Positions 1 through 64,000 of a stretch of DNA of 64,000 nucleotides are shown here, one piece after another. A program made the position numbers and the translations under genes. Position 1 is the stretch's first letter, and each line of letters begins with the position of its first letter. The notes under the pieces are model-generated. The model made no database searches and was not told where the DNA came from. It saw only the letters and a list, made by a program, of their open reading frames with translations. Source of the DNA: Entomortierella parvispora E1425 (taxonomy: Eukaryota > Fungi > Mortierellomycota); NCBI GenBank assembly GCA_020891255.1, contig BQFW01000003.1:1364001-1428000 (forward strand), in the 5' to 3' direction.

Positions 1-477
1 TTGTTCTTTTGTTTGTGGAGAAATCAAGAACCAGCGACAAGGCAGGGATGCTCAACAGGGTGAGAGCAGGACACATGTTTAAATCACTGCACGAATGAGA
101 TGAATAGTGCACACTACACAAAACGTCAGTTGTGCGGCTCATAGTACTTTCTACGGGCTAAAGGACACCTAGACGAATACAAAAAAACAAGGGTTACTTT
201 GTTCCTTGCTTCCTGTCGACCGGAACGGGTCGCACACGGGAGCGAAATGAAAAATAAGCCAGATCGACAGTTGTCGCGGTTCGGACGCGTCCCTGCCGCG
301 TGTTTCAGGTCATACAGATGTATGAAAACGATGAGTCCGTGTTTGAGCCCGTTATCGTACATGCCTCGTTCTTTTTCTTTCATTCATGACACTTTTCATT
401 ATTATTTCTTCAAAGAGGAAGGAGACAGGGTCTATCTGGCTATCAGTTATAAGATTGGTGGGGTTTGTGCGTACTAA

Positions 478-3400
478 TTACTGGTTCAGCTCAGCAACAT
501 ACTTCTGGGCCTCAGTAGGGTAAGCGGCAAACAAGGCCTCCTTCAACCACTGGACATACTCCAATCCACTCTCCGGTGCAGGCTCTGGTCTCAGCTCCAA
601 GGCCATGCTCTCTTCTGACCGTCTTTTCAATCCATTCGCAAAGCTCATATCCAACTTCAAGAATGCAGGGACAGCCGTTTGGTTATAGGCAATCGTCGAA
701 GCGTAACCTGCGCCTGCTGGACCACCGACAGTCACTCCGATGCTGGACGTCATGTCCACATCCACAATTGCACCCGTCAGAACACCCAAGTTGGCTGGCA
801 AGAATGTTGAGATCATAAACATTCCAAACTGGAAACCGGTAGGAGCTTGAAGGGTCAAGGAAGGCGAAGGCGACGTGGCGCCCACAGCAATGGAGAATGG
901 GGTGTTGGCCTCAATGGAGCCAAAGAAGTTCCCCTGCCAGAACACGTTAGCCGCGATCGTGTTAAGGGAAAGCGAGGTCTGAAGAGGGTTCAGGACCGAG
1001 ACGGTCAAAGGAATCTGGCGGTTTCCAACCACACTGCCCAGAGAAGGCGCACCGTTACCGCTGACAATCAAACGAGGTGCAGGGATGATACCGGGGACCT
1101 TGACCTTCAAGGCCAAGGCCTCGGCAACGGGCTGCATCGATGTGATGTTTGTCGAATCAGATGCACCGGTAATAACGCAGTCAAATATCGTTCCTGCAAC
1201 AAATTCGGAGAAGAAGGTATTTCGGAAAGCTGCATCTGTAGGATGGAAAAGGACCTGAGTTGTAATAGTGGTCTGACCGGGACCAAACTTGAGGTTGGGA
1301 ACAATGACATCACCCATCAATCCAGACAAACCGCCGGCAGTGCCGCTGATCTTCAAGTTCATGGGACCAGCGTCCACCGAGAAGATTGAAGGGTTGTTGA
1401 TGCCCACATTGGCGTTCAGGGTCACGTACTCGGTCGAGCCTCCAACGACAGTAACATTTGTGATCGTGGGGGAGTTGACTGCGAATCCGATACCGTTCAA
1501 AGCGATTGTGGAGGTGAAGGGAACCTTCAGGCTAACAACACCCATGGGGGTGGTAGCAACAGAGTCAGCACTTCCTTTGATATCGAATCCAGACTTGGTG
1601 TTCTGAACAACATCCACCAAGAAGGCCTGGAAGGCATCATGAGCGTCTGCATTGACGTTCAAAGGCGAAGGAGGAAGGGTAAAGACAATCTTGTTGTTGG
1701 GCATGTCAGACTCGGTCTGGTTCCAGACAGCAGTGGTCAAGTCGGCAAGAGCAGTTCCGTTGTAGATCAGAGTCATGGTTGCATTTGCTAGTTGGGTGAT
1801 GTTGAGCGAGATGTTGAAGGGCAACTTGAACGTGGCCGAAACGACGTTCGAGTTGGCAATGGGGGCCCATGGAGCATCAGGGCTGATGACAAGGCCCATA
1901 TCCTGGATATCCATGCCCTGAATGACGTTCAAAGGAGTGGGAGAGATCAAGGGAACAGTCATGGTCATGGCCTGGACAGCCGAGGTCAACCAAGAGACAC
2001 TAGTCACTCCATCAGGGAAGACAGAGACACCCTGGGCCGTGGTCTTGGTAACAATTCCTCCCAAGTAGTTGGACATGAGCAAAGACAACTCCTGGAGATG
2101 AACGGGGTCGGTCTGGCGCAATAGAGTTCCCTCCAAGTTGAGGATCATGTCCTGTCCTCCAACAAGGACTACACTCTTGGCAACAACACGACCGAGGTAA
2201 GCAGTCTCAAAATTCATGTCCAAAGTGATAGTGCCAAGGGTCATTCCAATAGGTGAAGGGTTGGCGATCGAGGCAGAGATGGAAACCAAGGCACCGTTAC
2301 CATCAGGAGCGTCTGCAGGGAGATTGAACGAGAGAATCTTCAAGTTGGAAAAGTTGCTGAGGCCTAGACCGATGCAGGAATGAATGATTCAGTTACACAG
2401 ATAAGAAAGAAAGCAACGTACTCATGCACAAGCAATCACACCAATATACAGTAAAGTTTCATCATCCTTTCTGATTGCTAAACGCTGCTTACCATTCATA
2501 TTCAAGACCTTGTTGACATTGAGGTTCTTAATGGTCTGACCCAGAGCCTTGAGCGTGGCAGTACTGGTCAGGGTCCAGGCAAACGTATCAGCAGAGAGCT
2601 ACAGGGAAAAAAATGAAAAGCATAGAGAACGCGGTGAGCCACTGGTTGCCATTGGACATCTGCTGGACCCAGTTGCACTCGTAATCTCATAGAGCAAGCA
2701 TGGACCACCTCTCCGCTCACTCCCAAGTCCGATGGGGTGGGGGAGAACTTGCTCATCTTTACTCCTCCACACTTCTCCACAGACACACAGACACCTTGGA
2801 GCTAGTTACTGCTAGTTGTCTACTTTAAAACCCACAAACCCCATGGTCCCACTGTAAAAATGTCCATAAAGTGAACGGTTTTATCTCTCCGCATGCACGA
2901 TCCACTCTTGCCCGTTGCGCCATTCGGTAGTAGGTTCTCTGTTGCAGTTTCGCTTGTTCTCTTTTCTGACCAGTCACCGTCTTTGTATACCGGATACAGT
3001 AAACTTGAGAGCCATTTCTCCCCGTCTCCAAAGTCACTTTATGAGCCACGGCAGTTTCCTTCTATTTGCCTCTCTTTACAATATTGAATGAACTGTGCTC
3101 CAAAATGAGGATTTCCTGGGTATGCAGGATGGAAGGATGTGAAGAGGGTCTCCAGCCCTCTCTTTCACACTATATTCTTCACTTGCAGTGGCATGGGTGT
3201 AGAGGATGCATCAAAGAAGAGAAGAAAAGACAGAGTCGAGAACAACGAGAAGAGTTTTCTCAGAGCTATCGAAACACACTTGAGAGCCATGAACACTATT
3301 CCGAGCACATGCCTCCACATATCGACTCTCCTCTCCCACTCCGCCTCTCCACCCTCGTCACCAAGGGAACCACTCACGCCACTTGTTCTGTGACGAAGGA

Positions 3401-4139
3401 GCAATCGAAAAAAACGGCCGCGACTACCGAGGGTAGTGCCGCAAGAAGACAATTAAAGAGGAAGAATTTCAAAGAGAGAAGGGGATGGGAGGGAGAAGAG
3501 ATAACTGGAAGAAACCCGAGGGAAGGAATGTTGGGGACTTACCATTGTCTTTGCAAAGGCCGCAAAGGCCTCCTTGTCCTGAATCGTGAACCCGGTCGAT
3601 TGTAAGATGTCGCCCTTGCCTCCCTTGACATGAACGGGGTCCAAGCTCATCGATCCGATCGTCTGGTCCTCCCAGTGGACCATGATCGTATCCGTGAAGA
3701 TCATCTCTGCTGAGAAGATCTTTGGGATGCCCTTGACCTGGGCCGCGACAGAGACCGTCACAGCGGACTCGCCAGGGTTGGTCATGTTCAGTTGAACGAT
3801 CTCCATTTGAGCGGTATTCAACAGAGACTGGGCCACCTTTGGAATGATAACCAGGATCAACAAGGGGATAAAGATGGCCAAAAAGATCACCGTGCCAATC
3901 GCGCAGGTCACCAAGACCCGCTTACGACGGTAGAAAGGTGGTTGGAGGGGTTTGTGGGCAGAGTCGTATTCGTATTCACGAAAGGATTCGTGTTCGTCCG
4001 CATAGTCGGCGGCGCCTGTGCCCTCCTTCTTCTTCTGGAAAGGCTCTTCATCGCCGGCGACGCTGCTGTACTCTGTCTCGGCCTCGGGATAGGGGAGCTC
4101 GGTATCCTTTTCGTTGACTGAAGATTTAGAAAAAGTCAT
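478..4139 (-). CDS. Single-pass membrane protein with repeated beta-rich luminal modules (DUF3712-like); 3 coding exons approx. 4139-3540, 2603-2492, 2365-478
   Basis: ORF 3453-4139 gives a cytosolic N-terminus, basic RRKR and a hydrophobic helix (VLVTCAIGTVIFLAIFIPLLILVII). It joins via GT-AG introns (first about 0.94 kb) to LSADTFAWTLTSTATLKALGQ and to the 621-aa ORF with recurring 'INNPS..SV..G.' strand motifs. Family assigned from pattern recognition, not a search. Confidence 0.7.
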
Positions 4140-5696
4140 GGTGATGGATCATTAACAGTGAAAGAGTGAAACGAAAGGGGAGGGGTATATGAGATGTCGC
4201 CTGGAAGACCACGCGAGCAGGAAGGGGGTACGGGAGAGGGAGGAGTGGGATTCGATGGATGGGGAACCTCTGGAGGACGGGGGCGAGGAACGGGGGAAGA
4301 GGATGAGGGAGGAGGACGGGAGGTGGATCACTCTGAAGGAACAGCGAGGTTGGTCGAGGGGAGAGAAAACGGAAGAGAAACAGAAAAGAGAAAAGTAAAA
4401 AGACGGGCTGACAGTAATAAGATTGGGCGCCAACGAACATGACCATGGCTATGATGATGCAGGCCGTCGTGCTGTTCTGTAGACGGGGGCCATATCCTCC
4501 CTCCGCCCACTAAAGACGTAGCTGCAAGATCCCGGTTGGGCGAGGGGGCGGTTGTGCAGCAAAGTCCGTTGATGAGAAGGTTGGGTTCACTGGGTTTGGG
4601 TCGCACAACTATTTTTTTTATGTCTTTTCGTCTTGCTCAGCAGCATTCTCTTTGTTCTGTTGAGTTGTTGACAATACGATGCAGTTATCGAGAGCTCACA
4701 GTCAGCCCACAAAAGAAGGAAGCTGCAGGTCTGCACAAGCAACACAGTCGTTAGATGAGCGGGCGAGGGACCAGCGCGTGCAAGTCATTCTCGCCCAAGG
4801 ACCCTGCGTTGCACTGGTGGGACACGCGCAAGAGTGGGCAATAACAAACCTTGGAGCACGCTGTTCTCGATTGAAACGATGCCCAAATATTGTATGATCA
4901 AATTGTCGGCAACATCAACAACAGAGTCGTCCGGGGAAAGAGCAGATAGAATAAGCGGTATTTCAGCAGTGGGGGATACATACATACATGGAGAAAACGT
5001 TGTTTGTTCAAGTACATGTACTCCTCTCCCTCGTGTCTCCTCCCCTGTGCTGAGTTTCATCTCACCTGCACGCCCAATTTCCGTTATCATATTCCAAGAG
5101 TGTTTCTCATGCATCGTCTTGGGGGTACGTTGTGGAAGAGACGCGATGATTTTGCTGCTGTTCCTCCTCACAGTGAGACGAGCTGTGGACTCTCCACCTT
5201 CTCCACACGTCTGCGCTCTTCCCCCTCCGCTCGCTCTCAGTCATCCAGTGACCTTCGGACAGCTCCAAACTCAATTTCCGTCTCTATCCAAGGAAGGCCA
5301 ATTGAGAGCAACCTAAATTTCTCTCGATTGCTTTCCTCCACCCGACAAACTGCAAACTTGCAACAACATCAATCCTCCGTCGGGCTTCCCTACTTTTGAC
5401 GGTTGGTGGCGCTTCGCAGTTCTAACGCAGATTCATAGCATTGCCTTGAGTCTTATTCCAAGCTGTTCACCCTTGAACACCCCTCATGCTATTACCTTTC
5501 AATTCAAAAATTGATATTATTTATTTTTTTTTGGTCAAAAAGAAGAAAATGAGGACGACAACTCCACTTCATCGCCTCGCGTCTATTATGGGGGGATATC
5601 TTGTCTTTTCTTTTTTTGGGTTATGAGGGTGGAACATGAACAGGGTGGAGTGGGAATGAGGTTTTGTTGTTTTGTGCTGCTTTTCTCATTCTCTTT

Positions 5697-7293
5697 TTAC
5701 AAGAGAAGCTTGCCAAGAGCGACCTGGGAAGTGATCTGACCCTTGGACCAGACCTTTTGACCACGGACAAAGGTCTCCTTGACAACACCGTGCAAGGTGC
5801 GGCCCATGTAGGGCGTGACCTTGTTCTTGAACTCGATGATCTCCTTGGTGATCACGAAAGTTTCCTCAGGGTTCCAGATCACAAAGTCAGCATCCGCACC
5901 AGCCACGATCGAGCCCTTCACGCCTCCCAAGCCGACCTGGCGAGCAGTGTTGAAACTCTGCCACTTCGTCAAGTCCTGGATCGTGCATCCGCGACGACGG
6001 GCCTCAGTCCAGACAACGGGGATTCCGAATTGAAGACCTCCAATGCCACCCCAAGCGCCAACAAAGTCACCAGCGTCCATCAACTTGAGCTCCACAACGC
6101 AAGGGGAGTGGTCAGAGACAACATAGTCGATGGTACCCTCCTTCAAGGCCTCCCAAAGCTTCTCTCTGTTCTCATCCTCACGGATGGGAGGGCAGCACTT
6201 GTACTCGGTCGCTCCCTCGGGAACCTTCTCAGAGTTCAAGGAGAGGTAGTGGGGGCAGGTCTCGACTGTCAAGCGAACACCCTCAGCCTTGGCCTCGCGG
6301 ATCATGGGCAAAGCATCAGCAGCAGACAAGTGGACAATGTGGCAGCGGACCTTGGGGTACTGCTTGGCCAATTTGATGATGGTCCTGATTGCGTTGGTCT
6401 CCAAGACTTGGGGGCGCTGGTGCAAGAAGGTGTTGTAAGCCTTGGGGTCCATGCCCTCGGGCTTGGGCACATCGCCGCAATCCATTTCGGCGTGGAACAT
6501 GAAGACGGAATCAGTCTCCTGGAACTTCTCCATAGCGGCCTTGATCTCCTCCTCGTTCACGCAAGGGAACTCGTCCACACCAGACTCAATCATGAAGCAT
6601 TTAAAGCCCTTGACACCGGCACTGACCAAAGGAACAAGATCATTGACGTTGGTGGGGATCACGCCTCCATAGAATCCAACATCGACAAAGGTCTGGCCCT
6701 TGGCAGCATCGGTCTTGACACGCAAGTTCTCAACAGTGGTGGTCGGGGGGATCGAGTTCAAGGGCATGTCAATCAAAGTGGTCACACCGCCTAAAAGTTG
6801 GTCATGAAGAACGAATGCACGATTTAGCGCCCTGTCTCTGCTTCTTTTCCTACCCTGTGTGCCCGCCTTTGTTGTTCAATGTGCCATCCGGATTAAATCT
6901 CCGTGGCGTCCAACTCACCAGCAGCAGCAGCCTTGGTGGCGGTGGCGAATCCCTCCCAGTGAGTTCTACCGGGCTCGTTGATGTGGACCTAAAGAGAGAT
7001 CAAGGGAAGCAGACGCATAAGTAAGAGAGATCAGGGGCATATCCGAGGTTTGATTTTGATTTGACTGCACGTACGTGAGCATCGACAACTCCGGGCATGA
7101 CGACGTTGTCACCAGCCTCGATAAAATCGGCAGCCTGGACCTCGGCAAAGTCGCTGTGGCTCCTGACAACATCAAGGACCTCGACGATCTTTCCGGTGGC
7201 CTTGTCGACAACGATCGTGCCGGGGGCAGCAGGGGCGGCGGGCGAGCGCAAGACCTTGTTGGAGGTGATGACAAGACGGGAAGGGATGGACAT
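5697..7293 (-). CDS. DAL1: Allantoinase (amidohydrolase superfamily); exons approx. 7293-7075, 6987-6917, 6792-5697
   Basis: Spliced motif PGVVDAH|[24 protein letters not shown]|[17 protein letters not shown], plus HIVHLS, ETCPHYL, KCCPPIR, VVSDHSP and WGGIGGLQ. Confidence 0.95.
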
Positions 7294-7802
7294 TGGGCAG
7301 AGATGTGTGGTTGGTTAATGAGAGGAGAGGAGAGTGAATGTAGAGAAGAAAAAAGGAGAAGAAAAGAGAAGAGAAAAGAGAGAATGAGAACAAAGTGCGT
7401 GTGAATGAGTTTCTCTTTTCCCCCTTCGTGTTCTACATTCTTTCGCCCGTCCTTCCCACACTTCCAGTTTGTTGTCCTTCACCCACAGACAGCGACGGAC
7501 GACGATCCCTCCTCCCTCACGATGTCGCCCGCACGCGTCCGCAACTGGGGAGCTGTGATTCGCGGAGAGTGCACCATGACAGGCGGGCAAAGTAGGGATG
7601 GCAAACAGAGTTCTCCGTGGGTGCACAGCTTCAACTCCGGAGGCGGGGCGGAGGTTCATAGCGGAGAACTCTCCCTCTCTCTTTTTCTTTCTTTCTGTGG
7701 TGCTTTATTGCTTGCCATCTTTGTTGTCTATGCCATGCGTCCTTCTTTCTCCTCCCTTTTGTTCTTCATTTCTTCATCTCACTCACTCCAGGGGAATGCT
7801 CA

Positions 7803-10800
7803 TCAACGGACAAAAAGCTGATGCATCGCTTCAAACTCGGCGCTGCTTCTCAGGTACACGGCAAGATCTTTCCTTGCTGTCGCTGCCTGGTGTTGCTGGC
7901 TATCGGGTGATCCCACCAATCCAGACATGCCTCCAGGGAAACGGACACGGGCAATGGGTGTTTCCAGCAAGGACAACTAAAAAAAATCATAAGAAAATCC
8001 ACTTAGTAATATGTACTCTCTCGCCACATCTTTTTCTTTCAAAAGAAAAAAGTAGATTTACCTTCTTCAGCTTGGGTGCAGATTGAACAGGGGTCGAGTT
8101 GCGGGTCACCTTGGCCAGGCGATCCTTGAGCTCGTTGCTTCGCTGCTGGATCGTGTTCAGAGCCGCCTGCTGGGTATGGTAGTGCCACTCGGGCTTGCTC
8201 TGTCTCGCCTGCCAGTGTCGACGAGGTGTCGTCGTCGAGGTGGATTCTTCTGTCATTGCAGCACGTGCCGCCGCCAATCCACTCGCAGAGTGCTTTGTCA
8301 GATCCACCACCTTGGGAGAAGCGCAAATCACCCTTGCATCCTTCATCAACCTCCTCGTCTCCAGCGCCACAGCCTTCAACTCTGAATCAGCCGCTGGCGA
8401 CCGCTTCTGAGAGTCTGCATGCGATGACTCCAAAGTCGTTGCCGATCCCTCCTTCTTTTCTTCCTCCTCGTCTCCTTCAAGGTTTCTTCTCGCCAGGGGG
8501 CCTCCTCTCAACTCGGAAATGTCAGCCGAGACTCCAAGGTCCTGCATAGCCGCCCTTGTCCTCAACAAGCTGTTCTCAGAACGCAAATAGCGCAAGGCAG
8601 ACCTGAGAGATTCGATCTGAACCAGCAGCTCCCGAGGCAACACCAGGTCGGCTCCGTCCTGTCCAGCACTGGCGTCCTCCTGAGTATGCCCTGCTCCAGT
8701 ATGATGGTGACCAGGGTGGGAGATCCGCTTTGGCACTGGAATGATACCAGGGCGATCAGGCTTCTTGGGATGACGTCTCAATTGGGCGTTCTCGGCTTCC
8801 AACTTGGCCATGTCGGCCTGAAGCGAGCTAATGAGTTCGTCGTATTCACGTTCCTGCTTCTTAGCCTTCTCTACATCAATATCTAAAATCGAGATTTGCT
8901 CCGTCTTCTTCTTGAAATTCTCGACACGCTTTTCAAGATGGTCAATCCTGAGTCCAGACTCCTTAAGTGCTTCATCCTACAGGCATAGCGATCAAAAGAC
9001 GAGGTTAGTATTAAACAGTTTTGAAGTTGAGACTTTCTGTTGAAATAATAGCTAGAAGACGGCTTTACCTTCAATTTAGCTTCCTTCACGAGTTTCAGGA
9101 CCTGATCCTGTAGCGACTGGGCCTTTTGCTCCGCGTCAGTGTTGACAATGACTTCTGCCTTCATCTCCTTGGCTCGCTTGATCCAGACCTTGTCAGGCTT
9201 GGTCACTACAGAAAAACATCACCCAAAAACAATATAGGCCGTTAGAAATCAACAGTAGGTATTGAAATTCGTTATGACCCAAAGGATCAATCCAGAGGTT
9301 GGAAAAATCCAGACTCCAGCTTACCCTTGACAGCAATATCAGATTCCATGATGCTCTCGGCTAATGCAGTAATGTCCTGCAACAATCCATTCAGCATCTT
9401 GCGACAGCCGTCCCACATGCCACTTTCGCTAATGCCAAGGTATTGATCCGTGACACTGTAGATGGTTTGATGAAGCGACTCGGTCTTGGAACCCTCCCGT
9501 CGGGCACGAACATAAAGGGACAAATGCTTCGTGATCTCATGTGTGAACTCGCCCAACTTGGTGCTCAGCACACAGGCGTTCCTGTACTGAGAGAAGAGCT
9601 CTGGCTTGACAACAGATGCCTGAGAAGCAAGTTCGTCCATCCTTCTCAAAATTTTTCTAGATTTACATATAATATGGCCCGTTAAAAAGCAATTTTCAAA
9701 AAAGACAGCGGATCAAACTTGCTATTATTACATGCAATAAACATCAAATCTTTACCTTGTAGTAGATTTTCCGGTCTTTGCCTGAACACCAAGGTTCTTG
9801 ACGGCTTGGATGAGTTGGAACTGAATTTCGTCCGTATCCGTCAAGCGCACACCATCCTCACTCGACTTGAACATGGTCACCACGGCTGACAGGTTGACAG
9901 ACACGCGGTCAAAGTTCAATTCCAGAGCATGAACCGCTCCTTGGTATCGGTCCACAAGGTCCAGCTTGGTGTTGATCAAATAAGTCTCTGTGAGGTGATC
10001 CATTTGTGCGATGGCTCGCTGCAAGTCCACGATACAGTCTGATTCCTTGAGCTCCTCCTTTCTCAAAAGCCCAACCCAAGTATCCAAACGACGTTCCGTT
10101 CCCAAGAGATCGTGGTAGACCTGACCCATCTTGGCAAAGACGTCAACGGGACAACCCTCGATATAGGAAACGAATCGCTTCGCCAAGTCGCCGAACCAAG
10201 TCAATTTCTGTCGAACCTCGCAAATTGGGACCAGTTCCAAAGGAACAACGCCCTGGGACATCTTTTCGGAAAGGCTGTGCTGCTGCTCCAGATGCTTGTT
10301 CATCAGCTCTGCCTTGAACGACAACCGCTTGAACAAGAGCAAACACTGGATCGAATCGTTCTCCGTCCTGAAGAAACCGTCGGGGAGGAAAGGTTGGACC
10401 AACATCAAGTTGTCAGTGGCCTGGCTGGCATCCAACTTACGAAGCTCCAAATCGATCGCTTTGGCTTGAGCTTTCATGGCCGTCTTCTCGAGCTGCATGA
10501 GGAGACTCAACATTTCCTGCGAATGACCTCCAGTGCCTCCTGTAACTTCCCGCTGACGCAATTGCTCCAGCTCGCCTTGCAGATGAGCAACCAGCTCACG
10601 GAACTTCAAAATCGTGTTTTCGTAATCACCAATGTTCTCTTCCAGAGTCTCAATCTTACGGAGCTGATCTCGGAGCTGACTGTCCTTGATGGTGATCTCA
10701 GCCTGGAGTTGCTTCTCTGTCTCGCTGTGGTTCTCCTCCAGCTCGTCGTTGAGCTCCTTGAGAGCCTCTAGATCATCAATGGCGCTCTGCATTTCTTCAA

Positions 10801-12764
10801 TCTTCTCGCTCAAATTGATGTTCTTTTCCGAGAGCTGCTCGATCGTGTCCTCTGCATCGACGGCATCGTCCAATCGCTGCTTCAGATCCTCGATCTGACC
10901 CTCGGCGATATCCAAGCACTCCTTAAGTCGTTCATTTTGCGCTTGGACTTCCTGCATTAAGGACGCTTCCTTCTCCAAGTTTTTAAGCTTGCTGTTCATC
11001 TCTGCCTTTTCCTCGTTAGTGATCTCCCGGAGTCTGTCATCATAAAACAAATCGCATTGTTAGTCCAAGTTTTTATGGAATAATTCGAGCACACATTTGG
11101 GATAGATGAATTGACTTACTTGAAAAGAGCCTCTCTAAGACGTTCGATTTGTCGCTCCAGCTGGACTTGACTGACTGATGGATTTCCTGCGTTGCCTGCA
11201 CAAAAAATAACAGCACCGATAAAAAAAATGTTGGTCAGCACCCCTTGCACATCTGCACATCTTGTCGCTTTGTGCTACATTCACACACACACGCGTCCTT
11301 GCGCATGCACAGCATGTGATATTTTGTCAACAAAATCATTTTTCGGCCGGGAAAGAAAAACACCTTACCATCGTCGTGCTGCAACACATCCAAGTCAACA
11401 TGCATCTCATCCACCTTTTCTTTCAACATGTTGACCTCATGCTGCAGGTTCTCGGCCTTTTCCTCGGCCATCTCCTTGTCCAGGACGGCAACCTCCATCG
11501 AGTCGGCCAAATCATTGTACTTGGACTCGAACAGATCTCTCTCGGCCACGGCCTCCTTTGCGCTACGTTTGGCTTCTCGCACTTCCTGCTGGAATTCAGC
11601 CAACTTGGCTAGAGGCACAAAAATAAAAAGGATAAAAAATAAGCCAGTGATTCTCCCAGTTTCACCGCCGAATGAACGATATCAATATTGCTCGGATTTT
11701 TCCATTGTACCTTGCAGCTTTGTTCGATGGCTCAAGAACTGCTCTGATTCCTCCTTGACCTTTTCCGCCTCCCGAAGCTTCTCTCTGTCCTCGGCACGCT
11801 TAGTCTCGAGGATGCGCAGCTTGATCCGGAGTTCATCATACTCTTTCACTGGCACCATAGCCTCCATTCGATGAGCAGGGCCCATGTTGGCAGAAAGACC
11901 AGCGCTAGAAGATGACGCAGAGAGGGGCGCAAATCCTTGCTGCTGCTCTCGTTGCAATTGATCCTGAGCAAGCGCCTCCTCTTCTTGTTCAAGCTCCAGT
12001 TGCAGTTGTCGCTCCTGTGCCAACATCTCCTCGTTCTCCTCAGGAGTCAATGAAACGTCTCGTTGGTGTTGCTGTTGCTGATGATGCTGCTGTTGGTGCT
12101 GCTGGATGCCAGACGATGAAGTTGGGGTACTGGATCCTGATCGCTCGTTAGCAACATGATGATCTTCGTCACGCTGTGCCTGGGGTGCAACTCTGGTCCG
12201 TCTCGCTGGTGACTCTGGTGCATGGTCGACTGTCCTCCTCACAGGGGGTCGAGACAACCTCGATGCAGCAGAAGAAGGGGAAGAGGCTGTACCTGGAGCG
12301 GTCGCTCTGGTAGAGGATGGTCGACCTGCTGGCAAACTTTGGCGGCTGGCGAGAGAGGTGGAGGAGCGACTGGCTATACCAGAGGCAGGTCGGGTGATGC
12401 GCCTTGTAGACTCAGCCTGATATATATAAAAAAAAGAGAATTGTAAGAAAGTCATTCATGCATGCATCTTTGTACTTATGCCTCTATCCACTCACACAGT
12501 CCATACCTGAGTAGTGCCGTCTTGCACAATGCGGACTTGCGAGGGGCGAACAAAAACGCCATGGTCGGGCTTGCAGTCAAAGTAGCGCCTGTCGTTGACC
12601 ACGCCCGAGTTCTTTCCTCTCGGCAAGTCTAGTTCAATACCGACCCAGCGGCCAGAAGCAAAGGAGGTGGTGCCTGCATGACGAACATAGCCAAGATTGC
12701 CGCCAACCTCAACCCTAGTGCCGAGGTCAATGTCAATGGGGAGTGTTCCTGAGGAGTCCGCCAT
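7803..12764 (-). CDS. DCTN1: Dynactin subunit 1 (p150Glued/Nip100), multi-exon
   Basis: N-terminal CAP-Gly (GRWVGIELDLPRGKNSGVVNDRRYFDC..HGVFVR), basic Ser/Arg linker, long coiled coils (LEALKELNDELEENH) and the dynactin domain (LLLFKRLSFKAEL). Last exon ends ...MHQLFVR* at about 7803. Confidence 0.95.
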
Positions 12765-14108
12765 GAGGGGAGGGACAAACAGACGCGTTAATGTAGCGTG
12801 TAAGGTGTGGGTATGATGATTGAATGAATGGGAGAGTAAGGAGAATGAATGAATGAAGCGTCAGATGGGTGAAGAGGATGGAGGGAAGAGAAAAAGAAGA
12901 GATGAATGATGAATGTTGACTACACACAACAGATGAGTGAGCCCTGCTCTTCTTCATGCCAGCCATGCTCTCTCCATCGCAATGTCAGCTCGTGACTTGA
13001 TTCCACGCCTCTTCGCTCCCACGCGGCACGCGTGCGTGCCTGAAAACTGGACTTTTCTCGTCGTTTTTGTCTCATTCTCGCAAGTGATGCTCTTTTGGTG
13101 GACATCCTCAGATTGTTCTCTGTTGACATTGTTCCTGCTAATGCGGCCAAGCACAGGTGCTCTTATGGTTTCTGTTATGTTGGCCGCACCAGGAGCTCTC
13201 GCACTCCAATTTTTTATTGTGTATCAGCTTCCAACATGAGGGCCGGTGGCAGTATTTAGTGCAGCAATATGTTCCTGATGACTGTCGTCAAGATGAATAT
13301 AGAAAACCCACTGGAGAGAGAGAAAGAGTTATTATCGACTCCCGAGGAGCTTGCTGGAGATGGACAACACCTGTCACAGAAGAGGAGCCATCGCGAATCT
13401 TCGTTTTTAAGAGATGAAGGGTCCTGGCAGGTAACTGCTTGTTGTTTGGAGTAGGTTCAAAAAACTCGATGCGTCTTACATGGTTGCCCATCGGGAATGA
13501 TCATAATCATCGGCTACTCTTCAGCTGGCTTTCAAGTTCTGAAGAGACTGTAGTTACACGATCAGAGCAAATAAAGGCCCATGATTCATGCTCTTTGTCG
13601 ACGCCACATGTTCGCCACTGGCACGTTCGAAAGGTTTCAAGGATCTCCAACAAGCTGGGAGATAGGTTCTGTAATTGTGGAATTGGCAGTAGCAGCAGTT
13701 ACTCTACAAAAAAAATGGAACAAATATTAATAAACAGCAATAAAGAGAGACAGACAAGATGCATCAACGGGCAGCGCGGGTCATTGAGCTCCATCCCAAC
13801 CGGTCAATAAGATGCTATGATTGCTACTTTACAATAACGAGTACTGGGCCAATGATTCATTGGTGGTCAGTTAGGAATGGATGGAGACGATAACACTCTA
13901 CACTCTGATAGCATCAGCCGCTTGGGATCGCTCCAGTTGACGGGCTTCTGGAGATGACAGAAGATCCGGTACTTGTTGACTTTCGCTAACTGACTGATAC
14001 TGTCCAGAAGCCTTACGAGACTGAATCGGAACTCTTGCCATTACATCTATGAAAGGCTGGATTCCTGACTTCCATGGCGTCGAGATAGAGTCCTCTTGAC
14101 CACTTGGC

Positions 14109-14645
14109 CTACACCCATTCGTACATATGTGCACCGTCTCGCATTCTACTGAGATCAAACTGCCCACTCTACGGTAACACAACAACTTAAAAAGAGTCGG
14201 CCGTGCACGCTCTTGTTGGAGGAGGACGGTGTTGCCTGGTATTTCACATCGAGCCAACACCTTGCAGGTGTGCGGACCAAACCGCACCGTTTTGAGAAAG
14301 AGCATAGGAGTTGCCCACAACACAGGTTGCCTCTTAAATCCCCATGTTGTTCTATTCCTGCGCCAAGTCGACGGACAAGAGAACACCACTTTGTTGTTGT
14401 TGTTTCTGTCTTTTTTTTTTTTTTTTTTTGTTTGTTTTGTTGCTTGATCAAGTATTTATTCTCATCATCTATAGAGGCTATGTGTTCTGTGGGCCTTGTC
14501 GTCTTGGCTCCTGGGGATCTGCTCACTTGGTCCCGTTTCTTGAAGACTGGCTTGTCGGATCTGTTCTTGAGGACCTGTCCCTATTAAGACTCTTGCCAAA
14601 GAGGAGAGAGGGGGGAGGGAAGGGGAGGGGAGGGCGACTTACCAT
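14109..14645 (-). other. Putative spliced micro-ORF MSGQFDLSRMRDGAHMYEWV* (ATG 14645-14643, intron 14642-14169, exon 14168-14109)
   Basis: ATG|GTAAGT donor and TGTGTTACCGTAG|AGTGGG acceptor-like site on the minus strand; no expression evidence. Confidence 0.3.
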
Positions 14646-15864
14646 ATCATCATATCATAGCATCACATCATTCATATCATCAAGAGACCAGCATAGCATC
14701 CATACATCATATCATCAAGCAACCGAGCATAGCATTCATACAGCAAGTCATCAAAACTCAACATAGCATGCAAACATCAAGTCATCAAGCAACAAGTCAT
14801 CATATCCAACATAGCATTCATACATCAAGACATCATACATCAAGCATTCATACATCAAGACATCACACATTAAGGCATCATACATCAAGGCATCATACAT
14901 CAAGGCATCATACATCAAGGCAACATACATCAAGTCATCATATCCAACATAGCATTCATACATCAAGGCATCAAGGTATCAAGGTCATCTAAGCGGTGGG
15001 CAAGAACGAGAGTTTTGGTGAGAGCAAGGTTCGTTTCGTTGAGGAGACAGACTGGGAAGAGAGGGGGAAGACTGGAGGCAAGAGTATTAGGGGGAAAAAA
15101 GCAGGAAAAAGAAAAAGGTGAAGGTGTTAGCGCTGAAAGCCGGAAACGAGAGAAAAGAGAATAGCAGGCGGTCGGACAGGAAGGGGCAAGAAGGGCGAGT
15201 GAGGAACTGGTTGCGAAGGAAGGAAAGGTGTTGGAGAGGTATGGACAGCTGCGGAGAGAGTGTGGGAACAGTGGATGGGTGTTGGGGCATGGTGGTGTGG
15301 AAAGGGAAGTGGAAGGGTGAAGAACAGAAAGGAAAAGGCGAAAAGCGAAGCAGATAAAGGCAGGCCACACGCACGCACGCACGCACGCAACGTCAGAGGA
15401 AGGCGGCAACATCGTACAGGCTTCGCTGTTGCTGTTGACTGGGAGGGAGATAGCGGAGGAGATAGGGAGGGAGAGGCAGAAAGAAGACATGCGGAAAGGA
15501 CCGAGGAAGAGAGAGAGAGACGGACGGACGGATGGACGGACACACGGGATTGACACGAACTGATCAAACTCTTTTTTTTTTTTTTTGGCTTTTTTTTCTT
15601 CGGGGGAGGTCCCTTCATTTGACTGGCAAGACGACCGGGAATCTGAAGTAGGAGTGAAGATTGGAAGAGAAGATGGAGAAAGAGCAGCTGGAGCAGGAGG
15701 AGGGTACAGTGTCTGCGGTGTCTGCGTTACTGATCTGTCATGAATATTGGAAGAGAAAGAGAAAAAGGGAGAGAAAAAGGGAGAGAAAGAGACATTTCTT
15801 GGACAAGCTTGATTATGGAGCAGAGTACCCTTCCTCTCTTCTCTCTCCTGAGGACACGCTTCGC
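14194..15864. repeat. Left arm of a long inverted repeat (1671 bp)
   Basis: Reverse complement of 16110-17780. The ORF track shows mirrored identical ORFs (14751-14966 minus = 17007-17222 plus; 14768-14992 plus = 16981-17205 minus). The only differences seen are four 1-bp homopolymer indels. Confidence 0.97.
14643..14988 (-). repeat. Minisatellite (TTGATGTATGATGCC-like units, mostly 15-21 nt), left copy
   Basis: Tandem CATCATACATCAAGG-type units on the plus strand. Confidence 0.93.
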
Positions 15865-16109
15865 GTTATGACCATCAGCCTTCTTTCCGCTGCTTGACAG
15901 ACATTGTCGATGTTTGTGGTCCCTTCAAGTTAGAAAGAAATGACAGCTATTGAGTGTGAAGCGCCAGAAGAAATAGAGGTGAGAGTTCTGGACCATGTAT
16001 CATTGTCATTTCGTCCTTGATCATAAAACAGGCTCAAGTTCGTGGCTACCTTTACGTTTTATTGACAATATCGGCACCTTCCTTCGTTTCTTCTCTCTCT
16101 CCTGATGCA

Positions 16110-17780
16110 GCGAAGCGTGTCCTCAGGAGAGAGAAGAGAGGAAGGGTACTCTGCTCCATAATCAAGCTTGTCCAAGAAATGTCTCTTTCTCTCCCTTTTT
16201 CTCTCCCTTTTTCTCTTTCTCTTCCAATATTCATGACAGATCAGTAACGCAGACACCGCAGACACTGTACCCTCCTCCTGCTCCAGCTGCTCTTTCTCCA
16301 TCTTCTCTTCCAATCTTCACTCCTACTTCAGATTCCCGGTCGTCTTGCCAGTCAAATGAAGGGACCTCCCCCGAAGAAAAAAAAGCCAAAAAAAAAAAAA
16401 AAGAGTTTGATCAGTTCGTGTCAATCCCGTGTGTCCGTCCATCCGTCCGTCCGTCTCTCTCTCTCTTCCTCGGTCCTTTCCGCATGTCTTCTTTCTGCCT
16501 CTCCCTCCCTATCTCCTCCGCTATCTCCCTCCCAGTCAACAGCAACAGCGAAGCCTGTACGATGTTGCCGCCTTCCTCTGACGTTGCGTGCGTGCGTGCG
16601 TGCGTGTGGCCTGCCTTTATCTGCTTCGCTTTTCGCCTTTTCCTTTCTGTTCTTCACCCTTCCACTTCCCTTTCCACACCACCATGCCCCAACACCCATC
16701 CACTGTTCCCACACTCTCTCCCGCAGCTGTCCATACCTCTCCAACACCTTTCCTTCCTTCGCAACCAGTTCCTCACTCGCCCTTCTTGCCCCTTCCTGTC
16801 CGACCGCCTGCTATTCTCTTTTCTCTCGTTTCCGGCTTTCAGCGCTAACACCTTCACCTTTTCTTTTTCCTGCTTTTTCCCCCTAATACTCTTGCCTCCA
16901 GTCTTCCCCCTCTCTTCCCAGTCTGTCTCCTCAACGAAACGAACCTTGCTCTCACCAAAACTCTCGTTCTTGCCCACCGCTTAGATGACCTTGATACCTT
17001 GATGCCTTGATGTATGAATGCTATGTTGGATATGATGACTTGATGTATGTTGCCTTGATGTATGATGCCTTGATGTATGATGCCTTGATGTATGATGCCT
17101 TAATGTGTGATGTCTTGATGTATGAATGCTTGATGTATGATGTCTTGATGTATGAATGCTATGTTGGATATGATGACTTGTTGCTTGATGACTTGATGTT
17201 TGCATGCTATGTTGAGTTTTGATGACTTGCTGTATGAATGCTATGCTCGGTTGCTTGATGATATGATGTATGGATGCTATGCTGGTCTCTTGATGATATG
17301 AATGATGTGATGCTATGATATGATGATATGGTAAGTCGCCCTCCCCTCCCCTTCCCTCCCCCCTCTCTCCTCTTTGGCAAGAGTCTTAATAGGGACAGGT
17401 CCTCAAGAACAGATCCGACAAGCCAGTCTTCAAGAAACGGGACCAAGTGAGCAGATCCCCAGGAGCCAAGACGACAAGGCCCACAGAACACATAGCCTCT
17501 ATAGATGATGAGAATAAATACTTGATCAAGCAACAAAACAAACAAAAAAAAAAAAAAAAAAAAGACAGAAACAACAACAACAAAGTGGTGTTCTCTTGTC
17601 CGTCGACTTGGCGCAGGAATAGAACAACATGGGGATTTAAGAGGCAACCTGTGTTGTGGGCAACTCCTATGCTCTTTCTCAAAACGGTGCGGTTTGGTCC
17701 GCACACCTGCAAGGTGTTGGCTCGATGTGAAATACCAGGCAACACCGTCCTCCTCCAACAAGAGCGTGCACGGCCGACTC
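16110..17780. repeat. Right arm of the long inverted repeat (1671 bp); degenerate similarity extends to 17826 (left partner 14164)
   Basis: Inner junctions ...GGACACGCTTCGC (15864) and GCGAAGCGTGTCC... (16110); outer junctions GAGTCGGCCGTGCAC (14194) and GTGCACGGCCGACTC (17780). Confidence 0.97.
16985..17330 (+). repeat. Minisatellite (TTGATGTATGATGCC-like units), right copy
   Basis: Tandem ttgatgtatgatgcc / ttgatgtatgaatgc / tatgttggatatgatgac units. Confidence 0.93.
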
Positions 17781-17893
17781 ATTTTGAGTTGAATTTGTTT
17801 TGCTTTGCTGTGTTACCACAGAGTGGAGACGAAGTCCAGTCGTCCAAGGTTTACTGCTATGCATCAATTTGTATTGCCGAGAATATACTTTGA
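17328..17893 (+). other. Putative spliced micro-ORF MSGDEVQSSKVYCYASICIAENIL* (ATG 17328-17330, intron 17331-17821, exon 17822-17893)
   Basis: ATG|GTAAGT donor and TGTGTTACCACAG|AGTGGA acceptor-like site; no expression evidence. Confidence 0.3.
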
Positions 17894-18283
17894 TCTCTCC
17901 ACGCGCGCCTTCTATCTCTTGGAGTCATGAAAACGACGTTGATCTCTGCTCGCTCTGTGCAGCCGTCTTTTTTTTTATTTGGTCAGCCGTCTTCTACTCT
18001 CACCCATCGAGTCTCCACATGCCTCGGACAACTCGCTTGTATAACTCTTCAAACTCGGCCACGTTTTCTTTTGGTTGTTTTTTTTTATTCACGCTTTCAC
18101 CTAGATAAATAATATGGGATCCGCTAGATCAACTAGCTTGTAAATTGACTGCTGGAGTGTGGCCCTGCCATCACCCAGTGGGGGAGGTTATTTTTCTTGT
18201 CATTATCATCGGCTTAGGGGGAGGGATAACCATTTGACCTCGAACTTCCAGAGGACTTTCGGATCAAACGAGAAATCCAGTCT

Positions 18284-20399
18284 CTACTGGTAGAGGTGGC
18301 GACGACGGCGGGTGCTGGTGCAGGCAGATCCCTGGACCCAGACCGAATTGGATCCGGGGGTATCGCCCTGAGTCCACCATTGAGCGGTGTAGAGGTAGCC
18401 TCCATAGGTCACGGTCGCTCCGCTGTTGTAAGCCGTGCTCGAGGACCAGGCAGTGGAACCTCCACAGCCGCCGGGAGCATTCGTGGGGCTGGAACCACCA
18501 CAGGCACCGTTGTCAGTCCAGGGAGCTCCAGCGGTGGGGACATTGTTCTGAGACCACCACTGGGCGGTGTACTGGTGTCCGTTATACGAGACAACGGCGC
18601 CACCGTTATAGGCAGTGGTAGCCGACCAAGCTGGAGCTGTGCACGCACCGCCGGGAGCAGAGGTGGTGGTCGTGGGAGGGGCGTTGGTGGTCGTGGGCTG
18701 GGCCTGCGTGGTGGTCGAAGCGGGAGCGGTCACAGTGTTGGTCACGGTCACGGTAACGGTGGCAGAGGGGGAGGCTCCACCGCCAGGTTGAGGGATGGAG
18801 CCAGAGCAGCGAGCAACATTACCAAGAGCGGCCGCGCAGATCTGCTGAGCGGCGCTGGTTGCATCGACGTTGGTGGCGGCACCGGCGGGCTTGTACATCT
18901 CCCAGAAGAATCCACCGTTGGCACCCTGGACGGACAAGATGCTGGTGAGCTCGGACTGGATGAGGGGCAATTGATGGGTGGGGTCGTGGGTGGGATCTGG
19001 GTAAGCGGGGATACCAATCTCATAACCGACATGGGCCGACATGCCGTTGGCTGTGTACGAGTTAACGTAGTAGTTGACCTGCTCGCTGAGAGTGCAGGTG
19101 TTGGCATCGGGGCACTCATAGTACTGCTCGTTGTCAGACAGATCGTAGGTCATGATGTTGACACCACCGCCGTTGGCGACGAAGTTGTATGCATCGGGGT
19201 ACCAGGCGTGCATGTTGTACCAGATGTTCTTCAGGTTACCGCCCCACCAGGATGTGGAGAGACCACCAGCAGCGGAGGCGGCCGTGGCGAGCAACAACGA
19301 GGGCTGGATAGCCTGGATGTTGATTTGAACGTCCTTAATGATAGCAGTGTACTTGTAGACGGTCTGGTGAGAAGTCCATGGACCAGCAGAAGGACCGTTC
19401 CTGTAGTAATCAGCATGCCACATCTCCTCGTAATCTGAATGGAAGAAATAGAACAGGTTGCCAAAGGGGCAGATGAGTTAGAATATGTTGTATTCCCGTT
19501 GACAGCACTTTATTCCGCTTTGTGAGCTCTTACCAATATCGACACCGGTCAATCCGAGATCCTTGGCCAGGTAGACCAAATCTTGGTAGGGGTCACGGTT
19601 CTGAGTGAGAAAGTAGTCGCTGCCGGGGACGGTTAAGACCATACTGTTGTTGGTATCAGTCCAGCTGCGGCCTAATAATACGAAAGAACTCATCATTAGT
19701 CTTCTGCACCTACAAGCTTTCAACAAAGGGATATCGCCAAAGAAAGCAAAAAATAGATCCACACGTACCAGGAATCATCTGAGGATGCCAAACGACTCCG
19801 TCACCGCCAGCGGTGGCCTCGACATAGGTCTGAGCTTGTTGCCAGGTCGCTGAGTTGGAGGGCTCAGGAAAGATATCGAAATCGGCCAAAGTCGTGTTCT
19901 GGCTTGGGGGCTCGCAAGTGTAGCACCACATGTTGGTCGCTGTGCAGTTGGACAAGGTACCATACTCCTGGATCTTGTAGTAGTTGGGGGTGGATGTACC
20001 GTAGCCTCCGACCGAGTAGTAGGTGTAGGGATAGGGGAAGCATCCATAGTTCCAACCACCGACTGAGAGGAAGACCTGGACCCCACCGGCTTGGAGAGTC
20101 GCCACCTTGGCCTTCAAATCGGCGAAACCGTAGTCGGCCGTGTTGGCATAGTTCAATCCGACGTACTCCAAGGTGTTCGAGCTTGGGACGTAGACCATAT
20201 CAGGGCGAGCAAAAGCTAAAAAGACACGGTTCACAGGGATGCTGGCCGCGTTGTCGGCAAGGGCCTGGAGCTTGGAAGGACCTTCAATGGGGTCCAGCAA
20301 GAGATAACCACCAACAATATTGGAGGTGGCGGCCCCGACGGCGTTGCAAGCCAAAATGAGGGCCGAAGCGACCGACAGAAGTGTAGCTTTCAAAAGCAT
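18284..20399 (-). CDS. Secreted GH18 chitinase with Thr/Pro linker and two C-terminal CBM5/12 (ChtBD3-type) modules; 3 exons
   Basis: Signal peptide MLLKATLLSVASALILAC; VFLSVGGW (SxGG motif); spliced LGLTGVDID|YEE (DxDxE); two modules AWSATTAYNGGAVVSYNGHQYTAQWWS and AWSSSTAYNSGATVTYGGYLYTAQWWT. Confidence 0.9.
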
Positions 20400-22682
20400 T
20401 GGGAAGCGGTAGGGTGGAGGAGGGAAGGGGAGAGCTGTGTGGTGGTGGAAGAAGAGCTTGAAGAAATGTTGGATGTCCCAATTACGTCTGGTATTTATAC
20501 TCATCTACCATTTTTTTTTAAAAAAAAAATATAATGTACCCATCAATTGAACTGAAGATATTGAGAAGAATAGAGACCCTGGTCGTGAGAATGGTAAAAG
20601 ATCCGACAATCTAGGACCCTGATAGTAGAGAAACGATGACAAAGAGACAACAAGAGCTGAGGAGCTGACAGGGATCAAGCTCTGACCTTCATCATTAAAT
20701 GAGCCGTTTTTTACAAAGAAAGGCGACTCTGCAGTTCTGAGGAAACACAATCGATCGCTGACAGAGTCACCCTGAGGACCGAGGGGACACAAATTAGTTT
20801 GAACTTATCCGTGGAAACGGTAGAAAACATGCTCCGTGGCCAGGTGTGGCAAAAGCAAAAGCTTGTTGTTGGTTGTACATGCCCGTTTTTTGCCATGGTC
20901 ATTGTTTTTTGGTTACTCATTCGGGTCTGGGCAACACCAGTTCATCAAGGACCTGTGCGGCTAGAGATATTGTATCAGTTGTTGTTTTCCTTTTCTTGTG
21001 GTCCAACGCTTTTTACGCTCTAGGATCTTTTGTTGACAACGGAACAACCTATTCACATCGGCCATCGATATAAGCGTTATGGCCAAGGAATGATGTTGAC
21101 CCACAAAGGAAGATTATGCGAGATAGTGCACTGGTCTCCAACCTCTCCTCCTGAACCATAGCCATTTCTACCTTGCCATCAATTGTCAACCGTAGATTGT
21201 CAACAAAGAGAAAAACAAAGGAGAAAAAAAAGCCAACCGTTCTGCTGCCATCCATCAATTGCACCTTGCTCCTATTGCTTTCAGGACCCATCATCTTTCT
21301 TAATACCAGTAGCGGCAATTTTCCAAAATTGCATTGAGGAATTGCACAGAAATTAACGACGGTCAGGCACAAGGACAAAGTGTCAGGTAACAGCGGGTAT
21401 TATTCCATTATGAACAGCCAGTGCGTGGCGCCTTGGGCCGTTCCTTACTTTTTCCCTTTACCCATCCGCTCATTTGTGCGTCGCTGCAATTATATTGAAC
21501 CAGTAAGGAAGTAGACTAAAGCGAAATGTCGGGCACAACAACAAGCACAAAATCAATCACACGCGTTTGTTTCGCGAAAAGGGTGAATTGTGGCCACATC
21601 ATGCAGAGAAACAAGTTTTTGGGGCAAACATGGGTCTTGTTGTTCACGCGAGCCCACCCAATCAGAGAGCACGATCCTGGGGAGGCGAACCGTGCCCATC
21701 CCCTTGTGCCTGAACGATGAGGGGGGCACGATGGATGCGGTTGCAGATAGTTTGGGAGAGGGAAGAGCGAGTGCAACCGATCTTTGATCACGGTTTGGAA
21801 AATGGCCCTTGGCGTAGACTATTCGGCAGGCAACCACTGTCAACATGAGAGCCAGGGACAAACACGACTAAACCCTTGACAATAATAATGCCAAGTAAGT
21901 CTCTGATTTTTTTTTTACTTTGGGAGGCAGCTCCTTGTGGGAAAAAGAGGTATTGATGATTGAGCAAACACAAAGTCTGTGGACAACAAGGGGGTGAATT
22001 GGGAAGAGACCATTTCTGAACCGTGGTCAATCACTTGACATGATTATCCACTATCGGAAAAGATCTATTGGGTTGTCCGTGTTGACATTCGTTTCCGTCC
22101 ACAACCGTTGTGTTACCCACGGCGCTGATATTTTTCATGCTTATCTGCAGGGCCTAATATCTCATCCGTGGGGCGCACAATGATGGCAAATGGCGCTACG
22201 TTCTCATTCATTGTTCTCTCAAAGAGATACTACACCGTCTTGGAGAGCTTTCATTCTTGTCATTGACAACCATTGCAAAGGGCGTAGGCGACAAAAGGGG
22301 GACTACGGCTTTCATTGTCGAACCCAAGCATGCGTAAATATATCCTATCAGATCCAACAAATGCACAAACGCGATACCTACACCAAACAAAATGGACTCA
22401 ATCGGGTGAATATCTCTTGTGCCTCGACAATGTCATCACGGTACATAGATGTGCTCTGCGGTTATGATTGTGACCCTGCCCTGCGGGGTCAGGTGGTCTT
22501 GCACAGGCAACTCCAGGCGTCAAGTTGGACCATCGTTAAATTGAGATCTACTAGCAGGCACAAATGTGCGCCGCTCGGGTGCACGTCCACCCCCCCCATA
22601 TTCGACCACAAAATGCAAAAATGATGAGAATTGTTTATTGGTAGGGTGCAAAGGCAGTCAGATATAGGACGGGGTCTTGCTT

Positions 22683-24332
<1,650 letters not shown>

Positions 24333-24886
24333 TGCTGCTATGTTTTCTTTTCAAGAGTGGATTTGCTGAGCTGTATTTTGAGTGTGGGTTGGTTGGCAGG
24401 CGTGAGTCTGATGGGGTTGCGCGTTGTGCGATTCAAACGCTGCTGTCGAGTTGATGCAAAGAGATGTAATGAAAGAAAAAAAAAACTGGACGAGTTGTTT
24501 ATTGTGTTCTTCCGCGCAGTGAGGTCGTGTGCAATTATTGGACAACAATAAGGTGAACCCTCTGTTATTGCACATCAGAAAAGCAGTCCAATTCTTGGCC
24601 AATGCGAGTCATGACAGAAGGTGCTGTGGAACTCTCTTGCACCAGCAAAAAGGAGCGGAAAAGGCTGCAAACGGTCCAGAAAACCAACAGGCATTGCTGC
24701 TGTTGCTTCAGGTCACGTGAAAAATCGATACTCCAAATTTCGATTTGGTGGCGCCTCTCTGGCTCCCACTCTCGACTCTCCACTCTCGACAGATATTCGT
24801 GCAATGTGGGATATACTTGCAGAAATGAGAATGTAAATGAATGCGGTGAATGTTTTAATAAACCAACACTATGATACACTTTTGTA

Positions 24887-26284
24887 TCAATAAAAGTCAT
24901 CTACAAAGAGGTGAACCTTGGCCTTCTGGTGACCGTTCTTCCACTCGTTGAATTTGCGCACCGTCTGGTCTGAGATGTGTTGGTCGTGTTCGAATGCGAC
25001 CGCATAGTTTCCCAGGATATAGTCTGTCGAGAAGCTGCCTCGGTAAAGATTAATACACTCGAGAGCTCCCTGTGAACCCTGGAAGGCCAAGTCCCAGAAA
25101 AAAAGTGCCGGACTGAACTCGGGGACCTCGTAGATGTCAATGATCTTGAGATTTTTAAAGTCGCGGAAGGCTTCCATCACGAGCTTTAAGTCATCTCGCT
25201 GTGAGTTGATTTGCTTGTAGGTAAGAGTGATACGCTCGAGAGCATTGCACTTGTTGGACAGGAGCTCCAGAAGCGGAAGACCAAACCTGACCTTGTCACA
25301 GCGATGAAGCTCGAGCTCTGTCAGGGAGGTACTGGAGCTGGATTTCGCGATCCATTCCAAGGCCGAGTCTGTGATTTGATTGCACTCGCCCAGGCACAAC
25401 TGCTTGATCCCTGGACAGTGTTTTGCAACGGCAAGCAAAGAAATGTCGGTGATCTTTAGATTACCTGTCAATTTTAACACACGAAGGTTCCGCCGACAGA
25501 ACTTTGCTACGGCAAAGAGCCCAAGGTCCGTCACAAGTCTGCAGTAGGAAAGGTCAAGGGTCTCGAGGTATTGGCACCTATCGACAATGAGGGCCAAGGA
25601 CGTGTCTGTGACACCCGATGTCCCGGATAGATTCAGAGTGACAAGGTTGGGGAAAAAAGTGGGTAGGGATTTGATGCCAGGCTCTCGAATATCTGTGCAG
25701 GAACTCAGGTCCAAGCTTTCTAGTCCAGGATGGACAAAGGTACCGAGTTTGCGGAATGTCTGAGTCTGCACAAAAGGAGACGATGTCTTCTTGCCAGAGA
25801 GGCAGAGATATTGAAGCTTTGGCGCGCTTTGGAGGAGGGTCAGGAGCCACGTGTCCGGCAAGGTCGTGTACAGGGTCTCTTCGACCGAGGACATATCTAG
25901 ATAATTAATCATCTCTGCGGTCTCGGGGCGAAGGGACCGGTTGGTCATAGTTGTCAGGATCGATTGGATGCATTGAAGTGGCGTGAAGACAAAGCTATTG
26001 CTGAGCTGAGGCGACTTCCATAGCACTGGCATCACTGCTTGGTAGCACTGTTGGGAGTAAGCAAGAGACAGAAGGTTAGAGAGGTTAGAGTTGATGGGTT
26101 CGTCTGGGTGAACCAGGAGGGAAGGAGACGAGGTAGCACAACGACTTGCCTCGTGGTTGACCAAGCACAGAATCGCTAAGGTCTCGTTTGTGAGGGGAAT
26201 GCGCCTGACGACGATGGCGAGTGCATCGGGGAACAGTGAGAAGAATGATGGCGGCGCCAGCTGAGAGAAGAAGAAGTCGTCCAT
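24887..26284 (-). CDS. Cysteine-containing leucine-rich-repeat protein (RNI-like, FBXL/AMN1-like)
   Basis: Repeated LxxLdLSxCxxITDxxL units (LETLDLSYCRLVTDLGL, LKLTGNLKITDISL); degenerate F-box-like segment LAILCLVNHEASRCA; likely start MDDFFF at 26284. Confidence 0.8.
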   Translation of the reverse strand: MDDFFFSQLAPPSFFSLFPDALAIVVRRIPLTNETLAILCLVNHEASRCATSSPSLLVHPDEPINSNLSNLLSLAYSQQCYQAVMPVLWKSPQLSNSFVFTPLQCIQSILTTMTNRSLRPETAEMINYLDMSSVEETLYTTLPDTWLLTLLQSAPKLQYLCLSGKKTSSPFVQTQTFRKLGTFVHPGLESLDLSSCTDIREPGIKSLPTFFPNLVTLNLSGTSGVTDTSLALIVDRCQYLETLDLSYCRLVTDLGLFAVAKFCRRNLRVLKLTGNLKITDISLLAVAKHCPGIKQLCLGECNQITDSALEWIAKSSSSTSLTELELHRCDKVRFGLPLLELLSNKCNALERITLTYKQINSQRDDLKLVMEAFRDFKNLKIIDIYEVPEFSPALFFWDLAFQGSQGALECINLYRGSFSTDYILGNYAVAFEHDQHISDQTVRKFNEWKNGHQKAKVHLFVDDFY

Positions 26285-26493
26285 TGCAGGCGTGAAGGTG
26301 CGGGTGATTTGGAAAGACAGGGAGAGACAATGTAGACTGGAGTAGGGTAGGGCCAGGAGTAAGAGGGTAAGTGAAGGTGAGAATATGCAGAAAACAGGAA
26401 CGAGAGCAAAGGAAGGAAAGAAGGAAGGAAGAAAGGGGTGGATGTTCAAGGATTAAAGGAAGAAGAAGAAGGGACGAAGTAGAAGGGCGGAAC

Positions 26494-26549
26494 AAGGAAA
26501 GAGAGGAAGGAAAGAGAGGAAGGAAAGAGAGGAAGGAAAGAGAGGAAGG
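26494..26549. repeat. Tandem repeat, 4 copies of AAGGAAAGAGAGG
   Basis: Directly visible, in the divergent promoter region between the LRR gene and VPS8. Confidence 0.9.
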
Positions 26550-26771
26550 GCGGGAAGCAACAGAACAGGCGTGAGACAGCGAAGAGTCGACACAGAAAAG
26601 ACGTCTGTCTTGACAGCATTGACGAGTATGAGAGCAACGGTGGCATGGGTGGACTGCATTCCTTCTGCTGTCGACTCTTTCCTCCCCTCCGATTCGATCC
26701 TCATTGGCGCCACCTTTTTCTTTCCTTCTTTCCTTCTGTCCCTCTTCCTTCCTCAAAGGAGGGTTGTCCTG

Positions 26772-26803
26772 GTGAGTGAGTGAGTGAGTGAGTGAGTGAG
26801 TGA
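26772..26803. repeat. (GTGA)8 microsatellite
   Basis: Directly visible. Confidence 0.9.
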
Positions 26804-27193
26804 CCACGGGAATGAGGCGAGGGTGGCATGTGGGGCCAACCCAGAGGGCTGATGAACCAAAAACCTGCATGAACATGCAGAAGGTGTGGCCCAGGCCAAC
26901 AGCAAAAGGACCTTACCTTGAATGCATGAATCTATCGGACAAAGAAGAACGCCACCCATTCAACCGTCCATCCATCTATCCATCCATCCATTCGGACAGG
27001 CACAGAAAGCGGCCACGCGGACACCCCCCCCACCATCCCTTGTCTCCACATTGCATTAACGCTGAACCCGCTCCCCTCAAGAGCAGATCCCATTTTCTCT
27101 CTCCTTCCCCTTCTCCTTGCTCTGTCAATGTCCCTGTAGCGTCCATCGGCCTTGCCAAGACTCTTGCCTTCCTCCATCCACGAACGGCTTCCC

Positions 27194-30100
27194 ATGAACA
27201 ACCGCGGGACGACCATTTCGCCACATTCGACCCAAGACGAGTACGACGCCCTGCTCAGAGAGATTCTCGAATCTGATTCCTCTGGCGACGACCACCCCCG
27301 ACAACCTTTGATTCCATCGCGAACCCACACCGGCCCATCTTCTTCTTTGGACCTGGACCTGTATCTGGACCTAGACCTGGACTTCGATATCCCTCCTGGT
27401 CAGCATACAAGGACCCACCAGGAACCCGTCCACAAGGCCGTCCTCGACAGCAACGACAGCACCCCTCGCAATTCAACAGACACTCAGCAGCAGAAAAGGA
27501 TATCCACTGTTAGCATTGTTATTGAGAACGATCTGCAGACCAACCGGAAGCGCACCGCTTTAGAAAAGGAAACCTCCCCTAGACTTTTACCTGGACGACA
27601 GCACGCCAGCTCTCTGCTCTCGCTTTCATCTCCTTCCTCAGTCTCCTCCAGCCCGTCATCCTCGATCAACACTCTCACGAGAGCAAGCAGCGTCGAGTCT
27701 TCATCTGCAAGGAACGGTCAGAGTCACCCTCGCAATCCTATTCAATTTCTGGATACAACTTTGTCAATCCACAGTACCTTTCCGGTTTCGTCTTCCATCC
27801 ACGAGACATCTCTTGAAGATCCAGCGCTCGCCTCTAATTACACCCCCAACCTCAAGTCTTTCAAACAGAGAGAGAAACTCAGTGTAGCGCACAGCGTTGC
27901 CAAAAGTTTGGAGGGTCATCAGCGCACCGTAGTCCTTCGACACGAGCAAAGATTGGCACGTTACAATCAACGACACGACTCTTTACTGAAACAACCCCCA
28001 AGGATGGACACATCAAATCAGCGTGGAAAGCCACGCGAAAATGGAACACAACGGAGCGCTCGTGACGCGTCGTCGTAAGTGTTGATCGGACACAGTGCAA
28101 AACTGAGCGTACGAGTACATTATGCATCTTGAGATTCACGGAAAACTTTTTCGACTTGGATATCACTAGACTGTCGGCGCCGATTGTCCTCAAAGGATCC
28201 AATACAAGACTAGGTACTGATGAACAGGCGATTGGCTGTTGGTTCTGGTAACCCAGAAATGCAATGTGGAAAAGTAGACTCTAATGCCCTATTTGTTGAT
28301 ATTTTTCTCATAGTCAATGGACTGCAGTCCATCACGGCGCTCGAGCAACACTTTAATGAGCTCCGCATCCCAGAACTGGAGCTACTCAACACTCCAGAGA
28401 CAACCATTAGGGCAGTGCTTGCGGATCTTTACAAGATTTCCGAAGAACTCCATATGCATTTACAAGGAGGACCACTTTCGGATGCCTCTCAGCATCTCAG
28501 AAAAGAAGGTGGAAGCGTTGTTATTTCTGGAGAGTCACAGCGGCAAAAGAGAATCAAGGAAATCGTGGACCGTATTGTTCGTGAGACTTCACTCTACGAG
28601 GAATTTGTGCGCAAATGTAAGCGACAATGGTACATTGGATCTGACCATGGCTACCCACCATAGAAAGAGCGTTTTAACCGACCTTTCTATTGTGTTATTT
28701 GATTTCAGCAAACTACCTGAGTCTAGAGGCAATTTTAAACGAAGCCTCGGACGAGGACGATGACCTGCAGGGACTGGGCGATCTTGTTGGAGACGGCTCT
28801 GAAATGGACTCTGCCTCTGATATTCACCATGAAGATACCCTCTCGCAGACCTCATTCATGTCAGCAAATCATCATGGGCATTTAAGCGTCGGATCTTTAC
28901 CAAGTTCACCCATGTCAGCATTGTCTTATCGCACTCTGGAACCAATGAATAGATTGCGGCCCTATGCCCTCCCTCATGGTGGTGCGGGATCAGTAGCCTC
29001 TTCATCAGCTCTGACAGGACGACATTCTCGGGCTTCGTCCGTTTCATTTTCAGTTTCTGGAATGAACCACTCAGATCCCCACTCTCCAGGCCACAGCGCA
29101 GGCGCTGAACCTTGGGAGACTTTCCGATGGACTCCTCTTCTCAAACTCTCGGAGCAGCTGTTTTCAGACGAAATCAAGGCATCTTCAGGACTTGGAACTT
29201 GTATCGCTGTATCCAACATTATCGCAGTAGGAACCAGTCGCGGTTCTGTACTCGTTTATAGTACCTCACAGGCTTTAGTCGGCATCTATGGAAGTGCTCA
29301 ATACGCTCTTGAGCATGGTTCAGTATGCTCCATCGCCATCTCTGCAGACAACACCTACATGGTGGCTGGCCACTCTCTCGGAAGTATTATCGTCTGGAAT
29401 ATCAGCAAGCCAGCCGTTCCTTCTAGGATCATACCCCCTATCACTAAGGAAGTGGCACTTTCTGGAAGGAAACTTGGGCATATCAGAGGGTCGGCTGTTC
29501 TGAACGTCGGATTTGTTGGTATCAAGAGGGCAGAAGTAGTCAGTGCCGATGATCAGGTACTTTTGCTACTCAGCATGTTCTTGATTTCAAACTAGGGAGA
29601 AGTAGGTATACTAACTGCGATTCAACTCTATTAGGGTATGGCATTCCACCACCTATTGTACAAAGTAATGATGGTCGGGGCAGTGGAAACAACTCGATTG
29701 CTCGGAAAATACCCAGCCCCGAAAATGCCAAGAGGATATGACAAGCGTGCTATAGGAGGTGCCCCTCGTCAGAGCACTGTATTTGGAATGGGTGTACTTC
29801 CGTATGGTCAAATCCCTCACCCTGCTGACAGTGCCGGGCTTGTGGCGCTACTGACACCTTTTAAGGTAAATTACACAAAAAATGCCAGTGGTTTACATCC
29901 GATGCATTCTGCTGACAAAAATTGATCTTATTTTGATAGTTGTTGATCGTCTGCGTCAAACCTCAGCCGCAAACGCTGTTCAAGTTTTTGCGCCCTAAAG
30001 ATCTGCAGAGAGACGGCGAAGTGGCTGCAGTCATATCTGGCAACCTGGCGTGGTTTCCAGCAACAAAGAGTCAAAAGAGTCCAGGTATGCCACCAGTATC

Positions 30101-33100
30101 TGGCAGTATTACTACCACTGAATTCCTGATATGCTTGAACACTGACACCAATATCCTATCTCTGTAGAGAATGAGGCTGTGGAGTCAAACCCTTTGCTTG
30201 CTTTCTCTTGGAACCGACACCTGTATATTTTGCAGGTCGTAAAAGCGGTGGACCAAAATCCTGGATTGACGTCTGCGGGGCATTTGAGCCCTGATAGGAG
30301 ATCCATACAAGAAACGAATGGAAAGAGTCCAAAGCTCGACTTTGTCAAGGTTGGCGACTGGATCTGTAGAGAGGGCATTGTTGGGATCCAGTGGGTCAAA
30401 CCACAGGTACACTCTATTCCTTGTCAATGTGTCTGCGCTGTGATAGCCTTTAAACATTTTCGCTTATCAATTGCTCGACTGCCAATTTAGATTCTCTTGC
30501 TTCTGACCAATACGGAAGACATTATTGTGTTTGACCCCAAACTCATGTGCGAAACTGAGCGATGCAGTGCCAGGTCATTGCAAATTGTATACCATGACTG
30601 GTTCAGGGATGTTGCTAAAGCACATCGACCTCCAGCCTCAACGGCTGCTTTAACAGATGTCAAGCTTCCTACTGGCGATATGTGCTACAATAGCAGTTGG
30701 AGAGTCCACAAAGGAAAACTGTTTGTTCTCGTAAGTTGCTTGCTGTACTCTTCGATGTTGCGAGGGAAAAGGGCATACTGGATTATAATCTAAGCTTGGA
30801 TTTGTTATACCTCGACCTGTAATAGGGTGTACGCCGTGTCCAAGTTGGAACAATACTCAATTGGACAGACCGCATCTTGGCACTCGTGAAATCGGGTGAT
30901 TTTCTGGAGGGCATTGCACTGGCGACACTTTTCTACACTGGAAAATCAGTCCAGGCGGCTGTAGTTGGTCTACCAGAGGGCGAAGAGGCTCGAAAAAAGG
31001 TTGTGGGGGAGAAGATTTACGAGCTCCTGACAGCCTCGCTCAACTACACTTTTAACCCCGAACGTATGCTGGACGTTGACGCGGATGCTGCTGCAGGAGG
31101 CGTAGGTGCAGGCACAGTCTTGTTTCATGACCTGGCCATCCAAGCCATCGAGAGTTGCCTTGCGATTGGAGATCAAGAATTCTTGTTCGAGGAGGTCTAT
31201 GAGCGCTATGGGGAGGCCAACACAACTGTTAAGGGAATCTTCCTCCAAACGCTAGAGGGGTATATTCTTCAGGACCGTGTTCAAGAGATGCCACCACAAG
31301 TCATGCAAGCGTTTGTGAAGTACTACAGCCAGCGCGGCATGTACAAGGAACTGGAGGTCTGCATTTGCCATACACCTTGCCACGTCCTGGAAATGCATCG
31401 GATTGTTGACCTGTGTCAAAAGCACAAGTTGTATACGGCCTTGATCTATGTCTGGAACAAGAGTATTGGCGATTATGTCAGTCCTGTCGTGGAGCTTCTT
31501 AAAGTCATCAAGTCGATTCTGAAGTCCAGGCGCAATGGTGTCCTGTCAACCCAAGAGGCATCTGGACCGAATGGCCATGCCACCGCGACAGCTTTTGAAC
31601 ATCATGGAGACGAGAAAGCCCATTCGCAAGAAGAGCCATCTGATGGAGAGATTGTTCAAAAACTCTACGAGTATCTGTCGGACAGTCTGCTTGGGAAGTC
31701 ATATATTGATGGCACCAAATTAGAGGAGAGTCAAGCCGTTGCTGCCAAGGTGTCCCTCTACTCCTTCATCTTTTCAGGACGCTGCGTGATGTGGCCGCCT
31801 GTGGGAGGCAAGCTCATTTTGACTGGCGATGCCGAAGACATCGAGGAGGCCGAGCCTACCTACCCGTATTTGAGGCTCTTTTTGAGACACGACAGTGAAG
31901 AGTTCCTCAAAGTGATCGACAAGGCTTTCGAGGACAACTATCTGGCGTCAACCAACCGCGACTTTTCTCAGGTGGCCAGGGGTCAGGAAGGACTTGGCAA
32001 GGTTATCAGTCGCCAGTTGATCATCAACACTCTTCTTGAAGTTTTGACTCCTAGCTCCACTTTCTCGAGTGCATCCGCCGCGGATCTGAATGGCGACAGC
32101 TGCACGACTGGAGACGAGTATACAACCAAGGATATTGCTCACCTGTACAGCTTTGTTGCCCGTAACTATGCAAAGTCTCCGAAATCTCTGGCCCTTTCAC
32201 CCACAACTCTTCATCGGATTCTCACGAGGCTTTCTAGCGATACCGATGAATCTACGCGGGAAGAAAGACAAGTGGCAGTGCAGGCCCTGCTACGCTGCTA
32301 CTCTCCTGGAGACGAAAGCGGCATGATGTCGCTGTACGAGAAGGCGGGATTCTACAGGGTGTTGGAAAAAATGCACCGGTCCCAGAAGCAGTACGGACCC
32401 ATGATCGTAACCTATTTAAAGGACCCAGAACGACGACCCCAGGTCTTTGAGGCGATTCGTAAACTTCTTGACCCTGCTAGGACCCATCGTGTCCCCATCA
32501 CGGAAAAGCAACGAACCGATATTGTCAAAACAGCGATGGAACATATTGCCGAGATTGTAGACATTGACGGAGAGCAAGCTGCACTTTTGGTTCATCGTTA
32601 CCTTAATGCAGAACATAGCTCGGTCTTGGAAACTTTGCATGGATCCAACCCTCGACTCTTTGCCTACCTTCGCGGTCTTTTGGAACCTTCCAACACTGTC
32701 AAAAGCAAGAGCCCAAACATGAGTGGCGATTATACCTTGGGAAGTAACGGGGGGGCAAACGACGTCGACACCTCTCTTATCAGTGCATCCTCTATCACAG
32801 ATCCCGCTATTCACGAGCAGTACGTCGAGTTGCTGTGCCAGTATGACCCATCAGGCGTGTACGACTATCTCGAGAGACATCAGGACAACAGCTATAGACT
32901 CGAACGCGTTTTGAAGATTTGTCAAGATGCCGGTGTGGTCGATGCGGTGGTTTGGATCCTGGAGCGAAGTGGAAATGTTGGTGGAGCTCTCTCCAAGGTC
33001 CTAGAAATTGTCCAGGAGCGGATAGACATGCTGGCAACGTTGCTAAAGTCGAAGGGCGAAGGCAAGATCCAGGATGCATTTTGGACCATGGAGGATCAGT

Positions 33101-34674
33101 CCAATGTCCGTGCCAGTTTGGTCCGCTTGAGAGGTGTGCTTAATGTCGGCAAGCAGCTGTGTGAGCGACGAAGCCAGAAGGCAAAGCTGATTTCTCAAGC
33201 GGCCACCATGCCAACGCCAGTTCGGACAACAGCTTCAGAGAGCGAAACAGAGACTCTTTGGTTCAGGCTACTTCAAATGTTCGTATCGGCATCACGTAGG
33301 ATGACACTCCTGATCACCGAACATCTTCCAAAGACAGAAGGGGGAGAGAGCCAGAGTCCCAGAAAGACGGATGCAACCGTCGTCTTGATTGAGAACGCAC
33401 CTCCCTCGTTGTTTTCAAACTCTGGACCCGAAAGCGAGCATTCGTACCATGTGATCGATCAGCTCTCCAACAACTTCAAGGGGTTCGTACAATCGATCTT
33501 GGCAACGCTACTCCTGTCTACCTCAACACCTCAAGTATCCCTGCCTTCACTTCTGCGCCGTCTTTTGCAATCCGAGTCCCAGGATGGAGGGGAGCTGAAT
33601 CGATTCTCAGATTTTAAGGACATTTTCTTGGGCATGCTGGACACGTTCAAATACGAGGGACAGCTTTTGGAGATGACGAACGGGCTGTTTGAGCGTGACT
33701 TGTTCATGGGCGTACAGCTAGTTGCCAAGAGCAGGGCTAAGGGATGGAGACCTCGAAAGGGCAGCTGTGAAATTTGTGGGGGCGCTTTCTGGGGTCCCAA
33801 CATTGTCCGCGAACTCTGGGTCCAGCAACAACGTGCGGCAGCTAATGCGATCAAGGCTGCACTCACCACCAGCGTCAACTCGGATGCGACTACAGGTGGA
33901 AGAACGGATTCGCCTGCACCTTCAGCTACAGAAGGGTCGACCTCATTGCACTCTCCAGATTCTTCTGCGGATTCCAGTCTGGCTGTTCAGTCTCCAGAAG
34001 GCAAGAACAAGGAGAAGAAGGTGGCTGACAAGGATTTGCTGCTCTTCAGGTGTGGACATGGATACCATCGCCAATGTCTCGAGATGGAAACAGCCGCATC
34101 CCCTGCTGTTACTTCGCCGCAAACTCTACAGAATCGATTGATGCAGATTGCCGATCACACTGGATCGTCTCCCTCGACTACTCCAACCCCTTCGACAACT
34201 CTCAACTGTGCTGTCTGCAATGGAATGGTCAGAACTTCCAAGCCAAAAGCAGCATCTCGCCCCACCTCACGCACAGCATCCAGGAATGAAAGTCACCATG
34301 GTCGTCCATCGACTGCCCATCCCCGATCAGGTAGCTCTCGCACACGGAATTCTGGATGGACTCATGTTGAGTCTCCTCGACCGAAATCCGCAGTAGCGTC
34401 TTCTCATTTGAAATCGGCTTCGTCTCCATCGCCACCACCTCGCACTTCTGTGGATATGAATGGGAATGGTCATGGACGGCGCAACAAGGAACAAGGCAAT
34501 AGCATGGCTCCTAGTGTCCCTAGAACTCCACCCCCACCAAGCAATGATGTCTATGCTTTTGATAACGGTCGCGAGTCCCCTGGACCTGGAGGATACCAGA
34601 ACAGCAACGAATATGAGGCAGCGACTAGTCCGAGCATGCGTTTGGATAAAGGCAAACAAAGGGCGCAATATTGA
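27194..34674 (+). CDS. VPS8: Vacuolar protein sorting 8 (CORVET subunit), multi-exon
   Basis: Acidic low-complexity N-terminus; WD40 region (IAVGTSRGSVLVY, MVAGHSLGSIIVWNI); Vps8 domain (LYTALIYVWNK..DYVSPVVELL); CHCR-like solenoid; C-terminal RING-like CEICG...CGHGYHRQC...CAVC. Start codon uncertain. Confidence 0.9.
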
Positions 34675-35201
34675 GATAGGCGCAACACATCTACATCTAG
34701 GACAGAATAAAACAACCAATCGTGATTTGCTAATCATCCATCCTTGCATGTTTGTCATTTGGCTGCACTCTGGTCCATATATCGTAATCTTGTTGTTTGG
34801 ACCCCCAACCACCTGCTTCAACGGACGGCGCATAGCTCGCTCTCTGTGGCGCATGTGTTTTGTGCTTTGTCTTGTCAGCAGGCAGTAACATGGCTCACAT
34901 CTCGACGCTCCCATGTTAATTTGCCACTACCGTACCTATTAACCTCGTAGTTTATTTTTTTTGCGCGGCAACTCCTGATCACCCGCCATAACCACTGCTG
35001 CAATGCTCACTCAGTTGGCTAATCCTGGTTCTCAAGTCTCTCTGCACTCGATGCATTTTTTTTTTTTTTCACAGTGTACAGATGTTTGATAATATTACGG
35101 ATTTCTATTATTTATGAAGTAGATGGTTTGTTTTGTATATGCACTAATATGTACGAGAGGGGAGAGAGAGATGTCCAAAGAAAGAGAAAATAGATCTACT
35201 T

Positions 35202-38200
35202 CTACTCCTCGAGCTCAGCCTTGGACCCGGCGACGACGACGTGGTTCTTCTCCTGGAAGGTGGAGACGACGGCGGTCATGACGGCGACCTTGCGGACGGC
35301 ATCGATCGAGTCCCAGACGCGCTGCTGCTGGATGTTGGCGGCCTTGCGGGAGGCCAACTTTGTGCGACGGGCCGAGGTGGGGACCATGGCGGCGGTCAAC
35401 TCAAAGGACCAGCGCTTGAACATCTGGACCTTGACGACATCCAAGATGATAAAGTAAATGAACGAGATCAACAGGACGACGATGGCCTGACCGGCGGGGA
35501 CCTTGGGGGTCAAACCACCAAAGATGACCATCAACAGGGCAATGATCTGGGTACCGATAATGACAACGGCAAAGATGGGCGAGGGCAGGTTCTCCCAGAA
35601 GTAACCGGTCAAACGGGTCGAGAAGATGACGAAATGAGGTGCGGACGAGATATGGAGGTACATGATCGACTCGAGCTTGCGATCGACCTCGGGTGCATCG
35701 TGGTCCACGGGCTCGTAACCGAAATGCTTCCAGAAGATGAAGAAATGGGCAAAGGACAAGGCCGAGAGACAGATACCGAGGACGATGGACATGGTGATCA
35801 ATTGTCCGATTCTCCACTTGTCGGGGCGGGCCGAGATCTGAGCGTTATCGACAGCAATAACCAAAGTAGCCAAATCGTTCAAGATGCAAATCAAGATCAA
35901 CAAGTGAGCGGGGAGGGCCCAGTCGTAGGCCATGACGACAACAAAGAAGAACATCAAGAAGTGGACGGTCGAGGTGATACGGTAAAGAGCATAGGAACGC
36001 ATGCGCTGGAAGATGGCACGGGAAGTCATCAAACCATCGACAATGGTCGACAAACCGGGGGCGAGCAAGACAATATCGGCGGCAGAGCGGGCAGCATCCG
36101 TGCATCCGTGGACAGCAATACCGACGTTGGCCTTCTTGAGAGCAGGGGCATCGTTGACACCATCACCAGTCATACCGACAAGGATACCACGCTTCTGGAG
36201 CAACTCGACGACACGGTACTTGTGCTCGGGAATGACCTGGGCGAAACCATCGGCACGGATGACGTGCTCGGTAATCTCATCCTCCGACTTGTCAGCATCG
36301 ACCAAATGTCCGGCATCCAACATGACACGCTGCATACCAAGACGGTGGGCAACCTCCTTGGCAATGATCAACTGATCACCGGTAATCATCTTGACGGAAA
36401 CACCCATTTCACCACAGCGGCGAATGGTCTCGGCAGAGTCGGGGCGGGGAGGGTCAATCAAGGAGATCATACCGATCAACTCCCACTGGTCCATGTTACC
36501 CTCAACGGTACGAGCGACACCCAAAGCACGGAGACCACGCTTGGCAAGAGAGTTGACAGCACGGACGGCATCATCATCTCCACCGACAAGGCGGATGATG
36601 ACCTGGGGAGCACCCTTGGCGACCTTGAAGGTAGAGTTGGTCTCGAGTTTGGTAACGGTGGCCTGGGTCAACTTGGTGGAGGGGTTGAAGGGCAAGAAGG
36701 AAGTGACCTTGAATCCGGGAACCTCGTGCTTGTGGGTACGTCCCTTCAAGATCTCGAGCTGCTCCTCAGCGGCGGTACGGACGGCAAACTCAATGGGATC
36801 GTTGGCACCAGCCTCGGCAGCGAGGTAAGAGTACAAGAGGATATCTTCGGAAGAATAGTTGTTGGCAAGGTAGGGCTCATCAAAAGTCAACTCGTTCAAG
36901 GTGAGGGTTCCGGTCTTGTCGGAGCAGAGAACAGAGACAGAGGCCATCTCCTCGACGGCTGTGAGACGCTTGACAATGACCTTCTTGGCAGCAAGCTGCT
37001 TGGCACCGACGGCCATGGTGACGGACATGACGGTGGGGAGACCGACGGGGATGGCAGCGACAGTCAAGACGAGAATCTTGCGGAGGATCGTCAAGAACTT
37101 TCCGTTTTCGGTACCCTTGAAGTGGACGAGCTGGTAGATCATGATGATGACGACGAGGACAACGGTGATGAGGATCAAGAAGTTACCAATGCGGTTGATA
37201 ATCTTCTGGAAGTGACCCTCCTCAGTGGTAATGGAGATCAAGTTGGCGGCACGACCAATGAAGGTGTCACCACCAGTCTTGGTGACGACAGCCATCTGCT
37301 GACCCTGCTTGACGATCGAGGACGAGTAGACGGTCTTGCCCTTGTTCTTGGCAACGGGGAGGGACTCTCCGGTCAAGGCAGACTGGTCAATCAAGAGATC
37401 ACCCTCGGTGGCCTCACCGGTGGCACCAATACCCAAAAGACGACCATCAGCGGGGACAATGTCTCCGAGACGGAGGACAATGATATCACCGGGGACCAAG
37501 GCAGCAACGTCCAACTCGACCAGGTGGCCATCACGCCAGCAGCGAGTCTTCAAAGCAAGAGTCTGACGAAGAGCATCCAAAGCCGACTCGGCCTTAGACT
37601 CCTCAATGAAACCGATACAGGCGTTCACCAAGAGAAGACCCAAGATGATACCGAAATCCAACCAATCCTTGACAACAGCAGAGATGATGCAAGCAACCTC
37701 AATCAGGTAAGCAATGGCACCGGTGAAGTAACCCAAGAACTTGAGGAAAGGGTTACGCTTGACCTCAGCCAACTCGTTGGGGCCGAAGCGAGCAAGACGC
37801 TCGGCAGCCTCGGCGGTGGTCAAACCGTGCTTGACATCGGTTTGGAGCAAAGCCTCGAGCTCGGGCGAGATCTCGTCCTTGTGCTCGTGGTGCTCGGCCT
37901 CCTCGACTTCGAGGTGACCCTTCTGGTGGGTTTCTATTGGACATGAAACAAAAATAAATGTAGATTGTCAACAACAATTCCATCGCACAGACACACACAC
38001 AGACAGTAAGCAAACCCCGGGAAAGAGAACAAATATTATAAAAATAAATAAACAAATAATGAAAAAAAAGGCACAAGGGGAAGGGAGGGCCAAAGGGCCG
38101 TTGGGAAAATAAAGAAAACGGAAAATCGATCGGTGCCTGGGATGTTGGTGTGGTGAAGAGATCGTGGAACGGTGCGCGTGCGTGGTCGGATCGGGTGGTT

Positions 38201-38446
38201 TGAAACAGAGTGAGACGAATAAGCACAAAACGACTTGGGTTCAAGTTTACAGCGCAGAAGGTTTGCGGGGGAAAGAGGTGAAAGGGTGCGGTTCTCTTCG
38301 AGGCGCATCTTTGTCGCTGTTGAGGTAGGGGGTCGGAAAAGATGCGCAGAAGACAGAGAAAGAGAAAAAGAGAGCTGCAGGGAAGAGAGCTTGAGAGATA
38401 GGGAAATGAATAGAGTGCAAATCCTACCTTCGATCTTTTCAGACAT
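35202..38446 (-). CDS. PMA1: Plasma-membrane H+-ATPase (P3A type); short exon 1 (MSEKIE) then intron to about 37930
   Basis: DQSALTGESLP, CSDKTGTLT phosphorylation site, KGAPQVI, MITGD, TGDGVNDAPALK, AAIPVGLP. Confidence 0.97.
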
Positions 38447-40832
38447 TATGGGGGGGGGGAGGGTTCTTTTCGAACAAGCTGTTGTTCCTTAGGGAGACAG
38501 GTTGGGCGAGAAGAGTGGAAGGGAGAGAGGAGGGGAGGAAGTGTGAAAGTGAAGGGAACTTGAGAAAAGGAAAAGAGACGGGGGTGTGGGCGGGTACGTC
38601 TTTTTATATATTTGGGGCGAGAGGGCGGGCAGCGAGAGAAATCGATCAAAACAAGCGAGGAGCAGACTTGTTTGGGTAGAGGCGTGTCCACTCGCAGACA
38701 AGGGTGAGAGCGGGTCGTGAAAGGGTTGGGTGGTGGTGGTGCGATGGGTGAATGAATGAATGAACTCTGGAAGGGGGGCAAGAGTACATAAGTAGCGTGA
38801 GTAAGAGCAGAAAAGACTGTTTTTGGGTTCTCCAGGCGTTGGGAGCAGTCAGGCCTGTCTGCCCTGGGTATCGGAGAGTCGAGACAGCATTTTACCAGGC
38901 AATTGGGCAACAGATGGACGTACGACCCAAAGTGCAACTGTGCGACACTGTGGGTACCTCTCTCAATTGGACCCACGCCAACAATAAGAATAAATAAGAA
39001 AAAGAGCGACCGCCCCGGTAAAGAAGAAAGACAGAATAAGAATTATTAAGGCCAAGCCAGTAAGAGCGAGTGACCGAAGCGGAAAAAAAGTTAAAAAAAC
39101 CTTGCGTGAATGAATACAAGAGAGCAAGAGAGGGAGGATGGGGACACTCAAGCAGGACTGATGGGTCAAGAATAGGCTAGCGTGGTCGACAGGACCCCCA
39201 AAGTGGATAAACTGTAGTTCCACGGCCGTTTGTCCTCTTTTTCGTTTTTTTTTTCTGGTCCGCCCACAGCTTTGGCAATCCAGACCCGCGCGATCGCTCG
39301 TCTGGGGGGGCTGACATGGCATGAAAGCCCATGGCCGACTTGCCATGACAAGATAAACCATAATTATTTGCTGAGAAGGATGAGAGCCAAGTGAGGGGTT
39401 TTTTTTCTCGCTTTTGATTCGCAATTGCACCCGCACATTCTCTATTTTATTGTTCAAAAGAGTACTCTAATGGTGGGCGGAGGGCGAGAGATGGGCAGGC
39501 AGGCGACGGGTCCCTCAGATCTGACGGTACCGGAGAGTGGAGTAAGAAAGAGAAGAGAAAAGACAAAAGTCAAAGGCCAGCAAGGCTTTTTAGGCTATTG
39601 AGCTCCAGCTGGGAGACAACCTGACTGGCCGCTGGCTTTGTCGGAGAGTTGGCGCCCGAGAACTTTATACTCAGAAGCCATACAGGCACCCAGGCGAAAG
39701 GAGACCTTGAAGTATGAAGACCAGCCATGTCCCCGCAAGTGCAGACCTCAGGGACCTTGATACGAATCAGGGTTTCTCCGTCCGCATCCAGGGTCGACAG
39801 GAGCGATACCGGACATGTCTATCTGCGTATCTTTTGTTTGTGTCTGTGCCAACGGTGAGAAAACAAGCGAGTGCAGATGTGAGCTTCGCAGAAACCCGGG
39901 GGTGGGGAAGCTCATTGCGATCTTTCGAGGGCGACTCCCCGGGAAAAGATAGGGTCGGTTGCAATCCCGTAAACAAAACAAGTGCAACGTGAACACGATA
40001 TTACACAACAGCACAACACAGGAACGAACCTGAGGTAAACATCAAACGGGCGAGGATTATCCATGACGACAAAGAACAACAGTAACAACTACAACAACAA
40101 CAAAAAAAAATGCACTCTTGGGTCATTTGTTGCTGCTGTGGTTGTCGACTCCGCGCTGCTGACGAACGATCTACCGCCAGGGACGAACCGAGCTTCGCAA
40201 CGCAACGCAATAGCAAAGTGGTTCAAATAGAGCGCTGCATTGCATGCATCCAATGAAGTGCGGAGAAGCGGAAACAGCGCAACCACTGGAGCGAATGGAT
40301 CTGACGCGAGTGGTCATCTTTGGCCATCTTCGCAGTTTGACCTGATGCTGCTACTGCTGCAGCATCGGAAACAAAATAAAGAGTCACCAACGCCCGACGA
40401 CGGCGGCTCTTTCTTTTGGAAAACGTTTCTCCGGGGATCGAAGGGTAAATCAAAAGGGCATCTTGCTTCAGCAGATTGTTCTTTCAAAGACAAAGTTGCA
40501 GGCTATTCGGCTCACACTCACCCACGGTCTCCTTTCACCCCCTCTTTACTGATGATAAAAGGTTAGGTCTTAAAGGCTGGCGATGGTAAATAGTACGGTT
40601 GACGGAAAATGATGCAGTCTGTCTTAGACCGTGCATGATTCCCGCCAATGTTCTGGGATGTGACCCGACTCTTGTTTACTCTTACTCTTGACTGTGTTGC
40701 CTGGTACCGCCCTAATAACTCGACATTACTGAGTGAATGGGGTTGAAAGTGTTGATGGCCAGGACGGTACGATACACCCTTAAGTAGAACCACTATATGT
40801 AGTTGCTCGCACGGCGTGGCCCTCTGCTCTTT

Positions 40833-40982
40833 ATCCGTCTTATTCCACATTGATCGATACTGACAGAGGCCAGCACGGCGACCCTTAGGTAGCAGCCCTC
40901 TCATTATTTATTATTACCAATACATGATCCGTCTTATTCCACATTGATCGATACTGACAGAGGCCAGCACGGCGACCCTTAG
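40833..40982. repeat. Perfect 56-bp direct repeat (40833-40888 and 40927-40982) around a 38-bp AT-rich insert
   Basis: ATCCGTCTTATTCCACATTGATCGATACTGACAGAGGCCAGCACGGCGACCCTTAG occurs twice. Confidence 0.95.
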
Positions 40983-41113
40983 TCTGATTCTCACTCGTCA
41001 CCTAGGATTGCCATATCCCGCACAGCGCCCCTCAAGCCTGCCCCCGTACGCAACAAAAGAAAGGAAAGGGATTTACCTTATGTGCCCCCCATAAAAACAT
41101 TGCCACCAAATAT

Positions 41114-41139
41114 CACGTGCCACCACGTGCCATCACGTG
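41114..41139. promoter_or_regulatory. Three CACGTG E-boxes at exact 10-bp spacing upstream of the MULE ORF
   Basis: tatCACGTGccacCACGTGccatCACGTGc; function inferred only. Confidence 0.5.
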
Positions 41140-41414
41140 CATTGACCTGAGTTCTCCCTTAGTGCACAAAATCAGCACGTCATCACAATGCACAAAAACA
41201 AACGTTCCTGACCGTCCCTCACAACACCTTTGCTTCTTCCCTTACCCTCCCCTCACCCTCCCCTCATACCCCAGACAACAGTAGCGTTGCCAGGTAGGCT
41301 GTAGCTCTATTGAAGGACGGATCAACAAAAAGAATTAGAGAAGAAATGCAACCTGAATTAACACGTTCCATTCACCAGGCAACACGAGGCCCTTACGCGA
41401 TATAGTCCTGCAAC

Positions 41415-44288
41415 ATGGAAGAGGTATGGTATGGCATGGCATGTCTCGCAGTAGGCTAATTGAGATATGTGGATACTAATGATATCGACACACTTTTGTC
41501 TTCCTGTTAGACCTATGTGGCCCCACAGGATTGCCCTGTCACCCCATCAGTCGTTGAAGACCCTGCATTTGAAGTCTGCTTCTTCTCAGATAAATCCTCG
41601 GACTCCAGCGACAATGAGGATGAGGATATCCAGGAGGCTGCTCAGGATGTCGAATACCCGGCCTCAGTGTCTTCATCGGAAGTTACTGAGAACTTGGAGA
41701 TACCCGTCGAACCCCCGAACGACCAGGAAGCTCCTGTTCCTTTGTGGACCAAGGTTTTCGGGGGCCTCCTTCCGCGGCATCCTAATCACAACCGACTAAT
41801 CGAAAAGCGCATGGACAAATCGATGGTCATTCCCTGGCTGTTTGAACAGGGGCGTCTTGCTTCAACCAAATACCTGAAGAAGGAGGAGAGGAAGTCGAAG
41901 AGTACGAAGTCCTCCCTCGAATGCTCCGTCAGATACTTCTGCCAGCACGCTGGTACCCCTAAGAAGCGCCGGCGACAGGGCAGCTCGGCTACCAAGGTTA
42001 AAGCAGAAGACGACAACTCTAGTACAGACAGCGACTGCAGCCTTAAAGAGGACCCCACCCAAGATGATTTTCCAGAGAATGTACTCAAGAAGCGTCCGCG
42101 TCAAAAGATCAGTGGCAAGGTTGGCTGTAAGTCATACGTTCTCGTCAAGTATTACAAGAACTCAGAAGAGGCCGTTGTTACATACAGACCGTACCATACA
42201 GGGCACCAAACGAATTCCATCGAGAATATCAGGCATTGTCGCCTGTCCAAATGGCGAAGGGAACAGGTTGAGAGGATGCTCGATGCAGGACACTCTCGTC
42301 GGTTCATCTATGAAAAGCTTTCGAAAGCGCCGCCGGAGGACAAGTCGCAATTCGATATTCAGTGTGCTAGAGATAGGGCCATCACGAAGGAAGACATCTA
42401 TAATATAGACATTCGTCGCCAACGGATTACTTCTCAGCTTGACCAAGATGAGAGAATATCTATGCGTCTGTGGGGAACGAAATTGCGAGAACAGGGGTTC
42501 TCCGTGTTTGAATACGATGAGGCACCTGATGGTGCTTGGTCTTCTTCCAGCAGTTTTGGGGGAAAGGATATCTTGGTGGATAATGGTCGAATGAAACGAG
42601 ACGCTCCTCGGAAACCTGCCCGTGGTAAGAATCCCACTCCTACATCAGACAGAGTGGCTTTTGCACTCATTGAGAAAATGGCTGTCGGCCTAAATCTCGA
42701 GCAGGGTCGATTGGCTGCTTTTATTGAATCCGTTGCACCCGATAAACAGCCAATTGAACCGCCAACTGCCAAGACTGGTCCCAAGGAACGGTTTGGATTT
42801 GGATTTATATCCCCTTGGCAGCGGAAGATGCTGCAACAATTCGGCGCTGGCTTTAGCATTGATGCCACCCATGGAACAACCCGTCATGACAACACGCAAC
42901 TTTACACAATTGTGGTTGCGCACTCCTCTGGAAAAGGAATACCAGTAGCTTTTTTTCTTACGAGTGATATGTCAGCTTCGGCTCTTAGCCTTTGGCTGAG
43001 TCATGTGCGGTGCCAACTCATGGTTCAAGAAGGGTCAAACAAGCCGTATTGCATTGTGAAAACAATTGTGGTTGACGACAGCTACATCGAGAAGAATGCC
43101 ATCAACTATGCCTTCGATGATGTCAAGATTCAGCTCTGCCTCTGGCACGTTCAGCGCGCATGGGCTCGAGCTCTCCCTGGCAAGATCCATCCAGATATGA
43201 CCGGCAAGAACAAAGACGAGAAGGCACAACTAAAGCGTCAGTATGACAAATCCCGCGAGGTGATCTTCAAGATGTTGCGCCGTATGATGTACACTCAAGA
43301 TCCCGACCAGGCCTCTCTACTCCAGCAAAGCCTTCGCCAGGCTCTAACGCTAGACAGTGCTTACACGGAAGTCCTCGAATACCTTGACACTACCAGCTTT
43401 ACTCTGGAGAAGCGAGAACAGTGGATGCGCGCATACCGGAGTGATGTATATTGGGCCGACATCAACACCAACAACTATGTGGAGAGCTGGCACAGTCAAC
43501 TGAAATCGAAGTTCCTGCGAGACAACAAGAGTCCCCGGCTTGACACTGTGATCAATGTACTCTCTGGTGCTGTCGTCGAATACTTCCAGAGTATTATCAA
43601 CACAGCTACGTTGAACCTCGGACGGCAATCAAAAAATACAAAAGAATATCAGGATCGATTGATTTCTGTGCAGCGTCGTTTCAGGAACTTGACCGCTCAA
43701 CAAAGGCTCCAGCTCTTCCGACATGACACCCTTTCGAACCGTCTCTGGATTACCTCGTTTGATAAGTCTGATGGGAGTGAGTACGAGATCACTGCAATTC
43801 ATACGACATATCCACCCACAATTCGGGCCTGTGAGTGCCCTGACTTCAAGCGCCGTCTTCAGCCTTGCAAACATATCATTGCTGCTACCCTCATGTTTCC
43901 AAACATTCAACTACCAGTTGACAACAACTTTCATGGGTCCATGACAACTATTGTGCTTCCAGAGTCAAAGGACACTAAGGACAAGCTATTGGCTGGCATT
44001 GAGCCTGGAGAAGAAACGGCTGCTGTCGTTTTGGGAGGGATAGAATCAATAGTAACAGGGGACGACGAAGATGAAGAACGGAGGCATCTGCAACGAGAGG
44101 CCGCGAAGTGGAGGCTTAAAGCTCTAGAGCAGATCAACATCCTATCTAGCCTCGTGCAAAGCAAAGATGACAAGGAGATGGAGGACATCACCTCCATTTT
44201 GCAACAGACAACGTTGTGTATTGGTCAGATGGTTAATAGAGCTCCTCTACACTTCAATGCCGTACACAAACGTAGACAAGTCTTCTAA
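41415..44288 (+). mobile_element. Mutator-like (MULE) DDE transposase gene with N-terminal WRKY/GCM1-type Zn finger and C-terminal SWIM; ORF intact; no termini identified
   Basis: ATG GAA GAG|intron 41424-41510|in frame with the 923-aa ORF. Motifs: RYFC...KVGCKS...YHTGH; FSIDATH (D1); IVVDDS (D2); LCLWHVQRAW (CxxH); NTNNYVESWHSQLK (E); CECPDF...PCKH (SWIM). Confidence 0.9.
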
Positions 44289-45264
44289 ATAATAATGTAA
44301 TAAACACACAGCCCACTCTATCTTCGATGCGACATGATCGATCATAGTTCAACCATATGATTTGGCAGTGTTCTTTCGCAAGTTCTGATGCAATCTCGGT
44401 TGCTGTTCCTATGGCCCAGGGTTTCCTGAGGAAATACTCCTTCTGGGAGCTCTTTTTTTTAAAAAAACAAATAAAATGGCAGCAATATCTCTATCTCAGG
44501 AACCATGATAGCTCTGAATCCGGAAGCCAAACCTCTTCCAACTTTTAATAACATGTATATCGCGACACCTGCCTATGAATAGTACTTCTTTGGAAAACAG
44601 CCAAGAGCTTGTCATCATGCTGAGGCATTACTACTGTAAAATTGTAGTCAGAAGTTCATTTTACTTTGAATGACTCATCCAATTGCCCTCTAGAGGAATC
44701 GTTCTTTGGCAGGAAAACGATACTACGTTCTTCGTACAATGTGTGGCCACCTCAGGAAAGTGCTTTCAGCCCAATTGTTGCAATTCTGACCATGGAAAGT
44801 CGAGACAAATGTCCTCAGATGCATCAAAATTCTATTTTTTTTCCAAGTCGATCACTTTGCTCCTAAGTGAAGTTCTTTTTTTCGAGGCGTGTTGACCGAA
44901 TAAAGCGCATTCACAGTATGTACATTGGAAAGGGCATGGATTCTGAAAGTTTTGGATGTATGTGGAAGAAAGTGGTGTTGTAATTGAATATACAATGGTA
45001 ACTAGCCAAAACATAGCGAACACCCTCGTCATTTTCAGTCAAAATAAGCACAACGAAGATGAACACGCTCTCAAACTTGTTCAAAACTGCTCGCGATCAC
45101 TTGAGAGGTGTATTTTTATCATATCTATCGATATTGCTAACAATCATGGCATTCTGATACGATTTGAATGACTTCACATAGAACGATGTTGTTTTTCGGA
45201 CATGTCTCCCTATACTTTGTGGGGTGATCGAGACTCCTTCCTATTTGGGCAGACAATATAAATC

Positions 45265-45381
45265 CACGTGACTAAATGACGTATGTTGTCACGTGTAGAT
45301 ATCACGTGAGAGTACGTTATATCCTACCATTATCGTTATATCCTTGCAATTCTATAAGTGCAAGGCCATATACTCCACGTG
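45265..45381. promoter_or_regulatory. Cluster of four CACGTG motifs plus a duplicated CGTTATATCCT, upstream of the ankyrin gene and downstream of the MULE
   Basis: CACGTG at 45265, 45290, 45303 and 45376. Confidence 0.45.
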
Positions 45382-45653
45382 ACGAAGTCCCTCCCGGGCC
45401 TAAACGCCACTTTTGGGGGGTGAAGAAGTATCCTCAGGCGAGACACCGTGGTCACATGCTCCGTGCGAACGAACGACGATAAATGGCCCCGGCGCAGCAT
45501 TGGTGGTGTCAGCGGACTCCGCCTGTCAGCGAAGGGGTGGCTCAGCCCCAGGTCTCGTTTTTTCTCTTCTCGTATTCTTCAAGTCCCCAGAAACACGACC
45601 CGAAAGGACAGGACCCGGACAACAACTTATCAGACCCCAAGAATATCGACATC

Positions 45654-46716
45654 ATGGATGGAATCGACTACAGGTACAATCTACACCAATCCCAGGAATG
45701 GAAATGAGGGAAACAATTCAATGACTCACCGGCCTTGCTTATCCGCATTCAGGGTTAATGATCTCCACGAGATGGCTGCAATTGGCAATCTCAAAGCTGT
45801 CTTGCATTTCTGCCAGAGTGGCGTCGATATCAATGCTCAGAACTCTATGAACAAGTGGTATGTGACTCTACAATGGATGACAGTGGATGACAGTGGAGCT
45901 TATACCGTACGTGGCGCATTGACGTCCTCTTCTTCGTATTTATGTTGTATCCCTCCCGCAGGACAGCATTGCACTGGGCAGCTCATCGTGGACATGAACC
46001 TGTTGTCCGTGCTTTGCTGATGCGTGGCGCTAAGAAAGACATCTTGAACAATAAGGGACAGACGCCAGTCGATCTTGCCAAGAAACCGGAAATTTGTGCC
46101 CTGCTTGGCAAAGAATTGGCTATAGAAGAAAAGGATGTATTAGAACAGGAAAAGCCCGCGTTTGTACCTGCCTATCTCGCTCAGCCCGATCTCTCAAAAC
46201 TGTGGTCATTGCCGGACGGATCGACGGACGATCCAAAGTTGAATCAGGAGGCGTTTTTGTTGTCGAACCCCAACATTCCACCATCCACCCCTGTACCCGT
46301 TCCTCGGACTGGCCTTGCATCGCCATCATCCTCATTACCAACACTGACATCCGCGTCTGAGGGTCATGGTAATGATTTAATAACGCATTTTTGTGTTTGC
46401 TATCTGCCTTGATTAAGATACTGATCCGCCGAGACCTTTTATCGAACGACAATTAGCGGCCAAAGAGATTCTTGTTTACCGTCAAACAGCGACAGATGAC
46501 AACTTGTTGGGCGCTATCTTCGCTAACGTGGAGGATACTATTGAAAGGACAATTGAGTTGATCAAAGAGGAAATGGACGAAGTACCCGATCAGTTCAGTA
46601 TTGGCCGGTTCAATGGTTCCAAGACGATCCCCGTCAATACCAAGCAGTATGGTCACAAGACAGGCGATTTTTTCAAAGGCGACGAAGATGCGATCGTGCT
46701 CCTCTCCAAGACCTAG
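45654..46716 (+). CDS. Ankyrin-repeat protein resembling ANKRD40; multi-exon
   Basis: Spliced MDGIDYR|VNDLHEMAAIGNLKAVLHFCQSGVDINAQNSMNKW|TALHWAAHRGHEPVVRALLMRGAKKDILNNKGQTPVDLA, Pro-rich linker, small C-terminal domain. Confidence 0.75.
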
Positions 46717-47066
46717 TAGATCCAACAGAGAGAATAAATCGATTTTTTTCACTCTGTATCACGTGCAAACCATGCCCCCCTTTTTGTTCCCTCTGTCGGT
46801 GCCCCTTTTCCACGTCCTTCCTTCCTTCCCTCCACCTCGCTTCCTCTCGTACTTGCTTCCTTGCATCTGTTGACCAACTGCTCATTCACTTCGAACTCTT
46901 TTCACGATTCGTGATCTCTTTTTTCCAAATTTCTTTTTGGCCATCGAAACAACCAACATCAACAACAATAACAACAATACCAGCAATAACAAGTAGCAGC
47001 GACAACAAGTCCAACTAGCAACTATTCAGAACAGACTACAGGCATTCACCTATCTATCCATCCATC

Positions 47067-49097
47067 ATGGACACGGACTCCTCACTGACCGTTGTCATCA
47101 TCTCGCCGACCCATAGTCCACATCGGTTCACATTGGATTTGGCCTGCAAGTCGACCATTCTGCAGCTGAAAGACCTCATTGCCATCAGGCTACAGAATGG
47201 CGCCGACACCCTCCTAACATCCGCAGACCAGCGCCTTATTTACGGGGGCCGCATTCTTGAAGATAGCGAGACCCTGGACAGTATCTTTGAAAAGGTACAC
47301 AGACGAACCCTGCTTACTGACGGGGAGAAGTCCATTTACATATCTAATTCCTTTCCGTTGTCATCCCATCACCCCCGTTTCCAGGTCGATTGCTCAAATG
47401 CACCGACAATTCACTTGGTGGTATCACAACGACACGCATCCGGCAGTGGACAACAACAGCACCAAAGGACAAGTGCACCTGGCACACCTTCGCCCCTTCG
47501 TTTCCGAATGCAATCAGACAGGGAGCATAGTACTTCGACTGGCAGCGGCAACCAGAATGGCAACAACACGGCTGCAACCTCATCCACGAACTTGAATGCC
47601 AGTCTCTTTACGCCCATGACCCGATCGTCATCAGAACCGCTATCCGCATTGCCATTCCAGGCCACTGTTTCTGGAACTGCGACATCGGCTGCTGCTCAGC
47701 CGAAACAGGCAAATGCGTCCCCGGTGCCTCAGTTCGCGCCTTCGCTGTTGCCACTGCAGCATGTGCTGGTCAAGTAAGTTTTCCTTTTCTGTTTGTGTAT
47801 TTGTGTTTGTCCCTTCCCTTCTGCCTTCCTTCGTTTGTACCCGCTGTCGTTGCACTCTACTCGCACGACCCAAGCACACGACCCGCCAAGGTCAGAGCGG
47901 GAGCACGCCAGTCAGGGCAAATAGGATTTGAGCACGTCGGGAGCGCCAGTCAGTTTCAGCGGCTATTTTTTGTGAATGAATCTAACTAACGAATGCCTCT
48001 GTTTTATACACACAGCGGGATGCCCTATCTCGTACCGGCAGCCTACATGCCCATGCTCCACCTCCAGCAGCAAATCCAACTCAACGCACTTCATCCGTAT
48101 CTGGGTCCATCCATGGCGACCAACATGGATGGCACAATTTACTATCAACATATACCCTCGCAAGGACCGGCTCACCTTGGACATGGACTGGCGGCGGCCC
48201 AGGCTGCAGGACAAGCGGGAGGCGCTGCAGCCCTTGCTGGTGGCGGTCAAGAACTGAACGCAAGGGACCAGGCTGTGCGAGACCAGCGCAGAGCTGCCTC
48301 TCTGTGGCTCTTTTTAAAGCTTGCCTTTGGCGTCTATCTGTTTAGTCAAAACGGGAGCATCGAGCGTATCGTGCTACTGAACATTGCGGCACTGATTATT
48401 TTCTTGTAAGAATGACCTCATACTTACTGATTGACATTTCCTTGAGTTGAGTCCACTAACTTGTCTGTGAATGTTACATTTCTTATGATTGGATAGACAC
48501 CAAACTGGTCGATTACGAATCGTGCGAAGGATTGTGCACCAGCCAGGAGATCAGGCTCAAGCAGGATATAACCCCGCAGCTCCGGGAGGGGCTATGCCGC
48601 CACCCCCACAGGCGGCGTCAGCACCAGCACAACACCGGACAACGACCTCTACCTCAACTTCAACCTCAAACTCAAGTTCCACCCCAAGTGCGACAACGCC
48701 TTCCCTAGAAAGCAAATTGAACGAAAATAGCAGCAACTCCTCCGCCCCCTACGCTGGATCTTCCAGTGCCAACACTACCGGCAGCAACGATACCCACCTC
48801 TCCTCAAATTCATCCCCCCCTTCTCTTTCCAAGACAGCGAATGTGTCACAGTCAAACGACGACTCGACGTCGTCTACGAATGGCCAAGTGCAGGAGGCAG
48901 CTGAAGGCAACCATGCGGAGCAGCGGCAACAGCAACAGCAACAGCAGCAACCAGAACAACAACAGCCACGGATGTCGACATGGCGGAGTATTGAATACGC
49001 GCTTTTGACGTTTATTACTTCCCTTGTACCTGCACCTCCTCCTGAGATTGATCCCGCAGTGGCGAATGCTGCAGCTGCAGGCGAACGTGGCATGTAA
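47067..49097 (+). CDS. Ubiquitin-like-domain ER membrane protein (HERP/Usa1-like), multi-exon
   Basis: N-terminal Ubl (TILQLKDLI...QRLIYGGRILEDSETL), then hydrophobic SLWLFLKLAFGVYLFS...IVLLNIAALIIFL and C-terminal IEYALLTFITSLVP. Confidence 0.75.
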
Positions 49098-49372
49098 AGC
49101 GCGAAGAAAAAACAAGACTAGGAAATGAACAACTATAGTGCACGTAGTCTTCCTTCGGTCAAAAATATATATATGAGTTACCACCGTTTTCAAACCTCAG
49201 TGATACAGAGAGGAGATCCTCAACTACTACGATTGCGCAGAAAAGGCTGTGGTGTGGAAACATGAGATCTCGCTCTTTGTAATTCCTGTTTAGAAAAACT
49301 CGGGAGAAAGAATAACCCGATGTAGTTTGGAGCGCGTCGTCTTCATGCAAATTCTCGAAATACTATTTGTCT

Positions 49373-50346
49373 TTATTCTATGGCCGATCGCTACGCACTG
49401 TCTGAACGGTGGAGGGCTCCAAGGGCAAGAGTGCGGCAGCTACCTCTCTGCCTTCTTCTGCCAGCATGTTGTAGGTTGCAGCAGCGTTGGCCTAAATTGT
49501 AGTAATAATGTAAAAGAGAATGGGTAAATGACACAAAAGACAACCCACTTGATAGCCCCACACCTTTGCCTCTTATCCGATATTTTGATTGTCTTTTGAT
49601 AAAGATCAAGATCAATTACCGTGCTCATCATGTCAACCTGGAGGCCTAGACTCCGGATCACCGATCGAACAGCAGGGCTCAGAGGCGCAAAAGCCTTTCC
49701 GGTTCCGACAACGAGAATTTCTAAACCGGGCAAGCAAAAGGACCATGGGGAAAGGTTAGACGATGCTGTCCGAAGCAAATTTGCTTTTTTTCTTCCCCCA
49801 AAGTCAAGGAGCTTTGATTCTTGTACCTGGCCGGGGATTCATCAGCTCAAAGATCTTAAAGATCTCACGGGCAGTAGGCTCATCCATGGTCTCAAAGATG
49901 GATCTAGCTGTCGTTCCTGTACCTGTCGTCGCAGTTGTGGTGGCTGAAAGAGATCGATCCACAGCTCCTCCCTTCTGGAAGATGTCCCACAAAAAGACTT
50001 GACCGCCGATGCAAAGGACAGGACCCTGAAGGGTGATAGCTTCTGTGGTGACAAATCCATGTTTTGTGCAGGTAGTGATGGAGACAGTTTTTGACTCGCG
50101 ATCGTTAAACATGTTCATGAATCCAGAAATGGCGCTGTCTGCATCCTCATGAGCTCCTGGCATAGGTACACTCTTTTGGCGGAGAGTGGATGTGGATGCG
50201 GTCGAGTCCTGTCCAGGGGTAGCGTTTCCTGAGCCTGCTGGTCGCAGGAGTGATGCAGCTGCAGTGAATGGTCTTGAGTGCTTCAAGGCGATTCTGGGCC
50301 TGAATGTCTGGAGGACGGATCTCCTGAGTATAGCGGCAGTCGACAT
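49373..50346 (-). CDS. NDUFAF3: Complex I assembly factor NDUFAF3 (Mth938 domain); 3 exons
   Basis: Arg-rich mitochondrial presequence; GPVLCIGGQVFLW, EILVVGTG, spliced NAAATYNMLAEEGREVAAALLP. Confidence 0.9.
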
Positions 50347-50953
50347 GGTAATAATAAAACGAATGAGAAAGCGTGAGGTAATAAAATCCGTTGAAAGTCC
50401 GTTGTCCGTTGTTCCTTCCTGTCCTGTTTGGTGCGGCGCTGCTCTTGAGGTGAAGACGGAGAAGAAGAAAAGGAAGCGAGGCGACAAGAGTAGGAAGCAG
50501 CCCAGTTTACAACCGGAACCGCGGTTGGCTGCGTGCAACTGGCAAGAGAAACAGAGACAGTCACAGGGCAAACCGCGCTCTTTCTCTTTTCTCGTAACCT
50601 CTTCTTTCTTGTCTCCTCCTCTTCCTTCGCTGCCGTTCAGACCTCTTTTTCTCTTTCCGTCTCTTGCATTATCACTGCTTCGCTGTTGTTTCTTCTCCTT
50701 TCGTTACTCATCTCGTCCATCCTGAGTTTTCTAGGGGTTGACCTTTGCCTTTCGCGTCGTCTTCGGACTTTTGTCCAACTCGTGCCTGCTTCCATTCTCG
50801 TCTTCTTGGTTCTCCCACCCTTTCTGTTCCTCTCCTCAGTCATCAACTTCGAACGAAAAAGATCCTTTTCCTCCCTTTTGACCGATCTACCTCTCTCTTC
50901 CTTCTCCTTCTCCCTCTCGCTCACACCCTAGCCACCCAAGCCCTGCTTATTCC

Positions 50954-53197
50954 ATGCCCAGCGCCATGGACATTGACCCCCCTGAAGACCGTCTTAGCGC
51001 CAGCAGCGGCGATCGCTATAGCACCAGCTCTACCAACTCGAGTAAGCACACGAGTCCTGCGCCATCCAATCGATCCCAATCCCCCTCGCTCAAGAACGCA
51101 AAAGGCAAACTCTTTCAATGTTCTGGATTCGGGGACTGCCGTATGGTCTTTACTCGAAGTGAGCACTTGGCGCGACATGCCCGGTAAAGTCGGCTATTTC
51201 ATCTTCACAGTTCCATTTTCTTCTCTTTACCTCTCCACCCTGCATCTCCTTGTGTTCGCTTCCCTGTCCCAGCAAGCACGCGAAAAGAAGCCCTCATCTT
51301 CGTGTGCCCTCGTATTTGTTCCTGATTTTTTTACTGTTTGTTTGTCCCACCCATGGGCTTTCTACCCTTGTTTTCGACAATTGGGGGACACAAAAAATAC
51401 CAGATCTCCAATCCCAATGTCCAATGTCCATTGTTCCTGAATTGAACGTCTTCCTTCTTCTTTTGGACCATCCCCCTTTCCTTTGACAAATTTCTTCTGT
51501 GTGCGCGTGGATGCGCCTTTGTGCGTGTCTGAGTTTCAGTTACCTTCATCTGGCCTGGAAAGTGATGGAGGCATATCCTCCGTCTCTCGCCCCACCCCTT
51601 TACCTTCTTTGGCGGGCCCTCCCGTTCTCCTCCTGCCATCAGGAACCCTCGGATCTCTTTTTTCTCTGGTCGTGATGCCCCCTCCTGTTATTTTTCTTTT
51701 TCAGCCTGGATGGACCGTGCCCCGTCGAGCTTCAACTTAAAAAAACGTGGACTCCCACATGTTTGAGATGCATACTGACGTTACGTTTCCTGGGTCTGAT
51801 CCCCTCTTTCTCTTCTTGGTCTTCTGCTCTCCTCTTTTCTGTCATCGTTTTTACGGGATATGTTGTTCCTGAACAGAAAACACACAGGCGAGAAACCATT
51901 CCAATGTGTAGTCGACGGATGTACAAGAATGTTTAGTCGATTTGATAACATGGTCCAACACACACAGACCCATACCAAGGGTGCTAAACGTGAATCCTCA
52001 GCCGGTATTGCCAAAAAGATTGAAATCGAGAGTCGTCGGCGGAGTGAGGCTGGCTTGATTGGTGGCTCTGGTCACGGAGCCAGAGCAGGCAGTAGTAGCA
52101 CTGCCGGCAGCTCCAAGGGATCCAAGAACCCTAAAAAGTCGTCGAACTTGGCTGGTGCTAAGAAGAATCGAGTTCATTCATTACCGACTTTGAAGTTGGA
52201 ATCATCCACATCTCCATCCTCATTGTCCCTATCGAGTGGACGGGTGGTCAAGCGTCCACCTTCCTCGCGTGGTCACTCACCAGAGCCGATTCGATCCAAC
52301 AGCAAGGGCAATATTAGTGGCAATGGTGGCACGATGAGAGAATCGGGCAAGATCCGGAAAAAGTCCCAGAGCGGCACCAATAATCCTAGCTCAGATCCCA
52401 GAGGGTCAACGTCTTCTACCGGGGGGATGTCGTGGTACGCCTCCAAACTGCACCACAAGTCCAGCATTGACTTTGGCAGGCTGAACCACAACAGTGCCAC
52501 TGGTGGACTGGATGCACATCTACCACCACTGCGTCTCGGTTGTCACCATCAACAACAATATGAATACTCCAGGGATCCGATGGCGGCCTCATTTGGTCGC
52601 CCCCGTCACCCTCTTTCACCGGATCGCTCTTCTAACTCAGACGATGAGGAAGCGGAGGGGGATGGAGAAGAGGATCAGGAGATAGATCTGAGCTATCGTC
52701 CCACTCAACAGGATAATCGACGGGATCGCCAACCTTGGGGGGGAATGGTCGATTCGTCCATGGATCATCTCACGCTACCTCCTCTGCGTGGTGGCGAATC
52801 AGGTCACCTCCACCAAAGAAACGGTCGACTGCCTTCGTTCGGCCACCCATCATCAGGCTCACGTTATCGTTCACACAGTCTCAACTTTGATTACCCATCT
52901 CATTTACAACATCATCAACAGCATCAGCAACAGCATCCTTCATACCACGAGCAAGAGCATCGCGAGGCTTACGCGCCCAAAACTCGTCGATTGTCCTTGG
53001 CAGATTTGGAAACTCCCATCCAAGAAACCAAGAAAGTTGTCCATCAGTCCTTCATCCATGGTGGAGACGATGCTGCGGTCCTTGAAGCAGCAGCGGCTTT
53101 TGAGGGTGGCGTCGATGTTTCGGAAGATGAAATCCAGGCCTTGGAAGCATTCGGAGAGCTCTGGTCTCAGGGTCGTGATGTAGCCCAAGCCAATTGA
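50954..53197 (+). CDS. Two-finger C2H2 transcription factor (Usv1/Nsf1-like); the fingers are separated by an intron of about 0.7 kb
   Basis: [24 protein letters not shown]|[32 protein letters not shown] followed by a long disordered tail. Confidence 0.85.
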
Positions 53198-54610
53198 AAA
53201 ATATGGCCCTATGTCCACTGCAGGATGAAGCATCTAACTTCTCCCTTAATGCCTTAGTAATGGCGCGTCTTTTTGATGCGCAATGTTTATCTTATTGTAA
53301 AAGTCGAAGTCTCCCTCTTTTCTCTCTCTCCCTCTCCCTTTCTCCCCTTGAACTGATTGTAAATATAGTAACTGTGTCGTTCATTAGATCATGGAAGTAG
53401 GAGTGAGAAGTTGTTACGGTATCAAATAAAAACAAACCAAATTCTACAAGTGTCATTAATTCTCTGCGTGTGATGTTTGCTCCTCGGTTAGCCCTCTCAA
53501 AGCAGTGATGATAGGACTGAGAACCCAGTGTCAGGATGTGAGTGTCAACGCGTCGTGGTGGCGTCTCTTGGCGCGTATGTAAATACTATCCCTGTTCCTG
53601 GCTAGAATCAATCGAAACCGGCTTCTGTTAATATTTGAATTAACAATTCTATTCACTACTAGGACACTCACGATGACCCCATGCTGGATACTCACTCATT
53701 GCAATATCTTTTTTTTTTTTTTTTTTTTTTTTTTTGAAAGAGAGAGATCCCTATCTTCTATCGCTCCATTTCTTTGTTTGTTCTCTAAAACTTTTGAAAG
53801 TCGGGAATGTTGCCAACTTTCCTGTCAGCTAACACAGCAAACCAATATCCAAGAATGTTTGGTTTGGAGGGGATCGATTGAAGGGTAATATCGCTCAAGT
53901 ATAATTTTTCCGCACCCATGTCCATAGGATGCTCCCTTGACTCGAGTTCTCCTGAAGAAGACCTGCTGTTTCTTGAAGGTACTAAAAGCTGACCAGTTCT
54001 TATTACTCCCTCAAGTGTTTGAAAGGATATTGTATTCCGAAGATGGAGTTTGAGAAAGGGTTTATCTTTATTGTTAGCTCTTTGAGTTCTAGACGGGAAA
54101 GAGCGCTGGACCAGAAAATCAAGTGGTAGAAACCAGTGAACAAAGGATGCTCAGAGACCCACACAGGCAGCCCGGATCAGCTCTCTTCGCTGAGCACTAA
54201 TAATAATAATAGCATATATTATAACCTCACATCTACTTTCCCATTTGCAATCTGCAATAGAGTAGAAGCGACATCCGAGAGCGGGGAGCGCTGATAGGCA
54301 AGTTCAATCAAGTTCAGGAACGCGTTGGCTTCCCTGCAGAGAAAAAGTTGGGCCACAAAAACGTCACAATATGCGCACAGTGGCTCTCAACACGTGACCC
54401 AACGTCACACACGGCGAGGAAAATAGAATTATGTTCCTGCCTGGCACGTCGTTGTGTCGCTACAAGGACACTGCTGCTTACCAGACCAGACCAGGTTGGA
54501 CTGGACTTGCATAAATACGTTGGGCCATCATCATCTTTTTTCTTTCTCTTTTTCATTTATACAGACCTACCCTTCACCCTTTTCCTCCCACTCTTTATCT
54601 TTATTCAGCC

Positions 54611-55739
54611 ATGGTAACGTAATCTCCACATTTCCTTTTCTCTTTATCCGCTACTCTTTTGCACTCACTTGGCGGATGCATCCGCGTCTTGCAACATGTT
54701 TTGGTTGCTGCCCTGTCCTTCATTCGCCACATCATACCGCGAGGACAGACTTCCCTTGGACAGACTTGCCTGTTGTAACCATGGGCAGGACGTACTGGCC
54801 AGAATTCACCTGGACACAACTGTCGTGGAGTTTAGACCCGGAACCAATGGCGCCTTCATTCGGAATCAGCGTCCTCTTGAAAGCTAGTGGTTTAGAGTCT
54901 TTCAGAGACTCCTCGACGTAGAAGTCACCCCTCAGCTACATGGAAGATGGGTTGCCGACATTCTTTTTCTTCACTTCTATTTTAATTCGTGTGGGCTGAC
55001 AGGAATTGGATCCAAGTACATGGACTGGAGGAGAAATCTGCAGACAACAAAGTACTAACTACCGCCTTTGTTTACATAGTCTCTCAGCGGTGTTTCCCTT
55101 CAAAAAGGTTGCGTTGAATCCTTCACCGAGTTGAAGCTTAAGAAGGCTCACAAGTTCATCATCTACAAGCTCTCGGATGACCTCAAAGAAATTGTCGTCG
55201 ACAAGGCAGTTTCTGCCGGTACCTACGACGAGTTTTTGGCCGAGCTTCCCGTCGATCAGTGCCGCTACGCCGTTTACGACTTTGACTACACCCTTCCCGA
55301 TGGAGAGCGCAACAAGATTGTCTTCTACACTTGGTGAGTTTTCTTTAGCCCTTACTTCTCAGGTCTTCCTATCCTTTTTACATGGAATCCTGTGTCTTGT
55401 GAAGATCGGGGAAGTTTGCTTGCTTACCAACAGGAGAGGATTCGGATCACGGGCAAGCTTTATCTGAAAACCCAGGAACAGGGGATGAACACGAGCAGAA
55501 GAGATATCACGCAACCATGTCGTTTAGAAATCACAGGATCTCTTTTTTAAACTTGGACTCTAACAAAAAACAAACAAAAATATAGGTCCCCCGATGATGC
55601 CAAGACCCGCACCAAGATGGTCTACTCATCCTCCAAGGATGCCCTCCGCAAGGCCTTGCAGGGTGTTGCTATTGAGATTCAGGGCACTGATCTCGACGAG
55701 GTTGCTCATGACACTGTCCTCGAGCGCATCCGCCGCTAA
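54611..55739 (+). CDS. COF1: Cofilin/ADF; exons 54611-54613 (ATG only), 55080-55333, 55587-55739
   Basis: M|SLSGVSLQ..., [24 protein letters not shown]|[26 protein letters not shown]. Confidence 0.95.
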
Positions 55740-56438
55740 AGCAACTATAAGTACCTCCCCTATTTCTCCCTTGCCTGTTATAAGCCGAACTTTTCTTTTG
55801 AGACATTCGCGCACCATATCTCCCTTGCTTCAACAAGCGTTCCCGTGAACAAATAAACCCTGTAAAGTTGCAATAAGCAGTTCCATGTGTGTGTCCAGGT
55901 GCTTGTGCTTGTGTGTGGCGCATGTGTGTGAGAGTGTTGGTCTCTGCCGCGTGGCATCATGGCCGGAGTTGTGGGAGAAGGGGCTCGTTGTTGCACGGTG
56001 GCAAAATGGCAATCTTTTGGGATGATCGATCGACAACACTGCCCAAAGGCGAAGCCAGGAAAAGGGGGAAAGATCGAGAGCATCGAGGGCGGAGAGCACC
56101 GCAGAAGAAAAGAAGGCCGTTTGCCTACTGCTTTTTTGTTGTTGCACCCGGCTCTCTGCAGGCAGAGAAAGAAAAAAGAATAAAAGCGCGTCGCTGTCAC
56201 GGTGACAGATGCACACAAAAAAAAGAAAGGATACCTTCATTCCTTCATTCCTTCTTCATCCTTTTCTTCATCTCTCCTTCCTCTGTATACATTTCAACTC
56301 TACTCTCTCCTTCCGCACTTCTTTCCATCTTAAATCATCACTTGTCAAAGGAGGATAGGTCCATTCTTTCATTCATTCTTTTATTCTTTCATTCATTTGT
56401 TCTTTCATTGCATTCATCCTCTCGTAACATTCCATTTC

Positions 56439-59221
56439 ATGTTTGGTCTAAAGTTCAAAAGGAAGACCGACTCGGCATCCCCGTCCTCCGGCCTCAGCAG
56501 CAGCAATAACAGCAAGAACGAGGCCGACTTGTCCTCGCCTTCGACCCTTGCTGCCAGACCTAGCACCGACCTTTCGCACGTACAGCAGGACCCGAAGCAG
56601 ATAATACCCACGGCCTTTTCCTCGTCTTCGACCGACCTCGTCAGCCGCAGCAACAGCAGCGGCAGCAACAATGACTATAGCCACAAGAACAGCAACAGCC
56701 CCTTTCACGGCTACCACTCTTCCTCCTCTACTGCCCCCACCTCACCCGTCCAGTCCCAGTATCCAGACAAGACAGAGATCTACAGGGTCCCATTAGAACA
56801 TGGGTTCCATTCGAATGGCAACAATGCCAGGAGTAATACCATTAAAGTGCCAGCGCCTGACGACTGTTGCACGACAACCACTTCCTCTGCCTATACCACC
56901 GCGCCCTCGTCTTTCAGCTCTGAAATCGACCGTCGATCTTCCCAGCAAGGGCCGAGGACAAACGCTGCCACCAAGCCCGCCATCGGTACTTTTGCTTCCA
57001 CCACCGATAGCCCTGTTCACCCGGGCTCAAGTTACACCCTCAACAACAACCATGGAATGGATGGTACGTCTGGATCCGTACCAGCATCTGCAACGTCTTC
57101 TGCGACTCCGTCTCGCAGCTCTAGCACATCGAACCGAGGGGGTGGTGGAGGTGCAGGCGTGTCGACAGGATCATTCACCCCGTTGTCGGCCACGCCACCG
57201 ATGACTCCGCGCTTGGCTCATGAGATTGCAGATAGTCTGGGAGCAAATCTTGGCGATCAGCAGCAGCAGCAGCAGCAACTCTTCGCACGCGCTTTCACGA
57301 CTCAGCAACATACTCACCAATTCAACTCGCAGCAACAATCCATGACTGGAGCCGGAAGCCCGTCATCACAACAGGCACCTCCAAGCATCTATGGCGGTCT
57401 CCTCGATGAGAACGACACTCAAGCCACTGCGTCCGCGGGCGGTGTAGGGTTTGTCAGCTCACCGATCAGTTTTCAGCCACCCCTAAACAATGCCCTCTCA
57501 GTATATGGGCAAGGGCAGACAAAATCACCCCACGCAACCTTTCCTCAGGATTCTTTTCAAAACGTATACATGCCTGTCTTCCCAGAAGACAATAAGCCCA
57601 CTAGCCCGACCAAGGGTCAATTTGCTCACCATCAGCAACAGCAAGGTGCAGGGTTCAACACGCGAGATGCGCTGATGCAGCAACAGCAGTATCAACGGCA
57701 ACAGATGGCGCAATTCCGGGAAGATATGCAAGGAGGAGGCTGCACGAACAGCGAAGTGCCTTTGACCTCTGCCGGTGCCATCGCAGCTGCGCTTGCGCAG
57801 GCCACTGCTCCCCCAGCACCAGCGCTGATTAATTCACAGGAGCGAACAGTTTCGATGGCTGACAACACAACATCGAATGGCCAGCACTCTTCAGCCACCT
57901 CACCCACAACAGCAGGACGCACTCCTACCCATCGTTCTGGAGGATCCACTATGGAAAGCGAAAATCAACAGCAACAACAGCAACAACACAACCAAGGATC
58001 GATGGCACATCCTCTCAATCCTTTAGGGGGTGCTTCGACTTTTTTTCCTGCACCTATCACGAGGGCTAGTACCACGTTGGCTGCATCCCATTTGATCACA
58101 CATGATGTACGACAATCATCGGAACATTCCCATATTGAAGATGGAGCTGGACCTGTTGTGCTGATGGCCATTGGAAAGACGGGGCAAGGAAAATCATCGT
58201 TACTGAACAAAATCATGGGAACGAGTGAGCTCAAGGCTAGCGCCTCTGTTCGAGTAAGTTGAATGTTATGATTTTGTTCAGTACTCTTTGTCACAAGCTG
58301 GGTCAACTTTTCCTTTTTTCCCTTTGCTTTTGCTAACGAGCTTTTAATTTCTAGGCCGTTACAAAAGGAATTGCAGAGCGTACCGGATGGGGGCGGTTTG
58401 AAGACAGCAGACGTGTCCTTGTCACATTGGCGGACACCCCAGGTATGGATGCTCATGGGGAGCTTACTGCTATTGGAAAAATATTGTAGGCTCAGGTCAA
58501 CCATGATTTCTAATCATCTCATCTCTTTCTTTATAGGACTCGCCGATACGGAAGGAGATGATGAGAAGAATATACCCATTTTGAAAGAGTACATCCGATC
58601 TGTAGGCACGCGCCTGGGCGTCTCGGCATTTTTGTTGGTCTTCAAGATTGATTCTGGGTAAGAATTGTAGCCACTGGCGATATTCAATGGCGCAAGATAT
58701 ATGAACTTTGAGGTCTGGAAGAGAGCTGGTATTTACATTTTACTTACTCCCACCCCGTATCATTTGATTGTGCATTCTTTTCAAATAGCGTGGACATGAT
58801 CATCACGATTTTGCAGACATTCAACGATATCATGAAGGATTTTCCAAACTTTTGGGATAATGTCATCCTAGTCTTCACAGGATGCGATTACCGTCGAAAT
58901 GTAATGAACACAAAGCAGCTCTACCATGAAGAGATCCAAGCTCAACTCCAGCAACATTTCTTCCGACCGGAATCAGATCCCTCATCCACCTCAGCATCAA
59001 CAATAGGAGCAGCAGACTCACCATTGGACCCCATTGTGCCAATGGTATTTTTGACCTGTGCAGAGGCACCCTGTGGATTTGCCCTAGGCGAAAAATGTGA
59101 TTGCAAAGCCCGAACTACGTTTTTGAATGCGGGTATCAAACGCCTTTGGTATGCGGTCAGGAACAAGAAGCGATGGGTACTTGACCAGGACCACGACGAT
59201 GATCTACAAGGTCATACCTAA
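56439..59221 (+). CDS. AIG1/GIMAP-type P-loop GTPase with a long Ser/Gln-rich N-terminal extension; multi-exon
   Basis: VLMAIGKTGQGKSSLLNKIMG (G1), spliced LADTPG|LADT (G3), ILVFTGCD (G4-like), C-terminal Cys cluster CAEAPC...CDC. Confidence 0.8.
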
Positions 59222-59465
59222 AAGTCGCAGAGGAACAGCTACCTTTCCCTGCCACTTTTGCTTGACCAACCTCCAAAAAAAAAAAATCCAAAAATCCAAA
59301 AAACAAAAGAAAATTTACTAAAAAAAACAACGTTGGCATCGAGTATGAAGGGAATGTTTTAATTGCAAGATGTCAAAGCTTTGTCTACGAATTGAATACC
59401 AAATGCTGGGGGTCTATGGGCGATGGATCTCTTTTGAGGGAGGATATTTGAGCCTAGTGATGTCT

Positions 59466-60711
59466 TTATACATGATCGGCCACGACGGGCTTACCAGCAG
59501 CCCAATCACGGATCACGTTCTGGATCCTGATCCAGTATTGAAGTTGGATCGAAAGAGTCTTTGCCTCTGCCAAATCCATGTCCTTGAAGGCCTTTGACAA
59601 CCCAGTGACCGTCTCCTTGATACGAGCTACAAAATAGGATTACATGAAGGTTAGAACCACTGGGAAATTTAAGATACGAAAAGAGGCACTTTGACGAACG
59701 ACAGAACGAGGGTGTTTCTTTTCATACCATCGTTGACAGATTTCAAGTCCTCGACTTGTTCCTCTGTTTCGGCATCCTCAAGCAATTCACGAGCCTCCAT
59801 GACCTCCATCAACAGCTCGGACTCCTGCAACTTTTCCGTCTCATGGATCGGCGCGCCCAACAAATCGAGCATGTAGTTGGCGCGACTCAACGGCTCCTTC
59901 AATGTCGCGTAAGCCTTATTAGCGAGAGAAGACTGTTGCTGCGCATAGACTTGATCACCCTAAAGAGGAAATAAATGCATGGGATAGCACCAAATATAGT
60001 GAGTGATGTCATCTAGCGACTTCTTGTTCCTTGCTTACTTCTCAACCCAACTTACGTTGGTGTTTTGTGAATAGGAATCTGGATGGATCTGTTGTTGGAT
60101 TTTGAAGAATTTGATCCGCAGATCTTTCAAGTCGATATCAAAGCTTGGCACATCGCTAGCGGAGGGAAGGGGGGGGGGGGGGGGTGAAGGATCAGGGCGA
60201 GCAGCGCGAGAAACTGAAACTGTTAGTTTTCTGATCTCTGAATATGAACCCATTACACAAAGACGAGTTTTTCAATGTACCTCAATCCAAGGATTTCGAA
60301 ATAGTTGGCCCCATGAGCCAAGGTCTGAACGACGTTACAATCTGAGTTGGAACACTGGAGGGCCATATAGGGGACTGAAGATCCACATTTCCAGCAAGCA
60401 CGCGTCTCTGGCCGTTTTGGCTTGACCTTTGGATCCTTGTCAGCGCTGTTCGATACAGAGGAAGAGTGGAAGGATTTAAAAGAGAGGGGAGAAAGGGAGA
60501 TGACCATTTGGCGGGACACAGCTGGCCGTTTAGAAGCGGTTCCTGCGTTGGAGACAAAGAGTGAAGAGCGAGTGGGGCATGATGCAGTGGAAGAAGAGGA
60601 CAATGAAGAGAAGGAATGCGATCGAGCAGGTTGCGACTTGGGAATAGAACGCATGAGGGCCGACAGCACGTGGCGATGGGAAGAAGCGGCGGCGACAGAC
60701 ATTGGAGGCAT
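59466..60711 (-). CDS. HSC20: Mitochondrial Fe-S co-chaperone HSC20/Jac1 (HscB family); multi-exon
   Basis: Presequence, CWKC..CSNSDC, NYFEILG|..FDID...QQQIHPD, NKAYATLKEPLSRANYML, C-terminal QLQYWIRI. Confidence 0.92.
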
Positions 60712-60921
60712 GAAGAGTGAAGAGAGTGAAGAGAGTGAGGAGAAGGAGAGTGAAGGAGAGGTCTGCGCTGTGCGGGTCGGGTGCAGGTCGTCAGGGTCAA
60801 GAGAAGGGGAAGGCGGCAACCCAGGAGTTTGACTCTGATTAAGGGGCGACAGGACGACGGACGAGTATTAATTCGGGCGCTGTCTGCCGCTTCTTGCAAA
60901 ATCCTTTTCAATCAATCAATC

Positions 60922-62591
60922 ATGGGTACATACTGCTGTGACATGGGACGCAATCCGGATGCATGTTCAAGGATCACTGCCATCCATCGGTCTACACCTT
61001 TGCCCCTTCGACACTCGACACACATCCATCCCCACCATCCTTGCTGCTACTCGACTTGGCTTGAAAAAACCGGGATCAAAGGACCACTCCCATCGATATC
61101 GCTATCCATCCCGGCACTATGCCCTTTTTTCCTCTTTCTCTTGCCTGTGGGGTTGAACACTGGCTGAAGGAGAGGATCCATCGCCTAGTAGAAACCCAAG
61201 GCGATCTCTCCTCTCAATCAACTCCTTTTCTATGGAGCACTCTGTTCACAACGACAACAGCACCATCGACAACAACTCAAGGAGACTCCATCCTAGATCA
61301 ACGATCAACCAATCATCAAAGAGTCGAAAGGGCGTACGACACATCCATTCAACTTCACAGGAAGACGTATGGATCGTCAAAGAGGATTGCAACAGGACAC
61401 AGCAACAGGATTCCTTTTGCAGGAATGCATTCGTTGTTGTCAATACGATGTTTCCTTTTTCAACAAGGCACAATCAGGACTCGTTTTTACAATGGAAACA
61501 AATCTCTGGACTCACTTAACCTGGACCCATTATTTCTCCTTGGGCCTCCACCATCGACAATACTTCTCGGCACTGAAAGCAGAAAGAGACCTAAGGCTGA
61601 CAATATCCATTTTTTCTTTCAATTTTCAACTCACCAGGTATCAGCAGAGACTCCCGCCACAAGCGCTCCGCTTCCGGAGCCAAGCGCGCCCAATATCGCA
61701 AGAAGAGAAAGTTCGAGTTGGGTCGTCAGGCTGCCAACACCAAGCTCGGTGCTAAGCGCATCCACGAGGTCCGCACCCGTGGAGGTAACCGCAAGTTCCG
61801 TGCCATGCGTTTGGATGCCGGTAACTTCTCCTGGGGTTCCGAGGCCATCTCCCGCAAGACCCGTATCGTTGCTGTCGTCTACAACTCGTCCAACAACGAG
61901 TTGGTCCGTACCGGTACCCTTGTGAAGAACGCCATCGTCCAGATCGATGCCACCCCCTTCCGCCAGTGGTACGAGGCTCACTACGCCACCCCCATTGGTG
62001 CCCGCAAGGCTAAGGGTGCTGCCAAGGTAAACATACATACCTTTTGATTGCCTTTTGGGTTGTTTGATTATTATTTTAGAGTGGACTGTTTCGAGAAGCA
62101 TTGATGTTGCTGAAGAATGGACATCAATCGAAGGAACCAGGATCTACTTTTCGAGGACAATTCCTAGCGAGACCCAACCATGGTTACCATGGAAACATAG
62201 CCGCTGGGTGATTGGATACCTTGGATATGATTGTCTGCGATTACTTGACTACGACAGGACTATCGACTCTTATCGACCTTTTCTCTCTGGAACTGGAAAC
62301 TCAGTTCTGTCATACCATTACTTCAATATCAGTTTTCCTAATCCTGCGCCTTTTGTTTATTTTATCCAGGTCGAGTCCGAGGAGCTCAACAAGGCTCGCT
62401 CGAACCACGTCCAGCGCAAGATCGAGTCCCGCAAGGCTGATGCCAAGGTCGACCCCGCCCTTGACCACCAGTTCGCTGCCGGTCGTCTCTACGCCTGCTT
62501 GTCGTCCCGCCCCGGTCAGTCTGGCCGTGCTGACGGATACATTCTTGAGGGCCAGGAGTTGGCTTTCTACATCCGCAAGCTCAAGAAGTAA
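60922..62591 (+). CDS. RPS8: 40S ribosomal protein S8 (eS8); exons 60922-60925, 61638-62026, 62370-62591
   Basis: MG|[16 protein letters not shown]..., [43 protein letters not shown]. Confidence 0.98.
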
Positions 62592-62675
62592 ATGTAGTTT
62601 TGCAGGTTTCTTCTCTTACCAACGCTGACTATAAAATTTCACCAGTTTTTTATACGATTGATTTTGATGTTTGTA

Positions 62676-64000
62676 CAGTAACCCTGAAAAAGTCACCGGC
62701 GAAAAAATTTTGAAAAAAAAAAGGGTGACACAAAACGACTTTTTGCGTGCTAAAGCCATGTAATTTTGCCCTCGCCTTTTTTTTTTCTGATTTTCGATCA
62801 GTCCTCGCCGTTCACTTCTATGAGAGGTCCCCTTAGTTAGAATAAAGTGATCCTGGCGGAGACCAAAATCATGCTCGCCTCCCCTCCCTGAATCACCCCA
62901 TATAAATTTCTACTCAGGTTAAAACAGAAAATCGCACGTGATCATCGATGAGAGAAAAAAGCTCCGTCATTCCATCTCCCATTTCATCCTCATCCACGCA
63001 TTCCTCATCACCATGCCTCGAATTCATCCGGTGGCTGCAAGGCAAGAACTTCTATCCAAACTGTTTCCCGCACCAGCTCCAGAAGCACCTCGGGAGGCAA
63101 GGAAAGAACTCTCTCTTGAGATGCGGTACTTCATTGCGGGCATGTATGCTGGAGGCTCCAAGTCAGCGGCCCAAATCTCAAGAGAGTTGCACATTCCTGT
63201 CTCGACCATCAAAGATACCCTTGCAAGTCTCAGGAACGATGGGCTTCCTAAACCCATATTAAGAACCGGACGCCCGCGTAAGATGAGTGAACGAACTACC
63301 CGTGCTGTTGTTCGCTACCTTCTTAAGAATCGACGTGCCACGGCGCAAGAATTGACTAACGCCGTCTCCCATATTTCTCCTCTTCATCGGGACACCGTTA
63401 CAAAGGCCATTCTTCGCCTCAACTTTGCGTCTCGTATTGCAGCGAAGAAGCCATATCTTAAGCCGGCACATGAATTAGCCCGTCTTAACTTCGCAAAGAA
63501 GCACGAGAAGTGGACAGTAGAAGACTGGAAAAAGGTGATATGGACGGACGAGTCAAGCTTTGAAATTGGAAAGAACTCGCGCCGAATACGTGTTTGACGT
63601 CGTAGTTACGAGCGATTTCATTCAGACTGCCTTGCCTCCACCTTCAAGTCCGGGCGGACGTCGGTTATGGTCTGGGGAGCATTCTGTGGGGATTTGAAGA
63701 AGTGCAAACTCATCCTAATCCCGAAGGACAAGCGCACCGCGGCAGACTATGTTAAGTACGTATACGAAAACGCACTTTCTGGATACTACAATCACGCGGA
63801 GAACCCATCTGAGCTCATCCTGATGGAGGATGGAGCACCCACACACAAGTCTAATCTTCCGAAGGCATGGCGAGCGGCCTATGGGATGGATCGACTGGTT
63901 TGGCCGGCACAGTCACCAGACTTGAATCCTATAGAAAATGTTTGGAGGCTCATGAAAGCTTGGATCAGCCTGCAACCAATACCTTCCAACGAAGCAGAAA
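62676..64000 (+). mobile_element. Tc1/mariner (DD34E) DNA transposon, left part; runs off the window
   Basis: TA (62674-62675) followed by CAGTAACCC..., the typical TA|CAGT left terminus, upstream of a transposase ORF. The right TIR is not in the window. Confidence 0.85.
63013..64000 (+). pseudogene. Tc1 transposase with an in-frame TGA at 63595-63597 where a Trp is expected; frame otherwise open
   Basis: HTH...KKPYL...WKKVIWTDES...RIRV*RR...SVMVWGAF...MEDGAPTH...WPAQSPDLNPIENVW; 34 residues between D2 and E. Confidence 0.88.

What the first reader, a model, noticed from the sequence alone, without database searches (positions are those of the whole stretch)
14164..17826. 3.6-kb quasi-palindrome with near-identical 1.67-kb arms and decayed outer margins
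Seen: the arms 14194-15864 and 16110-17780 flank a unique 245-bp spacer. In spot comparisons by eye they differ only by four 1-bp homopolymer indels: T19 vs A20 (near 14411/17544), A6 vs T5, A5 vs T4 (near 15095-15115/16860-16878) and GG vs CCC (near 15253/16720). No substitutions were noticed. Beyond the identical part, about 30-45 bp of gapped, substituted similarity persists to 14164/17826. No transposase or TSD was seen. Inference: identical cores with diverged edges suggest an older inverted duplication homogenised by arm-to-arm gene conversion, and the indels may be unpolished sequencing errors. Possible roles: twin divergent transcription unit, hairpin/endo-siRNA source, foldback-like element or cruciform. 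IR-flanked centromeres are known in Komagataella, but the gene-like composition here argues against that.
Basis: partly seen in the sequence, partly recalled or inferred. Interest (0 to 1): 0.85.

Follow-up and report, generated by a model that had tools for sequence, protein, structure and literature searches.

The report
Non-coding 3.6-kb intergenic palindrome, fungal
Between two ordinary genes of the soil fungus Entomortierella parvispora lies a real 3.6-kb mirror-image duplication of non-coding, promoter-like DNA whose two halves are kept effectively identical; it is a known kind of structure with no demonstrated function.

Summary
Arms 14194-15864 and 16110-17780 (1,671 bp each) flank a unique 245-bp spacer. 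They differ only by four 1-base homopolymer length changes and have no substitutions. A diverged inverted-repeat margin reaches 14164/17826.

The window is contig BQFW01000003.1 of Entomortierella parvispora E1425, a Nanopore assembly polished with Illumina reads. The palindrome lies in the 5.5-kb gap between the stop of a GH18/CBM5_12 chitinase gene and the start of the dynactin p150 gene.

The arms gave no protein family, no Rfam family, no tRNA, no target-site duplication, and no other copy in the 64-kb window, a paralogous locus or three related loci.

Each arm carries an 880-bp strand-biased pyrimidine tract like those upstream of genes in this window, oriented outward, then a 15/36-nt minisatellite.

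Best reading (0.55): a real local inverted duplication, homogenised by arm-to-arm gene conversion. The indels are probably unpolished Nanopore errors.

Unchecked notes of this scan list similarly built palindromes on other contigs of this genome, so a dispersed family remains open.

It is a new member of a known kind, of modest interest.

The parts
14164..14193 (.). left decayed outer margin of the inverted repeat
   Evidence: Aligns to the reverse complement of 17781-17826 with 4 substitutions and 2 indels. The local score was reached by 1 of 2000 shuffles.
14194..15864 (.). left arm, 1,671 bp
   Evidence: Identical to the reverse complement of the right arm except for 4 homopolymer indels.
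15865..16109 (.). unique 245-bp spacer, GC 0.43
   Evidence: Its halves are not inverted repeats. Its right end (about 16075-16105) is a degenerate direct copy of the CT-rich inner end of the left arm (2 of 2000 shuffles), which creates a small local hairpin at 16090-16139.
16110..17780 (.). right arm, 1,671 bp
17781..17826 (.). right decayed outer margin
14986..15864 (-). left-arm strand-biased tract, 68% purine on the + strand and so pyrimidine-rich on the outward (-) strand; promoter/leader-like composition
   Evidence: Similar tracts of 400 nt or more lie directly upstream of gene starts elsewhere in the window.
16110..16988 (+). right-arm mirror of the same tract, pyrimidine-rich on the outward (+) strand
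14648..14973 (.). left-arm minisatellite (15-nt unit x 12.9, 36-nt unit x 3.9)
   Evidence: Copy number and sequence are identical to the right-arm array.
17000..17325 (.). right-arm minisatellite
17011..17223 (+). 70-aa CDS in the deposited annotation, lying wholly in the minisatellite; annotated in the right arm only; probably not a real protein
   Evidence: No homologue was found and no Pfam family.
17331..17398 (+). intron-like segment on the outward strand (GTAAGT ... CAG); its mirror is 14575-14642 on the - strand
   Evidence: A single donor of this kind is about what chance gives in 1.7 kb, so this is weak evidence.
17513..17518 (+). AATAAA on the outward strand, 25 nt before the A20 run; its mirror is 14455-14460
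   Evidence: about chance expectation.
17544..17563 (.). A20 run. Its mirror is T19 at 14411-14429. With the T15/A15 runs at 15572-15586 and 16388-16402, these are four of the six homopolymer A/T runs of 14 nt or more in the window.
18284..20400 (-). flanking gene: GH18 chitinase with CBM5_12 domains (EMPS_02483). Its 3' flank is conserved in a relative down to 18063.
7987..12765 (-). flanking gene: dynactin p150 (CAP-Gly, Dynactin), start codon at about 12765; the low end shown is the lowest large exon-like ORF, and the annotated gene runs further left

Best explanation
This is a genuine, lineage-specific inverted duplication (palindrome) of about 1.7 kb of non-coding DNA, in the intergenic gap between the chitinase and dynactin genes of E. 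parvispora E1425.

Shown: two 1,671-bp arms with no substitutions; a unique 245-bp spacer; a short diverged extension of the repeat at both outer ends; no coding, transposase or known RNA content.

Inferred: the duplication is older than its identical core suggests. The arms are kept identical by intrachromosomal recombination (arm-to-arm gene conversion, or double-strand-break repair using the other arm). Such repair cannot reach the last tens of bases, so the edges drift apart. The four homopolymer differences are most likely Nanopore errors that short-read polishing could not fix in a two-copy repeat.

Each arm has the make-up of a gene 5' region of this genome: an 880-bp pyrimidine-rich leader or promoter-like tract followed by an ATG-rich minisatellite, facing outward. 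The structure is therefore best described as a head-to-head twin of a promoter-like segment.

Expected consequences, none of them shown: inversion of the spacer by crossover between the arms; a 1.67-kb-stem hairpin RNA if any transcript reads through.
For: - **Structure:** exact structure and differences.
- **Margins:** significant diverged outer margin next to a perfectly identical core.
- **Unique flanks:** both flanks are unique and ordinary. The chitinase side is syntenic with a 79%-identical relative up to 18063. The dynactin start is at about 12765.
- **Non-coding content:** no Pfam, Rfam or tRNA hit, and no protein homologue for any arm ORF.
- **No transposon signs:** no TSD and no second copy in the window or in loci L001, L006, L007 and L010.
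- **Sequencing errors:** the assembly method explains homopolymer-only differences (PMC8759367).
- **Recent homogenisation:** minisatellite copy number is identical in both arms.
- **Promoter-like tracts:** strand-biased pyrimidine tracts of the same kind lie upstream of the F-box/LRR gene, the P-type ATPase gene and other gene starts in the window, always pyrimidine-rich on the sense strand.
- **Short-read support:** a short-read-sized Logan contig set of the same sample holds 91% of the sampled 31-mers of 13200-18800.
Against:
- Gene conversion is inferred from one 30-46-bp margin only. The inner edges show no comparable decay.
- No orthologous palindrome was found. The nearest relative available has unrelated sequence beyond the chitinase 3' flank, so the age of the duplication is not measured.
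- Unchecked notes of this scan list palindromes of very similar size on other contigs (arms 1.45-1.77 kb, spacers 238-248 bp). That fits a dispersed family better than independent local duplications.
Confidence: 0.55

Rival explanations
1. It is one copy of a dispersed palindromic element: a foldback-like or long-TIR non-autonomous DNA transposon, or another multi-copy palindromic unit. It would have inserted between the two genes.
For: - The arms contain internal tandem subrepeats, as foldback elements do.
- Unchecked notes of this scan report non-coding palindromes of nearly the same geometry on other contigs of the same genome, and long-TIR transposons there.
- The relative's orthologous 3' flank lacks the sequence.
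Against: - No TSD of 5 bp or more at any plausible end.
- The outermost 30-46 bp are the least conserved part, whereas transposon termini are normally the best conserved.
- No transposase and no second copy in 64 kb or in four other loci.
- Two exact-match scans of metagenome contigs found nothing.
Confidence: 0.2
2. It is a functional RNA locus. Either it is two identical outward-transcribed short non-coding (or micro-peptide) genes sharing a central control region, or it is a read-through hairpin RNA that feeds the RNAi pathway.
For: - The pyrimidine-rich leader-like tracts are oriented outward in both arms.
- One GTAAGT...CAG intron-like segment and one AATAAA lie on the outward strand.
- The deposited, RNA-seq-hinted AUGUSTUS annotation places a small CDS on the outward strand of the right arm.
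- A read-through RNA would form 1,669 arm-to-arm pairs.
- An unchecked note reads another palindrome of this genome the same way.
Against: - The splice and poly(A) signals occur at about chance frequency.
- The 70-aa CDS is a translated minisatellite without homologues.
- No structured RNA signal was found except in the repeat array, and no Rfam hit.
- No RNA data could be examined.
- The chitinase gene has its own AATAAA about 200 nt past its stop, where conservation with the relative ends. Read-through into the palindrome is therefore not implied.
Confidence: 0.12
3. It is an assembly artefact of Nanopore foldback or chimeric reads.
For: - The assembly is Nanopore-based.
- Foldback artefacts make up about 0.55-0.6% of ONT genomic reads (PMC12870357).
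- The homopolymer-only differences show that the arms were polished poorly.
Against: - Foldback artefacts fold within about 200 bp, symmetrically about the read midpoint, and mirror everything beyond the fold. Here a unique 245-bp spacer separates the arms and both flanks are different, ordinary, gene-bearing sequences.
- The right flank carries a diverged copy of the left margin, which no artefact would create.
- Coverage was x409, so rare chimeras should not win the consensus inside a 1.86-Mb contig.
Confidence: 0.05
4. It is an inverted-repeat centromere of the Komagataella / Candida tropicalis type.
For: - The geometry is similar: near-identical 1.7-kb arms around a unique core, with unexceptional base composition, as in K. 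phaffii (PMC5010909).
- I know of no description of Mortierellomycotina centromeres (my own knowledge, not searched here).
Against: - The core is 245 bp against about 1 kb.
- The gene-free interval is only 5.5 kb, between two housekeeping-type genes.
- Unchecked notes suggest many more such palindromes of varied size than a one-per-chromosome rule would allow, and list gene-free transposon nests of over 53 kb as better candidates.
- The arms look promoter-like, whereas K. phaffii centromeres are transcription coldspots.
Confidence: 0.03

Closest known systems
Arm-to-arm gene-converting palindromes of primate and mouse sex chromosomes (e.g. PMC8981503, PMC8600007; listed)
   Same: Two inverted arms of more than 99% identity around a unique spacer. 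Identity is maintained by intrachromosomal conversion.
   Different: Those are 10 kb to Mb in size, carry protein-coding gene families and are conserved between species. This one is 3.6 kb and non-coding, and no orthologous copy was found.
Inverted-repeat centromeres and MAT-locus inverted repeats of Komagataella phaffii (PMC5010909)
   Same: About 2-kb virtually identical inverted repeats flank a short unique middle. Base composition is unexceptional. Recombination between the repeats flips the middle.
   Different: There the structure occurs once per chromosome, binds Cse4 and is not transcribed, with a core of about 1 kb. None of this is shown here, and the core here is 245 bp.
Foldback-type DNA transposons (Drosophila FB, Arabidopsis FARE, long-TIR MULE derivatives); recalled from my own knowledge
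   Same: Long inverted arms with internal tandem subrepeats, a short non-coding middle and no transposase of their own.
   Different: No TSD, the termini are the least conserved part, the subrepeats lie mid-arm rather than at the ends, and no other copy was seen.
Hairpin-RNA (inverted-repeat) endo-siRNA loci, e.g. the palindromic siRNA loci described in budding yeasts with RNAi; recalled from my own knowledge
   Same: A long perfect inverted repeat with a short loop would give a Dicer substrate if transcribed through.
   Different: No transcription or small-RNA evidence, and the arms match no known gene or transposon that could be a target.

Membership tests
Gene-converting genomic palindrome | Two inverted arms of at least 99% identity around a unique spacer, embedded in unique flanks | tested here: met
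Gene-converting genomic palindrome | Arm identity higher than the age of the duplication allows (decayed edges, or an orthologous palindrome in relatives) | tested here: inconclusive
   The outer margin is diverged next to a 100%-identical core. No inner-edge decay was seen and no orthologous palindrome was available.
Foldback / long-TIR DNA transposon | Target-site duplication flanking the inverted termini | tested here: not met
   No direct repeat of 5 bp or more at any end within -24/+35 bp (left) or -51/+23 bp (right) of the extended repeat ends at 14164/17826.
Foldback / long-TIR DNA transposon | Multiple dispersed copies with conserved termini | not testable with these tools
   None in the 64-kb window or in L001, L006, L007 and L010. 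The rest of the genome could not be searched. Unchecked notes mention look-alike palindromes.
Foldback / long-TIR DNA transposon | Arms built of tandem subrepeats | tested here: inconclusive
   The 15-nt and 36-nt arrays occupy 345 bp in the middle of each arm, not the termini.
Inverted-repeat centromere (K. phaffii type) | Near-identical inverted repeats around a unique core in a non-transcribed gene-free region | tested here: inconclusive
   The geometry is similar, but the core is 245 bp against about 1 kb. Transcription was not testable.
Inverted-repeat centromere (K. phaffii type) | Exactly one per chromosome; binds the centromeric histone | not testable with these tools
   Notes suggest many palindromes in 19 contigs. 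No ChIP data.
Hairpin-RNA / endo-siRNA locus | A single transcript through both arms, and small RNAs from them | not testable with these tools
   No RNA run was listed. The fold alone shows 1,669 arm-to-arm pairs.
Long-read foldback assembly artefact | Fold point with little or no unique spacer and mirrored sequence beyond it | tested here: not met
   There is a unique 245-bp spacer, two different gene-bearing flanks and a diverged margin. The criteria come from PMC12870357.

The most novel reading that the evidence does not exclude
This palindrome is one member of a genome-wide class in E. parvispora. The class would consist of head-to-head twins of short promoter-plus-transcript units with a shared geometry (arms of about 1.5-1.8 kb, spacers of about 240 bp). 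It would be kept by selection, for example as hairpin or twin non-coding RNA genes, or as structural chromosome elements, and would not be inert duplications.
Probability: 0.12. Interest if true: 0.65.

Novelty: new member of a known kind. Interest (0 to 1): 0.3.

Why it matters
On its own it is a well-documented example of a small, non-coding palindrome in an early-diverging fungus. Its identical core and decayed edge point to ongoing arm-to-arm homogenisation. It also marks a place where the deposited assembly probably still carries four homopolymer errors and one spurious 70-aa gene model.

It would matter more if the similarly sized palindromes noted on other contigs prove to be related in sequence or in expression. 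That would define either a new foldback-type element or a class of twin RNA genes in Mortierellomycotina.

Tried and rejected
- **Read evidence:** No RNA run was listed.
- **Protein content of the arms:**
  - Exact look-ups of two arm ORFs found nothing.
  - The annotated 70-aa ORF occurs at one place only.
  - Homologue searches with the 191-aa and 70-aa ORFs found nothing.
  - A full HMMER search with the 197-aa ORF gave only three low-complexity hits with E above 1e-5.
  - Pfam on ten ORFs gave nothing above cut-off.
- **RNA content:** the Rfam E-value scan gave only sub-threshold miRNA-like hits at the small junction hairpin. There are no tRNAs. A sliding-window fold z-score flagged only the minisatellite.
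- **Other copies:** two exact-match metagenome scans found nothing.
- **Synteny:**
  - The 79%-identical metagenomic relative (L001-L003) loses all similarity at 18063. It shows no inverted repeat in its 2.6-kb tail.
  - More distant species (L006, L007) and the paralogous chitinase locus (L010) have other neighbours and no palindrome.
- **Rejected readings:**
  - CACTA-like or other terminal motifs with a TSD.
  - A microhomology origin at the spacer/right-arm junction; inspection by eye of the junction sequences found that the expected junction sequence is absent, and the only similarity there is a CT-rich direct repeat.
  - Splice and poly(A) signals as evidence of a gene, because they occur at chance frequency.
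Full report
**1. The observation**

- The arms are 14194-15864 and 16110-17780, each 1,671 bp. The spacer is 15865-16109, 245 bp.
- The arms differ at four places only, each a 1-base change in a homopolymer:
  - T19 against A20;
  - two A-runs near 15095 and 15112, each one base longer in the left arm;
  - GG against GGG-equivalent near 15253.
- There are no substitutions.
- Outside the identical core, 14164-14193 still aligns to 17781-17826, with 4 substitutions in 30 aligned bases and two indels of 14 and 2 nt. A local alignment of the 100-bp outer flanks reaches a score met by only 1 of 2000 shuffles.
- The two halves of the spacer are not inverted repeats of each other (707 of 2000 shuffles).
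- The arm has no other copy in the 64-kb window.

**2. Where it is**

The adjacent ORF is 100% identical to EMPS_02483 of Entomortierella parvispora. Its locus is contig BQFW01000003.1 of GCA_020891255.1, which is 1.86 Mb long. By the locus coordinates returned, the window starts at about base 1,364,001 of the record.

The palindrome lies in a 5.5-kb intergenic gap.
- On one side is the stop codon of a GH18/CBM5_12 chitinase gene (18284, minus strand).
- On the other is the start codon of the dynactin p150 gene (about 12765, minus strand; its first exon is a CAP-Gly domain).
- The deposited annotation places only one gene model inside the gap. It is a 70-aa CDS at 17011-17223 (+) that is a translated minisatellite, and it is annotated in one arm only.

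**3. Real or artefact**

The genome was assembled from Nanopore 1D reads (Canu correction, SMARTdenovo), polished with Nanopolish and Pilon, at x409 coverage (PMC8759367). Foldback artefacts make up about 0.55-0.6% of ONT genomic reads. They fold within about 200 bp, near the read midpoint, and mirror everything beyond the fold (PMC12870357).

The structure here does not fit that pattern.
- A unique 245-bp spacer separates the arms.
- The two flanks are different, ordinary sequences. The chitinase side is colinear with a 79%-identical metagenomic relative up to 18063.
- The right flank carries a diverged copy of the left margin, which no artefact would produce.
- A Logan contig set of the same sample, whose size suggests a short-read assembly, holds 91% of the sampled 31-mers of 13200-18800.

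I could not obtain read-level proof. I put the artefact reading at about 5%.

The 0 substitutions : 4 homopolymer indels ratio, together with this assembly route, makes it likely that the four differences are residual Nanopore errors in a two-copy repeat. Short reads cannot be placed uniquely there.

**4. What the arms contain**

Nothing recognisable as a gene or a transposon was found.
- No Pfam family above cut-off in ten ORFs of arms, spacer and flanks.
- No homologue for the 191-aa, 197-aa or 70-aa ORFs in two very large protein collections.
- No Rfam family near its threshold and no tRNA.
- No unusually stable local RNA fold except in the repeat array.

Reading outward from the centre, each arm consists of:
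- an 880-bp tract with strong strand bias, 68% purine on one strand, so pyrimidine-rich on the outward strand;
- a 345-bp minisatellite of 15-nt and 36-nt units;
- one GTAAGT...CAG intron-like segment (17331-17398; mirror 14575-14642);
- one AATAAA, followed 25 nt later by the A20 run;
- 217 bp of complex sequence.

The splice and poly(A) signals occur about as often as chance predicts in 1.7 kb, so they carry little weight.

The strand-biased tract is more telling. I scanned the window for 400-nt stretches with at least 66% strand bias and found six outside the palindrome.
- Five of the six lie directly upstream of a gene start, and each is pyrimidine-rich on that gene's sense strand.
- The genes are the F-box/LRR gene, a P-type ATPase gene, and the ORFs starting at 4139 (-) and 51860 (+).
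- The last 100-200 nt before the dynactin and chitinase starts show the same bias.

Each arm therefore has the composition of a gene 5' region of this genome, pointing outward. The palindrome looks like a head-to-head twin of a promoter or leader-like segment. This rests on composition only; no transcript was seen.

**5. Transposon tests**

- No direct repeat of 5 bp or more abuts any plausible pair of repeat ends.
- The outermost 30-46 bp are the least conserved part of the repeat, which is the opposite of what transposon termini show.
- There is no transposase.
- Two exact-match scans of metagenome contigs with arm sequences found nothing.
- The nearest relative available (L001-L003) has unrelated sequence after the conserved chitinase 3' flank, with no inverted repeat in its remaining 2.6 kb.
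- More distant species and the paralogous chitinase locus of E. parvispora itself have different neighbours and no palindrome.

The sequence is thus lineage-specific at this site, which both a local duplication and an insertion would explain.

I could not search the other 18 contigs. Unchecked first-reader notes of this scan list non-coding palindromes of very similar dimensions on other contigs of the same genome: arms of 1.45-1.77 kb and spacers of 238-248 bp. One note reads each arm of another palindrome as an outward-transcribed, spliced, polyadenylated non-coding gene. These notes are leads, not evidence. They are the main reason I keep a dispersed family at about 20%.

**6. How it most likely works**

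The abrupt step from complete identity over 1,671 bp to about 13% substitutions plus indels in the adjoining margin cannot come from uniform divergence. The mutation-prone minisatellite also has the same copy number in both arms.

It fits an older inverted duplication whose interior is repeatedly copied from one arm to the other. The copying could be gene conversion or break repair that uses the other arm as template. Such repair needs homology on both sides, so the extreme edges escape it and drift. The same logic is applied to sex-chromosome palindromes (papers listed) and to the K. phaffii centromere and MAT repeats (PMC5010909).

Crossover between the arms would flip the 245-bp spacer. From my own knowledge, a spacer of this size makes cruciform or hairpin extrusion, and the resulting breakage, much less likely than in spacer-less palindromes. 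That may be why the structure persists.

If any transcript reads through both arms, it would fold into a stem of 1,669 pairs. The chitinase gene, however, has its own AATAAA about 200 nt after its stop, where conservation with the relative ends. Read-through is therefore not implied.

What is shown: the structure, the identity pattern, the lack of coding, transposon or RNA-family content, and the genomic setting. What is inferred: conversion, error status of the indels, promoter-like nature, and every functional consequence.

**7. Centromere reading**

K. phaffii centromeres are 2-kb near-identical repeats around a 1-kb core. They have ordinary base composition, occur once per chromosome, bind Cse4 and are not transcribed.

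The reading is still unlikely, for these reasons:
- the core is 245 bp;
- the gene-free interval is 5.5 kb;
- the arms look promoter-like;
- the scan's notes point to more palindromes than chromosomes;
- those notes also list transposon nests of more than 53 kb as better candidates.

**8. Verdict**

This is a real, non-coding, 3.6-kb intergenic palindrome. It is a new member of a known kind of structure, probably homogenised by arm-to-arm conversion, and has no demonstrated function. Interest is modest (0.3). It would rise if the look-alike palindromes elsewhere in the genome prove to be related or expressed.

Noticed in passing
window 17011-17223 (+): The deposited annotation has a 70-aa CDS that is simply one open frame of the 15-nt minisatellite (repeating ...DALMY...). 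It is annotated in the right arm but not in the identical left arm, and it has no homologue. It is probably a spurious gene model.
   Followed up: partly
window 4001-4600, 26001-26700, 37951-38900, 50501-51850: Long (600-950 nt) strand-biased pyrimidine tracts lie immediately upstream of gene starts, pyrimidine-rich on the sense strand. The longest precedes a P-type ATPase gene. This looks like a general feature of 5' regions in this genome.
   Followed up: partly
window 53709-53735: A T27 homopolymer, the longest in the window. Such runs are likely places for residual Nanopore length errors.
   Followed up: no
L001:10650-13037 (metagenome contig of a 79%-identical relative): Similarity to E. 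parvispora stops about 220 bp after the chitinase stop. The following 2.4 kb is unrelated to anything in the window and does not contain the dynactin gene. Gene order thus differs between the two species exactly at the palindrome's position.
   Followed up: partly
window 16090-16139: The right end of the spacer repeats the CT-rich inner end of the left arm in degenerate form. Together with the start of the right arm it forms a small hairpin with a stem of about 11-16 pairs and a 17-nt loop. This accounts for the weak miRNA-like Rfam hits.
   Followed up: partly
window 18653-18694: A 21-nt tandem direct repeat lies inside the GC-rich Thr/Pro-rich linker region of the chitinase gene.
   Followed up: no
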